This document shows, piece after piece, positions 1-64,000 of a stretch of 64,000 nt of DNA. Each line of letters begins with the position of its first letter. Positions within the stretch are counted from its first letter, which is position 1. The stretch is from an uncultured Myxococcales bacterium (GTDB lineage Bacteria; Myxococcota_A; UBA9042). The stretch is from assembly GCA_937910235.1 (NCBI GenBank), contig CALENB010000193.1, positions 2,341 through 66,340 of the forward strand, read 5' to 3'. The notes beneath the pieces are model-generated. The model was not told the origin of the DNA, ran no database searches, and saw nothing but the letters and a program-made list of their open reading frames with translations. Made by a program: the position numbers and the translations under genes.

Positions 1-331
<331 letters not shown>

Positions 332-346
332 GCGTCAGGGGAGCCC

Positions 347-715
347 ATGTTCAAGCTGTTGCTGCTGACCTCTGCGTTGTGCCTGTTGGCCTGTGCGTGC
401 GCTGAAAAGAAGGCTCCGACGGCGCTAGTCGCCGCGGTGAGCCCCGTCGCGTCCGCCGACCCCTTCACGCCTGCCGCGGCGGCCGATAAGCCGCAACGAC
501 GGCGCTCGCTCGCGCGCGTTTTTATGAAGTCGAGGTGTGTGATGATTGGCGTGCTGTCGCCCGATCCGAAGCTGTACGCTGGGGTTGGGTTCTCCGATGA
601 CGCGGCGTTTCGTGTGGCGTTCAAAGCAGCCGCTGACGAGGACCCCATCTGGGCGCGAGGCGTCGTCGAGAAGGCGTACAGCACGCCGTGCCGAGCGTTG
701 GAGGCGACGCCATGA
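347..715 (+). CDS. Hypothetical lipoprotein (122 aa)
   Basis: N-terminal signal peptide with a lipobox (MFKLLLLTSALCLLAC-A). It sits directly after eno and overlaps the next gene in an ATGA arrangement at 712-715. Confidence 0.55.
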   Translation: MFKLLLLTSALCLLACACAEKKAPTALVAAVSPVASADPFTPAAAADKPQRRRSLARVFMKSRCVMIGVLSPDPKLYAGVGFSDDAAFRVAFKAAADEDPIWARGVVEKAYSTPCRALEATP

Positions 716-1089
716 TCGCTCATCGTGCATCGCGGGGGGCGCTGTCGGTCGCGGCCCTTTGGCTTGTGGTCGTCTTCGCCGGCGGCTGTGGCCCGACCGT
801 TGGCGATGCGTGCGAGAACAGCACCGCGTGTGGCACTGGCCTGATCTGCGATCAATCGACGCCAGACGGCTACTGTACGAGAAGCCCTTGTCGGGCCGGC
901 GAGTGCCCGGAAGAGGGTGTCTGCGTCGACTTTGGGGCGGAAGCGTCGTGGTGCATGCGGCGTTGCGAGGCGGGTCAGGGTTGTCGTGATGGCTTGGCGT
1001 GCGTCGCGCCAGATGCGTTCGACACGGCCACGGAGTGCTTGGGCGCGACCGGCGGTTCAGGGTGCAAGTTTTGCGCGGTGAAGCCTTGA
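712..1089 (+). CDS. Small cysteine-rich secreted protein or lipoprotein (about 125 aa)
   Basis: A signal-like N-terminus (MIAHRASRGALSVAALWLVVVFAGGC) is followed by about 14 Cys in about 100 aa (CENSTACGTGLICD...CRAGECPEEGVCVD...). The ATG at 712 overlaps the upstream stop, which suggests translational coupling. Confidence 0.5.
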   Translation: MIAHRASRGALSVAALWLVVVFAGGCGPTVGDACENSTACGTGLICDQSTPDGYCTRSPCRAGECPEEGVCVDFGAEASWCMRRCEAGQGCRDGLACVAPDAFDTATECLGATGGSGCKFCAVKP

Positions 1090-1136
1090 TACCAAGCGCA
1101 GAGTCAAAGGGCGGCCTGCGTCGCGGGTCGAGCTGC

Positions 1137-1694
1137 GTGCTGGTCATCGCGACCTCGCTGGGGCTCGTCGCCTGCTCGGCGCCACAGACCCACCGTGATG
1201 CGCCGCTAATTCGACCGGACGATGGTCGCTCAACGCTCGCCAAGCACCAGCCTGATGCGGCGCCGAGTGCCTCTTCCGGCGCGCGCCGTGTCGACCTACG
1301 CACCCCGCAATCGGACGCCTCACTCGGGATCCCTCGCTACGTTGTCGACGCGGTGGTGAAGGATGGTCCCGGGCGCTTGCTGCAGCTGGTTCCACTGGCG
1401 CCAGTATTCGATGCGCGACGACGTTTTCGGGGCTTTCGGATCGTTCGCATCCACGATAACAGCGCCGAGGTGCTTCGCTACGGCGTTCACCCCGGCGACG
1501 TGCTCGTCTCCGTCAACGGTCTGCAGATCTCGCGTCCCACACACATGCTGGCGCTGTTCAAGCTGCTGCCAACCGCGACGCTGCTCGACATTCGAGTCCA
1601 ACGGGATCATGCGCCGGTTCATGTTCAGATTCCGATCGTCGAGGATAAAGACCGCAATGACACGCAGACACGCGCGGGCGATGGCGCGATCTAG
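1137..1694 (+). CDS. PDZ-domain protein (GspC-like PDZ), start uncertain
   Basis: The C-terminal half has a PDZ-like segment (GFRIVRIHDNSAEVLRYGVHPGDVLVSVNGLQISRPTHMLALFKLL...DIRVQRDHAPVHVQIPIV). A GTG at 1137 precedes a hydrophobic LVIATSLGLVAC stretch. The ATG at 999 would overlap the previous gene by 90 bp, so it is less likely the true start. Confidence 0.45.
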   Translation: MLVIATSLGLVACSAPQTHRDAPLIRPDDGRSTLAKHQPDAAPSASSGARRVDLRTPQSDASLGIPRYVVDAVVKDGPGRLLQLVPLAPVFDARRRFRGFRIVRIHDNSAEVLRYGVHPGDVLVSVNGLQISRPTHMLALFKLLPTATLLDIRVQRDHAPVHVQIPIVEDKDRNDTQTRAGDGAI

Positions 1695-1854
1695 CGGGCT
1701 ACGAGACGCGTCGCCCCGACGTGTCCACCGAAAACTTGATGCGATGGCGTAATCACGGCTAGACTCATGCGGGTCCGATGTTCTCAACGTTTTGAAGGCG
1801 TGGTCCTTGGGTGGCAAGCGCGCGTTTCTAACCCTCCCCCGTGAGCAGGTACAG

Positions 1855-2700
1855 ATGAGCAACGGTGGTTTCTACTTCCGCTACTGGGGCGTCCGGGGCA
1901 GCATCCCCGCTCCAGGACCCGACACAGCCCGCTATGGCGGGAACACGACGTGTATCGAGGTTCAGGTCGGCGACCAACTCTTCTGCGTTGACGGAGGCAC
2001 GGGCGTCCGCATGTACGGCCAAGATCTACTCCGTCGGCTCCCGGTTCAGGTCACCTTCCTGATGACCCACCTGCACTGGGACCACGTGCAGGGTTTTCCG
2101 TTCTTCACGCCATTCCTCGTGCCGGGCAACGAATTTCACATCTACTCGGGGCATCACAACGGCGGAAACATCCTCGGCGTGCTGAAGCAGCTGATGGCAC
2201 AGCCAGCGTTTCCGATCTCGATGGACGCGTTCCAATCCGAGGTCTCATTCGATTTCCTCGAGCCGGGCGACGCGCTCCCGTTTGGTGACCTCACGATTCG
2301 GACCGCCCTTCTCAACCATCCTGGCGGCGTCATCGGTTATCGTTTCGAGTACGGCGGCAAGGTCTTTGTGCACGCGTCTGACTGGGAGCAACCCGCAGAC
2401 GGCAGCCTGGACGAGGAGTTCGTGGCGTTCATCCGCGACGCCGACGTGCTGAGCGTGGACGCGACGTACACCGACGACGAGTACCAGGGCAAGGTCGGCC
2501 CGATGCGCAAGGGCTGGGGCCACGCCACGCAAGAAGAGGCGATTCGACACGCGGACGCCGCCGGCGTGAAGCGGACGATTCTGTTCCACCATGAGCAGTC
2601 TCGGACCGACGCCGAGATGGACGCGTTGGGGGCCAAGCTGTTTGGTGGCCGAACCGACCTGTCGTTTGCCGTCGAAGGCGAGCGCGTCGATCTGCTCTAG
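1855..2700 (+). CDS. MBL-fold metallo-hydrolase
   Basis: Carries the HxHxDH metal-binding motif (THLHWDHVQGFPFF) with downstream His/Asp ligands. The internal ATG at 1855 (MSNGGFYFRYWGVRGSIP) fits the usual start of this family. Confidence 0.75.
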   Translation: MSNGGFYFRYWGVRGSIPAPGPDTARYGGNTTCIEVQVGDQLFCVDGGTGVRMYGQDLLRRLPVQVTFLMTHLHWDHVQGFPFFTPFLVPGNEFHIYSGHHNGGNILGVLKQLMAQPAFPISMDAFQSEVSFDFLEPGDALPFGDLTIRTALLNHPGGVIGYRFEYGGKVFVHASDWEQPADGSLDEEFVAFIRDADVLSVDATYTDDEYQGKVGPMRKGWGHATQEEAIRHADAAGVKRTILFHHEQSRTDAEMDALGAKLFGGRTDLSFAVEGERVDLL

Positions 2701-2798
2701 GTCCGACGAACCGTGACCGAGCCGCGTGGACGCGCTTATAGCCCATGATTGCGGGCCGAGCGCTCCTTCCCTTCCGTGACACCGACCGACGGTCGCCG

Positions 2799-4676
2799 CT
2801 AGTCGTCGTCGTTTTTGAGCAGGTCGAGCGCCATCTCGAACTTGTTGAACGGCGGCATCAGGTAGACCCCAGCGCAACTCGGTCGGATCTCCGCCAGAAA
2901 CTCGCGCGCGATGGCGATTCCGACCTCCGGACCCGCTTCGCCAGCCACGTCCATCCGCGAGCGGATGTGATCGGGGATCATCATGCCTGGCACTTCGTGG
3001 TGGATGAAGTTGGCGTGGCGTGCGTTGCGTAGCGGCAAGATCCCGACCATCAACGGAATCTTGGGTTTTGCTCGCTCGATGAAGCGCTCCAAGATCTCCA
3101 CATCGTAGATCGGTTGCGTGAGCGCGTAACGCGCCCCCGCCTCTTGCTTGCGGTGAAAGCGCTCGATCTCAAGATCCAGGTCTTCTGCGGTCGGGTTCAC
3201 GGCGCAGGAGAGTCGAAACTGCGTCTGGTGTTTTCGAGCTTTTCCGTTGGCGTTCCGGCCGTTGTTGAGCCCTTCCAACACGCTGAGCAACCCGATTGAG
3301 TCGACCTCAAACACGGCGCGGGTGCCAGGATAGTCGCCGACCGACGGCGGATCTCCCGTCACACAGAGCAGGTGCTTCACACCTAGCGCGTGAGCTCCCA
3401 TCGTCTCGCTCAACAAGCCGAGCAGATTGCGGTCGCGGCAGGAGACGTGGAGGAGGATCTCGATGTCGACTTGCTGCTGAATCAACACGGCCAGCGCCAG
3501 CGGGCTCATCCGCGCGGTCGCGAGCGGGGAGTCGGCGATGTTAATCGCGTCTACACCCGCGTGCCTGCATGCGACGGCGCCGCGGACAAGCCGTTCAGCG
3601 TTGACGCCACGAGGCGGGTCTAGCTCCACGCTGATGACGAACTCGCCGGCCATGAGCTTGCGCTCGAATGGCGACTCGTCCCAATCCTGTTGAAGGGTCG
3701 CGTTCTGAGCGCTCTCGTCAGACGTCCGTTCCTCGCGCAGCACGACGTTAAGGGCCTGCCCGGGGCTCCCCGGCAACGCCACTGGGGCGCGATTTCCCAC
3801 CGTCTGTACCGCTCGCATGATGTGCTCAGGCGTGGTGCCACAACAGCCGCCGACGGCCCGCGCGCCGCGACTGGCGGCATCCGCCGCCCACTGCGCGAAG
3901 TAGTCCGGTGAGTTGACGTAGTGCAGGCGGCCATCAACGACTCGCGGCAGCCCGGCGTTGGGCACAAACGCGAGCCGGGCTCCCTTCACGCGGCACATGC
4001 GCTCAAACACCTCATCCATGCCCTGAGGGCCGACGCTGCAGTTCGCACCCGCTGCGGCAGCACCTGCCTCCAGAACGGCCTGCACGACCTCCTCGGGTTT
4101 GTGGCCGAGCAGCGTCTTGCCTTCTTCCGTGAAGGTGGCGAACGCCATGAACGCCGCGTCGTTCTTTAGCGCACGCAGCGCTCGAATCGCCAGCAGCAGC
4201 TCCGTCAGGTCGCTGAAGGTCTCAAAGATGATCAGGTCCGGATCCGCGGCGATCAGCGCCTCGAGCTGCTCCCGAAAAACCATGGACGCTTCGTCTTGCT
4301 GGATCCGGCCGACCGGCGCGAGCGGCTGACCGATTGGTCCCACACTCGCGGCCACCAGCGGCCGATTGTGGGGTGGCCGGTCACTGGCCGCGTCACGCGC
4401 GATGGCGATCGCCGCACGGTTGATTTCTGCGACCGGAGGCGCCTCACCGCCGAGCCGCAGTCGATTCGCACCGAACGTGTTCGCCGTGATGACCTGTGCG
4501 CCAGCCGCAACATAATCGCGATGAACACGCCGCACCGCCAAGGGCCGACTGAGGCACAGCTCATCCAAAGAGCGCTCAAAGCTGAAGCCCTGCTCGTAGA
4601 GCTGGGTGCCCATGGCGCCGTCCATGACGAGTACACGCTCATCGAGCAGCGCCACTAGGCGAGAATAGGTCCACAT
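2799..4676 (-). CDS. Bifunctional homocysteine S-methyltransferase / 5,10-methylenetetrahydrofolate reductase
   Basis: N-terminal Hcy-binding domain (VMDGAMGTQLYEQG...TANTF...GGCCGTTPEHI). C-terminal MTHFR (MetF) domain (GEFVISVELDPPRG...HVSCRDRN...CVTGDPP...TQPIYD). The fusion is known in several bacterial groups. Confidence 0.85.
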   Translation of the reverse strand: MWTYSRLVALLDERVLVMDGAMGTQLYEQGFSFERSLDELCLSRPLAVRRVHRDYVAAGAQVITANTFGANRLRLGGEAPPVAEINRAAIAIARDAASDRPPHNRPLVAASVGPIGQPLAPVGRIQQDEASMVFREQLEALIAADPDLIIFETFSDLTELLLAIRALRALKNDAAFMAFATFTEEGKTLLGHKPEEVVQAVLEAGAAAAGANCSVGPQGMDEVFERMCRVKGARLAFVPNAGLPRVVDGRLHYVNSPDYFAQWAADAASRGARAVGGCCGTTPEHIMRAVQTVGNRAPVALPGSPGQALNVVLREERTSDESAQNATLQQDWDESPFERKLMAGEFVISVELDPPRGVNAERLVRGAVACRHAGVDAINIADSPLATARMSPLALAVLIQQQVDIEILLHVSCRDRNLLGLLSETMGAHALGVKHLLCVTGDPPSVGDYPGTRAVFEVDSIGLLSVLEGLNNGRNANGKARKHQTQFRLSCAVNPTAEDLDLEIERFHRKQEAGARYALTQPIYDVEILERFIERAKPKIPLMVGILPLRNARHANFIHHEVPGMMIPDHIRSRMDVAGEAGPEVGIAIAREFLAEIRPSCAGVYLMPPFNKFEMALDLLKNDDD

Positions 4677-4727
4677 GGGCGAGTCATTGTCCTGGGCCGA
4701 CGCAAATCGTCCACTATCGGGAGCCGT

Positions 4728-6746
4728 CTACTTCGTCAGCGCCGTGAGCCAAGCGAGGAAGCCGAGATGTAGATTGTACTTTGCGTCTGACGACGACCCG
4801 ACAACACCTGCCTGACCGACGAGTATTTGCACATCCATTTTACCCGACTGGCCGGCGATGTGGGCGTTTGCGAACGTCACGGTCACACCCTTGGGTGCGC
4901 AGCCTTCGTCCTTGACCCCGTTGCACGTGCGGTCCTTACCGTCGCAGAGCTCCTTGACTGCCGGGATGACTTCGCCCTCACAGGTTCCCTGCAGCTTGCC
5001 GTCCTTGCAGAAGCTCTTGCCCTCCTTGCACTCGCCGACTCCCTTCGTCTTGGGATCGGCGCTGTAGCAGGGCTGCGTCCCTGAGTTTGGCTTGTTCTGA
5101 CAACCCTTCTGCGTGTCGCAGATGTCGTCTGTGCACGGGTTGCTGTCGTCGCACTTGGGTTGCTCGGTGCCGGGCAGGCACGTGTGCTTTGCGGTGTCCG
5201 GATGCGTCCCGCACTTGTCGCCGACCGAGCAGGCGTTGCCGTCATCACAGCTACCCACGTGTGGCGCGTTGAGACACTTTGCCGTGACTTTGTCGCAGCT
5301 GTCGTCGGTGCAGGTGTCCTTGTCATCACAGTCCGTCTTCGCCTTGTTGGTGCACGTCTTCGCGACCGAGTCACACACGTCTTCCGTGCAGGCGTCATTG
5401 TCTTCACAAGCCGCGTCGTCAGCCTTGCCGTTACAGTCGTTGTCGAGTCCGTCGCACGTCTCGTTCGTTACCTTGCCGAGGCTGTCGCACGTTGATTTCG
5501 TCGCACCATCGCAGACGACCTTGCCGCCCGCACAGGCGCCTGTGCCGCACGCGTCACCCACCTCGATCTTGCCGGCTGCCCCGCCGTCCCAAGCGAAGCC
5601 CTCGTCGGCTTTTCCGTCGCAGTCATCGTCGGTGCCGTTGCAGACCTCCGGCTTGGGCGTCGCGGCGCCGGTGCAGAGCAGCGCGCCCTTGTCGCTGCAA
5701 GCCGCCTTTCCGGGACAAGCGCCCACCAAGGTCTTGCACTTGCCGTCGGACACGTCGCACGCCTCGCCGGTGACGCTACAGTCGCCGTCAGCCGCGCAGG
5801 TCGTCTTGCTGCCGGCGTCCTCGAACGCCTTCACTGTGCAGGCAAAGTCCGCTGGGAGATTGTCGGTCGTGCCGTCGCAGTCGTCGTCGAGTGTGTTGCA
5901 GACCTCCGAAGCGGCCGCTTTCGCCAGGCACTGCGTCAAACCTTTCGCGTCGCACTTGCGCTTCGCCTTGCACGTGCCGAATTCGTTGGTGACGGCGCAC
6001 TCCGTCTCAATCCCCTTGGCTTTGGCCCAGTCCGAACACTCGCACGCCTTGGGTTTGCCGCCTTCCTCCTTGCGCTTGCACTGCTTGACGTCCTTGCCCG
6101 CGCCATCCTTGACGGTCGCGCACGCGTAGTCGCCTGGGCACTCCGCGTCGGCCGTGCAAGGCGAGCCGCAGAACTTGCCGTCGGTGCCATAGTCCAGGCA
6201 GAGGCTGGCCACACCGTTGATCTGGCAGTCTGAGTGAAACTGGCACGGCGAACAGAGCGTCAGCTGCGCGGAGACGCAGTAAAATAGCGGGGACCCGTCA
6301 CCGATATCCTTGCATTCGTAACCGGCCGCGCAGGTATCTGTGCATTTCTGTGCGCATCGTTTGCCCTCGTGGGTGTCCAAGCAGATGCCGCTTCCGCAGT
6401 CGCCGTTCGCTGCGCAGGTGCATCCGTCCGCGCCGGGACAGCCCCCGCCCGAGTCCGCTGTGCCTGTGTCCGTCGCGCCCGCATCGATCGTGCCAGCGTC
6501 GATGGTGCCAACATCGGCGGTACCTGCATCCGCCGTCCCTGCGTCCGTGCTCCCGGCATCGGTCGTCACTGCGTCGGCGGACGTGTCCTTGTCGTCGCTC
6601 ACCTCACCGCCACCTGTGTCCTCGTTGCCGCTGCCGGTGTCCGCCGCAGGCCCTTTCGTGACGCCACCCTCGTCGCCACCGCAAGCGGGGAGCACGAGCG
6701 CGACGAGAGAACACAGGATCAAAGTTCGATGCGAAGCGATGTGCAT
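4728..6746 (-). CDS. Large secreted Cys-rich lipoprotein with MopE-like metal-binding repeats and Myxococcus-type cysteine-rich repeats
   Basis: Lipoprotein signal (MHIASHRTLILCSLVALVLPAC-GG). Thr/Asp/Ala/Gly low-complexity linker (TDAGSTDAGTADAGTADVGTIDAG). MopE-like motifs (CNGTDDDCDGKADEG, CDGLDNDCNGKADD, CDGKDRTCNGVKDEGC). Several CxxDxCDxxxxxC units (CTEDVCDSVAKTC, CTDDSCDKVTAKC, CTDDICDTQKGC). Confidence 0.8.
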   Translation of the reverse strand: MHIASHRTLILCSLVALVLPACGGDEGGVTKGPAADTGSGNEDTGGGEVSDDKDTSADAVTTDAGSTDAGTADAGTADVGTIDAGTIDAGATDTGTADSGGGCPGADGCTCAANGDCGSGICLDTHEGKRCAQKCTDTCAAGYECKDIGDGSPLFYCVSAQLTLCSPCQFHSDCQINGVASLCLDYGTDGKFCGSPCTADAECPGDYACATVKDGAGKDVKQCKRKEEGGKPKACECSDWAKAKGIETECAVTNEFGTCKAKRKCDAKGLTQCLAKAAASEVCNTLDDDCDGTTDNLPADFACTVKAFEDAGSKTTCAADGDCSVTGEACDVSDGKCKTLVGACPGKAACSDKGALLCTGAATPKPEVCNGTDDDCDGKADEGFAWDGGAAGKIEVGDACGTGACAGGKVVCDGATKSTCDSLGKVTNETCDGLDNDCNGKADDAACEDNDACTEDVCDSVAKTCTNKAKTDCDDKDTCTDDSCDKVTAKCLNAPHVGSCDDGNACSVGDKCGTHPDTAKHTCLPGTEQPKCDDSNPCTDDICDTQKGCQNKPNSGTQPCYSADPKTKGVGECKEGKSFCKDGKLQGTCEGEVIPAVKELCDGKDRTCNGVKDEGCAPKGVTVTFANAHIAGQSGKMDVQILVGQAGVVGSSSDAKYNLHLGFLAWLTALTK

Positions 6747-6844
6747 GAGGTGGGCTCCGGTATGTGGGCAGTTAGCTGCTCCAAGCCACGCACCCTAGCA
6801 TCCGCCCAAAACCAAAGTCAATTGTGGTGAATCGCTGCAACACT

Positions 6845-6872
6845 TGAAGAATAAGACGATAAGTCTAGATTC
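6845..6872 (+). promoter_or_regulatory. Candidate sigma-70-like promoter in an AT-rich divergent intergenic region
   Basis: TTGAAG, a 16-bp spacer, then TAGATT. It lies inside the only clearly AT-rich stretch (about 6808-6875, about 45% GC against a 70% background), about 135 bp upstream of the + strand gene at 7009. Confidence 0.25.
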
Positions 6873-7008
6873 TGGCGTCCGCGGCCGGACAGGCCAACAC
6901 CGACGCTGTCGACCGTTGCGGCCGCCTGGCAGAACCGGTGTCCAGCATTGCGCTCATTCTCGTACGGATCTACACCGTTCGCCTGCTCAGTTGCAGGACG
7001 ACCTGTGA

Positions 7009-7956
7009 GTGGTGAGGAGCTCGATGAGCGGCGAAAAGAAGAGCTTGGCGATGGTTGCGCTGCTGATCTGCGTCGCCGCAGGTATGGCCGTGTGGCGCGC
7101 GGCCCGGGTTCAGCCTTCAGACGAGGTCCAGGGCGCAGGCCGGGTTCAGGATCCGGGCGCCGAGGCCCAGCGACTTGGTCCGCGACGGCCAGATGAGAGC
7201 GCGAAAGCGGCTAGTGCCCCGTCAGGGGTGACGTCGGTCGTCGGCATGGACGGCGGCGGTGCCGCGGCGCAGCCAGCCGGTGAGCGTCTCCGTCCTGGCG
7301 CAGAGCCGACCCACGGACAGCGCTTCCTGGCGACCATGCGGGGCGGCGGCGAGACTAGCGGAACGGTGTTTCGGGCTGCAGCGCAGCGCGCGCCGCTGTT
7401 GGTCTTCATGGGTGAGGCCGACGACCCGCCCGACGCCTGGGCTGCGATTCTGCGGACGCTGCGGGTCTCGCGCGACTACCACCTGATCGTCCTGACGCCA
7501 CCGCCGACGACGCACGAAGCAGCCGGTCATGTCGAGGCGACTCGCGCCGTCGAGACCCTGGAGGCCGCGCTCACGTGGGCGCACAAGCACCTCGATCGCG
7601 CCGTGGATGGCATCGCGCTGATTGGCGGAGGACTCGGTGGCGCAGCTGCAGCGCTGCTCGGCGCTGAACGCCGTGACGTCTTAGCCGTCGTGTCGATTTC
7701 TGCGCCCGCCCGGCTTGGCACGTTCCGAGTTGCCGACGCGATGGCGGCGCTGCGGGGACGCCAGACGTACTGGATCGCTGGTGCAGACGACGAACGCGGC
7801 GCGGGCGTCCTCACGATGGCCGGCAGGCTGCCGTTGGCCGCCGTCCGAGTCAGACCAGGTCACGCGCGAGGGGCGCGCCTGCTCGCGAGCGATCGACGAG
7901 CCCAAACTTCGCTCGCAGGTTGGCTGTTCGCGGTGATGCCTACGGTTGGCCCGTAG
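7009..7956 (+). CDS. Hypothetical membrane-anchored protein, alpha/beta-hydrolase-like, probably non-catalytic
   Basis: N-terminal TM/signal anchor (LAMVALLICVAAGMAVW). Later regions resemble a dienelactone-hydrolase-like fold (LLVFMGEADD...IALIGGGLGGAAAALLG), but the nucleophile-elbow Ser is replaced (GGGLG). An alternative start at 7024 is possible. Confidence 0.45.
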   Translation: MVRSSMSGEKKSLAMVALLICVAAGMAVWRAARVQPSDEVQGAGRVQDPGAEAQRLGPRRPDESAKAASAPSGVTSVVGMDGGGAAAQPAGERLRPGAEPTHGQRFLATMRGGGETSGTVFRAAAQRAPLLVFMGEADDPPDAWAAILRTLRVSRDYHLIVLTPPPTTHEAAGHVEATRAVETLEAALTWAHKHLDRAVDGIALIGGGLGGAAAALLGAERRDVLAVVSISAPARLGTFRVADAMAALRGRQTYWIAGADDERGAGVLTMAGRLPLAAVRVRPGHARGARLLASDRRAQTSLAGWLFAVMPTVGP

Positions 7957-7990
7957 GATACTGGCCAGGCCGTACACGCCGGCACGCCGT

Positions 7991-8058
7991 GTCCGTTGCG
8001 ACGCCATGTCCGTTGCGACGCCATGTCCGTTGCGACGCCATGTCCGTTGCGACGCCGT
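7991..8058. repeat. Perfect or near-perfect 17-bp tandem direct repeat x4 (GTCCGTTGCGACGCCAT) in the serS upstream intergenic region
   Basis: Four head-to-tail copies at 7991-8007, 8008-8024, 8025-8041 and 8042-8058. The last copy has one A-to-G change. It ends 65 bp upstream of the serS ATG. Confidence 0.9.
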
Positions 8059-8110
8059 AGCCGCTTAAGGTACACCCGCGCCCGCGACGCACACGCAAGG
8101 CGTGCTGGAG

Positions 8111-8125
8111 AGGAAAGAAGACATG
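8111..8125 (+). promoter_or_regulatory. Shine-Dalgarno plus start codon of serS
   Basis: aggaaagaagacATG. The purine-rich SD sits 6-12 nt before the ATG at 8123. Confidence 0.4.
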
Positions 8126-9424
8126 CTCGACATCAAATACGTGATCAACCATGCAGACGCCGTGGCTCTGAACTGCGAGCAGCGGCTCATGCCGGCCGAC
8201 ATCGAGACGTTGGTGGCGGCCTACCGCGAACGCAACACCGCGATCACCGAGATGGAGATTGTACGCCAAGAGATGAACACCAACGCGCGTTCGATGAAGC
8301 AGCAGCTGTCGGCGGCGGAGCGCGACGAGAAGATCGTCCATGGCCGCACCCTCAAAGCCCGCGTCGCCGATCTCGATACACGCGCGGAGGTGTTGCGACG
8401 CGACGTCGACGAGCGGCTACGTACGCTGCCCAATCTCACCCATCCCGACGTGCCGATCGGTCGCACGGACGAGGACAACCGAGAGCTCCGCAAGTGGGGA
8501 GTGCCGCCCGCTTTCGACTTTGAGGCCCTGGATCACGTCGAGCTGGGTCAACGCCTCGATCTGCTCGACTTTGAGGGTGGCGCGGCCGTCGCCGGACAGA
8601 AGTTCTACTTCTTGCGCAACGAGATGGTGTTGCTCGACCTGGCGCTGCAGCGCTACGCCATCGATATTCTTGTCGCGCGCGGTTACACGCCCCTGATGAC
8701 ACCAGATTTGGCGCGCCCGGAGATCCTGGAGGGCATCGGCTTCAATCCGCGTGGTGAAGAGACCCAGGTGTACAACATCGAAGGTCATGATCTGTGCCTC
8801 ATCGGCACAGCGGAGATCGCGATTGGTGGCATGTTGCGCGACCGAATGCTGCTGCAGTCGCAACTGCCGCTGAAGCTCGCCGGGATCTCGCACTGCTTCC
8901 GCACAGAGGCCGGCGCGGCGGGGCGCGAATCCCGTGGGCTTTATCGTGTGCACCAGTTCACGAAGGTCGAGATGTTCATCTTCTGTGGTGACGCGGTGGC
9001 GGCAGACGGGCGACCTGAGAGCGAGCACTACCACGACGAGCTGGTCGCGATCGAAGAGCAGATGCTGCAGGGCCTGGAGATTCCCTATCGCGTGGTCGAC
9101 GTTTGCACAGGCGACCTGGGAGCTCCGGCGTTCCGTAAATTCGACATCGAGGCGTGGATGCCGGGCCGCGGAATGTACGGCGAAGTGACCTCGACCTCGA
9201 ATTGTCTCGACTTTCAGTCCCGGCGACTCGGCATCCGAGCCAAGCCGGACACCGGAGCCAAGGCGAAACCTCGGTTTGTGCACACCCTGAACGGCACCGC
9301 CGTCGCCCTGTCTCGGACCCTGATCGCGATCCTGGAGAACCACCAACGCGCCGATGGCTCCGTCCGCATGCCAGCGGCGCTGCGGCCGTACCTGCCATTC
9401 ACTGAGATCTTGTCCAAAGGATGA
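8123..9424 (+). CDS. serS: Seryl-tRNA synthetase
   Basis: N-terminal coiled-coil arm (MLDIKYVINH...) plus a class II core (FRTEAGAAGRESRGLYRVHQFTKVEMF, GRGMYGEVTSTSNCLDFQSRRLGIR, HTLNGTAVALSRTLIAILEN). A strong RBS (AGGAAAG) sits 6-12 bp upstream of the ATG at 8123. The longer ORF from 8102 is less likely. Confidence 0.92.
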   Translation: MLDIKYVINHADAVALNCEQRLMPADIETLVAAYRERNTAITEMEIVRQEMNTNARSMKQQLSAAERDEKIVHGRTLKARVADLDTRAEVLRRDVDERLRTLPNLTHPDVPIGRTDEDNRELRKWGVPPAFDFEALDHVELGQRLDLLDFEGGAAVAGQKFYFLRNEMVLLDLALQRYAIDILVARGYTPLMTPDLARPEILEGIGFNPRGEETQVYNIEGHDLCLIGTAEIAIGGMLRDRMLLQSQLPLKLAGISHCFRTEAGAAGRESRGLYRVHQFTKVEMFIFCGDAVAADGRPESEHYHDELVAIEEQMLQGLEIPYRVVDVCTGDLGAPAFRKFDIEAWMPGRGMYGEVTSTSNCLDFQSRRLGIRAKPDTGAKAKPRFVHTLNGTAVALSRTLIAILENHQRADGSVRMPAALRPYLPFTEILSKG

Positions 9425-9560
9425 GCGCGACCGCTCCGACGCGCGCGCTCGTAGCCCGGGGTTCGGCACGTGTGACTTGCGGCGCGTGATTTGGGCGCGA
9501 GCGCTTGCGGACTGAGGCGAATGGCTTGGCCCACGTGACGGGCAGAGGCGGTCGCGACCG

Positions 9561-10382
9561 CTACACCGCGACGCCGAAATCTCGGAGGGCGTCGTTCAGT
9601 GACGTCTTTTCGTCCGTTGACGCTTTGCGCTGACCGATGATGAGCGCACACGGGATCCCGAACTCTCCGGCTGGAAAGCGCTTCATCCGTGTCCCCGGGA
9701 TCACAACAGATCGCGCAGGGACGAATCCAACGTGCTCGATCGGCTCTGGGCCGCTCACGTCCAAGATCTTCGTGGATTTCGTCAACACCACGCCAGCGCC
9801 CAGGACTGCCTGTTCGCCGATGTGCATGCCTTCGACGACGATGCAGCGAGACCCCACAAACGCGCCATCCTCGATGATCACGGGGGTGGCCGCCGGTGGC
9901 TCCAACACGCCGCCGATACCGACGCCGCCGGAGAGGTGAACCCGCCGCCCAATCTGCGCGCACGAGCCAACGGTCGCCCACGTGTCGACCATGGTGCCGG
10001 CGCCGACGCGGGCGCCGATGTTGACGTAGCCCGGCATCAGGATCGCGCCCGGCTCCAGGAACGAGCCGTAGCGCGCCACACCGGGCGGCACGACCCGCAC
10101 GCCCTGCCCAGCCAAATTGCGCTTGAGCGGGATCTTGTCGTGGAACTCGAACGGCCCGACTTCGAGCACCTTCATCTGAGCGACAGCGAAATACATGAGG
10201 ATCGCCTGCTTGACCCAGGCATGCACGATCCAGCTTTCGCCCTGCTTTTCCGCGACGCGGAGGTCACCGCGATCGAGCCGCTCGATGGTGTCGAGCACGG
10301 CGTCGATGTACGTCCGGTCGGCGCCCGACAGCAAGGTGCGGTCGGCGTAAGCGGCTTCAATAGCTAGCTTTGCGTCGCTCAT
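9561..10382 (-). CDS. dapD: 2,3,4,5-tetrahydropyridine-2,6-dicarboxylate N-succinyltransferase
   Basis: Full-length match to the DapD pattern, including hexapeptide-repeat left-handed beta-helix motifs (VRVVPPGVARYGSFLEPGAILMPGYVNIGARVGAGTMVDTWATVGSCAQIG). Confidence 0.88.
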   Translation of the reverse strand: MSDAKLAIEAAYADRTLLSGADRTYIDAVLDTIERLDRGDLRVAEKQGESWIVHAWVKQAILMYFAVAQMKVLEVGPFEFHDKIPLKRNLAGQGVRVVPPGVARYGSFLEPGAILMPGYVNIGARVGAGTMVDTWATVGSCAQIGRRVHLSGGVGIGGVLEPPAATPVIIEDGAFVGSRCIVVEGMHIGEQAVLGAGVVLTKSTKILDVSGPEPIEHVGFVPARSVVIPGTRMKRFPAGEFGIPCALIIGQRKASTDEKTSLNDALRDFGVAV

Positions 10383-10457
10383 AGAAGATCTCCGTCGCTG
10401 AGAGAGCTGTTCGGTGGCGAGGACCGCCTCGCCACAGCTGCTACAGTGCTGCGGAAC

Positions 10458-10973
10458 CTACTTCGCCGCCGCCGGAGCGGCCGGCGCCGCAGCTGCTGGC
10501 GCTTCTGCTGCTGGTGCCGCTGCTGGCGCCGCTGCTGGCGCCGCTTCTGCTGCTGGTGCCGCTGGTGCTGCTGGTGCCGCTGGTGCTGCTGCTGGCGCCA
10601 CTGCTGGAGCTGGCGCGGCCTTGTCGGCAGGCTTGGCGTCAACCTTCTTAGGCACGGCACCATCGCCAGCGCCTTCGGTACCGGCGGATGCCGCGGGCGC
10701 CTTGACGGCCGACCCGTCGACCACCGAATGGTCAGCGCTCGCGCGGGCCAACACGATCGACAGGACCATGAACAGCACCGCAGCGCCGGTCGTCATGCGG
10801 GTCAGCACGCTGGACGCACCGCGGCCGCCGAACACCGAGCCGGTGGAGGTGCCGCCGCCACCAAGCGCGGCGCCCATGCCGTCAGCTCGGCCGGGCTGCA
10901 GCAGCACGACGATGGTGAGAAAGAGACAAACGATCACGTAGAGCGCAACGGCGAGGTAGTACAGCACTTTCAA
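10458..10973 (-). CDS. secG: Preprotein translocase subunit SecG with a long Ala/Pro-rich C-terminal tail
   Basis: SecG core (MKVLYYLAVALYVIVCLFLTIVVLLQPGR..GMGAALGGGG..FGGRGASSVLTRMTTGAAVLFMVLSIVLA). Located in the canonical position after tpiA. About 90 aa of (A/P/K)-rich low complexity follows. Confidence 0.85.
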   Translation of the reverse strand: MKVLYYLAVALYVIVCLFLTIVVLLQPGRADGMGAALGGGGTSTGSVFGGRGASSVLTRMTTGAAVLFMVLSIVLARASADHSVVDGSAVKAPAASAGTEGAGDGAVPKKVDAKPADKAAPAPAVAPAAAPAAPAAPAAPAAEAAPAAAPAAAPAAEAPAAAAPAAPAAAK

Positions 10974-11012
10974 TTCTCCTGCCTCGGCGGTGTTGCCGAG
11001 GGAAGCGGGCCC

Positions 11013-11774
11013 CTAGCGGGCGGCCCGCACGATCTCTGCGAACGATTCGGCGTTCAGGCTGGCGCCCCCGACGAGGGCACCGTCAATATCCGGCTGAAGA
11101 AGCAGCCCAGCGGCGTTGCTGGGCTTGACGCTCCCGCCATATTGAATACGCAGCTGCTCCGCGTACTCAGATCCGAGCAAACCACTGACGTGGCCGCGCA
11201 CCCAGGCGTGGACTTCCTGCGCTTGTTCGGGCGTCGCTGTGAGCCCCGTCCCGATGGCCCAGACGGGCTCGTAGGCGAGGATCATCCGCGCGACAGCGCC
11301 CGTCGTGTGCGCCCGAAGCGCGGAGTTGAGCTGACGCTCCAACACCGAGAAGGTCTGGCCGGCCTCGCGCTCGGCGAGGCTCTCTCCAATGCAGAGCACG
11401 GGGATGAGATCGGCCTCAAGCGCGACGCTCAATTTCCTTGAGACGAGCCCATCATCGTCGCCAAAGACGCTGCGGCGCTCCGAGTGGCCAATCAGCACGT
11501 GTGTGCAGCCAACCGAACGAATCATCTCCGCCGAAACACCACTGGTGAACGCGCCTTGGGCCTCGACGTGCAGGTCCTGGGCGCCGACGGCGATGGCGCT
11601 TTCGCGCAGACGCTGGCTGGCCGGGCGCAGGTACGGGAACGAGGGAAACACGATCGACTCAACGCCGCGGACGGAGCCGAGTCGGTTGCGCAAGTCGGAT
11701 GCCAACGTCATGGCCGCCTCGAAGTCGAGGTGCATCTTCCAGTTGCCGCCGATCGTAGGTGTGCGTCCCATCAT
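11013..11774 (-). CDS. tpiA: Triosephosphate isomerase
   Basis: Carries IGGNWKMH, the active-site GHSERR motif and AYEPVWAIGTG. Its start overlaps the pgk stop (TAATG). Confidence 0.92.
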   Translation of the reverse strand: MMGRTPTIGGNWKMHLDFEAAMTLASDLRNRLGSVRGVESIVFPSFPYLRPASQRLRESAIAVGAQDLHVEAQGAFTSGVSAEMIRSVGCTHVLIGHSERRSVFGDDDGLVSRKLSVALEADLIPVLCIGESLAEREAGQTFSVLERQLNSALRAHTTGAVARMILAYEPVWAIGTGLTATPEQAQEVHAWVRGHVSGLLGSEYAEQLRIQYGGSVKPSNAAGLLLQPDIDGALVGGASLNAESFAEIVRAAR

Positions 11775-13015
11775 TACCGCCTTCCGCCGCGAAGCGCTGC
11801 CAGCCCGGGGAGCTGGGCGCCGCTTAGGAACTCTAAGCTCGCCCCACCGCCGGTCGAGATGTGGCTGATCATCTCGCTGACGCCGGCCTTCTTCGCCGCG
11901 GCTGCGGAGTCGCCGCCACCGATGACGCTTGTGGCCGACGAACGCGCGAGGGCGCGGGCCACAGACAACGTGCCGTTCGCGAAGGCGTCGATCTCAAAGA
12001 TGCCCATCGGGCCATTCCAAAACACCGTGCGCGGCACGCCGGGGCCACCTTCCACCGACCCGTCGATCACCGACGTGAACAGCGCGATTGTCTCCGGTCC
12101 GATGTCCACGGCCTTCTGCGCGGCGCTCAACGAGCCGACCCGCTCAACCTGGGTCGCGGCGGAAGCGTCGACGTGCTCGACGCACAGCATGTCCACCGGG
12201 AGCCAGACTGCGACGCCTTTGTCTGCAAACCGCTTCAGCAGGTGGCGGGCTAGCGGGATGCGATCGGACTCCATCAGCGAGCCGCCCATCTCATGGCCTT
12301 GAGCCGCAAGAAAGGTGTTGGCCATCGCGCCACCGATGATCACGCCGTCCACGACTTCTAGCAGCGCCTCCAGAATCTCGATCTTGCCAGAGATCTTGGC
12401 GCCACCCACGATCGCGATGTAGGGCGCGGGCGCGCCGCCAACTAGGTCGCCGAGAAACGACAGCTCACGCTCGATCAGCAGGCCTGCCGCGCGATCAATC
12501 ATCATCTTCGGCAAGGCCGAGACCGAGGCGTGCGCGCGGTGGAGCGCGCCAAACGCGTCGTTGACGTACACATCACACAGGTCCGCCAATTTCCGCGCCA
12601 GATCGTCGCTGTTTTGCTCTTCGCCGGGCTGAAATCGCAGGTTCTCCAGCAAGACGATCTGGTTGCTGCGCTGGTTCGCGATCAGATGCTCAGCCGCGTC
12701 GCCGATGCAATCGTCGGGCAACAGGACCTCCTGGCCCGTCAGCTCCGCGAGCGCTTCAGCGACAGGCTCCAGCGAGAACTTCGGGTCCTTTTTTCCCTTC
12801 GGACGGCCGAGATGCGAGCAGCAGATGACTCGGCCACCCGCTTGCTGAATGTGGGCGATCGTCGGCAGCACGGCCGCGATACGGCTGTTGTCCGACACCG
12901 CGCCGTCTTCGTCGAGTGGGGTGTTGAAATCGCACCGCAGCAGCACGCGCCGATTGCTGAGCTCAAGCTCGCGAATCGACCGGATATTCAGCGTTTCGAG
13001 GGTCACAGCCGGCAT
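11774..13015 (-). CDS. pgk: Phosphoglycerate kinase
   Basis: Carries RVLLRCDFNTPLDEDGAVSD, CSHLGRPKG and further PGK-wide conservation. Confidence 0.93.
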   Translation of the reverse strand: MPAVTLETLNIRSIRELELSNRRVLLRCDFNTPLDEDGAVSDNSRIAAVLPTIAHIQQAGGRVICCSHLGRPKGKKDPKFSLEPVAEALAELTGQEVLLPDDCIGDAAEHLIANQRSNQIVLLENLRFQPGEEQNSDDLARKLADLCDVYVNDAFGALHRAHASVSALPKMMIDRAAGLLIERELSFLGDLVGGAPAPYIAIVGGAKISGKIEILEALLEVVDGVIIGGAMANTFLAAQGHEMGGSLMESDRIPLARHLLKRFADKGVAVWLPVDMLCVEHVDASAATQVERVGSLSAAQKAVDIGPETIALFTSVIDGSVEGGPGVPRTVFWNGPMGIFEIDAFANGTLSVARALARSSATSVIGGGDSAAAAKKAGVSEMISHISTGGGASLEFLSGAQLPGLAALRGGRR

Positions 13016-13018
13016 GGG

Positions 13019-14056
13019 CTAGACCTCCGACTGGCTGCGCGCGAGCGCACACACGAGCTGGTACAGGCGCGAGGCGTAGCCCCATTCGTTGTCGTACCAA
13101 CTCACCACGCGGATCAGGCGATCGCCGGCGACCGCGGTGAGCGCGGCGTCCACGACCGATCCTGTCGATTCACCGATGAGATCCGAGGACACGATCGGGT
13201 CGTCCTCGACGCGCAGCACGCCCGCAGGGAGGGACGCTGCCGCGGCGCGAAATGCGTCGTTGATCTCAGCGACCGTCGCCGAGGTTTTGGTGCGAACGAC
13301 TAGGTCGATCAGCGAGACGTCTTGCACAGGCACGCGGATCGCCGAGCCATGCAGCTTGCCGGCGAGCGCTGGCAGAACGAGGCCAATCGCCTTTGCTGCG
13401 CCCGTGCTGGTCGGAACGATGTTGCTCGCCGCCGTTCGGCCGCGGCGCGGGTCGCTCGAGTGCGGACCGTCGACGATCGCTTGATCGGCTGTCCAGGCGT
13501 GGATCGTCGTCATGTTGCCGGACTCGATGCCGAAGCGCTCGTCGAGCACCTTCACGACCGGCGCGAGGCATGTGGTGGTGCACGAGGCCGCTGAGATCAC
13601 GGCGTCATCGGCCGACAGCACGCTGTCGTTGATGCCATACACGACGGTTGCGTCGGGCGGATCGCCGCCGTCGCCGGGCGCCGAGATGACGACTTTCGAG
13701 GCGCCTGCGTTCAAGTGCAGCGCGGCCTGGGCTCGTTTGCGGAAGTGGCCGGTGCACTCGATCACCAGATCGACACCAAGCTCGTCCCACGGCAGCTTGG
13801 CCGGGTCGCGCTCGGCGTACGAGAGCACACGCAGATCGCCAACCTGAAACGCGTTCTCCTCAACCGTCACCTTTGTGGCGAGCCGGCCGTGGGTCGAGTC
13901 GTAGCGCAGCAGATACGCGAGATCTTCGTTGTCGGTCAGGTCGTTGACGGCTACCCACTCAAACGGACAGTTGGGATCCTGCGTGATGATGCGGGCAAGC
14001 GCGCGACCGATTCGACCAAAGCCATTGATAGCAACACGGGGGAGGCGAGCGCTCAT
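13019..14056 (-). CDS. gap: Glyceraldehyde-3-phosphate dehydrogenase, type I
   Basis: NAD-binding motif VAINGFGRIGR, catalytic ASCTTNCLAP and WYDNEWGYS. The internal Met at 14056 (MSARLPRVAING) is the likely start. The longer ORF to 14089 adds a non-conserved leader. Confidence 0.92.
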   Translation of the reverse strand: MSARLPRVAINGFGRIGRALARIITQDPNCPFEWVAVNDLTDNEDLAYLLRYDSTHGRLATKVTVEENAFQVGDLRVLSYAERDPAKLPWDELGVDLVIECTGHFRKRAQAALHLNAGASKVVISAPGDGGDPPDATVVYGINDSVLSADDAVISAASCTTTCLAPVVKVLDERFGIESGNMTTIHAWTADQAIVDGPHSSDPRRGRTAASNIVPTSTGAAKAIGLVLPALAGKLHGSAIRVPVQDVSLIDLVVRTKTSATVAEINDAFRAAAASLPAGVLRVEDDPIVSSDLIGESTGSVVDAALTAVAGDRLIRVVSWYDNEWGYASRLYQLVCALARSQSEV

Positions 14057-14245
14057 TGTCGGGTCCTTCGTCAGAGAGGCGGAAGCCATGGCAATTTGAC
14101 GCCACGAGGGACGTGCGGGCGCGAGAATCTATGCGCGCAAGGTAGTGAAGTCAACGCGCACGGCCGGTTGACCGAGCCCAGACTCACAGATTTGAGCCTG
14201 ATGACCCGCGCTGATGGGCCGCAAACGTCGCGTCTGCGGCCCGTG

Positions 14246-15194
14246 TCACTGGTGGCTAGGTGGATGGCACAGCGCCTCGATGAGCGCGGCGAGCTGTGCG
14301 CTGGTGTGCGCGAGTTGGCGCAGCGTGACTGCCCCCACGACCATGATGAGGGTCAACGCAAGCCCCGTGGCGCTGCCCGCCAGCGCGCTCGCGGAGGCCA
14401 CAACGGTCGCGCCGGAGCCGACAAGGACGCTGACCATCGAGGCGATCAACACCGCGAGGCTGAGCGTGCCAAGAATGCCAGCGGCGATCTCAAGAACACG
14501 GGCGTAGCTGTACAGGACGTGCAGGCGCCGGCGCTGGTCGGCGACGAGCAAGCCGACGTGCTCCTGACTCAGCGGCAGCATGGCCGGCGGCGGTGGGCGC
14601 GGCGGCGGATTGTACGTCTGCCGTTGGGGGGGATTGCGGCCGGCGGCAGCGCGGGTTGGCGCCGGCCGCACAGGGCTGCTCGGCGCTGGCTGTCGCGTCG
14701 GGCGTCGTGGTCGGCCCTGGTCGTCGGCGACCAGCGGCCGCGGCGACGCTTGGCTCTGTCCCATCGGCTGTTGGAAAGACGAGATGACGTCGCTCGACTC
14801 ACGCGAGTTGTCGCCGAAGCCTCGACCCGTGTTGTCCTTCGGCCGCACCGGGTTGACGACGCCCGGCCGGATCGTCAGCGGGCCCCGAACCTGCACCGCC
14901 GACTCAGGGTTCGGCAGCAGCGCGGGGCGGCGGGCAGCTGGGGCCGGCCGACGAATGCGCTGGTCTTCGGTGTGACGTCGTTGGCGTCCAGCTGGGCCCA
15001 TATCCGTGTTGGAGTCGCCGACCGCTTGCATCGAAAAGCGCTCGTTGGTGTGGGTGGAATCCTCGTCTGCCCGAGGCGGCGGCGCCGGAATCGCTGGCCG
15101 GTTCGGAAACGGCGGTGGCGCCGACATCGCGGAAACAAACTGCGTGGCGTCTTCGCCCGATGGCGGAAAGGGGGGCGGAATGTCCTGCGTCATC
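14246..15194 (-). CDS. Proline-rich hypothetical protein with two C-terminal TM helices
   Basis: A long Pro-rich low-complexity N-terminal region (PPPFPPSG...PPPRPPPP) is followed by hydrophobic helices (IAAGILGTLSLAVLIASMVSVLVG, LALTLIMVVGAVTL). Start assumed at MTQDIPPP (15194). Coding status is supported only by ORF length and strand context. Confidence 0.4.
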
Positions 15195-16686
15195 GTTTCG
15201 CTTCCCCCACCTGGCACTGGCGTTGGACAGTCGTCATCGCGGCGGCGAGCGCTCCTTTGGCTGGGCCGGGCAAGGCACTCTTCCCGATCACGAAACCGGT
15301 CGCTTCGGCCCGCTCACGTGCGGCGCAGGGCGACCCGTGGCGCTGGACATCGACGTGGTGGGCGAGCAGCAAGATCGGGCCCAAACTGGCGTTGGCCGGG
15401 ACACGCTGGCGTGCATGCGCGAACAGCTGCCGCGGAGACGCCTGAAGAATGGACGGATCGCCCGGAATTTCAGGCTCCAAGCCGCGCCCCTGCAACGCCC
15501 GCGCGTAGGCGATCGCCATCGCTTGCGGGCCCGACAGACTGGACACTTTCATGCCCGCGACCTGTGTCGGGGTGGCGCCGAGTTGGCCCCGAAGGCGCAG
15601 CACCGCCTGTACCGCCACCTCGAACGTGTCATCCGGTGCGAGGCGCCGCATGAGCACCGACGCGTTCAGCGCGGCGAGGGTGGTGTCTCCGCTGGCGTCC
15701 TTCTGCATCAACTGCCACAGCATCACGTCGTCGAGGCGTGTCTGGCGAACGAGCCGCGCGACCAGTGGGACCGCGAGGTAGCCCTTGAAGACGGGGGCCA
15801 TCACGGCGAAGGCGATGCCCTGGCCGCCGTTGTCGACACGGCTGCGCGCCGGTCGCGAAGGTCGTCCAACGTTGTCGACTACGTGGCGCGGCTCAGCGGG
15901 CGGGGGTGGCAGCTGAATGGCGGTCTGAAAACCGCGGCGCACGGCCTTGGCGCACGTGCGCCCCAGCTTCGCGGTCGACGCGACGGCGGCCTCTGCGATG
16001 CTCAACCGCACGCTGGCCGTGCCGCCGTCACGCGCGGCCTTCTGCACGCCTTGATACGCTTCACAGGCCCGTTTTCCGCTGCGTGGCGCGACCGTGACTC
16101 GCGCCAGGGCGAGGGCGAGCTGGGCAGCTTGGTGATGGGGCAGCGCGGCTGCGGCCTGCTCTAAGAGCTGCAAGGCGCCAGCCTCTCGGATCGTGGCGCC
16201 ACGCCGGGCCAAGGCGGTGCGGTCGCCACCTGCCTCTCGGGCCAACGCCCACCCGAGCAGCAACGCTTCGCGCGGGTGCAGCGTCGTCGCTGGGATGGTC
16301 TTGTTCAACATCGCGCCACTGGGCCCAATGCTGTGTCGCGTACGGAGCGCCCGGACCAGACCCTTGGCGACCTTGAACTTCCGCGCCTTGGCGACGGTCA
16401 TGGCGCTCACGACCCCCAGCGCCCGATCCAGCGGCAGCCCTGGCGATAGTGTTCGCGCTTGCGTCGCCAGCGTCAGGTAGCCCGTGCGCCGAGCCTCCGT
16501 GACGGCGGGATGCGAGCTGTAGCCCTGAGCCCAGATGTCACCGCCAACGAGCGGCGCCGTCGCTGCGCGGGCCGTCGCCGTCAAGCCGAGCGTGATTCCA
16601 GCCACTAGACACAAGCCAGCCACGAGCCAACTCAACCGTGTCGCGTTTGCACGGGTCGCTTGAAATCCAGGAATGATGATCTGCAT
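15190..16686 (-). CDS. Hypothetical secreted/periplasmic Ala-rich protein (about 498 aa)
   Basis: Sec-type signal peptide at the internal Met (MQIIIPGFQATRANATRLSWLVAGLCLVAGITLGLTATARA-AT). The upstream 118 codons of the maximal ORF are Arg-rich and atypical. No recognisable catalytic motif. Confidence 0.45.
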   Translation of the reverse strand: MQIIIPGFQATRANATRLSWLVAGLCLVAGITLGLTATARAATAPLVGGDIWAQGYSSHPAVTEARRTGYLTLATQARTLSPGLPLDRALGVVSAMTVAKARKFKVAKGLVRALRTRHSIGPSGAMLNKTIPATTLHPREALLLGWALAREAGGDRTALARRGATIREAGALQLLEQAAAALPHHQAAQLALALARVTVAPRSGKRACEAYQGVQKAARDGGTASVRLSIAEAAVASTAKLGRTCAKAVRRGFQTAIQLPPPPAEPRHVVDNVGRPSRPARSRVDNGGQGIAFAVMAPVFKGYLAVPLVARLVRQTRLDDVMLWQLMQKDASGDTTLAALNASVLMRRLAPDDTFEVAVQAVLRLRGQLGATPTQVAGMKVSSLSGPQAMAIAYARALQGRGLEPEIPGDPSILQASPRQLFAHARQRVPANASLGPILLLAHHVDVQRHGSPCAARERAEATGFVIGKSALPGPAKGALAAAMTTVQRQCQVGEAKR

Positions 16687-16887
16687 GATGCCCTCCAACG
16701 GACAGGGTATCCCGGTCCCGGTGGCGGAGGCAACGCACCTGTGCGCCGCGGCATTCGGATCGCCCGGCCAGGACACGGTACCGCCGCCGGTCGGCCGCGA
16801 CTTCGCTGGACACCGACGTCCGGGCTGAACCACACTCCCGTCGCTTGAGCGCTCCCGGCCCCAGCGGTCTATCCGAGGTCCATCGCA

Positions 16888-17892
16888 GTGTCCCGCAGAC
16901 CCACGACCCAAACCCTGCCGTCGCTCTTCGCACGTCGCTTCGTCATCGTCTCCGGTAAGGGCGGCGTCGGTAAGTCGACCGTGAGCGCGGCGCTGGGCGT
17001 GGCAGCCTCCCGCGCTGGGCTGCGCACGTGCGTCCTGCAACTCAACACCCGTGACGCACTGGGTCGCCTCTTTGGGCGTGGCGCCATCGGCTACGAGCCC
17101 GTGCAGCTGCTCGATGACGCGCCGCTGTTCGGCTGCAACCTAGAACCGCAGCAGGCGTCCCGCGAATATGGCCTGATGAAGCTGCGATTCCGCGCCTTGC
17201 AACGCATTGTCTTCGAAAACGACGTGATGCGACGGCTGCTACGCATGATTCCGGGCATGAACGAGACCTTTTTGCTCGGAAAGGCTTGGTTCATGGAGGA
17301 GAAGGAGGTCGACGCGCAGGGGCAGCCGTTGTGGGACCTGTTGGTCGTGGACGCGCCGTCGACCGGCCACGGGATCTCGCTGTTTCGGTTGCCGGAGGTG
17401 CTGCTGCAGACGATCCCTGTCGGACCCATGGCCGACGACGCCCTCCGCATGCGCGCGATGCTCGCCGATCCCGAGCGAACCTCATTCAATATCGTGACGT
17501 TGCCGCAGGAGCTTCCCGTCAATGAGGCGGTGGAGCTGAGTCGCCAGGCGCGCGAGGTGATCGGGGTGCCAACCGGCTACCTCATCGTGAATCAGGTCCT
17601 CCCCGACCTCATGTCGGGTATTGGCACCGCGGCCCTCGGCAAGTTGGCTCGGAGCGCGACGTCGAACTTGGCCCGTGGCGCGCTGGTGAGCGCGGATCAC
17701 TTCGTATTTTGGCGTCAGCAGCAACAAGAGCAGCTGGCGCGCCTGAGAGCCGCGTCGCAGCTGCCCGTCGTGGAGCTGCCGCATTTGCTGAGCGAGATCG
17801 ATGGCGCGGCGATCTCTGACCTCTCTGCGTTGCTGTTGCAGGGCATGAGCGCTCGTCCGTTGGCGCGCGTCGACGCGCCGGGTGGCGTATGA
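16888..17892 (+). CDS. ArsA/GET3-family P-loop ATPase
   Basis: Deviant Walker A (VIVSGKGGVGKSTVSAA) and the family motif DAPSTGHG (VVDAPSTGHGISL). The stop overlaps the next gene's start (ATGA). Confidence 0.75.
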   Translation: MSRRPTTQTLPSLFARRFVIVSGKGGVGKSTVSAALGVAASRAGLRTCVLQLNTRDALGRLFGRGAIGYEPVQLLDDAPLFGCNLEPQQASREYGLMKLRFRALQRIVFENDVMRRLLRMIPGMNETFLLGKAWFMEEKEVDAQGQPLWDLLVVDAPSTGHGISLFRLPEVLLQTIPVGPMADDALRMRAMLADPERTSFNIVTLPQELPVNEAVELSRQAREVIGVPTGYLIVNQVLPDLMSGIGTAALGKLARSATSNLARGALVSADHFVFWRQQQQEQLARLRAASQLPVVELPHLLSEIDGAAISDLSALLLQGMSARPLARVDAPGGV

Positions 17893-19496
17893 ACGTGGTC
17901 TTCGGCAAGCGTGGACGGGCCATGGTCGCCATCGCTGTCGCTGTCGTTGTCTGTGGTCTGGGCGCGCTCGCGCTTGGCGGCTGCGGTTCCGCGCATCGCG
18001 CATCACAAGGGAGTCCGCCTATGACTACACAGGCCAAGGGGCCGCTCGCCCCGCCGAGCGAGGAGCTGGGAGCTGGCCACGGCGTGGCGCTGGGCGCGGT
18101 GTTCGCCGGCGGACCCGCGTCTCCGACGACGCCCGCCGGGGCGCTTCGCCTAGCTACGGACGCCGCGCGCCTGCTGAAGGTGCCGGCCGGAATTCGCCTG
18201 GTGCGGGTTTTTGCCTTCGCTGGCGGATTCGCACAGCAATGGCAGCTCGCCAACGGGTTGCGCGTGGTGCTGGTGCCAGACGCCAAGGCCCTTGTTGTGG
18301 CCTATCAGACCTGGATCGCAGCCGGATCTGCCGATGAGTTGGCGGGCGCGACGGGGGCCGCGCACCTGCTCGAACACCTCATGTTCAAGTCCGCCGAGAC
18401 ACAACCCGCGGGGGCCTTCGATCGCATGTTGGAGGCGTTCGGAGCGAGCGCGAACGCCACAACCTGGCTCGACTGGACCGCCTTCCACGAGGTGATCTTG
18501 CCCAGTCGCGTGGCGGAGGTGGCCGCGTTGGAGGCCGACCGGCTCCACAGGATTCGTTTTGAGCCAGCCGGCGTCCGCGCTGAGCTTGGCGTGGTCCGCA
18601 ACGAGCGCAGCGAGACGGTTGACGACGACCCTGACGCGGCCCTCGCCGAAGTGCTGTATGCCGCCGCTTACGGCAGCGCGCCGTACGGACACCCGACCAT
18701 CGGTTGGGATCGCGACCTCGCCCGCCTGCGGGCCAAGCAGGCCAAGGCCTTCTACACCAGCCACTACGGGCCGGACACGGCGTGGTTGGTGCTGGCCGGA
18801 GCCGTCGACACGGCCGCAGTATTGACCGCGATTGTCGGGAGCTACGGCGCCATCCCCAAACCGAAGACGCCAGCGCCCAAGCGCCGCACGGCGACGCTGC
18901 CGAAGCTCGGCATGGCGGCGAAGGTCGTGCGCATCGACGCCGAGGCCGATCGACTCCTGGTCGGCTGGCGCACGGTTCCTGCCAGCCACCCCGACCACCC
19001 GGCCTTGACGGTGCTCGCGGAGGTGCTCGCGAACTCGGCGTCGGCGCGGCTGTCGGACGCGCTGATCCACCAACATCGGCTCGCCTCCCACGTCGCAGCA
19101 GAGATCCCGGCGACACGTGACGCGGCGCTGCTCGAGGTCCACGTTGAGCTGCTGCCCAGCAAACATGCGGCGGACGCTGAGCGCGCCTTGGATAAGGTCG
19201 TCAGCGCGTTGTTGACCGGCAAGCCGGTGACGGCGGCAGAGCTCAGCGGCGCGCGCAACCGGCTGCTGGCCGAGCGCTACGCGGTTTTGGCGAGCGCGGA
19301 AGGTCGCGCGGACGCCCTCGGCATGTTCGCTGCCGTCCTCGACGACCCGACGGCGTACGTCCGATGGTGGCAGGCGGTGCGAACCGTCACCGTCGCCGAC
19401 CTGCAGCGCGTCGCCAAGACGTGGCTAGTAGCGGCCAATCGGGTCGTAGTGTATGGCCAGGCCGAGGTGGGTCACGGCGTGGAGCTCCGCCAATGA
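17889..19496 (+). CDS. M16-family zinc metallopeptidase (pitrilysin-like), catalytic subunit, lipoprotein
   Basis: Inverted zinc motif HxxEH (GAAHLLEHLMFKS) with a downstream Glu (NERSE). Lipoprotein signal peptide (MVAIAVAVVVCGLGALALGGC). Confidence 0.8.
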   Translation: MNVVFGKRGRAMVAIAVAVVVCGLGALALGGCGSAHRASQGSPPMTTQAKGPLAPPSEELGAGHGVALGAVFAGGPASPTTPAGALRLATDAARLLKVPAGIRLVRVFAFAGGFAQQWQLANGLRVVLVPDAKALVVAYQTWIAAGSADELAGATGAAHLLEHLMFKSAETQPAGAFDRMLEAFGASANATTWLDWTAFHEVILPSRVAEVAALEADRLHRIRFEPAGVRAELGVVRNERSETVDDDPDAALAEVLYAAAYGSAPYGHPTIGWDRDLARLRAKQAKAFYTSHYGPDTAWLVLAGAVDTAAVLTAIVGSYGAIPKPKTPAPKRRTATLPKLGMAAKVVRIDAEADRLLVGWRTVPASHPDHPALTVLAEVLANSASARLSDALIHQHRLASHVAAEIPATRDAALLEVHVELLPSKHAADAERALDKVVSALLTGKPVTAAELSGARNRLLAERYAVLASAEGRADALGMFAAVLDDPTAYVRWWQAVRTVTVADLQRVAKTWLVAANRVVVYGQAEVGHGVELRQ

Positions 19497-21061
19497 AGCG
19501 CGGTCGGCGTCGACGCCAGACGGCCACGCGGACCGCAGCGTGGGCCCTTGTGTGCATCGGCTCGACCTTCAGTTCCCCGCACGGAGTCGTTTCGATGACC
19601 GAAGCTCAGACGCCCACCCCGAAAGCCGCGCGCGTTGCCCATCCGCCCGGCGTTCGCAAATCTGCCCGCCCCGCCAAGAAGCCTGAGTTGGCGCTCACGG
19701 TCGTGACGCGGCAGTGGCCGCCGCTTGTGCATGTCCGCCTACGCCTGAAGTCCGGCACGTTCGCCGACCCAAGTGGGCGCGAGGGACAGGCCGCGCTATG
19801 TTGGCGTGCAGCGATCCGCGCTGGCGGTGGTCGCTCACAGACGCAGTTCGCGCAAGCCATGGACGCCTTGGGCGGCAGTCTGGAAGTGCGGGTCGGCCGA
19901 CACGACACGTTATTTGAAGGGATGACCCTCGCGACCGAGCTCGAGCCCTTCCTAGCGCTGTTGGCGGACACCGTGTTTCGACCGCGCCTCGCAGAGGAGG
20001 ACGTCGCTCACGCTCGGGCCCAGCAGCTCGCCGATGTGGCGGCGCGCTACGACGACGATGATGCGCTCGCCCATGAGGCCTTGGTGCGATTCGCCCATCG
20101 TGACGGCGCCGCAGGGCGTGCCGCGGACGGCGACCCCAAGTCGCTCGCAGGGATCACGGCGGCCCACTGCGTCGCCCATCACCGCGCAGTGCTCCGCGCT
20201 GCCGTGCCGCATTTTGGCTTCGCCGGCGCCATCACGGCCGACCGCGCCGCCATCGCCGTGCGCGCCCATTTTGGCGCCCTGCTCACCGCGCGCACCAAGG
20301 TGGCGTTGGCGCGCAATCGTCCACTGACGCCGCCGAAAGTGGTGGGTCGCCGGCTGTTGCTGCTCGATCACCCGGGACGAAAGCAGGCTACGGTGATGCT
20401 GGGTTTTCCGACCGTCGGCTCCAAACATGTCGACCAGCTGGCCCTGCGGCTGGCCGACGCTGTGATCGGCGGATCGTTCAGCTCGCGGCTGAACCTCCGA
20501 ATCCGAGAGCAGCGGGGGTGGACGTACAGCCTGCACTCCTTCGTGCGCGCCAGCCCTGAGACTGGGATGTGGACCGTCAACTGGACGCCGCCGCGCGACG
20601 TCGCGCCACAGAGCCTCGATCTTGTCATGCGGATCGTCGAATTAGCCCGCAAAGACGGGATCTCCGCCGCGGAGACCGATTTTGGCAAGGGGTTCCTGAC
20701 GGGCGCGCTGCGCTACGATGCTGACACCGCCGAGGCCGAGCTGGAGCTGCGCATGCACGCGATCGCGCTGGGGCTGGGCGCCGACTGGCTCGACACCTAC
20801 GGCGCTCGTGTCGGGAGGTTGACGCGAAAGGCCGTGAGCGCCGCCCTGCGCGCCCACATCGACCCGTCGCGTGCCGTGGCCGTTGTCGTCGGCGACGCTC
20901 GCACGCTCTTGCCCGCGTTGATGGCCGCCCAAGCCGGATTCGCGGTCGAAGTGATGCCCTACCGCGGCGCGCCCGAGTCGGCCAAGGTCGTCGGCGTCCC
21001 GGTAACCCTGACCCCAGGCCCGAGCCCGGTCACGCCGGTCGTCGACGCCAAGACGCCATGA
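19493..21061 (+). CDS. M16-family peptidase, non-catalytic partner subunit
   Basis: Same M16 fold and length but no HxxEH motif. The internal ATG at 19493 overlaps the upstream stop (ATGA). This is the typical active/inactive M16 pair. Confidence 0.7.
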   Translation: MKRGRRRRQTATRTAAWALVCIGSTFSSPHGVVSMTEAQTPTPKAARVAHPPGVRKSARPAKKPELALTVVTRQWPPLVHVRLRLKSGTFADPSGREGQAALCWRAAIRAGGGRSQTQFAQAMDALGGSLEVRVGRHDTLFEGMTLATELEPFLALLADTVFRPRLAEEDVAHARAQQLADVAARYDDDDALAHEALVRFAHRDGAAGRAADGDPKSLAGITAAHCVAHHRAVLRAAVPHFGFAGAITADRAAIAVRAHFGALLTARTKVALARNRPLTPPKVVGRRLLLLDHPGRKQATVMLGFPTVGSKHVDQLALRLADAVIGGSFSSRLNLRIREQRGWTYSLHSFVRASPETGMWTVNWTPPRDVAPQSLDLVMRIVELARKDGISAAETDFGKGFLTGALRYDADTAEAELELRMHAIALGLGADWLDTYGARVGRLTRKAVSAALRAHIDPSRAVAVVVGDARTLLPALMAAQAGFAVEVMPYRGAPESAKVVGVPVTLTPGPSPVTPVVDAKTP

Positions 21062-21603
21062 ACGCCGCGGCTGCCGAGGCCCTCGCGACGCGCCACGGCG
21101 CGGGGCTCTGGCTGGTCCCGCATCAACCCGAGAGCGGCCCGTGGTTGACGCACCCTGCTCGGGTGGCGGCGCTGATGTCCGAGCTCGTCGTAGCCTGCGC
21201 TGGGCGACCGCTGGCCGGTGCAGCGCAGCAAGACGAGGCGCTCGCGCTCGCGTGGGTTTGTGATCTGCTCGCCGACACCGAGATCGGCGTGGCCGCGACG
21301 AACGCTGCGCTCGGTCGCAACTTGGGCGCGCTCACGCGCATGGCGTCGCGCGAGGTGCGAGGCGTCGAGAAGACCCGCAAGTCTGCCGAGGTGTATTGGC
21401 GCGTCGTGGGCCGCGGCCCGGTCTCGGTGCGCGCCGCCGCGGCCTGCACGTTGCTCGCGCGCATGGAGACAGCCCGGCGATGGCCGGATCGTCTCGATCT
21501 CGGCGCCTTGTGCGCGGAGGGCGTCACGCTGGCCCCACCACATCTGGTCGACTTGCCAGCCCTCGCGCGCGCGCTCCGCGCCGTCGTCGCCGCCTGCCAA
21601 TAA
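21058..21603 (+). CDS. Hypothetical protein, translationally coupled to the M16 pair
   Basis: Its ATG overlaps the upstream stop (ATGA). 181 aa, Ala/Leu-rich. Possible degenerate HD-like signature (LTHPARVAALMSEL...CDLLADTEIG). Weak evidence. Confidence 0.4.
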   Translation: MNAAAAEALATRHGAGLWLVPHQPESGPWLTHPARVAALMSELVVACAGRPLAGAAQQDEALALAWVCDLLADTEIGVAATNAALGRNLGALTRMASREVRGVEKTRKSAEVYWRVVGRGPVSVRAAAACTLLARMETARRWPDRLDLGALCAEGVTLAPPHLVDLPALARALRAVVAACQ

Positions 21604-21770
21604 CGTCCCGCTCGGCTTGTCGCGCAGGCAGTCCACCTCTACACTGGGCGCCCAACTTGATGGCTCGCGCTCCACCAGAGTGAATCCGCGGACGGCTCAA
21701 GCCGTTTGGGCGCCAGCTACGGTCGCACTCGCCACTCACTCGCCACGAGCCCCAATCCGGAGGATCCGCC

Positions 21771-22772
21771 ATGAAGACCACCCCAACCCGGCGCCTGCTC
21801 GCAGTCGCCACGCTGTGCGCCGCCGTCCTCTCAGCGTCCCCTGCCATCGCCTCGCCGATGAAGTTCAAGATCGCCTCTATCGCCCCACCCAGCACGCCGT
21901 GGGCCAAGTTGGTCCAACGCATCGAGCGCGAGTTTCGAAAGGCGGTGCCGGCTGACCAACTCAAGGTGAAGTCGTATCTCGGCGGCGCCCTCGGTGGCGA
22001 GAAGGATCTTGTGCAACGTTGCCTCGCCGGCGGTCTCGGCATGATCGGCGTGACGTCGGGCGCGATCGCGACGGTCGTGCCGGAGCTCAACGTGCTCGAG
22101 CTGCCCTACCTCTGGGACAACGCCAAGCAGGTCGATCGTGCGCTGGCCGGCCCGCTCGGCGCTGCGCTCAAGGTCGCGCTTGAGAAGAAGGGATTTGTGC
22201 TCTACGTCTGGTCCGAGAACGGTTTTCGTCACTTCGCCACGCGCGATCGCTTCATTCACAAGCCCAAGGACTTGAAGGGCCTCCGGATGCGCGCCCAACC
22301 GAGCTATGTGCACACGTCCATGTACAAGGCGTTCGGCGCCGCGGCCAACCCAATGCCAGCGCCCGAGGTCCCAGGCGCCCTGAGCTCAGGTGTCGTCGAT
22401 GGCTACGACAACTCTCTGCTCTATGCCTACGCGACCCAGTGGTACAACTCGATCAAGTACCTGACGCTGAGCAAACACATCTATCAGCCCGCCGTGATCG
22501 TCTTCTGCAAGAAGGTCCACGACAAGCTGCCCGCCGAGATGCGCGTCAAGATGATGGGGAAAGCCAACAAGATCGAGCAGGCCGGGCGCTCGATGGTGCG
22601 CAAGGGCAACCGCGCCGCGCAGGTGAACCATGTCGCGTCCGGCGTCAAAGTGGAGGCGCAGAAGAATCGCGCCGCGTTCAAGGCGAGCGCGCAGGTCGTG
22701 TGGGCTGAGTTCGTCCGCAAGACGCCCGACGGCGCCAACCTCTTGAAGCTCGCAAAAGCAGCCGCAAAGTAG
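21771..22772 (+). CDS. dctP: TRAP transporter substrate-binding protein, DctP family
   Basis: Signal peptide followed by DctP-family conservation (YLGGALGGEKDLVQ, NVLELPYLW, FATRDRFIHKPKDLKGLRMRAQPS). Confidence 0.85.
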   Translation: MKTTPTRRLLAVATLCAAVLSASPAIASPMKFKIASIAPPSTPWAKLVQRIEREFRKAVPADQLKVKSYLGGALGGEKDLVQRCLAGGLGMIGVTSGAIATVVPELNVLELPYLWDNAKQVDRALAGPLGAALKVALEKKGFVLYVWSENGFRHFATRDRFIHKPKDLKGLRMRAQPSYVHTSMYKAFGAAANPMPAPEVPGALSSGVVDGYDNSLLYAYATQWYNSIKYLTLSKHIYQPAVIVFCKKVHDKLPAEMRVKMMGKANKIEQAGRSMVRKGNRAAQVNHVASGVKVEAQKNRAAFKASAQVVWAEFVRKTPDGANLLKLAKAAAK

Positions 22773-22853
22773 GGTCCACTCGCGCAGGGTGAGGAAGACC
22801 ACTGGGCCTCGGTCGCGCTGCGCAAGCGGTGCGCGCCGCGGCAGGGGAGCCGC

Positions 22854-23882
22854 ATGGCCAGCAATCCTTTCGACAACACCGTGCTGCGGTTCGACGACGG
22901 TTTTGAACGTCTGGATCGGCGCGTCTTCCGCGTCGAAGCCGGCGTCATGACGTTCGCGTTGCTCGCCATGTCGCTGACGACGTTCCTGAAGATCATCTAC
23001 GAAGCGGTCGTGGCCGATCGCAACTTCGTCGACCTCTTCCTGCTGCGGTGGCTGCACGGGACCGCCACCCCGCCTTCCGATGCGCTGCTGGCCCAGGTCA
23101 AAGGCGTCTATTCGCCCGCGATTGTCGGCTTCGTCATCGTTTTTGTCGGGATCGCCGCGGCGCGCACCATCGCCCGTCAGCTCGCCTCCAAACGCAGCGA
23201 GGACCCGTCAGCCCCCCCCCCACCGTGGCGTCTCGCGGACCTCGGCCTCGGCCTCGCCATCGCGGCCGGATTTGTCTTGCTCGGCAGAATGGTCGTCACC
23301 GTGCCGAGCGCGATGATGTGCGCGGCCATGTACGTCATCGCGCTTGCGCTCTTTGCCCACCGCGCCCACCGTCACGGTGACCTGACGCCCTTCCTGGCGA
23401 CTTGGCTCGTCTTGTCGGTGCCGGTCGGCGTGCTGATCAGCCGGATTCCCACGCAGTACGCTTGGGTCAACGATCTGTCCAAGATGCTGATCATGTACGT
23501 CGGTTTTCTCGGCGCCTCGATGGCGAGCCGTGAACGGAAACACATCGTGCTCAACTTCGGTCGTCGGCTCTGGCCGAGCGCGGCGAAGCGCTACGTCGAG
23601 GCGTTCAGTCTTTTTGTGTGGCTGCTGTTCGACGTCCTGCTGCTCGTGCTCGCGGCGCACCTGATGCAGCTGCAAATCGAGGCGGGCTCAACGCTCTCCA
23701 TCTTGCCGGTGGCCGAGTACAACATCGTGCTGCCGGTGGTGATCAGCTTCGCGATCATGTCGGTTCGTGTCGGCGCCGATCTCGTGCGCGTGCTCTCCGG
23801 CGCGGAGACAGCGCCACCAGCCCCAGATCCCGACGCGGTCGCGTCTGACGCTGGCGCCGACACGGGCGAGGTGGCGGCATGA
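22854..23882 (+). CDS. dctQ: TRAP transporter small permease, DctQ family, extended
   Basis: Several TM helices. The DctQ-like N-terminus (LDRRVFRVEAGVMTFALLAMSLTTFLKIIYEAVV) is followed by extra TM segments. At 342 aa it is about 1.5-2x the typical DctQ length. Confidence 0.7.
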   Translation: MASNPFDNTVLRFDDGFERLDRRVFRVEAGVMTFALLAMSLTTFLKIIYEAVVADRNFVDLFLLRWLHGTATPPSDALLAQVKGVYSPAIVGFVIVFVGIAAARTIARQLASKRSEDPSAPPPPWRLADLGLGLAIAAGFVLLGRMVVTVPSAMMCAAMYVIALALFAHRAHRHGDLTPFLATWLVLSVPVGVLISRIPTQYAWVNDLSKMLIMYVGFLGASMASRERKHIVLNFGRRLWPSAAKRYVEAFSLFVWLLFDVLLLVLAAHLMQLQIEAGSTLSILPVAEYNIVLPVVISFAIMSVRVGADLVRVLSGAETAPPAPDPDAVASDAGADTGEVAA

Positions 23883-25846
23883 TCGGTCTGCTCACCACCC
23901 TCTTCCTCATCCTGCTCGATCTGCCTCTGTTCGTGATCCTCGCCGGGCTCACGATGGCGCTGTTCTGGGTCAACCCACACCCAGGTAGCGAGCAGTTTCT
24001 CACCAGCTGGATCGACTTTTCCAACAACTTCAACATGCTCGAACGAGCGGTAGGCCTCGCGCAGCAGCCGACCCTCATCGCCATCCCTTTTTTCACCCTC
24101 GCCGGCACGTTGATGAGCCGCGGCTCCATCGCCGAGCGCCTCATCAAACTCGCCGACGCCATGTTCGGCTGGTTGCCCGGCGGCCTCGCCATCTCGACCG
24201 TCGCCGCATGCGCCTTATTCGCCGCGATCTCGGGGTCATCGCCCGTCACAGTGATCACGATTGGCACCGTGATGTATCCAGCGCTGCTCGCCCGCAAGTA
24301 CCCCGAGCGCTTCAGCCTGGGGTTGGTCACCTCCGCCGGCTCCCTCGGCATCATCATCCCGCCGTCGATCCCGATGATTGTCTACGCGATCTTCGCCACG
24401 CAGGCGGGCGCCCCCGTCAAAGTCGAGGAGCTCTTCATCGCTGGGTTCTTGCCGGGCTTGCTCATCGCGGTCGCCTTGACCCTCTATTGCCTCGCCATCG
24501 GTTGGCGCTTTGAGCGCGAGAAGTTCGACTTTCCGGCCATCTTCGTCGCCCTGCGTGAGGCGTCGTGGTCGCTCGTGGTGCCGGTCGTCATCCTCGGCGG
24601 CATCTACCTCGGCGTGTTCGACACGACAGCCGCGGCCGCCATCGCCGTCATCTTGGCGCTGCTCATCGAGCTGTTCATCCACCGCTCCCTCAAGTTCGAT
24701 GACCTGCCGTCGGTGATGGTCGAGTGTGGCGTGCTCATGGGCGCAGTGCTCGTGATCATCGGCGTGGCGCTCGGCATGAGCGAGTACCTGACCATCCACC
24801 AAATCCCCGACCAGATCGTCGCGTGGCTGCGCAGCAACGACCTGAGCCCGGTCACGTTCATCATCCTGCTCGACGTGATCTTGCTGGTTATCGGCTGCCT
24901 GATGGACATCATCAGCGCGATCATCTTGTTTGTGCCGCTCTTTGTGCCCATCGCGCTGGCGCTCGGTTTTGACCCGATCCACATCGGCCTGATCTTCATC
25001 GTCAACCTTGAGATCGGCTACCTGACGCCGCCCATCGGCCTCAACCTCTTCGTCTCCGCGGGGCTCTTCAACAAGACGTTCGGCTACACCTTGCGCGCCG
25101 CCGCGCCCTTTGTGCTGGTGATCTTCGTGTGTCTGGCCATCGTGACGATGGTCCCGGCGATCCCGCTCTCGCTCGTGAATCTGACGCGCCCGGAGTCCAA
25201 GCGCGTGAGCATGGCGTTTCCGTCTGCGCTACCCACGGGTTCTCAGCCCACGGGAGCGCTCCTGGGCGCCCCGGCGGCGACTGACGTGATGAAGCTCGCC
25301 AGTCCCAAAGTCGAAGAGAAGCCTGGCGAAGGCACGATGAAGTCCGTCACACAGGTGATGGCCGAGTCGCGCGAGTCTGGGATCGTGGGCGGCGTCGTCA
25401 TGGGCGAGGACTTCGAGCCGGTCGGGACGTTGATGCAGCGGATGAAAGCGCCGGATGGCACCCTCCGCACCGCCGTCTTGATCGCAGACCTGGGCCTCTG
25501 CGGGGAGCCGGAGGAAGGCGACACGTATCTTCCGGACGACGGCACGCTGCTGCTGCGCCTCTGGCTGCCGAACGGCATGAAGCCGGGGACCTACGCGGTA
25601 CCTGGCCAGGCGCAGGTGGATTTTGGCGCGATGGCCGACGGCGCGCTCACCGTGCGTGGCAAGGCCAGCGCTGGTCAGGTGATCCTCATCGCTGGACCAG
25701 CGCACGAGAAGGGTGCGTTCGGTGTATTCTCGGTGACCTTGGACGGTAAGAAGGTCGACGGCAAGTTCAAGCCGATGCCCTGCGAGGTTGATAAACCGGC
25801 CTTCGGCGGCCTCCCGCTCGCCACGCCAGCCACGCCCGCGCGATAG
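23879..25846 (+). CDS. dctM: TRAP transporter large permease, DctM family, fused to a roughly 220-aa C-terminal soluble domain
   Basis: A DctM core of about 430 aa runs to about LSLVNLTRPESKR. It continues in-frame without a stop into a non-membrane segment of about 220 aa (GEDFEPVGTLMQRMKAPDGTLRTAVLIADLGLCGEPEEGDTYLPDDGTLLLRLWLPNGMKPGTYAVPGQAQVDFG...). The start overlaps the dctQ stop (ATGA). Confidence 0.8.
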   Translation: MIGLLTTLFLILLDLPLFVILAGLTMALFWVNPHPGSEQFLTSWIDFSNNFNMLERAVGLAQQPTLIAIPFFTLAGTLMSRGSIAERLIKLADAMFGWLPGGLAISTVAACALFAAISGSSPVTVITIGTVMYPALLARKYPERFSLGLVTSAGSLGIIIPPSIPMIVYAIFATQAGAPVKVEELFIAGFLPGLLIAVALTLYCLAIGWRFEREKFDFPAIFVALREASWSLVVPVVILGGIYLGVFDTTAAAAIAVILALLIELFIHRSLKFDDLPSVMVECGVLMGAVLVIIGVALGMSEYLTIHQIPDQIVAWLRSNDLSPVTFIILLDVILLVIGCLMDIISAIILFVPLFVPIALALGFDPIHIGLIFIVNLEIGYLTPPIGLNLFVSAGLFNKTFGYTLRAAAPFVLVIFVCLAIVTMVPAIPLSLVNLTRPESKRVSMAFPSALPTGSQPTGALLGAPAATDVMKLASPKVEEKPGEGTMKSVTQVMAESRESGIVGGVVMGEDFEPVGTLMQRMKAPDGTLRTAVLIADLGLCGEPEEGDTYLPDDGTLLLRLWLPNGMKPGTYAVPGQAQVDFGAMADGALTVRGKASAGQVILIAGPAHEKGAFGVFSVTLDGKKVDGKFKPMPCEVDKPAFGGLPLATPATPAR

Positions 25847-25990
25847 CCTTACATCGACCCCGGCGTCGTCTCAGTCGTTGACAGTTCACCGCCCTCGCCC
25901 CTAGGGTGGCGGCCCGGGTGAGCTCGGCGGTTGCTTCGACGCGGGTCCCATCCCAACACCACCGGCCACGGCCAGGTACGTGAGGACCCC

Positions 25991-27616
25991 ATGGCGCGCA
26001 ACAAGCCCACCAAGTACATCTTTGTCACCGGAGGCGTCGTCTCCTCTATCGGAAAAGGCCTCAGCGCCGCCGTTCTCGGCGCGTTGCTCGAGGCCCGCGG
26101 GTTGACGGTCACCAACGTCAAACTCGACCCGTACATCAACGTAGACCCCGGAACCATGAGCCCGATGCAGCACGGCGAGGTCTTTGTGACCGACGACGGC
26201 GCGGAGACGGACCTCGACCTTGGCCACTACGAGCGCTTCACGACCGCGACGATGCGAAAGGCCAACAACTTCACGACTGGCCAGGTCTACGACGCGGTGA
26301 TCTCGCGCGAGCGTCAAGGCGGCTATCTGGGGCGGACGGTGCAGGTCATCCCGCACATCACCGACGAGATAAAGGACAAGATCAGGGCCGGTGCGGAAGG
26401 CGTCGACATCGCGATCATCGAGATCGGCGGCACGGTTGGCGACATCGAGTCGCTGCCGTTCATGGAGGCGATCCGGCAGATGCGGCTGCACGCTGGCTCG
26501 CGCAACGCCGTGAACATTCACGTCACGCTGCTGCCCTACATCAAGACCGCCGGCGAGGTGAAGACGAAACCAACGCAGCATTCGGTCAAGGAGCTGCGCC
26601 AGATCGGGATTCAGCCGGACATCATCCTGTGCCGCCACGATCACGAGCTTGAGAGCAACACGCGCGACAAGATCAGCCTGTTTTGCAACGTCGAGAAGCG
26701 CCACGTCATCCTCGCGCCGGACGTCGAGTGCATCTACGACCTGCCCGTCGTGCTGCATAAAAACGGGCTCGATGACGCCGTCGCCGATCTGCTGGATATC
26801 TGGTCGCGTGAGCCAGATCTCTCGGCCTGGGCGCGGTTCTCCCACACCTTCAAGACGACGGAGGTCCGCACGGTCATCGGCATCGTCGGCAAGTACGTTG
26901 AGTTGAAGGAGAGCTACAAGTCGCTGCACGAAGCGCTGGTGCACGGCGGCGTGGCGAACGGCTCCAAGGTCGAGCTGCGCTACATCGACGCGGAGTCTAT
27001 CGAGGCTGACGGCGCAGAAGCGCACTTGACCGGCCTGCAAGGCGTGCTGGTGCCCGGTGGGTTTGGCCAGCGCGGTGTTGAAGGCAAGATCGCAGCGGTG
27101 CAGCACGCCCGCGAGCGCGGGTTGCCCTTCTTCGGGATCTGCCTCGGCATGCAGATCGCCGTCATCGAGTTCGCGCGCAACGTGCTTGGACTGCAAGGCG
27201 CTCACTCCACGGAGTTTGTGCCGGAGGCCGAGGATCCGGTGGTGCATCTCATGGAAGACCAGCGCGACATTGAGCACAAGGGCGGCTCGATGCGGCTCGG
27301 TGCGTACCCGTGTCTGCTGACCGAAGGCTCGCTCGCCCATCGCATCTACGGCACGACGCGGATCAGTGAGCGCCATCGCCATCGCTACGAAGTGAACACG
27401 GCCTACGTCGAGAAGCTGCAGCTGCTGGGTATGCAGCTCTCGGGCATGAGCCCTGACGGCGCCCTGCCCGAGATGTGCGAGATCCCGGCGCATCCGTACT
27501 TTGTCGCGTGCCAGTTTCACCCAGAGTTCAAGAGCCGCCCGACGCGCCCGCATCCCCTGTTTACGCGCTTTGTGGCGGCGTGCCTCGCTGTGCACACCGA
27601 CATCGCAGCGGCCTGA
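25991..27616 (+). CDS. pyrG: CTP synthase
   Basis: N-terminus [16 protein letters not shown]. Glutamine amidotransferase domain with the catalytic GICLGMQ triad. Confidence 0.93.
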
Positions 27617-28476
27617 TGGCGGTAGGTACGCTCAGCGTCATCGCCACGCCAATCGGCAACCTCGACGACCTCAGCCCCCGCGCTGCGGCGGCGCTGGGTG
27701 AGGTCGCGCTGCTGTTTTGCGAGGATACGCGGCACACCGCGCGCCTGCTCAACCACATCGGCGTACGCCCGCCGTGTCGCGCGCTGCACGCGCACAACGA
27801 GAACGAACGCTTGGTGGAGGTGCTCGAGCGCCTAAGCGAAGGCGCGCACATCGGGCTCGTGAGCGACGCCGGCACGCCGTGCCTGAGCGATCCTGGGGCG
27901 CGGCTCGTCGACGCGGTCCACGCCGCCGGTCACACGGTCCACACCATCCCTGGTCCGTTTGCCGCCGCCGCCGGTCTGGCCGCCAGCGGTTTGTGCCCCA
28001 TGCCTTTCTCGTTCTGGGGCTTCCCGCCCAAGGCGCGCAGCGCGCGCAGACGATGGCTGGAGGCGCGCCTCACCACGGCGCCGGACGGCGGCATCATGAC
28101 CCACGCCATCTACATTCCAGGCCGTGATGTGCCCGCGATCCTCGAGGATTTGCACGAGATCGCCCCCGACGTGCGGGTCGTGGTGGCGCGCGAGCTGACC
28201 AAGCTGCACGAGGGCTACCTCCGCGGTCAGCCGGCCGCGGTGGCCGCAGCCATGCGGCCCGAGCAGGTCAAAGGCGAGGCGGTCTTGTTGGTCGAAGTCG
28301 CCGAGCCTATCCCGGGCGCCGCCGACACCGAAGTCGACATCGACGCGCAGATTCTCGAGGCCCAGCAGGAAGGCTCAGAGCGCAAACCGTTCCTCCGCGA
28401 ACTGGCGCGGCGCACTGGAATCTCCCGCCGTGATCTCTATCGTCGCTGGCTCGATCTCGCCGAAGAGCGACGCTAG
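27616..28476 (+). CDS. rsmI: 16S rRNA (cytidine1402-2'-O)-methyltransferase
   Basis: N-terminus GTLSVIATPIGNLDDLSPRAAAALGEVALLFCEDTRHTARLL, typical of RsmI (tetrapyrrole-methylase fold). Its ATG overlaps the pyrG stop (TGATG). Confidence 0.85.
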   Translation: MAVGTLSVIATPIGNLDDLSPRAAAALGEVALLFCEDTRHTARLLNHIGVRPPCRALHAHNENERLVEVLERLSEGAHIGLVSDAGTPCLSDPGARLVDAVHAAGHTVHTIPGPFAAAAGLAASGLCPMPFSFWGFPPKARSARRRWLEARLTTAPDGGIMTHAIYIPGRDVPAILEDLHEIAPDVRVVVARELTKLHEGYLRGQPAAVAAAMRPEQVKGEAVLLVEVAEPIPGAADTEVDIDAQILEAQQEGSERKPFLRELARRTGISRRDLYRRWLDLAEERR

Positions 28477-29468
28477 CCGCGCCCCCGGTATCCTGCGGGA
28501 TTGGCGCGAAACCAGCGCCACGCCGTGGCGAGAATCTCCGGCACCGCCGTGAGCTTCGGCTCCCAGCCAAGCACCTCGCGCGCACGCGACGCGTCGGCGT
28601 AGAGCACAGGCACGTCACCCGCTCGGCGCGGTGCGTCCCGCACCTCGAATCGCACCCCCGTCACCGCCTGCGTGGCCTCGATCAGCGCGCGCACGGAGAA
28701 CCCTCTGCCCAGCCCGAGGTTCAAGGCCTCGCCCACACCTGGCGCGAGGTGACGCAACGCCAGCGTGTGCGCTCGGACGAGATCGTCCACGTGCAGGTAG
28801 TCCCGCACACACGTGCCGTCGGCCGTCGCGTAGTCCGTGCCATACACCGCGACATGATCGCGTTGACCCAGCGCCGCTTGCATCAGGATTGGCACCAAGT
28901 GCGTCTCCGGGCGATGATCTTCGCCCAACCGACCGCTCTCGTCACATCCGGCGACGTTGAAATAGCGCAGCGACAAGTAGCCAAACGCCGGCGTTGCGGC
29001 GGCGTGGTCCGCGATGAGCCGCTCGATCGCTAGCTTCGTCTGCCCGTATGGGTTCATCGGCCGCTGTGGCGTGTCCTCACGAATCGGCATCACGGTCGGT
29101 TCGCCGTAGGTTGAGCACGTCGACGAAAACACCAGGCGTGTCACGTCGGCTGTGGCCATGGCCTGCAGCAGGGAGATCGCCCCGCCGATGTTGTTGTCCC
29201 AGTATCGCAGCGGCTGTTGCACCGAGTCGCCGACGACGCTGATCGCCGCGAAATGCAGGACCGCCTCGACGTGATGGTCGCGCAGCACCTGCGTCACCGC
29301 GTCGGTCTGCCGCAAGTCGAGGGCCACGAACGACGCCGCGGGGTGCACCGCCGCCCGGTGACCCGTGCACAGATTGTCGAGCGCGACGACGGTGTGGCCG
29401 GCCTCGATGAGCTGCTGAACGGCATGCGAGCCGATGTAACCAGCCCCTCCAGTAACAAGCAGGTGCAT
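28473..29468 (-). CDS. galE: UDP-glucose 4-epimerase
   Basis: Carries VTGGAGYIGSH, STCSTYG, the YGQTK catalytic motif (PYGQTKL) and NVAGCD. Confidence 0.9.
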   Translation of the reverse strand: MHLLVTGGAGYIGSHAVQQLIEAGHTVVALDNLCTGHRAAVHPAASFVALDLRQTDAVTQVLRDHHVEAVLHFAAISVVGDSVQQPLRYWDNNIGGAISLLQAMATADVTRLVFSSTCSTYGEPTVMPIREDTPQRPMNPYGQTKLAIERLIADHAAATPAFGYLSLRYFNVAGCDESGRLGEDHRPETHLVPILMQAALGQRDHVAVYGTDYATADGTCVRDYLHVDDLVRAHTLALRHLAPGVGEALNLGLGRGFSVRALIEATQAVTGVRFEVRDAPRRAGDVPVLYADASRAREVLGWEPKLTAVPEILATAWRWFRANPAGYRGRG

Positions 29469-29650
29469 GGCGTACTCACGGCAGGGGGGGCTGCATCCGG
29501 GCCCGCCGGGAGCGGGGGCGAGACGGGCCGCAGGGGAACGACGAACTGGGACTCAGGGGCACACGGGCCGAGCAGCATAGGCGTGCCGCCAACCCCACAG
29601 CAAGCACACGCGCCGCTCGCGGTGGGTGCAGGATGTGCCCGGCGCGACGC

Positions 29651-30337
29651 TCACGGTGTCGGCGTCACCCACGTGCTGCCCGCCGTGTCGGTCTCTTTCT
29701 TCCAGATCGGGACGGACTTCTTCAGCTCTTCGATGATGTGGCGACAGCCCGCAAAAGCCTCGACGCGATGCGCAGCGCACACGGCGATGTCGACAGCGAC
29801 CTCGCCAATGCCGAGATGCCCAATGCGGTGCAGCACACGCGCGTCGACTAGGCCGTGCAGCGCGATCGCCTCGGCGATGATGCGCTCAAGCTCCTTCTCC
29901 GCCAGCGGCACGTGGGCCTCATAGTCCAGATAGGCGACCTGCTTGCCCTGGCTGTGATCGCGTACGATCCCCGTAAACGTCGCGATCCCGCCAGCGCCAG
30001 CGGTTGTCAGCAAACCGGTAGCCTCGCCGACGCGCACGGCACGCGCCACGACGGCCGCGCGCTGCGGGGCGATCGTCGCGCCCGCCCCGCCGGACACCGG
30101 CGGCAGCACGGCGATCTCGACGCCCGGACGCACCACATCGGACTCGCGGGCGAAGGTGTCGCCCTGCGCCAAGCGGCAGGACTTCAGCAGCTTGGCCAGC
30201 CCGGCGTGTCGGGCGATCAGGCGCAGCCGCAACGCGCTGATCGCCTCATTTGGCACGAAGTTCAACAGCTCGTCGCTCACGCCAGCGGCGTCGCGCGCAG
30301 AGGCGAAATAGCGGATTTGAAGTGGTGCATCGGCCAT
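29651..30337 (-). CDS. Molybdopterin synthase MoaD-MoaE fusion protein
   Basis: N-terminal MoaD-like ubiquitin-fold segment ending in a GG motif (VLPPVSGG). C-terminal MoaE (IVRDHSQGKQVAYLDYEAH...RHIIEELKKSVPIWKKE). Confidence 0.8.
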   Translation of the reverse strand: MADAPLQIRYFASARDAAGVSDELLNFVPNEAISALRLRLIARHAGLAKLLKSCRLAQGDTFARESDVVRPGVEIAVLPPVSGGAGATIAPQRAAVVARAVRVGEATGLLTTAGAGGIATFTGIVRDHSQGKQVAYLDYEAHVPLAEKELERIIAEAIALHGLVDARVLHRIGHLGIGEVAVDIAVCAAHRVEAFAGCRHIIEELKKSVPIWKKETDTAGSTWVTPTP

Positions 30338-30442
30338 GTCGACCTCCTGTCGGTTGTTGGCGCGCTCGGTGGCGCATCCTTCACGCAGTGGCGGCGCATG
30401 TTCACGCTGGCTGTTCAGGCACGAGGCCAGACGGTCAGCCCC

Positions 30443-32776
30443 CTACGTCGTCTGCAGAAAACGGGCCAGCACCTTCTTCACGCCCACGTTTGGAAACTGC
30501 ACCGTCACCCGCGCCAGTTTGCCGTAGCCTGCCACGTCGAGCACCTTGCCGCGCCCAAACGTCTTGTGGCTCACCGTGGCGCCTTTCTGCATCGGGCCAT
30601 CGCGCTGCACGGCCTCGTCGTCTCGCTCCGGCGCCGTCTCCGTCGGCTCGATCACCGTGCCGTCGTCGCGTTGGATCAGGCGCGCCGGTCCTTTCGACCA
30701 CGGGTTCGCGGTCTGCCGCTTGGGGGCGCCCCATTGGCCGCCGACTCGCGCCACGCTGCCGTAGCCACCGCCGCCGCCATAGCCACCACCGCCGTAGCCA
30801 GCGCGTCCACGACCACCGCCTTTCCGCTCAAGCAGGTCCGGTGGCAGCGCGCTCAAGAAGGGCGACGGCGTCTGAAACTCCTGCTCGCCAAACCGCCAGC
30901 GCATTCGCGCGAAGCTCAGATGCATGCGTTTTCGCGCGCGGGTCATCGCCACATACAGCAGGCGCCGCTCTTCTTCTGTGTTGGGCTGCTCAGAGTTGGG
31001 TCGGCCGTGCGGCACGATGCCGTCCTCCAGACCACACACAAACGTGACGTCGTACTCCAGCCCCTTCGCCGCGTGCATGGTCATCATCGAGACCACGTCG
31101 CGATCGCTGTTCAGTCGATCTACGTCGGTGACCAGCGCGACCTGCTCCAGGTAGCCCGCCAGCGTCGGCTCGGGCGCGCTCTGGGCGTGATCGCTCATCG
31201 CCGAGAGCAGCTGCACCAGGTTCTCCAAACGCGACTGATTCTCGAGCGACTCGTCCTTCTCCAAGGCGTCTTTCAGCCCACTCAGGTTGAGGATCAGCGT
31301 GCCAGCCTTGTCCGCCTTCATGCCGTCGATCGTCCGCCGCATCCGCGCGATCACCTCCACAAACACCGAGAGCTTGTCCTTGCCGCGGAACGTCTCGGCG
31401 CTCGTCACCATGCGCCGCGCCGCCTCCGGGACCGACACACCCTGGTCGGCAGCGACCGCCTCGACCCGGGCCACCGTCGTCTTGCCCACCCCGCGCCGCG
31501 GTGTGTTGATCGCACGCAGCCACGAGGCTGTGTCGTCGGGGTTGAGCACCAAGCGGCAGTAGGCCAGCAGGTCTTTGACCTCTGCGCGCTCGTAAAATCG
31601 CAGCCCGCCGATCAAGACGTAGGGCAACCGAAACCGGCTCAGCGCCTCTTCGAGCACGCGGGACTGTGCGTTGGTCCGGTAGAAGATCGCGACTTCGTTC
31701 AGCGACACATCAGCGCGCATCGCCTCGATCTGGCGCGCGATCCAATCCGCTTCGTCGTTGTCGGTGTTGGCCTCGTGCAACGCGATTTTGTCGCCCCCGC
31801 TCGTCGCCGTCCACAAGGTCTTGTCGTGGCGCGTGCGGTTCTGACTCACCAGCGCCGCGCTCGCCGCCAAGATCACCTCGGTCGAGCGGTAGTTCTGCTC
31901 CAGCTTCACCACCGTCGCCGCCGGAAACACCTTCGGGAAATCGAGGATGTTTCGCACCTGAGCGCCGCGCCACGAGTAGATGCTCTGATCGTCATCGCCG
32001 ACCACGCAGAGGTTGCCATGCGCGCTCGTCAGCAGCCGCAGCAGCTCGTACTGGGCGTGATTGGTGTCCTGAAATTCGTCGACCAAGACGTAGCGAAAAC
32101 GCCCGGCCCAGTGCTCTCGCAGCGCCGGCTCGTTGGTCAGCACCTGCACCGGGCGCATGAGCAGATCACCGAAGTCGACGGCGTCTGCGCGCCGCATCTC
32201 CGCCTCGTAGCGCGCGTAGATGTCTGCGCAGCGACGCTCGACCGCGTCACCCTTCGGCAGCGCCTCGTCGCTCGGCAGCTGCAGGCTGTTCTTGGCGCGG
32301 TCCATGTAGCTCGCCACCGTCCGCGGTCGCAGCTGCTTTGGGTCGATGTCCAGCGCCGCCATCGATCGCTTGATCATGCGCTCGGAGTCGTCCCGATCGT
32401 AGATGCCAAAGCTGCTCGCCAGCCCCGCGTGTTTGCCGAAGCTGCGCAGCAGGCGCACCCCGATGCGGTGAAAGGTGCCGAGCCAAAGATCAGCGGCGTC
32501 CGCGCCCAGCAGCGCCTCGATCCGGTGGCGCATCTCGCCCGCGGCCTTGTTCGAGAACGTCACGGCGAGGATCTGCCAAGGTTTCACACCGCAGCGTTGC
32601 ACCAAATAGGCGATGCGATGCGTGATCACCCGTGTCTTGCCCGAGCCCGCCCCGGCTAGCACCAGCAGCGGTCCTTCGGTCGTCACCACCGCGCGGGCCT
32701 GCTCTGCGTTCAGCCCCATCACCAGCGGATCTTCTTCGAGGGCAGGGCGGTCAGCGTTGAAAAGGTCGAAGTTCAT
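30443..32776 (-). CDS. ATP-dependent DNA helicase, UvrD/PcrA family
   Basis: Walker A (LVLAGAGSGKTRVITHRIAYL), SF1 helicase motifs (VLVDEFQDTN, TVHAAKGLEYD...) and a C-terminal Tudor-like UvrD_C tail. A Gly/Tyr-rich insert precedes the tail. The likely start is MNFDLF at 32776. The maximal ORF runs to 32821. Confidence 0.88.
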   Translation of the reverse strand: MNFDLFNADRPALEEDPLVMGLNAEQARAVVTTEGPLLVLAGAGSGKTRVITHRIAYLVQRCGVKPWQILAVTFSNKAAGEMRHRIEALLGADAADLWLGTFHRIGVRLLRSFGKHAGLASSFGIYDRDDSERMIKRSMAALDIDPKQLRPRTVASYMDRAKNSLQLPSDEALPKGDAVERRCADIYARYEAEMRRADAVDFGDLLMRPVQVLTNEPALREHWAGRFRYVLVDEFQDTNHAQYELLRLLTSAHGNLCVVGDDDQSIYSWRGAQVRNILDFPKVFPAATVVKLEQNYRSTEVILAASAALVSQNRTRHDKTLWTATSGGDKIALHEANTDNDEADWIARQIEAMRADVSLNEVAIFYRTNAQSRVLEEALSRFRLPYVLIGGLRFYERAEVKDLLAYCRLVLNPDDTASWLRAINTPRRGVGKTTVARVEAVAADQGVSVPEAARRMVTSAETFRGKDKLSVFVEVIARMRRTIDGMKADKAGTLILNLSGLKDALEKDESLENQSRLENLVQLLSAMSDHAQSAPEPTLAGYLEQVALVTDVDRLNSDRDVVSMMTMHAAKGLEYDVTFVCGLEDGIVPHGRPNSEQPNTEEERRLLYVAMTRARKRMHLSFARMRWRFGEQEFQTPSPFLSALPPDLLERKGGGRGRAGYGGGGYGGGGGYGSVARVGGQWGAPKRQTANPWSKGPARLIQRDDGTVIEPTETAPERDDEAVQRDGPMQKGATVSHKTFGRGKVLDVAGYGKLARVTVQFPNVGVKKVLARFLQTT

Positions 32777-32946
32777 GGCCGCGCAGGCAAGCACAATCCT
32801 TGAGGTGCGACAAGCGCTCATCGGACACGCACTGACTCACGACCCGCGCGTCGGTCCTGTTCGCGCTGCGCCGCTGTCCGCTCCCAGTCGCCGATGGGCC
32901 GCTTCCCCTTTGGCGCGCTCGTCGCCACACTGCCGGCCGAACCCAG

Positions 32947-33843
32947 ATGGAGGATCACGCAATGAGCGCCCTAGAGTCAGGCCCCAGCGCGGCGCCAGCC
33001 CACGACAGCCTCAACGACAAGCTGCAGCGCTTTGTGCAGGACGTCATCGTCGCCCCGTGGGGCCGGATCGACGCGCACTATCGCGACCAGCGGGTCGGTA
33101 ACGTGTCTGCGCGATCCGCGGCGTTCATCACCGTGATCACGACCTGTCTGATGTTGGTGTTTCTGCGCTTCATCGTCATGGATCGCACCGTTCAGGCCGC
33201 GTTTGCCTCGACGCTGTGCGAGCTCGGCGGCGGCCTGTTTGGCGACGGCGTGCAGCAGCTGATGTATCGCTACCACCGCCTCATGGTGAACATCTCCTGG
33301 GTCATGGGCTGCTTCTTCTGCTACTTCGTCATCCCGAGCCTAGTGGTCCGCCAAGTGTTCGGCATGACGCTGTCGGAGTTCTATCTCAAGCCGCGTGACT
33401 ACGTGCGCCACCTGCCCATCTACGGCCTGCTCTTTCTGCCGGTTGGCTTGCTCATCCTCGTGTTCGCGCATTCGCCCGACTTCGCCATGCAGTATCCGTT
33501 CTACAAGAACCAACAGGGCTGGACCGATCTGCTGATCTGGGAGGCGGCGTACGGCGTGCAGTTCTTCGCGTTGGAGTTCTTTTTCCGGGGATTTTTGCTG
33601 CGTGGCCTCGCCGCCGAGATGGGATCGATGGCGGTCCTCGTCATGGTGATCCCGTACTGCATGATTCACTATGGCAAGCCGCTGCCCGAGTGCCTCGGCA
33701 GCATCATCGCGGGGCTGACGTTGGGCGTCTTGGCCATGGACACACGCAGCATCTGGGGCGGCGTGACCATCCACGTCGCCGTCGCCTGGGGGATGGATTT
33801 TGCGGCGCTTTCGCAGAAGGGTGTGCTCGAGCAACTCAACTGA
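32947..33843 (+). CDS. CPBP-family intramembrane metalloprotease (CAAX protease / Abi family)
   Basis: Polytopic membrane protein with the EExxxR motif (ALEFFFRGFLLRG), FxxxH (MIHYG) and the second conserved His (VTIHVAVAWGMD). Confidence 0.75.
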   Translation: MEDHAMSALESGPSAAPAHDSLNDKLQRFVQDVIVAPWGRIDAHYRDQRVGNVSARSAAFITVITTCLMLVFLRFIVMDRTVQAAFASTLCELGGGLFGDGVQQLMYRYHRLMVNISWVMGCFFCYFVIPSLVVRQVFGMTLSEFYLKPRDYVRHLPIYGLLFLPVGLLILVFAHSPDFAMQYPFYKNQQGWTDLLIWEAAYGVQFFALEFFFRGFLLRGLAAEMGSMAVLVMVIPYCMIHYGKPLPECLGSIIAGLTLGVLAMDTRSIWGGVTIHVAVAWGMDFAALSQKGVLEQLN

Positions 33844-33988
33844 CGCGGGCTCATTCCCGCCTCGCCAGCGCTGGAGATCTGGGGTAGCTTGACCCCAGCG
33901 GTCGCCCGGATGACGCTGCGACGCTGTTCTCTGAGGGCCACAGGCCCCACCGCGACACTCATCGACCGTTCACTGCCCCGGAGGCCCC

Positions 33989-35386
33989 GTGAGCACAGAC
34001 CTACTCTCCACCGCAGTGACCCTCCGCCGGTGCAAGCTGCTCCGCGTCGCCGTCGATGGCTCCGTGGCCGAGTACATCTTCGACCAACACCGCGTCACGC
34101 TTGGGTCCAACGACGACAACGATCTCGTCATTGACGACGATCAGGTCAGCGCCGATCACGCCCGCATCTTTCAGGATGGCGACGACTTCCTGGTCGAAGA
34201 CTTGGGCAGCACCAACGGCACCTACGTCAACAACGTCCGCATCCGCGTCGCGTATCTCAAGAGCGGCTGCTCCATTCGGCTCGGCAGCACGCAGCTGCGC
34301 TTCTCCATCCTGAGTCAGCGCGTTGAGATCATGCCGAGTCAGCGTCAATCACTCGGTCCGATCGTCGGCAAGTCAGAGCGAATGCGCCGACTTTTCGGCG
34401 TGATCGAGAAGATCGCCCCGACCGCCGTGACCGTCGTGCTCGAGGGCGAGACCGGCACAGGCAAAGAGGTCGTGGCGCGCACGGTGCATCAGTATTCGAG
34501 CCGGGCGAACAAGACCTTCATCGTCTTCGACTGCGGCGCGGTTCAGCAGAACCTCATCGAATCTGAGCTGTTTGGTCACGAGAAGGGCTCGTTCACCGGC
34601 GCGCTGGCGGGTCGCCAGGGGCTGTTTGAGATGGCCCACGGCGGCACGATCTTTCTCGACGAGATTGGGGAGCTGGCGCTCGATCTGCAGCCCAAGCTGC
34701 TCCGCGCGTTGGAGCAGCGTGAGATTCGGCGGGTCGGCGGCAATCGCCCCATCAAGATCGACGTCCGGATCATCGCCGCGACCAACCGCAAGCTCGAAGA
34801 TGAGGTGGCGGCCGGGCGGTTTCGCGAAGACCTGTTCTATCGCCTCAGCGTGGTGCGCTTGACGCTGCCACCGCTGCGCGAGCGCCGCGAAGACGTGCCG
34901 TTGCTGGTGCGACACATTCTCAAAACAGGCAGCTTTAATCGGCTCGCAGACGGTCAGCGGGTTAAGGGCGTGGCCACCGACGCGCTCGAGGGGCTGATGC
35001 GCTACGAGTGGCCTGGCAACGTGCGGGAGCTCGCAAACGTCGTCGAGCGCGCGTGCAGTTTTGCTGACGGTGAGTTCGTCCAGCTTGAAGATCTCCCGGA
35101 TCGCATCGCCGGTGTTCGAGTGAGCCAGCGCAAGGGCGCCAAGCAGGCCACGGAGCCGCTGCGCGCGCCGGCGACGCCGGTCCACGCCGATCGCACGTTC
35201 AAGTTGGCGAAAGAGTCCTGGTTGGCCACGTTCGAGCGCGAGTACCTCGACACGCTGCTGACCAAGCATTCGGGCAACCTCAGCCAGGCGGCGCGGGAGG
35301 CTGACGTCGATCGCAAGCACTTTCGCCGGTTGGCCAGAAAGTACGACCTCGTCGCTGGCCCCGAAAAATCAGAAACCGATGATTGA
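33989..35386 (+). CDS. Sigma-54-dependent transcriptional activator with an N-terminal FHA domain
   Basis: FHA domain ([25 protein letters not shown]...[10 protein letters not shown]). AAA+ sigma-54 activation domain ([21 protein letters not shown] variant of GAFTGA in [27 protein letters not shown]). C-terminal HTH. Confidence 0.88.
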
Positions 35387-35426
35387 GCGTCAACCGGCTG
35401 TTCGTTAACCAAGCGTTAGACGTGTC

Positions 35427-37679
35427 GTGATCTGCACCATGCCCACCCAGCAACCCACCCCGCCAATCGAGCCCTCCAGCCGCCGCCGCACCTGGCTCGA
35501 CCATGGCGTGGGTTTGGCGCTGTTTGTTGGCAGTCTGCTGACCCTGGTTTCCACCAACGACATGGGGTTTGTGCGCGACGAGGCCTTCTATTTCCGCCAC
35601 GCCGAGACCTACCAGGACTGGTTTGTCGACGTCGAAGCGGGCGGTGAGTCCAGGACCAGCGCCCTGCGCCGAGACCAGCTCCTCACCACGTGGCGCAACA
35701 ACGCGGAACATCCGCCGCTCGACAAGATCTTGTTCGGCTGGTCGTGGCGGCTCTTCGGCCGCAAATTGCGGCCCGCCAGCGGCCTGAGCATCGACAAGGC
35801 ACAGCTGCAGGTCCGAATCTCCGGCCTGGGCGCGTCGCACGGCTTCGCGAAGGACGCCCGGGTGCGCCTGTTGCGACCGCAGCTGGTGGGACAAGATCCC
35901 GATCCTGACCGGCGTGTCCTGGCCTCTGGCGTGGTCACCGATCGCACGCGGTGGGGCGCGACGGTGACGCTGAACACCGCCGGCGCGCCGACCCTGGCCC
36001 CCGGCGTGGCCCCGGGCATGCAGTTGGCCGCCAAACTCAAGCGGCTGCAGGCCATCTGCCAAGGTGCCGGCCCCGACGCCGGCGCTAGCGACGGTCCCGT
36101 GATCCGCCGCACCGGATGCGAAGCGCTGGAGGAGCGTGCCGCCTACGTCCTGAGCGAGTCTGAGGCCATGCGCGCGCCCGGCGCCTTGTTCGCGGCGCTA
36201 TTGGTGTGGCTGATGTGGCTCACCGCCCGCGGCTTCTTCTGGAGCGCGGGTGGCCGGCAACCTCTCATGGGCCGCCCCTTCGCAGCGCTCGCCGCCGTCG
36301 GTTTCCTGCTCCTGCCGCGCGCGTTTTACCACGCGCACTTGGCGTGTTTTGACATGACCATCGTCACGCTGCTCTTCGCGACGACGGTCGGGTATCACGC
36401 CTCGCTGCGTCGTCGGCGCTGGATCGGGCCGGTGGCCGTGCTCTGGGGCCTGTCTCTGCTAGCGAAACACAACGCCTTGGTGTTGCCCGGCGCGCTAATG
36501 GTGCACTGGCTCTGGGACGCCGCCGCCGAGGGCCGCCTGCAACTCTGCGCCCCAAACGGCGGCCCGCTGCGACCCACGCGCGACGCGCTGATGTGGCTCG
36601 GTGGCGCCTTGGTGCTGGCCCTCGCCGCGGCGACGCTCTCCAAGCTGCTCGCCCTCGCCGTCCTTCTCGCGGGTCTCGCCAAGGTCGCTCGGGTGCAGCT
36701 GCCGCCGATGCCCACGGCGTGGTTCGCCATGCTCCCCGTCGGCTTTGTGGTGTTGATCGTGGGCTGGCCGCTGCTGTGGGTCGATACGCTCGACAATTTC
36801 CTCAAATGGATGGAGTTCCACCTGCATCACGAGCACTACATGCAGGTCTATTTCGGCCGTGTGCTGGCCTACCCGCCGTTCCCGTTCGCCATGCCGTGGC
36901 TGCTCACCGCCCTCACCTGGCCGCTGACGCTGCTCCTACCGGCGGTCGCTGGGTTCGCCGCGGGTGTCGGGCGCGAGGCAGCTTGGCTCGTGAGGCGACC
37001 CACACACGGCCCGCAAACTGGCGCTGATAGCGCCGCCGCCCGCAGCTTCAATCGGCTGTGCCTCATGAGCGCGGTCTGGCCCGTGCTGCTGATCGCCATC
37101 CCGAGCACGCCCGTCTTTGGTGGCACCAAACATTGGTTTCTCGCCTACCCGTTCTTGCTCTTGCTCGCGGCGCGGACGTTGGAGTCCGCCTGGCAGGCGA
37201 CCCTGGCGCAGCGGTTGCCGCGCGGGCAGGCCGTCGTCGCGGCGTGGCTCCTTGTGCTGCTCGTCGGCGCACCCGCGGCGAAGGCGACGTGGGATGTGCA
37301 CCCCCATGGTACGGCCTACTACAACGAGCTGATCGGCGGCGTGCCGGGCGCCGCTCGCGCCGGGATGCAGCGACAGTTTTGGGGCGGCGCGACGCGGGAT
37401 GGCCTCGAGCAGATCAACCGTCGCGCCAAGAAACACGCGCGGGTCTGGTTCCATAACAGCGCCTGGGGCGCGTATCGCATGTATCAGCGCGAGGGTTGGC
37501 TGCGGCGAGACCTGTCGTACAGCGGCGACCCCAAGGACGCCAGCTACGGCTTTTTCCACCATCAGCGGGCCCACGACGACTATGAGCTGGAGTGCATGAG
37601 CGCCTTCAACACGGCGACGCCGATTCAGCAGGTCCACATCGAGGGGGTCCCGATCTTGTCCGTCTACAAACGACGCTAG
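35427..37679 (+). CDS. Polytopic membrane protein, GT-C-fold glycosyltransferase-like (ArnT/PMT family-like)
   Basis: First loop has DE-x-xY (VRDEAFYFRHAETY), typical of the GT39/GT83 families. A soluble insert follows, then about 10 more TM helices. 750 aa. Confidence 0.55.
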   Translation: MICTMPTQQPTPPIEPSSRRRTWLDHGVGLALFVGSLLTLVSTNDMGFVRDEAFYFRHAETYQDWFVDVEAGGESRTSALRRDQLLTTWRNNAEHPPLDKILFGWSWRLFGRKLRPASGLSIDKAQLQVRISGLGASHGFAKDARVRLLRPQLVGQDPDPDRRVLASGVVTDRTRWGATVTLNTAGAPTLAPGVAPGMQLAAKLKRLQAICQGAGPDAGASDGPVIRRTGCEALEERAAYVLSESEAMRAPGALFAALLVWLMWLTARGFFWSAGGRQPLMGRPFAALAAVGFLLLPRAFYHAHLACFDMTIVTLLFATTVGYHASLRRRRWIGPVAVLWGLSLLAKHNALVLPGALMVHWLWDAAAEGRLQLCAPNGGPLRPTRDALMWLGGALVLALAAATLSKLLALAVLLAGLAKVARVQLPPMPTAWFAMLPVGFVVLIVGWPLLWVDTLDNFLKWMEFHLHHEHYMQVYFGRVLAYPPFPFAMPWLLTALTWPLTLLLPAVAGFAAGVGREAAWLVRRPTHGPQTGADSAAARSFNRLCLMSAVWPVLLIAIPSTPVFGGTKHWFLAYPFLLLLAARTLESAWQATLAQRLPRGQAVVAAWLLVLLVGAPAAKATWDVHPHGTAYYNELIGGVPGAARAGMQRQFWGGATRDGLEQINRRAKKHARVWFHNSAWGAYRMYQREGWLRRDLSYSGDPKDASYGFFHHQRAHDDYELECMSAFNTATPIQQVHIEGVPILSVYKRR

Positions 37680-37857
37680 TTCTATGACGATTGCCCCTTC
37701 CGCTTCACCGGTCGCTTCTCTACACTGCGCGCCCCGTCGGTCTGGCGCGGCGTCGCTCCCCACAGCGTTGGTTCATCGACCACGCCGTCGATCCTCGGGC
37801 AGCGGCCCCGCTAGTGACCCGGATTCCTGCCTTTTGGCCGCCCTTGGAGCTCCTACG

Positions 37858-39624
37858 ATGTTGGCCCGACGCAAGAACGCTCTCCGCGCCAGCCGCATCG
37901 GCTCGTCGGTTCTGTGCGTCCTGAGCGTCCTGAGCGTCCTGGGTGTCGTGGGGCCGCCGCGAGTCGTGATCGCCGCGGTGCCGCAGGCGGCGTCGGTCAC
38001 TCCCACGGCCGTCACCCCCACGGCCGTCACCTCCACGTCCGTCAAGCCCAGATCGGCACCACCAAAGTCCGGCGGCGTCGCTGCAGGCCCGGGTCCAGTC
38101 GCCGGCACCGATGGCCCCGGCGTGCTCGCCGCGACGCCCGTCGCCACGACGCGCCTGATCTCGTTGGACCTCCATGGCACCCTGCGACTGCGAGGACAGC
38201 GGCTCCACAACGGCGGGCTCGGGGACGGTGGCTCGGGCGTACCTGCGACCGTCAATCGCCTCGGTCTGAGCGGTGGCGGCGACGATTTGAGTTTGGTCGA
38301 TGTGCGACTGCGACTCGATCCCACGCTGAACCTCGGCAGCCGCGCCCGCGTCGATGCCCAGATCGACGTGTCTGGGGGCCTCGTCTACGGTGCGAAGCTG
38401 CCATCGAGCGCGGTCCTCAGTCACGCAGTCGGCATGTTCGGGGACACCGCCTGGCATGACCTCGTGGCCGTCCGGCGCGCTTGGGCCACGTTTGAGTTGT
38501 TCGGTCTCGCCGAGCTGGTCATCGGTCGCACAGGCGACCACTTCGGCCTGGGTATCTGGCGCAACGATGGCCGAGATCCGCTCTCGGATTTCCAGTCCGA
38601 CGTCGATCGCGTCTCGCTGCGAGGCCAGATCTTGGGTCTGCGGCTGATGTTGGCGCGTGACACGATGGCCACGTTGCCGGCGATCTTCAACGGCGCCGAC
38701 GGTGACGACATCCGCTACGGCTTGCAGGACGCCACCGACGTCGTGCGGTGGCTCGCGCAGGTCGAGGGCGGCGCCGAAAAGGTGACCGACAAGGGCCTGC
38801 GCTGGGGCTTTGCGGTCGGCTATCACAGCCAGACGCTCGGTCTTCGGGTCGAGCATGAAGACGCCGCAGGCGTCGCCCTCAACCCGGGCTGCGTCGCTGC
38901 TGGCACGTGCGTCCAGCTCGTGCCGCGCGAAGCGCTGATGATCGTGCCGCAGGGCTCCGTCGGTTGGCGTGGCAACACCCGTCTCGGGCTGCTCGCCGCG
39001 GAGGCTGAGGCGGTGATGCGCCTCGCTACTTTTGACAACACCGACGCGCTGCCCAACACCGACACCGGCACGACGCTGATCGGTGGCGCGCTCGCCGGTC
39101 GGGTGACGCTGAGAACCGGCTCGCACGAATGGCGTCTGCGCGCCGGCTGGGCCAGCGGTGACGCCACCGGCGGCTTCGGTGTGCTCGACCGCGCTAACCT
39201 CGCGGTCGTCGATCCCGCCACCAAGGAGCTGGTGCACCGCGATTTCGTTACCGGGATGGCGATGCACCGCGGCTTCTTGGTCGGCGGCACCCTGTTTCGC
39301 GAGGTGATTGGGGCCGTCGCAAACGCTTGGTACGCGCGGCCATCGTGGCGCCTCGCGCTGACGCCCGCGACGCCGACAGGCGGCGTCTCCGTCGAGCTGG
39401 GTTGCCTCGTCGCGGGCGCGGCCCAGTGGGGCGCCACGCCTGGCAAACGCACGCTGCTCGGCGTTGAACCGGAGCTGCAAGTCGACGCCCGCTTGGGTCG
39501 CTTCGGCCGTGGCGTGCTGCAGACCAGCTACTTCCTGCCAGGCCCGGCCTTTGACACGGGCCTCGGCGGCAGCCCGGCCGAGTCGGCGTGGCGCCTGAAC
39601 GCGGCTTGGGTCGTCGACTTCTAG
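37858..39624 (+). CDS. Putative outer-membrane beta-barrel protein
   Basis: The internal ATG at 37858 gives a clean signal peptide (MLARRKNALRASRIGSSVLCVLSVLSVLGVVGPPRVVIAA). A Thr/Pro/Ala linker is followed by alternating amphipathic beta-strand-like sequence. It ends in the C-terminal aromatic residue typical of OMPs (...AAWVVDF). Confidence 0.55.
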   Translation: MLARRKNALRASRIGSSVLCVLSVLSVLGVVGPPRVVIAAVPQAASVTPTAVTPTAVTSTSVKPRSAPPKSGGVAAGPGPVAGTDGPGVLAATPVATTRLISLDLHGTLRLRGQRLHNGGLGDGGSGVPATVNRLGLSGGGDDLSLVDVRLRLDPTLNLGSRARVDAQIDVSGGLVYGAKLPSSAVLSHAVGMFGDTAWHDLVAVRRAWATFELFGLAELVIGRTGDHFGLGIWRNDGRDPLSDFQSDVDRVSLRGQILGLRLMLARDTMATLPAIFNGADGDDIRYGLQDATDVVRWLAQVEGGAEKVTDKGLRWGFAVGYHSQTLGLRVEHEDAAGVALNPGCVAAGTCVQLVPREALMIVPQGSVGWRGNTRLGLLAAEAEAVMRLATFDNTDALPNTDTGTTLIGGALAGRVTLRTGSHEWRLRAGWASGDATGGFGVLDRANLAVVDPATKELVHRDFVTGMAMHRGFLVGGTLFREVIGAVANAWYARPSWRLALTPATPTGGVSVELGCLVAGAAQWGATPGKRTLLGVEPELQVDARLGRFGRGVLQTSYFLPGPAFDTGLGGSPAESAWRLNAAWVVDF

Positions 39625-39743
39625 GCCGATCCGACGGCCTCGCAGCGCGCGCTGGCGGCCTGAAACGTTGATTGAGAACAAGCGTAAGTGCTAGCCTCAT
39701 CGCTATCTAGCGCCGGTCCCCTCCCGGCGGCTCCGGAGTTTCC

Positions 39744-42700
39744 ATGAAGATCCGTCTCGTTGCGCTCAGTTGTGCTTGTGTATTGCTGGCTTCGGCCTGT
39801 GGCACGGACGGGACAACCGAGCCGGGCCCCGACACGTCAGCGACGCAAGACACCGTGAGCACTGGCGACGTGGCCGTGGATTCTGGCGGGTCCGCGGACA
39901 CCAGCGCCACAGCGGACGTGCCGGATGTCGCCCAAACCGACAGCGCGGTCGCCGATGCCACCGACAGCACTGCTTCCGACAGCACTGCTTCCGACAGCAC
40001 GGCCTCCGACAGCACCGCCTCCGACAGCACCGCCTCCGACGCTGTAGACGCAGGCGACCTGGACGCCACGCAAGTCGACACGCTCTCGGCGGACACGCCA
40101 GACACCGCGCAGGCGGACTCCGCGCAGCCGCCGGTTGACGCTGGCGCCCTCGACAAGGTCAGCGAGCACAGCAAGGCCTGCTCGACCGGCAGTGACTGTA
40201 CGATCCCGTGCGCCACGGGCACCTGCAATCAGGGCAAGTGCGACTACGACGTAGGCGGCGGCTGCGTTGTGCCCGTCGGCGCCGACAAAGTCGCCTGCTA
40301 CCCAGCCGGCGCGCCGAAAAAAGACGCGCCGTGCCTGACGTGCAAGCCCGAGGTCAGCCAGACCAGCCTCACCTCGGTGACGGAGCTGGTGCCCTTCGAG
40401 AAGACCGACGAAGGCTGGGCGGTCGTCGACGTGAGCGGCAGCGGCATCAAGTGGGGCCTGAGCGACAAGCGCACGGCCGGCGGCAAGATGAGCCTGTACC
40501 TCGGCGACCCGAAGAGCTCCGTCTACGCGAACGACAAACACGTCAAAGCGAGCGTCACCACACCCGCGATGACCATTCCGACCAACGACGGCGTGAAGGC
40601 ATCGCTGCACTTTTCGCTCTACCTCGATACCGAAGAGACGAAGGGCTACGACTTCTTGACCGTGCAGGTGTTGGAAGACAAGGCCGGCGCGACGGCCGAG
40701 GCGCTGTGGCACAGCGACAGCATCGGTGGAACGACGCACAAGGTCTGGCAGATGCAGAAGATCGACGTGAGCAAGTGGGGCGGCAAGAAGGTCAAGTTCG
40801 TCTTCACGTTCGATACGCTCGACGGCTTCGTCAACGCATTCGAGGGCGCGTACATCGATGAGCTGTCGATTCGCACCGGCTGCTGCGGCGGCGGCGGCGA
40901 CTGTGACGACGGCAACGCCTGCTCCACCGACGCCTGCGCTCCGACCACGGCCAGCAAGGGGCTGCCGGTCTGCGGCCACGTCGTGACGAAGGCGTGCTGC
41001 AGCAGCAGCGCCGACTGCGACGACGGCAAACCTTGCACCCTCGACCTCTGCAGCGGCCCCGGCGGCAGCTGCTCGCACAGCGCAAAGCCCGGCTGCTGCA
41101 TGACCACGGGCGACTGCGATGACAAAGACGCCTGCACGATCGACCACTGCCCCAAGGCGGGCTCAAACTGCCAGCACACCAACACCTGCTGCAAGACCGA
41201 CAACGAATGCACCAGCGCGGACACCTGCCTCACCGGCAAGTGCGCCGGCGGCGACTGCGCGTTCACCAACATCTGCTGTTCGAAGGACAACGAGTGCGAC
41301 GACTTTAACCCCTGCACCATCGACGCGTGCGACAAGGGTCAGTGTCTACACAGCCCCAGCAAGGCGCCTGGGTGCTGCGCAGTCGAGCCTATCGTGTATG
41401 AGTTCGACTCTGACATGGAGGGCTGGACCTCCGATGCCAAGCTCGCCAACGGCTTGGTGTGGCACAAGGGCAAGTACAAGGGCACGGCGACTGAAGCTGA
41501 GAACGGCAACGGCGTCCTGAAGTTCGGCGTGGCCGGCACAGACACGTTCGACAAGGTCAGCGGCTCGTTCTACCTCTACACGACCAGCCCGGTCATCGAG
41601 CTCACGCCCGGCCAGCAGTATACGATCGAGATCAAGATGAAGTTCGCGATGAACTACAAGACTTCGTCGAACTACCTCTACCAGTACTACTTGGTGGATG
41701 GCGCTCAGATCACGAGCTATTACAACTACTCCCAGCAGGAGTACTACTACGTGAACCACACGACCGATGACTGGGTCATCTGGCAGAAGGACATCAGCGC
41801 GTTCGCTGGCCGAAAGTTCCAGATCAAGCTGCGGGGCCGGATTTACGGCTATTCCAGCAACTTGCAGTCTGGGCAGGGCACGGTCATCGACTACATCAAG
41901 ATCAAGACCAGCTGCAACATCAAGAAGTGCGCGGACAACGCGACCTGCACCCCGGCTTCGACGTCGTGCCAGGGCGGCAAAGGTATCTGCAACGAGGGCG
42001 GCTGCGTCTTCGCGGCGGGCTGCTGCAAGTCCTCGACTGACTGCGTGAGCCCGACGCTGTGCAGTGTCGGGACGTGCTCAGGTTCGACCTGCACGTTCAA
42101 GGAGAAGGCGAACTGCTGCATGGGGGCCGGTGACTGCGACGACAGCAACCCGTGCACCCAGGACGCCTGCCCAGGTGCCGGCCAGCAGTGCACCCACACC
42201 CCGGTTCCGGGCTGCTGCCTGGCCGCCTCGGAGTGTGACGACAAGCAGAAGTGCACGTCTGACGAGTGTGTCCTCAACAAGTGCAAACACCAGGATATCT
42301 GCTGCAAAGCCGACTCGGAGTGCAACGACAAGGATGACAAGTGCACTACAGATAAGTGCGGCTCAGATAGCTTCTGTCAGTTCACGCCGACGGGCGCCGC
42401 CGGTTGCTGTGAGCCGAATCTGTGGACCAATATCTTCAGCACGTCGCTCCAGAACATGGTGATCAAGAACAGCCAGGGCGCCGCGAAGGGCTGGCAGCTG
42501 TGGACCACCGCGACGTTGTCGAAGAGCCCCACCGGGGTGCTGTACTACGGCAGCCCGTCGGCCAAAAACTACAACTTCGGCGCCAGCAACGGCACGGCGA
42601 CCACGCCTGAGATGGCGTTGCCGGCCGGCAAGACGACCACGCTCTCGCTGTGGCTGTACCAAGCGACGGAGTCGGGCACGTCCTACGACAAGACGTACAT

Positions 42701-42917
42701 CTATCTCATCGACGCGACCGGCAAGAAGACGCAACTCTGGTACAAGGGCACGAAGGGGTTCAGCACAAACAAGTGGTTGGAACTAAGCTTCGACTTGAAG
42801 GAGTGGGCTGGTCAGAAGGTCACGGTGCAGTTCTTGTTCGACACCAACGATTCGGTGTCGAACTCGACGCTGGGCGTGCTGATTGATGACCTGAAGTTCA
42901 CCGTCAAGTGCGACTAA
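39744..42917 (+). CDS. Giant surface lipoprotein (1057 aa): Myxococcus-type cysteine-rich repeats alternating with three MAM-like beta-sandwich domains (paralog 1 of 3)
   Basis: Lipoprotein signal (MKIRLVALSCACVLLASAC-G). Acidic Thr/Asp/Ser/Ala linker with (SDSTA)5. Three roughly 170-aa modules end in a MAM-like C-terminal signature (KVKFVFTFDTLDGFVNAFEGAYIDELSI, RGRIYGYSSNLQSGQGTVIDYIKIKTSC, VTVQFLFDTNDSVSNSTLGVLIDDLKFTVKC). Between them are CC...DCDDGxxCTxDxC repeats (GCCGGGGDCDDGNACSTDACAP, KACCSSSADCDDGKPCTLDLC, GCCMTTGDCDDKDACTIDHC and others). Confidence 0.85.
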   Translation: MKIRLVALSCACVLLASACGTDGTTEPGPDTSATQDTVSTGDVAVDSGGSADTSATADVPDVAQTDSAVADATDSTASDSTASDSTASDSTASDSTASDAVDAGDLDATQVDTLSADTPDTAQADSAQPPVDAGALDKVSEHSKACSTGSDCTIPCATGTCNQGKCDYDVGGGCVVPVGADKVACYPAGAPKKDAPCLTCKPEVSQTSLTSVTELVPFEKTDEGWAVVDVSGSGIKWGLSDKRTAGGKMSLYLGDPKSSVYANDKHVKASVTTPAMTIPTNDGVKASLHFSLYLDTEETKGYDFLTVQVLEDKAGATAEALWHSDSIGGTTHKVWQMQKIDVSKWGGKKVKFVFTFDTLDGFVNAFEGAYIDELSIRTGCCGGGGDCDDGNACSTDACAPTTASKGLPVCGHVVTKACCSSSADCDDGKPCTLDLCSGPGGSCSHSAKPGCCMTTGDCDDKDACTIDHCPKAGSNCQHTNTCCKTDNECTSADTCLTGKCAGGDCAFTNICCSKDNECDDFNPCTIDACDKGQCLHSPSKAPGCCAVEPIVYEFDSDMEGWTSDAKLANGLVWHKGKYKGTATEAENGNGVLKFGVAGTDTFDKVSGSFYLYTTSPVIELTPGQQYTIEIKMKFAMNYKTSSNYLYQYYLVDGAQITSYYNYSQQEYYYVNHTTDDWVIWQKDISAFAGRKFQIKLRGRIYGYSSNLQSGQGTVIDYIKIKTSCNIKKCADNATCTPASTSCQGGKGICNEGGCVFAAGCCKSSTDCVSPTLCSVGTCSGSTCTFKEKANCCMGAGDCDDSNPCTQDACPGAGQQCTHTPVPGCCLAASECDDKQKCTSDECVLNKCKHQDICCKADSECNDKDDKCTTDKCGSDSFCQFTPTGAAGCCEPNLWTNIFSTSLQNMVIKNSQGAAKGWQLWTTATLSKSPTGVLYYGSPSAKNYNFGASNGTATTPEMALPAGKTTTLSLWLYQATESGTSYDKTYIYLIDATGKKTQLWYKGTKGFSTNKWLELSFDLKEWAGQKVTVQFLFDTNDSVSNSTLGVLIDDLKFTVKCD
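39960..40040 (+). repeat. In-frame 15-bp tandem repeat x5 encoding (SDSTA)n in the paralog 1 linker
   Basis: tccgacagcac[tc]gc[tc] is repeated five times head-to-tail. Confidence 0.8.
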
Positions 42918-42921
42918 ACGG

Positions 42922-45438
42922 ATGGCGACGATGGTTGTGATGTGCGTGCGCGAATCGAGACCCTCTGGCGCGCGAGCGCGCACCCGATCCGGCCCAGGGG
43001 GGCGTTGGTCGCCTGCTGGCATGTCGACCGGCGTGTCGTTGCTGTTCGTGTCGGTGGCGTTGCTGGTCGGCGTCCTGGGCTGCAGCGCTGATGGCGACGC
43101 CAAGAAGGACACCGCCGCCGCGGACACGACCGGCGACACGACCGACGACGCTGGCGCGGACACGGGCCTGTCGAGCGACGCCGTGGGCGCTGACGCCAGC
43201 GACGCGACGACGCTGGACGTGCTCCAGACCGACACCGCGGTCGTGACCGATCTTGGCGCACCCGACGCCGGGCCTGAGTGCGCCACCGCGGCGGATTGCG
43301 CCGGTAAGGTGACGCCCAAGTCCTGCGAAGAGGCCATTTGCCTCAACGGCGCTTGTGGCCTGCAGCTCAAGGCGGACTCTTGCTGCGAAGACAAGCACTG
43401 TGACGACGGCGCCGAGTGCACGTTGGACCAGTGCGACGACGCGCAGAACTCATGCAAACACACCACCGTCGTCAACTGCTGTAGCGGCAAGGTGTCGCTG
43501 TTAAAGCTCGGTTTTGAGCAGGGCAAGTTGGGTGAGCTCACGGCGAGCGTCACGAAGGGCGGCGAAGGCCCCGGTGGCGTCGCTTGGCAGGTTGACGGCA
43601 AGCGGTCGCGGGTCGGCGGCAAGGCCCTGCACCTGAGCAACGCCTGTGGCACCTACGACACCTCGATGAATCCGGCCAACGCCTGCGCTGGCGGCAAGGA
43701 CGCGGCGCCCGTCTCGGCGACCCTGACCGCGAAGGGCATCACCTTGCCGAAAGACAAGTCGACGATGTTGCACTTCTGGCTCTGGTTACAGACCGAACCG
43801 ATGTACGCCGAGACCTTGCCGACTGGGACCTGCGCGAAGCCGTGCCCGACTGGCGCGAGCTGTGTCAGCGTGAACGGCGCGGCGCAGTGCATCCCCGAGA
43901 AGGACGTGCTGACGGTCACGATCATCAGCGACAAGGGCGCAAAGAAGGTCTTTGACTCGACGACAATCGGCAAGAGCACGGACGGCGACTGGCGCCACGT
44001 GGCGGTGGATTTGAGCGATCTGGCCGGCGCGACCGTCGACGTTCAGTGGCGATTCGACACGGCGACGGGCATCAAGAACGCCTTCGAGGGGGTCTGGCTC
44101 GACCAGATCGAGATGGAGACGATCTGCCCGGTGAAGGGCACCTTGTGCGCGAAGGACGCGCCGTGTCTGGCGGACAACAGCGTCTGCAGCGAAGAGACCT
44201 GCACGTTTTACAGCAACAACGCGGTGAAGGGGTTCTGCTTTCACGACAAGGCGGTGGGGTGCTGCACGGTCTCCAACGAATGCGACGACGGCGCGCCATG
44301 TACGATCGATGTCTGCAACAAGGGCGTCTGCGAATCCAAGCCGGACGCGAGCAAGGACAGCTGCTGCAAACCGTCCATCAGCTTGGTGGATGACTTCGAC
44401 TCAGGCGTGCTCACCGACTGGAAGTTGCTGGACGCGAACTCTGAGGTCGTGCGCTGGCGGATTGACCCCAAGGGCGGCACCAAGGGCTCGCAGGCGTTGT
44501 ATTTTGGGGATAGTAGCTTCTCCAGCTACGATGACACGAGCCTCGCCAAGGGTGTCGGCCCCACCGGCGCCGCGTGTAGCAAGCTGGTCCAGCTGAAGGT
44601 CGGCTCGCTCTACAATCAGGCCACGTTCCAGCTGCAGATGGAGACCGAGTGGAGCTATCTGGCCAAGGCGATCTACAAGAATCCGCCGTTGGCTGGTCAG
44701 CCGAAATTCGACCATCTGGCCGTGCAAGTGCGGGTGGCTGGCAAGGTGCACGAGGCGTGGAGCAGCGACCTCATCTACGGCACGACCGACGGCGGCTGGC
44801 GCGCGATCGTGGTTGATCTCGACAAGTGGCAGGGGCAGCAAGTGCAGGTCTGCTTGGCGTTCGACGCCGGCGACGACCAGGTCAACGACAAGGCTGGCGT
44901 CCTCGTGGACGACTTTGTGCTGCGCGTCGCGTGTGCCAAGGCGAGCTGCTACTACGACGCCGAGTGTGCTGGAACCTGCCCGGCGTGCCAGGCGCCCGGG
45001 TGCGCGGCCGGTGGCTGTGGTTGCGTGCCGCTCCCTGGCTGCTGCACGAGCACGGCGGACTGTGATGACGGCGATCCGTGCACGTCCGACAGCTGTCTGC
45101 AATCGCAGTGCAAACACACGACGAACCCGGCCTGTTGCAAGGCCGACACGGACTGCAGCAGCACGAACGTGTGCGCGAAGGCGGTGTGTGATCTGTCCAA
45201 GCACCTCTGCGGCACCCAGCCCGTCGATGGCTGCTGCGCCGACGACGCGGCCTGCACGACGCAGAACCTATGCATGACGAGCAGCTGCGACGTAGCGAAA
45301 CACGTCTGCAGTGAGCAGCCGAAGCCGGGTTGCTGCAACCAGGACAGCGCTTGCGACGACAAGGACGCCTGCACCAAGGACCTCTGCATCGACGCGAAGT
45401 GCACGTATCAGCCGTCCGGCCAGTCCGGCTGCGACTAG
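42922..45438 (+). CDS. Giant surface lipoprotein (about 806-838 aa), paralog 2 of 3 (Myxo cysteine-rich repeats plus MAM-like domains)
   Basis: Same architecture as paralog 1. MAM-like ends: VDVQWRFDTATGIKNAFEGVWLDQIEMETIC and VQVCLAFDAGDDQVNDKAGVLVDDFVLRVAC. Cys repeats: CCEDKHCDDGAECTLDQCDD, GCCTVSNECDDGAPCTIDVC, GCCTSTADCDDGDPCTSDSC. The lipobox (LLVGVLGC-S) follows the internal ATG at 43021. The true start may be 42922, 42940 or 43021. Confidence 0.85.
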   Translation: MATMVVMCVRESRPSGARARTRSGPGGRWSPAGMSTGVSLLFVSVALLVGVLGCSADGDAKKDTAAADTTGDTTDDAGADTGLSSDAVGADASDATTLDVLQTDTAVVTDLGAPDAGPECATAADCAGKVTPKSCEEAICLNGACGLQLKADSCCEDKHCDDGAECTLDQCDDAQNSCKHTTVVNCCSGKVSLLKLGFEQGKLGELTASVTKGGEGPGGVAWQVDGKRSRVGGKALHLSNACGTYDTSMNPANACAGGKDAAPVSATLTAKGITLPKDKSTMLHFWLWLQTEPMYAETLPTGTCAKPCPTGASCVSVNGAAQCIPEKDVLTVTIISDKGAKKVFDSTTIGKSTDGDWRHVAVDLSDLAGATVDVQWRFDTATGIKNAFEGVWLDQIEMETICPVKGTLCAKDAPCLADNSVCSEETCTFYSNNAVKGFCFHDKAVGCCTVSNECDDGAPCTIDVCNKGVCESKPDASKDSCCKPSISLVDDFDSGVLTDWKLLDANSEVVRWRIDPKGGTKGSQALYFGDSSFSSYDDTSLAKGVGPTGAACSKLVQLKVGSLYNQATFQLQMETEWSYLAKAIYKNPPLAGQPKFDHLAVQVRVAGKVHEAWSSDLIYGTTDGGWRAIVVDLDKWQGQQVQVCLAFDAGDDQVNDKAGVLVDDFVLRVACAKASCYYDAECAGTCPACQAPGCAAGGCGCVPLPGCCTSTADCDDGDPCTSDSCLQSQCKHTTNPACCKADTDCSSTNVCAKAVCDLSKHLCGTQPVDGCCADDAACTTQNLCMTSSCDVAKHVCSEQPKPGCCNQDSACDDKDACTKDLCIDAKCTYQPSGQSGCD

Positions 45439-45587
45439 GCCGGCCTCTTGACCAGCCGGAAAGACAAGGCCCACTTGTTTGCGCTGGTTGCGGTGCGCCG
45501 GTAGACTCTCAGAACACAGGATCTCTCCCCGTGGCTCACCGCTCGGCGGTGCTGCGGAGCGGGTCACCCCCTCGATAGGATCTCGCC

Positions 45588-48500
45588 ATGCAGCGGCACG
45601 CACTCTCGTTTCTCTTCCCCGACGCTCGGCTGCTCGGCATCACCGCCAAGCTCGCCGTGGTTGCGCTGGCGCTCGCAGTCGCTGCGTGTGGCTCCGACCC
45701 CAAGCCCAAGGACACCACGACGGTGGTCGAGGACTCGGGGCCGACGGACTCGGGGGCGGCCGACACTGTTCTTGGTGACGCGGACGCGACGGCAGCTGTC
45801 GATTCAAGCCAGCCGGATGTCACGAGCGGCGATGTCGCGCAGGCCGACGCCGCTGACGCTGGCCAGGCCGATACGGCCACGTTCATCTGCACGAGCGACC
45901 AGTACTGCCTCTCGCTGTTCAAGGATGAGCTCGGTGGCTTTCAGACCGCCGTCTGCGTCGCAGGAACGTGCGAAAAGGTTACAAAAGCAGGCTTTTGTGC
46001 CAACAGCGGCGACTGTGACGATGGCTCGGAGTGCACGGAAGACTCCTGTGATCTGACCACGAACAAGTGTGTATCGAGCCCCAAACCGAACTGCTGCGCT
46101 GGCAAAGTCACGGTGCTCAACGCGCGTTTTGAGCAGAACAGCATGGTCGGGTTTGTTGGCACGACCAACCCCAGCCTCAACAACAACGTGACGTGGCAGC
46201 TGAGCTCAAACCGGGCCCACGGCGGCAAATCGAGCGTCTACCTGGGCAACGAGTGCAACACCTTCGACTCGTCGATGTCGGCTGCGGGCGGCTGCAAAGG
46301 CGGGCCCTCACCGATCGCTTTTGAGGCGAACCTGCTGTCGCAGGAGGTGGTGTTGCCGCAAAACAAGCCCGCGATTGCGCACTTTTGGGTCTGGATTGAA
46401 GCCGAGCCGATGTACGACGCCGAAGGTAGCTGCGCAAATCCGTGCCCGATCGGCGCCACGTGCGTGAAGGTCGACAAGAGCACCTCGGTCTGCATTCCCG
46501 AGCCGGACGTGCTCAAGATCTTCGTCCAGACCGGCGCGCCGTCACCCGATCCGGTGTGGGTGAGCACCGAGGTGAAGAAGACGACGAATGGTTGGGTCCA
46601 TGTCGCCATCAACCTCGCGCCGTACCAGAAGAAAGACAAAGAGACCGCGGTGAAGCTGCGTTGGAGCTTCAAGTCCAACAACGTCAAGAACGGCTTTGAG
46701 GGCGTGTACATCGACGATGTCGTCATCGAGACGCTCTGCGTGACCGCCGGCAGTCAGTGTTCAAAGAAGGCGCCCTGTGCCGACGACAAGAACGGCTGCA
46801 CCCTTGATTCCTGCACGTATTTTGCGAACGACAACAGCCAGGGGCTGTGTTTTGCGGACAAGTCCGCGGGTTGCTGCATCAACGTCGCGGACTGCAACGA
46901 CCTAAATGACTGCACGGTCGACAAGTGCACGCTCGCGAGCGGCGCCGCCACGGGACTGTGTGACAACGCGCCTGACGCCAACAACGCGCAGTGCTGCCAG
47001 CCTAAGGACGTCTACGGCGACAACTTTGAGTCAGGTTCGATCGCGGCCTGGACCCACGTTGGCTCCAACAGCAAGGAAGTGAAGTGGCAGGTCAGCGACA
47101 AGGTCGGCGCTGGCGTTGGTGGTGGAAAGAGCCTGTACTTCGGCAACACCGACACCTCGAAGGGCTACCACGACCCCGCGCTCGGCAGCACGAAGGGCGC
47201 CACGGGTCGGATCTGCTCGCCGTCGATGACCATCGCGCAGGGCACGCTCTACGACGTGCTGACGTTCGACCTGCTGCTGCAGACCGAGTGGTCCGGAAAG
47301 CCGGCGGCAAACTACGCCAACCCGCCGTGTCCGCAGGGTCCAGGCAAATGCGAGCCCAACAAGATCGATGTCTTCGCGGTCGAGGTGTTCTCGGTCGGCC
47401 AGTACCAGGAGATCTGGAGCAGCGACGCCATCAAGGGCACCACCGAGGCCAAATGGCTGCCGACGTTTGTCTCGCTCGACAAGTACCAGGGCAAGCAGGT
47501 GCAGCTCTGTTTCTCGTTCGACGCGGGTGACGGGAGCGCCAACACGGTCGGCGGCGCGTGGGTCGACAATGTGAAGCTGGCGGTCCAGTGCACCGCCAAA
47601 GAGTGCGCGATCGACAGCCAGTGCGAGGCGAAGTGCGGCCCGTGCGCGACGGCGAGCTGCGGCGGTGACGGCAAGTGCGCGTGCACGCCAATCGCCGGCT
47701 GCTGCGCGAAGACGGAGGACTGCGCGGATGGGGACAAGTGCACCACGGAGACGTGTGACAAAGGCGAGTGCAAGTACTCGCTGACCTCTCCGACCTGCTG
47801 CACCGACAAGATCGGCAAGGACGCCGTCTTTAGCCAGGACTGGGAGGCCAGCTCGAAGGTGCCGAGCGACTGGAAGGTCATCGTCCCGACCGGAAAGAAT
47901 GACCTCGGCTACACGTACGCGGCGGACAAGGGTTGGCGCATGTCGGTCAAGAGCAAGCCCGGCACCGGCAACTACGCGCTCTATTTTGGCGGCGCCGACG
48001 GCACGCTGAACGCAGGAACGGACGCGCCGGCTGGCACGGTCACGGGACCGGAGTTCACGGTTCCGAAGAATGGCACCACGCTCATCAACTTCGACCTGTA
48101 CCTGAACACGGAATGGGATGATTTTCCCTTCAAGCTGCCGCCGCTCGCGATCGATCAGCTGTTTGTGAACGTCATCGACGTCGCCGAGAAAGATGCGGCC
48201 AAAGCCGTGGTCGCGGTCTGGGACAGCTACGCGATCGAGGGGACCACGAAGGGCAAGTGGCAGGCGGTCGTCATGGCGATCCCGGCGAGCTTGGCGGGCA
48301 AGAAGGTGCGCCTGCAGTTCGTGTTTGAGTGTGGCACCGACACCAACAACAAGGGCGAGGGCGCGTTCATCGACAACCTGCAGGTCGAGACCCTCTGCAC
48401 GAAGCCGGCCTGTGTCGCAGATCTGGATTGCCAGCCCAAGGTGCCGGATGCCTGCAAGAAGTCGTGGTGCGGCAAGGACGACAAGGGCGCCTACGCGTGT

Positions 48501-49169
48501 GAGTCGGAGTTCAAGGCTGGCGCGGGCTGCTGCGCGTCGAGCGTCGCGCTACCTATCGAGTCGGGCGAGAGCGGCAGCTTCGTGAAGTGGGGCGGCACGC
48601 CGTTCACCGGCGACGTGAAGTGGCAGATCATCAGCCACAAGTACTTGGTCGGTAAGAAGGAGATCTACTTCGGCAACGCCGCCGCGTGGAACTACGCCGC
48701 GGGCAGCGCCAAGGTGTGCGCCGTCGTCGCTGATTGTCCCACTGGATCGGGCGAGCAGTGCACGGGCGCCCCTGGTTCCAAGAAGTGCTACAAGCCGGTG
48801 AGCGCGGAGCTGCTGAGTAATCCCTTCGACCTGTCCGCCGACCCAGGCAAGCTGGCGGCCCTGAAATTCAAGGCCTACTTCGATGTCGAGACACAGTGGG
48901 AGTCGCTGGAGATCTGGGTCAGCTACCTCGATCAGGTCGGCGGCATCCCGACGCCGAAGCAGGAGAAGATCTGGGAGAAGAGCGACATCAAGAACATGCC
49001 TGTCGCCGACTACAAGAAGGTCATCGACAAGTCGATCGATCTGTCGAAGTTCAAGGCGAAGTCCAACGTCCGCGTGAAGCTGGTGTTCGATTCGGGCGAC
49101 GCGAACGGCAACGACAAGTATGAGGGCATCTTCCTCGACGATCTCGTTGTCGAAGAGACCTGCAACTAG
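45588..49169 (+). CDS. Giant surface lipoprotein (1193 aa), paralog 3 of 3, with at least four MAM-like domains and Myxo cysteine-rich repeats
   Basis: Lipoprotein signal (LAVVALALAVAAC-G) and an acidic T/D/A linker. Modules end in VKLRWSFKSNNVKNGFEGVYIDDVVIETLC, VQLCFSFDAGDGSANTVGGAWVDNVKLAVQC, VRLQFVFECGTDTNNKGEGAFIDNLQVETLC and VRVKLVFDSGDANGNDKYEGIFLDDLVVEETC. Repeats: GCCINVADCNDLNDCTVDKC, GCCAKTEDCADGDKCTTETC. Confidence 0.85.
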   Translation: MQRHALSFLFPDARLLGITAKLAVVALALAVAACGSDPKPKDTTTVVEDSGPTDSGAADTVLGDADATAAVDSSQPDVTSGDVAQADAADAGQADTATFICTSDQYCLSLFKDELGGFQTAVCVAGTCEKVTKAGFCANSGDCDDGSECTEDSCDLTTNKCVSSPKPNCCAGKVTVLNARFEQNSMVGFVGTTNPSLNNNVTWQLSSNRAHGGKSSVYLGNECNTFDSSMSAAGGCKGGPSPIAFEANLLSQEVVLPQNKPAIAHFWVWIEAEPMYDAEGSCANPCPIGATCVKVDKSTSVCIPEPDVLKIFVQTGAPSPDPVWVSTEVKKTTNGWVHVAINLAPYQKKDKETAVKLRWSFKSNNVKNGFEGVYIDDVVIETLCVTAGSQCSKKAPCADDKNGCTLDSCTYFANDNSQGLCFADKSAGCCINVADCNDLNDCTVDKCTLASGAATGLCDNAPDANNAQCCQPKDVYGDNFESGSIAAWTHVGSNSKEVKWQVSDKVGAGVGGGKSLYFGNTDTSKGYHDPALGSTKGATGRICSPSMTIAQGTLYDVLTFDLLLQTEWSGKPAANYANPPCPQGPGKCEPNKIDVFAVEVFSVGQYQEIWSSDAIKGTTEAKWLPTFVSLDKYQGKQVQLCFSFDAGDGSANTVGGAWVDNVKLAVQCTAKECAIDSQCEAKCGPCATASCGGDGKCACTPIAGCCAKTEDCADGDKCTTETCDKGECKYSLTSPTCCTDKIGKDAVFSQDWEASSKVPSDWKVIVPTGKNDLGYTYAADKGWRMSVKSKPGTGNYALYFGGADGTLNAGTDAPAGTVTGPEFTVPKNGTTLINFDLYLNTEWDDFPFKLPPLAIDQLFVNVIDVAEKDAAKAVVAVWDSYAIEGTTKGKWQAVVMAIPASLAGKKVRLQFVFECGTDTNNKGEGAFIDNLQVETLCTKPACVADLDCQPKVPDACKKSWCGKDDKGAYACESEFKAGAGCCASSVALPIESGESGSFVKWGGTPFTGDVKWQIISHKYLVGKKEIYFGNAAAWNYAAGSAKVCAVVADCPTGSGEQCTGAPGSKKCYKPVSAELLSNPFDLSADPGKLAALKFKAYFDVETQWESLEIWVSYLDQVGGIPTPKQEKIWEKSDIKNMPVADYKKVIDKSIDLSKFKAKSNVRVKLVFDSGDANGNDKYEGIFLDDLVVEETCN

Positions 49170-49216
49170 GTCGCCGCTGTCTCTCGCCCCCCGCACATCT
49201 ACCCAAGGAGGGGCGC

Positions 49217-50191
49217 ATGGCTGCGCTTCGTGATCGCACATTCAACAAGGGCGCCTGGGCGCGTCTCGGGCTGGTTGCGCTTGGGTTGATCGCGGTCGGG
49301 ACCGTCATCTACATCTCCGTTGGCGCGCATGAGCGATTCGTTCAGGTGCCCCGCATGTTGGCGCAGCGGCACGTCGACCCGTTGGGTTACCCAGGCCGAG
49401 CGACGACGCAAATCGCGAGTCTGGGCAGCAAGGCGGTCGAGACCCTGATCGCCGACATGGCGCAGGGCAAGCCGCCGCTGCAACGCGCGAAGAGCCTGGA
49501 GATCCTGAGCGCCATCGATGATCCGCGCGTGGTCCCGGCGCTGTTGACCGCGCTACAAGACGAAGATCTCAGCCTGCGGCTCGCGACGCTGGCGGGCCTC
49601 GCTCGGACGCAGCGGGGCGATCTGGCGCAGCACTTGTGGCCGGCGACGCAGGCGACCAACACGTTCTATCGGCATCGCGCCATCGTCGCGCTAGGCCTCG
49701 TCAGCGCTCCGACGGAGGTGCCGAAGCTCCTGAAAGCGGCCAACGACGGCGCTGGACGCGATCAGCTGCTGTTCATCTGGGCGGCGGGGTACGCGCAGCG
49801 TCGCGCCAAGCTGAAGGACCAAGGCTCCGACCGTGTGCGGCCCATGGCGCTGACCGACGCGGTGCATGAGCGCGCGGTGCAGGATGAGGTGAACGAGCTG
49901 CGAGTCGGCTTTCAGGCCCAGGGTGTGACGGCCGAGACCGCGGAGCGGCTGGCAGAGCTGGTGACCATCGACTTCGGCACGTGGAATCTCAACCACCAGA
50001 TCAGCTACCAAACGCTGATGGTCGCGGGGCCGATGGCGGTGCGCGGCCTAGCGCGGCTCGAGGCGCCTCGAGCGGCGGGCAACGCCAAGGCTGGCGACGC
50101 CAGCGGCAAAGTGAAAGTGAAAGCGCAGCTGCCGATGGAAGGCCTCAAGCTCAAGAATCGACCGGCCGCGATCGACGCCAAATCGAAGTAG
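49217..50191 (+). CDS. Membrane-anchored HEAT-repeat (PBS-lyase-type) protein
   Basis: Strong RBS AAGGAGG 7 bp upstream. N-terminal TM anchor (AWARLGLVALGLIAVGTVIYISVGA). Repeated DPRVVPALLTALQDEDLSLRLATLAGLAR-type HEAT-like units. Confidence 0.6.
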   Translation: MAALRDRTFNKGAWARLGLVALGLIAVGTVIYISVGAHERFVQVPRMLAQRHVDPLGYPGRATTQIASLGSKAVETLIADMAQGKPPLQRAKSLEILSAIDDPRVVPALLTALQDEDLSLRLATLAGLARTQRGDLAQHLWPATQATNTFYRHRAIVALGLVSAPTEVPKLLKAANDGAGRDQLLFIWAAGYAQRRAKLKDQGSDRVRPMALTDAVHERAVQDEVNELRVGFQAQGVTAETAERLAELVTIDFGTWNLNHQISYQTLMVAGPMAVRGLARLEAPRAAGNAKAGDASGKVKVKAQLPMEGLKLKNRPAAIDAKSK

Positions 50192-50359
50192 CTTCACCGG
50201 TCTACGGCTCGCCGCTCCGCTGGTATTCTGTGAAGATCCGTGTTGCATTGGCCGGGAAAGTTGCGCCTAGACACCACGACGCGCTGTGATGACGGCCGCG
50301 GCCCAGGTGCTGCGGTGGCGGCGACTGGCGCTTTTCGGGCTTGTTTGCGGGAGGATTTC

Positions 50360-51055
50360 ATGGCGCGTGTGCTGTTGATCGATGATGACGTCCGCTTGGG
50401 GCAGCTCCTTGAGCGGCTGCTGAAGCCGGAAGGCCTCAACGTCGAGTTGGTGACGGACGGGCTGCAAGGCGTGCGCCGCGCTACGGCCGAGGTCTTCGAT
50501 CTCATCATCCTGGACGTGATGCTGCCCGGCCTCGATGGGTTCGAAGTGCTTCGGCGTATCCGGTCTTCCAGCCACGTGCCGGTGATCATGCTCACCGCGA
50601 AAGGCACCGACAACGACCGCATCGTCGGCCTTGAGCTCGGCGCGGATGACTACCTGCCCAAGCCCTTCAACCCGCGTGAGCTGGTCGCCAGGATCAAGGC
50701 TGTGCTGCGGCGCGCCGATGGCGGCACCGCGGCGACCAAAGCCGCGTTGCTTGAGTCCGGCGCGCTGTCGATGGACCCAGGCAAACGCGAGATCAGGGTC
50801 GACGGCGATCACGTGCATCTGACGACGACCGAGTTCGATCTGCTCCGGTGCTTCATGCAATATCCCGGCAAGGTGCTGTCACGCGATGCCCTGATGGACA
50901 TGCTGCGTGGTGTCGGCTACGCCGCCTACGACCGCTCGATCGACGTGCACGTGAAGAACCTGCGCGCAAAAATCGAGACAGACCCGCGACACCCGCAGCT
51001 GATCAAGACGGTGTGGGGCACGGGCTACATGCTCGCCATCGCCAGTGATGAGTAG
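50360..51055 (+). CDS. OmpR/PhoB-family response regulator
   Basis: Receiver domain (MARVLLIDDD...DLIILDVMLPGLDG...MLTAKG) and a winged-helix DNA-binding domain (LTTTEFDLLRCFMQYPGKVLSRDALMDML...YDRSIDVHVKNLRAKIE). Start taken at the internal ATG at 50360. Confidence 0.88.
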   Translation: MARVLLIDDDVRLGQLLERLLKPEGLNVELVTDGLQGVRRATAEVFDLIILDVMLPGLDGFEVLRRIRSSSHVPVIMLTAKGTDNDRIVGLELGADDYLPKPFNPRELVARIKAVLRRADGGTAATKAALLESGALSMDPGKREIRVDGDHVHLTTTEFDLLRCFMQYPGKVLSRDALMDMLRGVGYAAYDRSIDVHVKNLRAKIETDPRHPQLIKTVWGTGYMLAIASDE

Positions 51056-51070
51056 TGGTCGGCTCGCCAG

Positions 51071-52411
51071 ATGACGTCGACGACCCAACCGCCCCCAGCC
51101 GCCCCGCTCGCGACGCCTGCTGCGCCCGACTCTGACCCGCCAGCGCAGGGCGCACCGCTAGCAGACCAGGGGCTCTCGCGCCTGCTGATGCACTTCGACT
51201 TGGCGACGCTGTTGCTGAGCGTCGTTGGGCTGAGCGCCGCGGGCGTCGCCGCCGTGTTGGTCGTGCGGCAGGGAGGGCTCTCCGGCTGGAACGCCTTGAT
51301 CGTGGGGCTGCTGCTGCTCACCGCCGCCTCCGTCGTGGCCTACTACGTGCTCGTCACGTTGGCACGACAGCGTCTGCACGACCGCTTGGCCCTGATGCGA
51401 GACGCGGCGCACGAGCTCGGCGGCGGCGACCTCAGCGTGGCGGTGCCCGAGGGCGATGACGATCTCGGTGCGCTGGGTGCGTCGCTCAATACGATGCGCA
51501 GCCGTGTCGCGCGCCTGATGACGGCACAGCGGGAGCTGTTGAGCGGCGTGAGCCATGAGCTGCGGTCGCCGTTGGCGCGGATCGAGGTGGCGATGGAGCT
51601 CATCGACATGGAGCTCGCTGGGGACGAGGAGCATGAGCTGATCATCGGTGTGCGTGAGGAGGTCGCCCTGCTCGAACGCCACATCTCCAGGCTGTTGGAG
51701 GCGCAACGCGTGACGCGTGACCGCATCGTGCTGACGCGGCGGGCGCTCGTGGTCGACACGCTGCTCGCGCAGGTCATCGCGCGCGAGCGGCTGCGCCTGC
51801 AGAAGCTGGGTTGGCGACTAGACGTGAAGCTCGATGCCGGAGACCACGAGATCCTAGGCGACGAAAACGCCCTCGACAGGGTGTTCTCCACGCTGATCGA
51901 GAACGCGATCCGCCACGCAGCGAGCCCAGGTCCAGAGGCCGCGTATTCGGGGGCGTTCGAGGCTGTCCAAGTGACCGAACCGCCGCCAGACACAGAGTCT
52001 GACAGCACGGCGGTGGTGGCGACACCGGATTCGGCCGAGCTCGCCGCCGACGACAGCCCGCCAGGCCAAGCGGTCACGTGGCGACCGTCGCTGCGGATCG
52101 AGACCGAGATCAGCGAGTTGGGTCTGCTGGTCCGCTTCCTCGACCGTGGCCCGGGTCTTGGCCCTGAGCAGTGCACACGCGTCTTCGAGCCCTTTTTTCG
52201 GGGCGATCAGTCGCGCAGCACGGCGACCGGCGGCACCGGTCTGGGTATGTACCTGACGCGCAATATCCTGCGCGCGCATGGCGGCGATGTGCTCGCCCGT
52301 CCACGGGATGGCGGCGGGCTGATGGTCGAGTTGTGCCTGCCGCTGCGCACGACGAAGGTGCTGAAAGAGACCATGCGTGTGCAGTGGGCGGACGTGCGCG
52401 ACGACGTCTGA
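51071..52411 (+). CDS. Sensor histidine kinase (two TM, HAMP-like linker, HisKA, HATPase)
   Basis: H-box LLSGVSHELRSPLARIEV, N-box TLIENAIRHA, G-boxes FLDRGPGLGPE and GGTGLGMYL. Lies 15 bp after the response regulator. Confidence 0.85.
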   Translation: MTSTTQPPPAAPLATPAAPDSDPPAQGAPLADQGLSRLLMHFDLATLLLSVVGLSAAGVAAVLVVRQGGLSGWNALIVGLLLLTAASVVAYYVLVTLARQRLHDRLALMRDAAHELGGGDLSVAVPEGDDDLGALGASLNTMRSRVARLMTAQRELLSGVSHELRSPLARIEVAMELIDMELAGDEEHELIIGVREEVALLERHISRLLEAQRVTRDRIVLTRRALVVDTLLAQVIARERLRLQKLGWRLDVKLDAGDHEILGDENALDRVFSTLIENAIRHAASPGPEAAYSGAFEAVQVTEPPPDTESDSTAVVATPDSAELAADDSPPGQAVTWRPSLRIETEISELGLLVRFLDRGPGLGPEQCTRVFEPFFRGDQSRSTATGGTGLGMYLTRNILRAHGGDVLARPRDGGGLMVELCLPLRTTKVLKETMRVQWADVRDDV

Positions 52412-52493
52412 CGCGTGGTGGTGGCTGCTGGCGCCCGGTGCGGAGCGTGTCTGGCACTTGCGTCGCGACAGCCCTGCAAGGACACTGCGCACC

Positions 52494-53429
52494 ATGACCA
52501 AGCCCGACGCCGCTTCGCACACGCCATCCTCCGCCCGCGGGGCCTCTGGGGCGGCTGTGACGCACGCATTTTCGGTGGACGTCGAGGACTGGTTCCACAT
52601 CCTCGAGAGCGACGCTGCACCCGACATCGCCGCCTGGTCCAAGCTCGAGTCTCGTGTCGAGCGCAGCACCGGCGTGTTGCTCGATCTGCTCGATGATCAC
52701 GGCCACAAAGCGACGTTCTTTGTCCTGGGTTGGGTGGCCGAGCGCTTCCCTGATCTGCTCGCCGAGCTGTCCCACCGCGGCCACGAGGTCGGCTCACACA
52801 GCCACCACCATGGTCTCGTCTCGCAGGCTGGACCGGACGCGTTCGCCCGCGATCTGGCCCGCTCGCTGGAGGCGATCACCCGCGCGACGGGGACCGATGT
52901 GACGTGTTTTCGTGCCCCGGGCTTCTCCATCGGGCACGACGAGACCTGGGCGTTTGAGATCCTCGCTGATCATGGCATCACCCTCGATTCGTCACTCTTT
53001 CTCGCCGACCGCGCGCACGGTGGCTTCCAGCTTAACCGCCTGCGACCCTTCGAGATCGTCCTGCACGACGGCCGTCGAATGCTCGAGGCGCCCGTCGTTC
53101 CCCTGCGCCTGCCGCGTCTCAGCTTGCCGTGGACGGGCGGCGGCTACTTGCGGTTGCTGCCGCAGGCCGCGCTGCTCCAACTCTTCGCACACGCCGAACG
53201 CTGCGAGCGTCCGGTGGTGACGTACGTGCATCCACGCGAGGTCGATCCAGGCCAGCCGCGCATGCGGTTGCCCATGGCGCGGCGCTTCAAATACTACGTC
53301 GGTCTCGAGACGGTGGTCGACAAGCTGCAGGCCCTCTTCGCGCGCCATCGTTTCGCGAGTGTGGGCGAGGTGGCGCACGGTGGCGTCAAAGATCCTCCGC
53401 TGTTTCTGTCGCGTCATCGCGCCGCCTGA
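52494..53429 (+). CDS. Polysaccharide deacetylase family protein (PEP-CTERM-locus-type subfamily-like)
   Basis: Hallmark N-terminus FSVDVEDWFH, then HKATFFVLGWVAERFP, EVGSHSHHH and RAPGFSI. Start taken at MTKPDA (52494). Confidence 0.75.
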   Translation: MTKPDAASHTPSSARGASGAAVTHAFSVDVEDWFHILESDAAPDIAAWSKLESRVERSTGVLLDLLDDHGHKATFFVLGWVAERFPDLLAELSHRGHEVGSHSHHHGLVSQAGPDAFARDLARSLEAITRATGTDVTCFRAPGFSIGHDETWAFEILADHGITLDSSLFLADRAHGGFQLNRLRPFEIVLHDGRRMLEAPVVPLRLPRLSLPWTGGGYLRLLPQAALLQLFAHAERCERPVVTYVHPREVDPGQPRMRLPMARRFKYYVGLETVVDKLQALFARHRFASVGEVAHGGVKDPPLFLSRHRAA

Positions 53430-53434
53430 GGGCC

Positions 53435-54883
53435 ATGGTATCCCGTTTTTCCGGGCCGCGAGCTGGTGTGCTGCGGCGAAGACGCCCTGGTGCGAGCGCC
53501 GAATCGCGCTTGTTTGCAGCAAGCGGGCTGGCGGCGCTTGCTCCCGTCGCTGATCGCCCCGGCGCCGGTCGCGTCCTTGTTCGTTGCCTCATTGTCGGCT
53601 GCCTCGTTTTCGGCTGCCTCTTCGCAGCCGGGCTTTATCCGACGCGCTGCCAAGCGTCGACACTTGAGCGCGGTGGTCTCGGCGCACGCGGCCTCGGGTT
53701 CGCCGGTGCGGGCCCCGCAGCGGCGACGGGGGCGGCCGCGACGTACGACAACCCCGCCGCGCTTGGCGGCGTGGACCGCGCCGAGGCGCTGCTCAGCGCG
53801 ACGATCTTGCGCTATCACGTCGCGATCAGCCGCGGCGGTGGTGAGGCGCAGTGGCCGACTGTCACGCCGCAGTCGCTCACGCTGGGCTCCGCGGCGGTCG
53901 CGGTGCCAGTGACCCGAGATCTCGGCGTCGGCTTGCTTGTGCACCTGCCGGTCAATGGTCCGTCGCGCTTGCTCTCCTTCGACCACCGCCGCCCGCAGCT
54001 GCCCTTGTGGCAGGGGCTCGGTGAGCGACTCGCCATCGCCGCTTCGGCTGGGTATCGGGTGAACGGCTGGCTCGCGATCGGTTTGACTGGTCATGTCGCC
54101 GCAGACCTCGACGCACGGGCCTCCTTTGGCTTGTCGCTCGGCGAGGGACGCTTCACCCAGCAAGATCTCGACGTGCATCTGCGCAGCCGCATCGTCCCGG
54201 CGCTGGCGTTCCAGCTGCGGCCGACGCAGCAGCTCCGGGTCCTGCTGCGCTGGCGGGCCGCCTATGAGGTGACCTACACCGTACCGCTCGAGCTAGACGT
54301 CGTCGGCGTCGGCCTGGTCGCGGTCGACATCGCCGGCACTGGGCTGCTCTCGCCGGAGATGTTCACAGCCGCCGCCGCCTGGCGCGTTCGCCCAGGCACC
54401 ACGCTGGTCGCGACGGTCAGCTACGAGCGGTGGTCCGATTTGCCGCCGCTCTCGCCAACGGTCAGCGTCGTCGCCGGCGGCGATCCGGCCTGGTTGGAGG
54501 CGTACGCCGCTCCGCCAGCGCCAGGAGCGGTCGACACGGTGGTCGCGCATGTCGGCGCCAGCCGCCGGCTCTCGTCATCGTTCACAGTCCGGGCCGGCGC
54601 CGGCTTTCGACCCACGCCGCTGCCCCGCGCCTCCGGCGCCGCGTCCTGGCTCGACAGCCACGCGGTCGAGTGTGGCGTCGGCGGCTCGTGGCGCGCCCTA
54701 CCGCGGCTGGAGGTGGACATCGCCGCGAGGTGGTCGCACCTTCTCTCCCGTCGGGTCACCAAGGCGAACGCCGCGGATCCGATCGGATTTGTTGGGGTGG
54801 CAGGCGAGGTCTTTCATGTCGCCCTGACGCTGCGTCACAAGCTCAGCGACCCGGCCAAAAGTTCCGGCCCCGAGCCGGGCTGA
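53435..54883 (+). CDS. Outer-membrane transporter-like protein, FadL/TodX family-like
   Basis: N-terminal family signature with the NPA motif (GLGFAGAGPAAATGAAATYDNPAALGGVD) and beta-strand-like periodicity thereafter. The start and signal peptide are unclear. The ATG at 53435 is followed by an atypical Arg-rich leader before the hydrophobic stretch. Confidence 0.5.
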   Translation: MVSRFSGPRAGVLRRRRPGASAESRLFAASGLAALAPVADRPGAGRVLVRCLIVGCLVFGCLFAAGLYPTRCQASTLERGGLGARGLGFAGAGPAAATGAAATYDNPAALGGVDRAEALLSATILRYHVAISRGGGEAQWPTVTPQSLTLGSAAVAVPVTRDLGVGLLVHLPVNGPSRLLSFDHRRPQLPLWQGLGERLAIAASAGYRVNGWLAIGLTGHVAADLDARASFGLSLGEGRFTQQDLDVHLRSRIVPALAFQLRPTQQLRVLLRWRAAYEVTYTVPLELDVVGVGLVAVDIAGTGLLSPEMFTAAAAWRVRPGTTLVATVSYERWSDLPPLSPTVSVVAGGDPAWLEAYAAPPAPGAVDTVVAHVGASRRLSSSFTVRAGAGFRPTPLPRASGAASWLDSHAVECGVGGSWRALPRLEVDIAARWSHLLSRRVTKANAADPIGFVGVAGEVFHVALTLRHKLSDPAKSSGPEPG

Positions 54884-54915
54884 TTGCCCAACCACAGCTG
54901 GAGTCGAAGCTGCTC

Positions 54916-55902
54916 ATGGATCCATCGCCGTCCAGCCCTGCAATCAACCGCCCCGCCTTCACGCCGACGCTCATGACGCGCGCTCTAGGCTGGTTGCTGC
55001 TCGCTGGTATCGTCGCGGCGGCGCTGGCGTTTGCGCTGCAACGCGTTGAGCGCGGCGCCATGACCCCAACAGCCGCACCCCTCGATGCCGCGGTGGCCAT
55101 CTTGACGGAGGAGCTGCAGCAAGACGACGCCATGGCGTTCTTGCCCTCGTGGTCGGCGACTCAGCGCTGGCGCTTCGAGCAGCTGTGGCGCGATCGGAAC
55201 CTGGATTTCCCCTCCGCCTGGATGCCGGGGGCCCCGATCGATGCGTGGGATGCCGACGGCTTCAAGCGTCTGTGGGTGTTGAGCTCGCACGGCGCCGACA
55301 AGCGCCTCAACCGCGCCGCCGTTGGTCAGCTGCTGCGCGAAGAGCCCATCGGTCAAGGGATGAAGTTGATGCTGTTTCAGTTGCGGCCCTCGCGCACACG
55401 CTACGACCTCCGCCTTCAGATCGCCGACGCCGACGTCCGCAGAATCGGCCCAAAACTCGGGGTAGAAGAGCGCTGTCGTGCCGACGGGGACGTCCAGCGC
55501 TGCAAGGGCGCGTGGTGGACCAGCGTCTCAAGCGGCATCCACGAGGTTGGCAACAGCCGGCGCCGGTGTCTCTTCGTGCAGCCGCACCCAGCCAGCGCCA
55601 CCTTACGCATGCGGTGGGCCAAGGTGCCCGAAGGAGAGGAGCTCGCTGGCCGAGTCGGCAACCGCCTCTGGGCCGTGCGCTACGACGAAGGCAGCGACGT
55701 TCGTTTCACGGTCCGCGTGGCCGGCAAGATTCGCCACACCCAGCAGCTGGCGCGCGGCGACTTCCGCTGGCATCCGTGGCGCATCGCGCTGCGAGCCGAC
55801 GAACGCGGCAAACCTGTGACGCTGGAGTTCGCCGCCACCGACCCGACCTGGCGTCAGCTGTGCGTCGACGCCCGCGTGCTCGGCCCGGCCGCGCGACCGT
55901 GA
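54916..55902 (+). CDS. Hypothetical membrane-anchored protein (328 aa)
   Basis: Internal ATG at 54916 with an N-terminal TM anchor (ALGWLLLAGIVAAALAFAL). Trp/Arg-rich. Its stop overlaps the mutY GTG start (GTGA). Confidence 0.45.
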   Translation: MDPSPSSPAINRPAFTPTLMTRALGWLLLAGIVAAALAFALQRVERGAMTPTAAPLDAAVAILTEELQQDDAMAFLPSWSATQRWRFEQLWRDRNLDFPSAWMPGAPIDAWDADGFKRLWVLSSHGADKRLNRAAVGQLLREEPIGQGMKLMLFQLRPSRTRYDLRLQIADADVRRIGPKLGVEERCRADGDVQRCKGAWWTSVSSGIHEVGNSRRRCLFVQPHPASATLRMRWAKVPEGEELAGRVGNRLWAVRYDEGSDVRFTVRVAGKIRHTQQLARGDFRWHPWRIALRADERGKPVTLEFAATDPTWRQLCVDARVLGPAARP

Positions 55903-57017
55903 GCGCCCGAGCGACGGCGCTGCTCGCCTGGTACGGCCAACATCGACGCGAGATGCCGTGGCGTCGCGCCGCAGGCCAAGCCGACCCCTACGCCGTCCTC
56001 GTCTCGGAGCTGATGTTGCAGCAGACCCGCGTCGACACCGTGACGCCCTATTTTCTGCGCTGGATGGCCCGCTGGCCGACCCTCGCTGCGCTGGCAGCGG
56101 CCTCGACCGAAGAGGTGCTCGCCGCGTGGACGGGGCTCGGCTACTACAATCGGGCCCGCAATCTGCACCGCGCCGCGCAGGTGGTCGTCGCGAGGCACGG
56201 CGGCCAGCTTCCGGAAGACGCCGCCGCGCTCGCCGCGCTTCCCGGGGTCGGTCCGTACACCCTTGGCGCGATCCGCTCGATCGCCTTTGGCGCGCCCGCC
56301 GCCCTGGTTGACGGCAACGTCGCGCGAGTGCTCACCCGCTGGCACGCCTGGCGGCTTCCCCCCGCGTCTACCGCGGGCAAGCGTGGGCTGTGGGCGCTGG
56401 CGACGTCCTTGGTCACCCAGCCGCCAGCGGCGCGGTCGCCAGGAGACTGGAATCAAGCGCTCATGGAGCTCGGCGCGACCGTCTGCACGGCGCGCGCGCC
56501 TGCCTGCACGCGGTGCCCGGTCTCCGCTTGGTGCGCCGCCCACGCTGCCGGCGTGGCGGCGGAGCTGCCGGTCCGTGTGCCCAAGCGCAAACCGCCGGTC
56601 GTAGCCGCCACGTACCTGCTCTGGCGCCGGGCGGACGGCCACATCTGGTGTGGCCGTCGCGCCGAGACCGGCCGCTGGGCTGGGCTATGGGAGCCCCCGG
56701 GGCTGGAGGGCGACGACGCCGAAGCCCAAGTCCGCGCTTGGGTCGCGCACGAACCGCGCCTGCGCGCGCTGCCGACCGTGGTCCATGTCTTGACGCACCG
56801 ACGCTACGAGGTCACGCCGCTGCTCGTCCTCAGCGACGCGACACCTCCCAATCTCACGGCGCTGGGCTACGTCGCGAGCCGGTGGTGCGCGCCAACCGCG
56901 TCGCGAGACGTGAACTCGGGCCTCTCTCGGCTAGCGGGGCGGCTGCTGGAGGTCAGCGAAAACACCGTGAACGTGGACACAGGCGCGGTCGTACGCCAGA
57001 CTGTGGCACTGCGCTGA
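55899..57017 (+). CDS. mutY: A/G-specific adenine DNA glycosylase
   Basis: HhH-GPD core (YAVLVSELMLQQTRVDTV, LPGVGPYTLGAIRSIAFG, VDGNVARVL), the 4Fe-4S Cys cluster (CTARAPACTRCPVSAWC) and a C-terminal NUDIX-like domain. GTG start inferred at 55899. Confidence 0.85.
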   Translation: MSARATALLAWYGQHRREMPWRRAAGQADPYAVLVSELMLQQTRVDTVTPYFLRWMARWPTLAALAAASTEEVLAAWTGLGYYNRARNLHRAAQVVVARHGGQLPEDAAALAALPGVGPYTLGAIRSIAFGAPAALVDGNVARVLTRWHAWRLPPASTAGKRGLWALATSLVTQPPAARSPGDWNQALMELGATVCTARAPACTRCPVSAWCAAHAAGVAAELPVRVPKRKPPVVAATYLLWRRADGHIWCGRRAETGRWAGLWEPPGLEGDDAEAQVRAWVAHEPRLRALPTVVHVLTHRRYEVTPLLVLSDATPPNLTALGYVASRWCAPTASRDVNSGLSRLAGRLLEVSENTVNVDTGAVVRQTVALR

Positions 57018-57082
57018 CGGCCGGCTTGGTCGGCAGGGCCGCAGTTGGATCGCTCCCACACCTGTCGCCGAACCGAGGTCGC

Positions 57083-58447
57083 ATGGGCATCACCTTCGTG
57101 GAAAAGGGCGGAGTTCGTCGCCGCCCGAACGCCAAGACAGCGCTCGTCCTCGCCGGCGGTGCGATCTCAGGCGGTGCCTTCAAGATCGGTGGCCTCATCG
57201 CCCTCAACGCCTACTTCGACAAGCGCTCCGTGTGCGACTTCGACACGTACGTCGGCATCAGCGCGGGCGCCTTTCTCGCCGCGCCGCTGGCGGTGGGCGT
57301 GCAGCCAGAGGAGCTCCTCCGCTCGATCGAGGGACGCTCCCGTCGCATCAGTCAGTTCACCCCGAGCCACTTCTACAAACCCAACTGGCGCGAGTTCATC
57401 GCCAAGCCCTTCCTCTTCGGTCGCGACGCCATCGGCCTCGTCCCCGCCGTCTCCCTCACCATGGCTGGGCTGCTCACCACCGATCGCTCGCAGATGATCA
57501 ACGTGGCGCGGCGTTTTCTAGACGAGCCGAGTTACGTCAACGCCGAGCACGTCGTTCTGCCCATGATTCGGGCGTTTGAGCGCCGTAGCCAGCTCCAGCG
57601 AGGCCTCAGCTACCTGCCGAGCGGGGTGTTCGACAGCCGGGGTATCGAGCGGTTCATCCGTGAGAACTTCGAGCGCAACGGGATGGCGAACCACTTCCGC
57701 CTGCTCAAGCTTGAGCGCGACAAGGATCTCTACATCGGCGCCACGAACCTCAACACCGCCGCGGGTGTGATTTTTGGCCACGATGAAGACTGTTCGGTCA
57801 CCATCAGCGAGGCTGTTCAAGCTAGCTCGACGATCCCCGGATTTTTCCGACCTGTGCGACTCAATGGCCACGACTACATTGACGGTGGGGTGCAGAAGAC
57901 GGCGAACATCTCGCAAGCCGTCAAGTCCGGCGCTCAGCTCGTCATCGCGTATAACCCGTTCCGGCCGTTCGTGAATTTCCACGCTGACCAGCTGCTAAAC
58001 GGCCAACGCACGATGAGCGACATGGGTATTCTGACCGTGATCAATCAGGCCTTCCGAACGCTGCTGCACACGCGGCTCATGCTGGGAATTGAGAAGCTGC
58101 GCCTGGATCAGTCGTTCCACGGGGACGTCATCCTGATCGAGCCCAGCGAGACCGACATCACGTTTTTCAACCTCAACCCGCTCGCTTTTTGGCGCAGGGC
58201 TGAGGCGGCCGAGCACGGTTTCTCCAGCGTGAAAGAGGCGATCGAGCGCCACCACGAGCGGATCTCCCGCATCTTGGCGCGCTATGGCATCGGCACCAAC
58301 CTCGACCGCTTGCGCCGCAACACCGAGTTGATTCGGCAGGCGCACTACGACAACGACGCGATCATCGACGTGCTTGAGCAGCGGGTTCACGAGCGCCGCG
58401 CTGTGCCGCGTCGTCCGCCGAAGCTACGTGTGGTTGGCGAGCGTTAA
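57083..58447 (+). CDS. Patatin-like phospholipase
   Basis: Oxyanion-hole glycine motif (LVLAGGAISGGAFKIG), nucleophile elbow GxSxG (YVGISAGAF) and the catalytic Asp in DGG (YIDGGVQKT). Confidence 0.8.
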   Translation: MGITFVEKGGVRRRPNAKTALVLAGGAISGGAFKIGGLIALNAYFDKRSVCDFDTYVGISAGAFLAAPLAVGVQPEELLRSIEGRSRRISQFTPSHFYKPNWREFIAKPFLFGRDAIGLVPAVSLTMAGLLTTDRSQMINVARRFLDEPSYVNAEHVVLPMIRAFERRSQLQRGLSYLPSGVFDSRGIERFIRENFERNGMANHFRLLKLERDKDLYIGATNLNTAAGVIFGHDEDCSVTISEAVQASSTIPGFFRPVRLNGHDYIDGGVQKTANISQAVKSGAQLVIAYNPFRPFVNFHADQLLNGQRTMSDMGILTVINQAFRTLLHTRLMLGIEKLRLDQSFHGDVILIEPSETDITFFNLNPLAFWRRAEAAEHGFSSVKEAIERHHERISRILARYGIGTNLDRLRRNTELIRQAHYDNDAIIDVLEQRVHERRAVPRRPPKLRVVGER

Positions 58448-58471
58448 CCGCAACTTGTGTAGGGAGTTCAC

Positions 58472-59839
58472 ATGGCCAGCAAACAACGCCGCTATTTTGG
58501 CACCGACGGCATTCGAGGGGAGGCCAACGCCGGCATCATGACCGTCGAGACGGCCGTGGCGGTCGGGCGGGCCGTGGGCAGCATCTTCAGCTCGCGCCAC
58601 GCGCGGCCCCGGGTCCTCATCGGCAAGGACACCCGACGCAGCGGCTATCTCTTTGAGATGGCGCTGGTCGCAGGGGCGTGCTCCGTCGGCGCCGAGCCCT
58701 ATGTGCTGGGCCCACTGCCGACCCCGGGCATCGCGTTTCTGACCAAAGGTATGCGTGCGGACGTCGGCGTGGTGATCTCTGCGAGTCACAACGGTTTTCA
58801 AGACAACGGCATCAAGCTCTTCGGTCCGGATGGCTACAAGCTGCCCGACGAGATGGAGCTGCGCATCGAGTCCTTCATCGATGACAACGCCGCGATCGCG
58901 GATTCGATCAAGACCGGCGCTCAGATCGGGCGCGCCTATCGCATCGATGACGCGTGCGGCCGCTACATCACCTATTTGAAGTCCACGTTCCCCAACACCC
59001 TGAGCCTCGACGGGCTCAAGATCGCCGTCGACTGTGCCCACGGCGCCGCCTACAAGATCGCGCCGACGGTGCTGGAAGAGCTTGGCGCCGAGGTTATCAC
59101 CCGTGGCGTCCAACCGAACGGCACCAACATCAATGATGGCTGCGGTGCGCTATTTCCCCGCAAACTCGCGGCGATGGTGCTTGAGAACAACTGCGATCTC
59201 GGCATCGCCCTCGACGGTGACGCCGACCGTCTGATCCTCGTCGACGAGAAGGGTCAGCAGGTGGACGGCGATCAGATCCTCGCCCTGTGCGCGACCCGAA
59301 TGAAGAAGGCAGGGCGGCTCGCCGGCAATACGCTCGTCGTCACCGTAATGAGCAACTACGGCCTTGAGATGGCGATGCGCGAGCAAGGCATCGATCTCGT
59401 TCGCACCGAGGTTGGCGACCGCCATGTCGTCGCTGCGATGCGCGCCGGTGGCTACAGTCTCGGCGGCGAGCAGAGCGGCCACGTCGTGTTTCTCAACCAC
59501 AGCACCACCGGCGACGGCACGCTCGCTGCCTTGCGTGTGCTGGCCTTCATGCAGCGCGAGCAGCGCCCGCTCTCCGATCTGGCGCGCGTGATGCTGCCGG
59601 CGCCGCAGATGCTCATCAACGTTCCGGTGACGTCCAAGCCTGCGCTTGAGACGCTGCCAGATGTGCAGAAGGCAGTGGCGGAGGCCAACACGGCGCTGGA
59701 AGGCGTGGGTCGTGTGCTCATCCGCTATTCCGGCACCGAGAAAAAGTGCAGGGTCATGGTCGAGGCCGCCGAAGTGACCGCCGTCGAGATGCACGCAAAG
59801 CGCATCGCAGACGCCGTCACCACAGCCATCGGCCACTAG
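58472..59839 (+). CDS. glmM: Phosphoglucosamine mutase
   Basis: N-terminus RYFGTDGIRG, the active-site Ser loop (VVISASHNGFQDNGIKLF) and C-terminal GEQSGH. Confidence 0.92.
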   Translation: MASKQRRYFGTDGIRGEANAGIMTVETAVAVGRAVGSIFSSRHARPRVLIGKDTRRSGYLFEMALVAGACSVGAEPYVLGPLPTPGIAFLTKGMRADVGVVISASHNGFQDNGIKLFGPDGYKLPDEMELRIESFIDDNAAIADSIKTGAQIGRAYRIDDACGRYITYLKSTFPNTLSLDGLKIAVDCAHGAAYKIAPTVLEELGAEVITRGVQPNGTNINDGCGALFPRKLAAMVLENNCDLGIALDGDADRLILVDEKGQQVDGDQILALCATRMKKAGRLAGNTLVVTVMSNYGLEMAMREQGIDLVRTEVGDRHVVAAMRAGGYSLGGEQSGHVVFLNHSTTGDGTLAALRVLAFMQREQRPLSDLARVMLPAPQMLINVPVTSKPALETLPDVQKAVAEANTALEGVGRVLIRYSGTEKKCRVMVEAAEVTAVEMHAKRIADAVTTAIGH

Positions 59840-59863
59840 TCGTCGCCATCCTTCGGAGCTCCT

Positions 59864-60595
59864 ATGTCAGCCATTCGCCTCGGCGTGAACGTCGATCATG
59901 TCGCGACCTTGCGACAACAGCGCGACACGCGTTATCCCGATCCTGTCCACGCGGCCGCCATCGCTGAGCGGGCGGGCGCGGACCAGATCACCGTCCATCT
60001 ACGTGAAGATCGCCGCCACATCCAAGACCGCGACCTGCGGGTCATGCGGGAGACGGTGCAGGTGCCGCTGAACCTTGAGATGGCCGTGACGGACGAGATG
60101 GTCCAGATCGCGCTCGCCTACAAGCCCGCCACCGTGACGCTGGTGCCCGAGAAACGGGAAGAGCGCACCACTGAGGGCGGCCTCGATGTGGTCGGCCTTA
60201 TCGACAAGGTCACGGCGGCGGTACGCCAACTGATCGACGCGGGCATCGTCGTCAGCTTGTTCATCGACCCAGATCCAGATCAGGTCGCCGCGAGCCACGC
60301 TACGGGCGCGACGACCATCGAGCTGCACACTGGGGACTACTGCGACGCACCCACACCGGCCATCGCCGAGCGCGAGCTGGAGCGCTTGCGCGTCGCCGCT
60401 GTCGCTGGGCACGAGCTTGGGCTCACCGTCGCGGCCGGTCACGGGATCGACTATCGCAACGTCGGCCCGATCGCCGCGCTGCCGCACGTCGAGGAGCTGA
60501 ACATCGGTCATAGCATCGTCTGCCACGCCGTTTTTGTCGGCCTTGAGCGAGCTGTGTCCGACATGGTGGCCGCGATGGCTGAGGGTAAAGCATGA
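59864..60595 (+). CDS. pdxJ: Pyridoxine 5'-phosphate synthase
   Basis: [27 protein letters not shown] and [17 protein letters not shown] are PdxJ-wide motifs. Confidence 0.92.
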
Positions 60596-62139
60596 GGATT
60601 CTGACGCCAGGGCAGGTCCGCGACCTCGACACTCGCACCATCGACAAGTTGGGGCTGCCCGCCGTCGTGTTGATGGAGACGGCTGGTCGCGCCGTGGTCA
60701 CCGCGATCTGCGCGCGCGTTGGCCTCGCCGGACTCGGCCGCACCGCCACGGTCTTGTGTGGCACCGGCAACAACGGCGGCGATGGCTTCGTGATCGCGCG
60801 GGAGCTGCAGCATCGCGGCTTCCGCGTGCACACGTACGGTGTCGGCGACCCGGCGAAGCTGAGCCCGACCGCGAAGGTGCACCATGATGTGCTCGTCGCG
60901 AGTGGGGCAAAGCCGCGCTGGAGTGCCGAGCCACCGAGAGGCGGTGAACTCAAGGCGTTGCATCGCTCCCTGCTGCGGTCGGCGGTCATCGTCGACGCGA
61001 TCATCGGGATCGGCGCCACCAAGCCGCTGCGGGAGCCGGCGCTGACGTGGGTGCAGCAGCTCGATGGTCGACATGACGCCCTCGTCGTCGCCGTCGACGT
61101 GCCGAGCGGCCTGCACGCCGGGACTGGACATGTGCTTGGCGCGGCGGTGCACGCTCATCTGGTCGTGACGATGGCGGCCGCAAAATCAGGGCTATTTCTG
61201 AATGAAGGCCCAGCGCACTGGCGCGCGCTGGAGGTCGCCGACATCGGTGTGCCGAACAAGTGGCTGTCTCAGGTGCGACCGGAGGTGTTCACCCTGGAGG
61301 ACGACGACCTGCGTTGGTTGCTGCCGGTTCGGGACGACGACGGGTTCAAGGGCAGCTTCGGACACCTGCTCGTCGTCGCGGGGTCGACAGGCAAGGGTGG
61401 CGCCGCGCTGCTCGCTGCCAAAGCCGGGCTGCGCGCCGGAGCCGGCCTCGTGACACTCGCCACGAGCGGTGAGATCCGGGCGCGCATCGAAGGCTTGCTG
61501 CCAGACATCATGGTGGAGGCGGTGCGTGGCGGCGCGGCGGAGGCCGCCCGCGTCGCCAAGTTGCTCGAGGGCAAGTCGGCGGCGGCTGTTGGTCCTGGCC
61601 TCGGGACCACCGCGGCTGATCTCGATCTTGTCGCGCGTGTGGTCGCCGCAACGGCGGGCACTGTGGTGCTCGACGCCGACGCGCTGCGCGCGCTGGCCCA
61701 GAAACCCGCGCTCGCAGAGCCGGCGAGCGGGCGGCTCGTCTTGACGCCGCATCCGGGCGAGATGGCGCGGCTGCTCGGCGTTGAGGTCGCTGCGGTCCAG
61801 GCTGATCGCTTGTCCGCTGCCCGCGACGTCGCTGAGCGATTCTCCGCGGTCGTGGTGCTCAAGGGGGCGCGCACCCTCGTCGTAGCGCCCGACGGTCGCT
61901 GGGCGATTCGAAACGTGCCAAACGCAGCGCTCGCCGTCGCCGGCAGCGGGGACGTGCTGACCGGCGTGCTTGGCGGTCTCGCCGCTCAGGGTGTACCAGC
62001 GTGGCAGGCGGCTTGCGCCGCGGTGATCATTCACAGCCGGGCGGGCGCCATGGTGCGCGCTGAGCGTGGCGCCCGCGGCGCGCTGGCCAGTGACCTGGTA
62101 GACGCCCTCGGCCTCGCCAGCGTCAACGCAGCGACGTAG
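60592..62139 (+). CDS. nnr: Bifunctional NAD(P)H-hydrate repair enzyme (epimerase / ADP-dependent dehydratase)
   Basis: N-terminal YjeF_N (LMETAGRAV...[18 protein letters not shown]). C-terminal carbohydrate-kinase-like dehydratase ([35 protein letters not shown]...[11 protein letters not shown]...[10 protein letters not shown]). The start overlaps the pdxJ stop (ATGA). Confidence 0.88.
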
Positions 62140-62225
62140 CACCCGCGCGCGGCGGCCGGCGGCGGATCGCGCTTGAGCCGTCGCCGCAACTTGCCGCCCT
62201 CCTGGGCCAGCTATACGCTGCCTCG

Positions 62226-62285
62226 ACAGCGTCCTGGCTGCAGCGCCCGCGTCCTGGCTGTAACGACAGCGTCCTGGCTGCAACG
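62226..62285. repeat. Three phased 20-bp direct repeats (core GCGTCCTGGCTG) immediately upstream of the terminal lipoprotein gene
   Basis: acagcgtcctggctgcagcg / cccgcgtcctggctgtaacg / acagcgtcctggctgcaacg. The cores start at 62229, 62249 and 62269, exactly 20 bp apart. The array ends 19 bp before the ATG at 62304. Confidence 0.85.
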
Positions 62286-62303
62286 GAGACGCGGAGCGCG
62301 CTC

Positions 62304-64000
<1,697 letters not shown>

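Follow-up and report, generated by a model that had tools for sequence, protein, structure and literature searches.

What are the three large lipoproteins encoded in tandem in the 64,000-nucleotide window (the whole stretch of DNA analysed here), and what might they do? The initial annotation had described three same-strand paralogs sharing one plan, namely, a lipobox followed by an acidic D/T/S/A stalk and then by modules alternating with Cys-rich repeats. This description holds for the genes that we denote G1, G2, and G3, as does the difference in module number, with our module profile giving 3, 2, and 4, respectively. The genes and their parts are as follows:

39744-42917, + strand: G1, 1057-aa lipoprotein with 3 jelly-roll modules; signal/lipobox aa 1-19, acidic stalk 20-139, Cys-rich segment c0 140-200, module A 201-381, 5 CTDC-type units 380-545, module B 545-724, CTDC units 724-889, module C 889-1057
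39957-40040, + strand: in-frame tandem repeat in the G1 stalk (TRF: 15 bp x 5.6), encoding (SDSTA)5
40344-40886, + strand: G1 module A, jelly roll; the structure model covers it and the flanking sequence (G1 aa 140-452)
41376-41915, + strand: G1 module B, Tyr-rich divergent jelly roll, caught by the module profile, no Pfam match
42408-42914, + strand: G1 module C, PF20773 match at 1.9e-6, 27.9 bits
43021-45438 (from 42922 if the first ATG is used), + strand: G2, lipoprotein with 2 jelly-roll modules; lipobox Cys21, stalk, module A aa 154-369 (nt 43480-44127), module B aa 449-638 (nt 44365-44934), C-terminal tail of 4 CTDC-type units aa 638-805
45588-49169, + strand: G3, 1193-aa lipoprotein with 4 jelly-roll modules and Cys-rich linkers between them; lipobox Cys34, stalk, module A aa 170-384 (nt 46095-46739), module B aa 470-668 (46995-47591), module C aa 738-937 (47799-48398), module D aa 982-1193 (48531-49166)

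G2 is 838 aa long when read from the first ATG and 805 aa according to the gene caller and the ortholog alignment. The intergenic gaps measure 103 bp (G1-G2), 149 bp (G2-G3), and 47 bp (between G3 and a HEAT-repeat gene); a promoter and terminator scan, which returned 0 promoters and fewer terminator-like sites than shuffled sequences, is uninformative on operon structure. The paralogs are 25-37% identical at the protein level, G2 aligning collinearly with G3 over the latter's first 740 aa (37%), and the longest DNA repeat inside the G1-G3 region spans 136 nt at 71% identity. Judged by their sequences, the three are old, anciently diverged paralogs in an uncultured freshwater Myxococcota lineage.

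The modules are bacterial InhA-like MAM domains, a family that lies near choice-of-anchor J. All nine, of 169-216 aa, close with an F-x-F-D...N..EG..IDD...C motif, and the three whole proteins score above the gathering threshold of PF20773 InhA-like_MAM (26.9 bits), at 44.9 bits for G1, 30.4 for G2, and 50.0 for G3. Six of the nine isolated modules match this profile (E 2e-6 to 6e-3), single modules falling at or below the domain threshold, and scores among relatives reach 236 bits. In a Foldseek search of the PDB with a model of pLDDT 92, the top matches were meprin beta, the neuropilin-1 MAM domain, and InhA2; the jelly-roll beta-sandwich of ~170 aa is superimposable on solved MAM domains, and the match to the MAM-like domain of InhA (PDB 4yu5/4yu6) has an E of 5.5e-7 and 21-22% identity. 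Thus, the reading of the modules as MAM-like is borne out, whereas the assertion that such domains are rare in bacteria is refuted by the 8,414 cluster representatives of the module found in 1.84 billion proteins. The classical MAM domain has four conserved intradomain cysteines, a pattern absent from the modules: those of G1 contain no internal Cys, their cysteines being limited to the flanking CC and the terminal C, and modules outside G1 bear different cysteines on insertions. None of the nine isolated modules matches the classical MAM profile PF00629 even at E<=10, nor do the whole proteins. A family relationship to choice-of-anchor J (NF038128) is likely, given that NCBI assigns this name to one G1 ortholog and to a Vulgatibacter relative, with the window proteins below the curated cutoff of 30 bits (20.8 for G2, 16.4 for G3, no match for G1). 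Conserved T-E and D-D motifs may mark a Ca2+ site. A sequence search with G3 against PDB chains gave no matches, and a literature search on the InhA MAM structure found nothing. Two further candidates were set aside: peptidase function, because Pfam and NCBIfam searches revealed no catalytic domain in G1-G3, and a defence or phage origin, for which no supporting feature was seen in searches that left out the PADLOC and PHROGs libraries.

The spacers between modules look like Dicty_CTDC-type six-cysteine units, in a presumably rigid, disulfide-rich array, and not, as originally proposed, like the Myxococcus cysteine-rich repeat. Against PF00526 (gathering threshold 27 bits), G1 scores 31.2 bits over 4 stretches, G2 16.6 bits, below the threshold, and G3 does not match. 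A CC-x5-C-x5-C-x4-C spacing is common to all three proteins, in which Cys accounts for 5.5-8.6% of residues. Most G1 orthologs carry a precomputed PF00526 match, and larger relatives have up to 16 such stretches. The Myxococcus repeat was rejected because four Cys-rich segments produced zero NCBIfam matches at E<=10 and the whole proteins none, a result that holds provided that a TIGR02232-type model sits in NCBIfam release 20.

PROSITE-type lipoboxes (LLASAC19 in G1, GVLGC21 in G2, AVAAC34 in G3) indicate that all three proteins carry a predicted Sec/SPII signal; the lipobox is present in most orthologs, and its Cys is conserved in at least 90% of the G3 orthologs. The stalks that follow, 65-120 aa long with 20-23% Asp and a net charge of -12 to -25, are acidic, disordered, fast-evolving tethers, and G1 orthologs have other short repeats at the (SDSTA)5 position. 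In M. xanthus, Lys at position +2 marks inner-membrane retention (PMC3222651). The +2 residues here are Gly, Ser, and Gly, none of them Lys, although a rule from a distant relative is weak evidence. According to a preprint (10.1101/2021.01.05.425367), about half of the outer-membrane lipoproteins of E. coli have disordered linkers. From the lack of +2 Lys and from the long disordered N-terminal linkers, typical of outer-membrane lipoproteins, we infer that G1-G3 are sorted to the outer membrane.

The trio is a fixed unit within a conserved block, the other members of which are a porin gene, the gene for a HEAT protein with a membrane anchor, and a two-component system of the OmpR type. The order G1-G2-G3 is invariant in ~12 species, all of them represented by MAGs; every complete ortholog has the same module count (12/12 for G1, 12/12 for G2, 14/14 for G3; nine modules per locus); each array position best matches its own paralog across loci; and the cysteines are invariant among orthologs. 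Both G1 and G3 turn up as identical sequences on 5-10 contigs, and their clusters contain no variants. Thus, of the rapidly evolving, copy-number-variable family that had been envisaged, the variability stands for the stalks, and extends to the G2 tail, the only other part that varies across species, but copy number, order, and module counts do not change. The neighbouring genes are:

35439-37679, + strand: GTmem, polytopic membrane protein of 746 aa, candidate GT-C (PMT_2-like) glycosyltransferase
37858-39624, + strand: U588, 18-strand outer-membrane beta-barrel porin with a signal peptide and a C-terminal Phe
49217-50191, + strand: 324-aa HEAT-repeat protein (PF13646 HEAT_2 at 7.6e-8) with an N-terminal membrane anchor
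50360-51055, + strand: OmpR-type response regulator (Response_reg and Trans_reg_C)
51071-52411, + strand: sensor histidine kinase (HAMP/HisKA/HATPase)
52494-53429, + strand: CE4 polysaccharide deacetylase with DUF3473, resembling the XrtA-system deacetylase TIGR03006

We regard U588 as a diverged relation of TIGR04551, the family label given by JGI to several of its orthologs: it scores 129.6 bits (E 1.6e-37), under the curated cutoff of 300 bits. Its fold is that of an 18-stranded barrel of the AlgE / OccD-OprD / MOMP / maltoporin class, matching MOMP, OccD, chitoporin, and maltoporin equally well, with AlgE tied, and it includes a disordered, T/P/A-rich linker of ~70 aa. A search of PDB chains with the U588 sequence gave no matches, and a literature search on TIGR04551 found nothing. 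GTmem has no Pfam, NCBIfam, or PDB match, and a profile of 8 orthologs likewise finds no PDB chain; one of these 8 orthologs matches PF13231 PMT_2 (5.5e-6), and the first loop contains an invariant DEAFYF motif, so that a GT-C enzyme is a lead. Its position upstream of the porin recurs in 9 loci, but in L002 sigma and anti-sigma genes stand in its place. The HEAT gene follows G3 in 15/15 loci, and the positive-inside rule suggests a periplasmic HEAT domain. The deacetylase (242.9 bits against a TIGR03006 cutoff of 276.2) may be just a syntenic neighbour. Because the response regulator is 73-86% identical across loci and the housekeeping genes downstream of the block are syntenic too, the synteny may partly reflect relatedness.

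The best explanation, in our view, although we advance it tentatively and infer function throughout, is that G1-G3 are outer-membrane-anchored arrays of ligand-binding lipoproteins working with the porin. Once lipidated and delivered to the outer membrane, the arrays would project from it on flexible tethers, either on the surface or on the periplasmic side. The modules, presumably non-catalytic, would bind a polysaccharide or a protein as ligand, and G1, G2, and G3, probably a non-redundant set, could capture or concentrate the ligand at the adjacent pore, or hold an exported polymer, with expression probably controlled by the neighbouring two-component system. A nutrient-capture role lacks a downstream partner, given that genes for a hydrolase, a TonB-dependent transporter, or an ABC importer are missing from the block. 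Several loci count against the partnership with the porin: L007 and L008 have G3-HEAT-response regulator-kinase but lack the porin, G1, and G2 upstream of it; solo homologs of G1 that are more distant (L017 and L018) neighbour a kinase and, at the upstream position considered for a porin, a secreted HExxH protein; and L021, a locus with a bona fide TIGR04551 porin, has no MAM-like neighbours. A bolder version, which we regard as rather improbable, makes the porin, the three lipoproteins (3+2+4 modules), and the periplasmic HEAT protein one undescribed, two-component-controlled envelope machine for TonB-independent capture and channelling or for polymer tethering, in which the MAM-like arrays, on their tethers, would deliver a specific macromolecular ligand to the 18-strand pore or retain it there.

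Alternatively, G1-G3 could be cell-cell or cell-prey adhesins or kin-recognition receptors, with the porin an unrelated neighbour and the modules mediating homophilic or heterophilic adhesion, as do RPTPmu/meprin MAM and gingipain adhesin domains. Foldseek ranks true MAM domains and cleaved-adhesin domains as the nearest structures; choice-of-anchor J domains are known from surface-located T9SS cargo of Bacteroidota, described as putative adhesins (PMC11969387); and, besides the variable stalks, module B of G1 is the least conserved region outside the signal peptide and stalk (mean identity 26% compared with 43% for the others) and could carry specificity. However, we consider this scenario unlikely: the modules keep the same number and order from species to species, the identical sequences on multiple contigs are unlike polymorphic kin-recognition loci, and the conserved adjacency to the porin, the HEAT protein, and the two-component system (~12 species) is left unexplained.

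Also doubtful is an accessory role, facing the periplasm, in a pathway for an exopolysaccharide or envelope polymer, in which the AlgE-like porin, the alpha-solenoid HEAT protein, the CE4 deacetylase, and the GT-C-like membrane enzyme would together synthesise and export a polymer that the lipoproteins bind, guide, or tether, or else the PMT_2-like enzyme would O-glycosylate their Ser/Thr-rich stalks. However, a GT2 synthase, Wzx/Wzy, PilZ, and TPR proteins are all missing from the block; the porin is no closer to AlgE than to other channels; GTmem has no significant family match and is exchanged in L002; and the deacetylase falls under its cutoff. Finally, that G1-G3 are an assembly artefact, such as a collapse, or pseudogenes derived from one gene and now decaying, for which nothing speaks except the repetitive look of the proteins, can be dismissed in view of the low paralog identity, the short, diverged DNA repeat, the intact reading frames, and the recurrence of the trio, with conserved cysteines, in more than 10 independent assemblies.

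The cluster offers neither a new fold nor a eukaryotic domain newly brought into bacteria, because both domain types are already catalogued (Dicty_CTDC and InhA-like MAM, the latter akin to choice-of-anchor J). Its novelty lies in the strict conservation, among uncultured freshwater Myxococcota, of an uncharacterised gene set in which three multi-module lipoproteins, probably non-redundant, accompany a porin of the substrate type, a HEAT protein, and a two-component system. If these proteins are really linked, physically and functionally, the cluster would illustrate macromolecule capture or display at the outer membrane without TonB-dependent transporters and would provide a function for a domain architecture found in thousands of metagenomic proteins. 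That the bacterial modules are homologous to reelin or MAM domains also has some interest for evolution.

Among known systems, the SusC/D/SGBP utilisomes of Bacteroidota and AlgE-AlgK alginate export follow the same logic, an outer-membrane channel gene beside genes for outer-membrane lipoproteins with binding modules. The likeness is one of logic only, given that the locus has neither a TonB-dependent SusC nor a SusD fold, TPR lipoprotein, or synthase. Compared with the cleaved-adhesin domains of gingipains and HagA (PF07675; Kgp K1 4itc, K3 3m1h), for which the window proteins score under the Pfam threshold, G1-G3 lack the protease, the T9SS CTD, and proteolytic processing sites. Reelin repeats (subrepeat A - EGF - subrepeat B), which gave no direct HMM match from the window proteins, belong to a eukaryotic secreted glycoprotein with EGF rather than CTDC spacers, and, relative to the Dictyostelium CTDC repeats (PF00526), the units described here have a period of ~31-33 aa and a CC doublet at each boundary. 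Eukaryotic MAM domains (meprin, neuropilin-1, RPTPmu/kappa, SR-C) share the fold but not, as noted above, the profile and cysteine pattern. The best HMM match, the InhA-like MAM of Bacillus immune inhibitor A and M6 peptidases, has the C-terminal F-x-F-D...EG..IDD strand motif in common with the modules, but G1-G3 lack a peptidase domain and combine 2-4 modules per protein with Cys-rich spacers and a lipoprotein tether. A further comparison is with the multi-module surface proteins named for choice-of-anchor J, which include the G1 ortholog so labelled by NCBI (P0055) and a Vulgatibacter incomptus protein of 2172-2176 aa (P0260, WP_157370364.1), retrieved by the module profile, with 7 PF20773 stretches. 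By contrast to these, G1-G3 have a predicted N-terminal lipid anchor instead of a C-terminal sorting signal and have CTDC repeats where the Vulgatibacter protein has He_PIG Ig domains.

Our analysis shows that the plus-strand genes G1, G2 and G3 encode paralogous proteins that are secreted, lipobox-bearing and disulfide-dependent, consisting of non-catalytic, binding-type jelly rolls with small Cys-knot units as spacers and a flexible acidic tether, and that the trio is kept as a fixed set beside U588, an 18-strand outer-membrane porin. We hold the structural description of these proteins with high confidence. The features of the region are as follows.

39744-42917, plus strand: G1 open reading frame, 1057 aa
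39957-40040: 15-bp x 5.6 in-frame tandem repeat in the G1 stalk, encoding (SDSTA)5 (TRF)
42922-45438, plus strand: G2 open reading frame from the first ATG; start at 43021 favoured, 805 aa from there
45588-49169, plus strand: G3 open reading frame, 1193 aa

The three reading frames, their modular plan and the (SDSTA)5 repeat are as the initial annotation described them, with the start of the middle gene better placed at 43021 (lipobox GVLGC21), as favoured by the public gene call and ortholog alignments; starting from the ATG at 42922 would lengthen the protein by 33 Arg-rich residues. All three have an N-terminal signal peptide and lipobox (LLASAC19 in G1, AVAAC34 in G3), followed by a D/T/A/S-rich stalk of 65-120 aa with a net charge of -12 to -25. 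The G+C content of the genes is 0.625-0.644 vs ~0.69 in the flanks (positions 40001-50000), and their AT skew is positive (0.05-0.21), which fits the Asp/Thr/Lys/Asn-rich composition of the proteins. That the genes are collapsed repeats of a single gene, the case named at the outset as refuting, is ruled out, given that G2 shares 37% identity with G3 and is collinear with it across ~730 aa, G1 is 25-30% identical to either, the longest DNA repeat inside the region spans 136 nt at 71% identity, and the same trio is recovered in many independent assemblies.

With a profile made from the modules, 3, 2 and 4 of them are detected in G1, G2 and G3, respectively, each of 169-216 aa and with common motifs (W, LYFG, T-E, W-x-S-D..G-T-T, F-x-F-D...N..EG..IDD...C). 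In Pfam, PF20773 ('Immune inhibitor A-like, MAM domain') exceeds the gathering threshold in all three proteins (44.9, 30.4 and 50.0 bits) and is matched by 6 of the 9 modules scanned singly (E 2e-6 to 6e-3), whereas none of the 9 matches classical MAM (PF00629), even at E<=10; module A of G1, scanned singly, has a weak additional match to Cleaved_Adhesin. A model of G1 residues 140-452, for which 28 orthologous segments were aligned, has a mean pLDDT of 92.4, and Foldseek against the PDB places genuine MAM domains, together with InhA2 from bacteria, on top (meprin beta, 2.2e-7; neuropilin-1 MAM, 4.6e-7; InhA2, 5.5e-7 at 21-22% identity), followed by meprin alpha, LAST-MAM, gingipain K1/K3 and CBM22. 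Because Foldseek ranks MAM and InhA2 first and Pfam gives PF20773, the label 'MAM-like' is fair; the domain itself is not of the eukaryote type.

Cysteine makes up 5.5-8.6% of residues, in units of ~31-33 aa (CC-x5-C-x5-C-x4-C-x4-7-C) that form small beta-hairpin modules in the G1 model (pLDDT 85-96), with a CC doublet preceding every large module. These units had been taken for the Myxococcus cysteine-rich repeat, a label that is unsupported, since four Cys-rich segments have no NCBIfam match at E<=10. Pfam instead gives Dicty_CTDC (PF00526; 31.2 bits, above threshold, in G1 and 16.6 in G2), a match present in most G1 orthologs.

MAM-like domains had been supposed to be rare in bacteria, but the module is not rare: a search of 1.84 billion proteins with its profile gives 8,414 cluster representatives (50% identity) at E<=1e-3, and 570 of these reach E<=1e-30. 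The retrieved proteins have 2-8 modules and 444-3750 aa, and include one from Vulgatibacter incomptus with 7 PF20773 stretches; NCBI names a cluster member from this species (WP_157370364.1) 'choice-of-anchor J domain-containing'. Other relatives pair the module with up to 16 Dicty_CTDC stretches, and one matches Reelin_subrepeat-B at 7e-17. A second G1-like gene, annotated as 2420 aa, lies in another locus, L020 (12557-14101, minus strand). Given this gene and relatives of up to 3750 aa and 8 modules, module number varies widely in the wider family, although it is fixed in the trio.

The window is identical to the aquatic-metagenome contig ERZ964670; G3 has just 19 relatives in a 5.8-billion-protein index, all 'hypothetical' and from uncultured 'Myxococcales' MAGs or metagenomes, and G1 has ~60 full-length orthologs (33-69% identity). 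Among 185,579 species genomes scanned, 14 species were positive, each represented by a MAG; a few of these bear taxon labels that are obviously wrong. The order GTmem (a polytopic membrane protein), U588, G1, G2, G3, HEAT protein, response regulator, kinase, deacetylase recurs in 10-12 of these loci, where each lipoprotein best matches the paralog at its own position. Complete orthologs invariably have 3, 2 and 4 modules (G1, 12/12, including the solo homolog of locus L017; G2, 12/12; G3, 14/14); thus, the triplication is older than this clade and module numbers are fixed. Of the proposed rapid evolution with copy-number variation, what survives is change in the stalk (mean identity 20%, 48-133 aa, lineage-specific short repeats), in the CTDC tail at the G2 C-terminus (8 CC doublets in close relatives, 4-5 in distant ones) and in G1 module B (mean identity 26%; modules A and C have 43%, the first CTDC array 60%). 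Overall, G1-G3 diverge across loci (35-71%) about as much as the porin, the kinase and the HEAT protein do, and more than the regulator, which keeps 73-86% identity.

Two loci from two species, L007 and L008, carry G3-HEAT-regulator-kinase with a different upstream region, in which porin, G1 and G2 are not found; L007 (1-10000) also has the deacetylase, and L008 (1-3300) ends inside the regulator. An upstream minus-strand ORF of L007 appears FtsK-like by eye. Upstream of distant solo G1 homologs lies a conserved secreted protein, 473-479 aa long and with an HEITHAV motif (HExxH; L017, 7366-8805; L018, 4633-6054), beside which a histidine kinase also lies, a partnership unlike that of the window. 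Further relatives occupy unrelated gene contexts.

GTmem (35439-37679, plus strand, 746 aa) has no family match of its own, and one of 8 orthologs matches PMT_2 (GT-C protein mannosyltransferase-like; 5.5e-6); the DEAFYF loop motif is invariant. A GT-C identity is accordingly a lead, not a result; since the lipoproteins encoded shortly downstream have Ser/Thr-rich stalks, O-glycosylation of these stalks might connect the two. In U588 (37858-39624, plus strand), a disordered T/P/A/V-rich linker of ~70 aa (residues 28-95; short repeats TPTAVTPTAVTSTSV; pLDDT below 50) separates signal peptide and barrel, which is unusual for an 18-strand porin. The gene after G3 encodes a 324-aa protein that has HEAT repeats and is anchored at its N-terminus; beyond it lie genes for an OmpR-type regulator, a HAMP kinase and a CE4 deacetylase close to TIGR03006. 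The deacetylase (52494-54880 with the next gene) resembles the XrtA/PEP-CTERM-system enzyme (242.9 bits vs a cutoff of 276.2); a FadL/Toluene_X-like outer-membrane protein follows it, and both are syntenic in relatives.

We propose that G1-G3 would be anchored in the outer membrane, project nine binding modules from it and cooperate with the porin. In M. xanthus, lipoproteins of the inner membrane are marked by Lys at +2 (PMC3222651), which all three lack; outer-membrane lipoproteins often have long disordered linkers, as a preprint states (10.1101/2021.01.05.425367). Because they combine the lack of +2 Lys with such a linker, outer-membrane anchoring is probable; surface exposure has about even chances, and functional coupling to the porin is a tentative suggestion. 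Ala at +7 is reported to send M. xanthus lipoproteins to the extracellular matrix (PMC3222651); this residue is Ala in G2 (mature N-terminus CSADGDA), Thr in G1 and Pro in G3. That the proteins act in the periplasm, in the export or glycosylation of a polymer, is unlikely: the deacetylase, the PMT_2-like protein and the AlgE-like porin would point to it, but no synthase is present. A pure adhesin or recognition role is improbable to a like degree, given the invariant architecture of the trio and identical sequences on many contigs.

Thus, the initial observation is confirmed and its interpretation partly supported. Because their domains belong to known families, G1-G3 do not represent a novel protein type; what had not been described is the variant formed by the conserved cluster of porin and trio. 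The modules are near choice-of-anchor J, yet these matches, the only ones in NCBIfam, all fall below the cutoff. Unlike eukaryote-type MAM domains, they belong to the bacterial InhA-like branch of the MAM/cleaved-adhesin/CBM jelly-roll superfold, and those of G1 have no internal cysteines.
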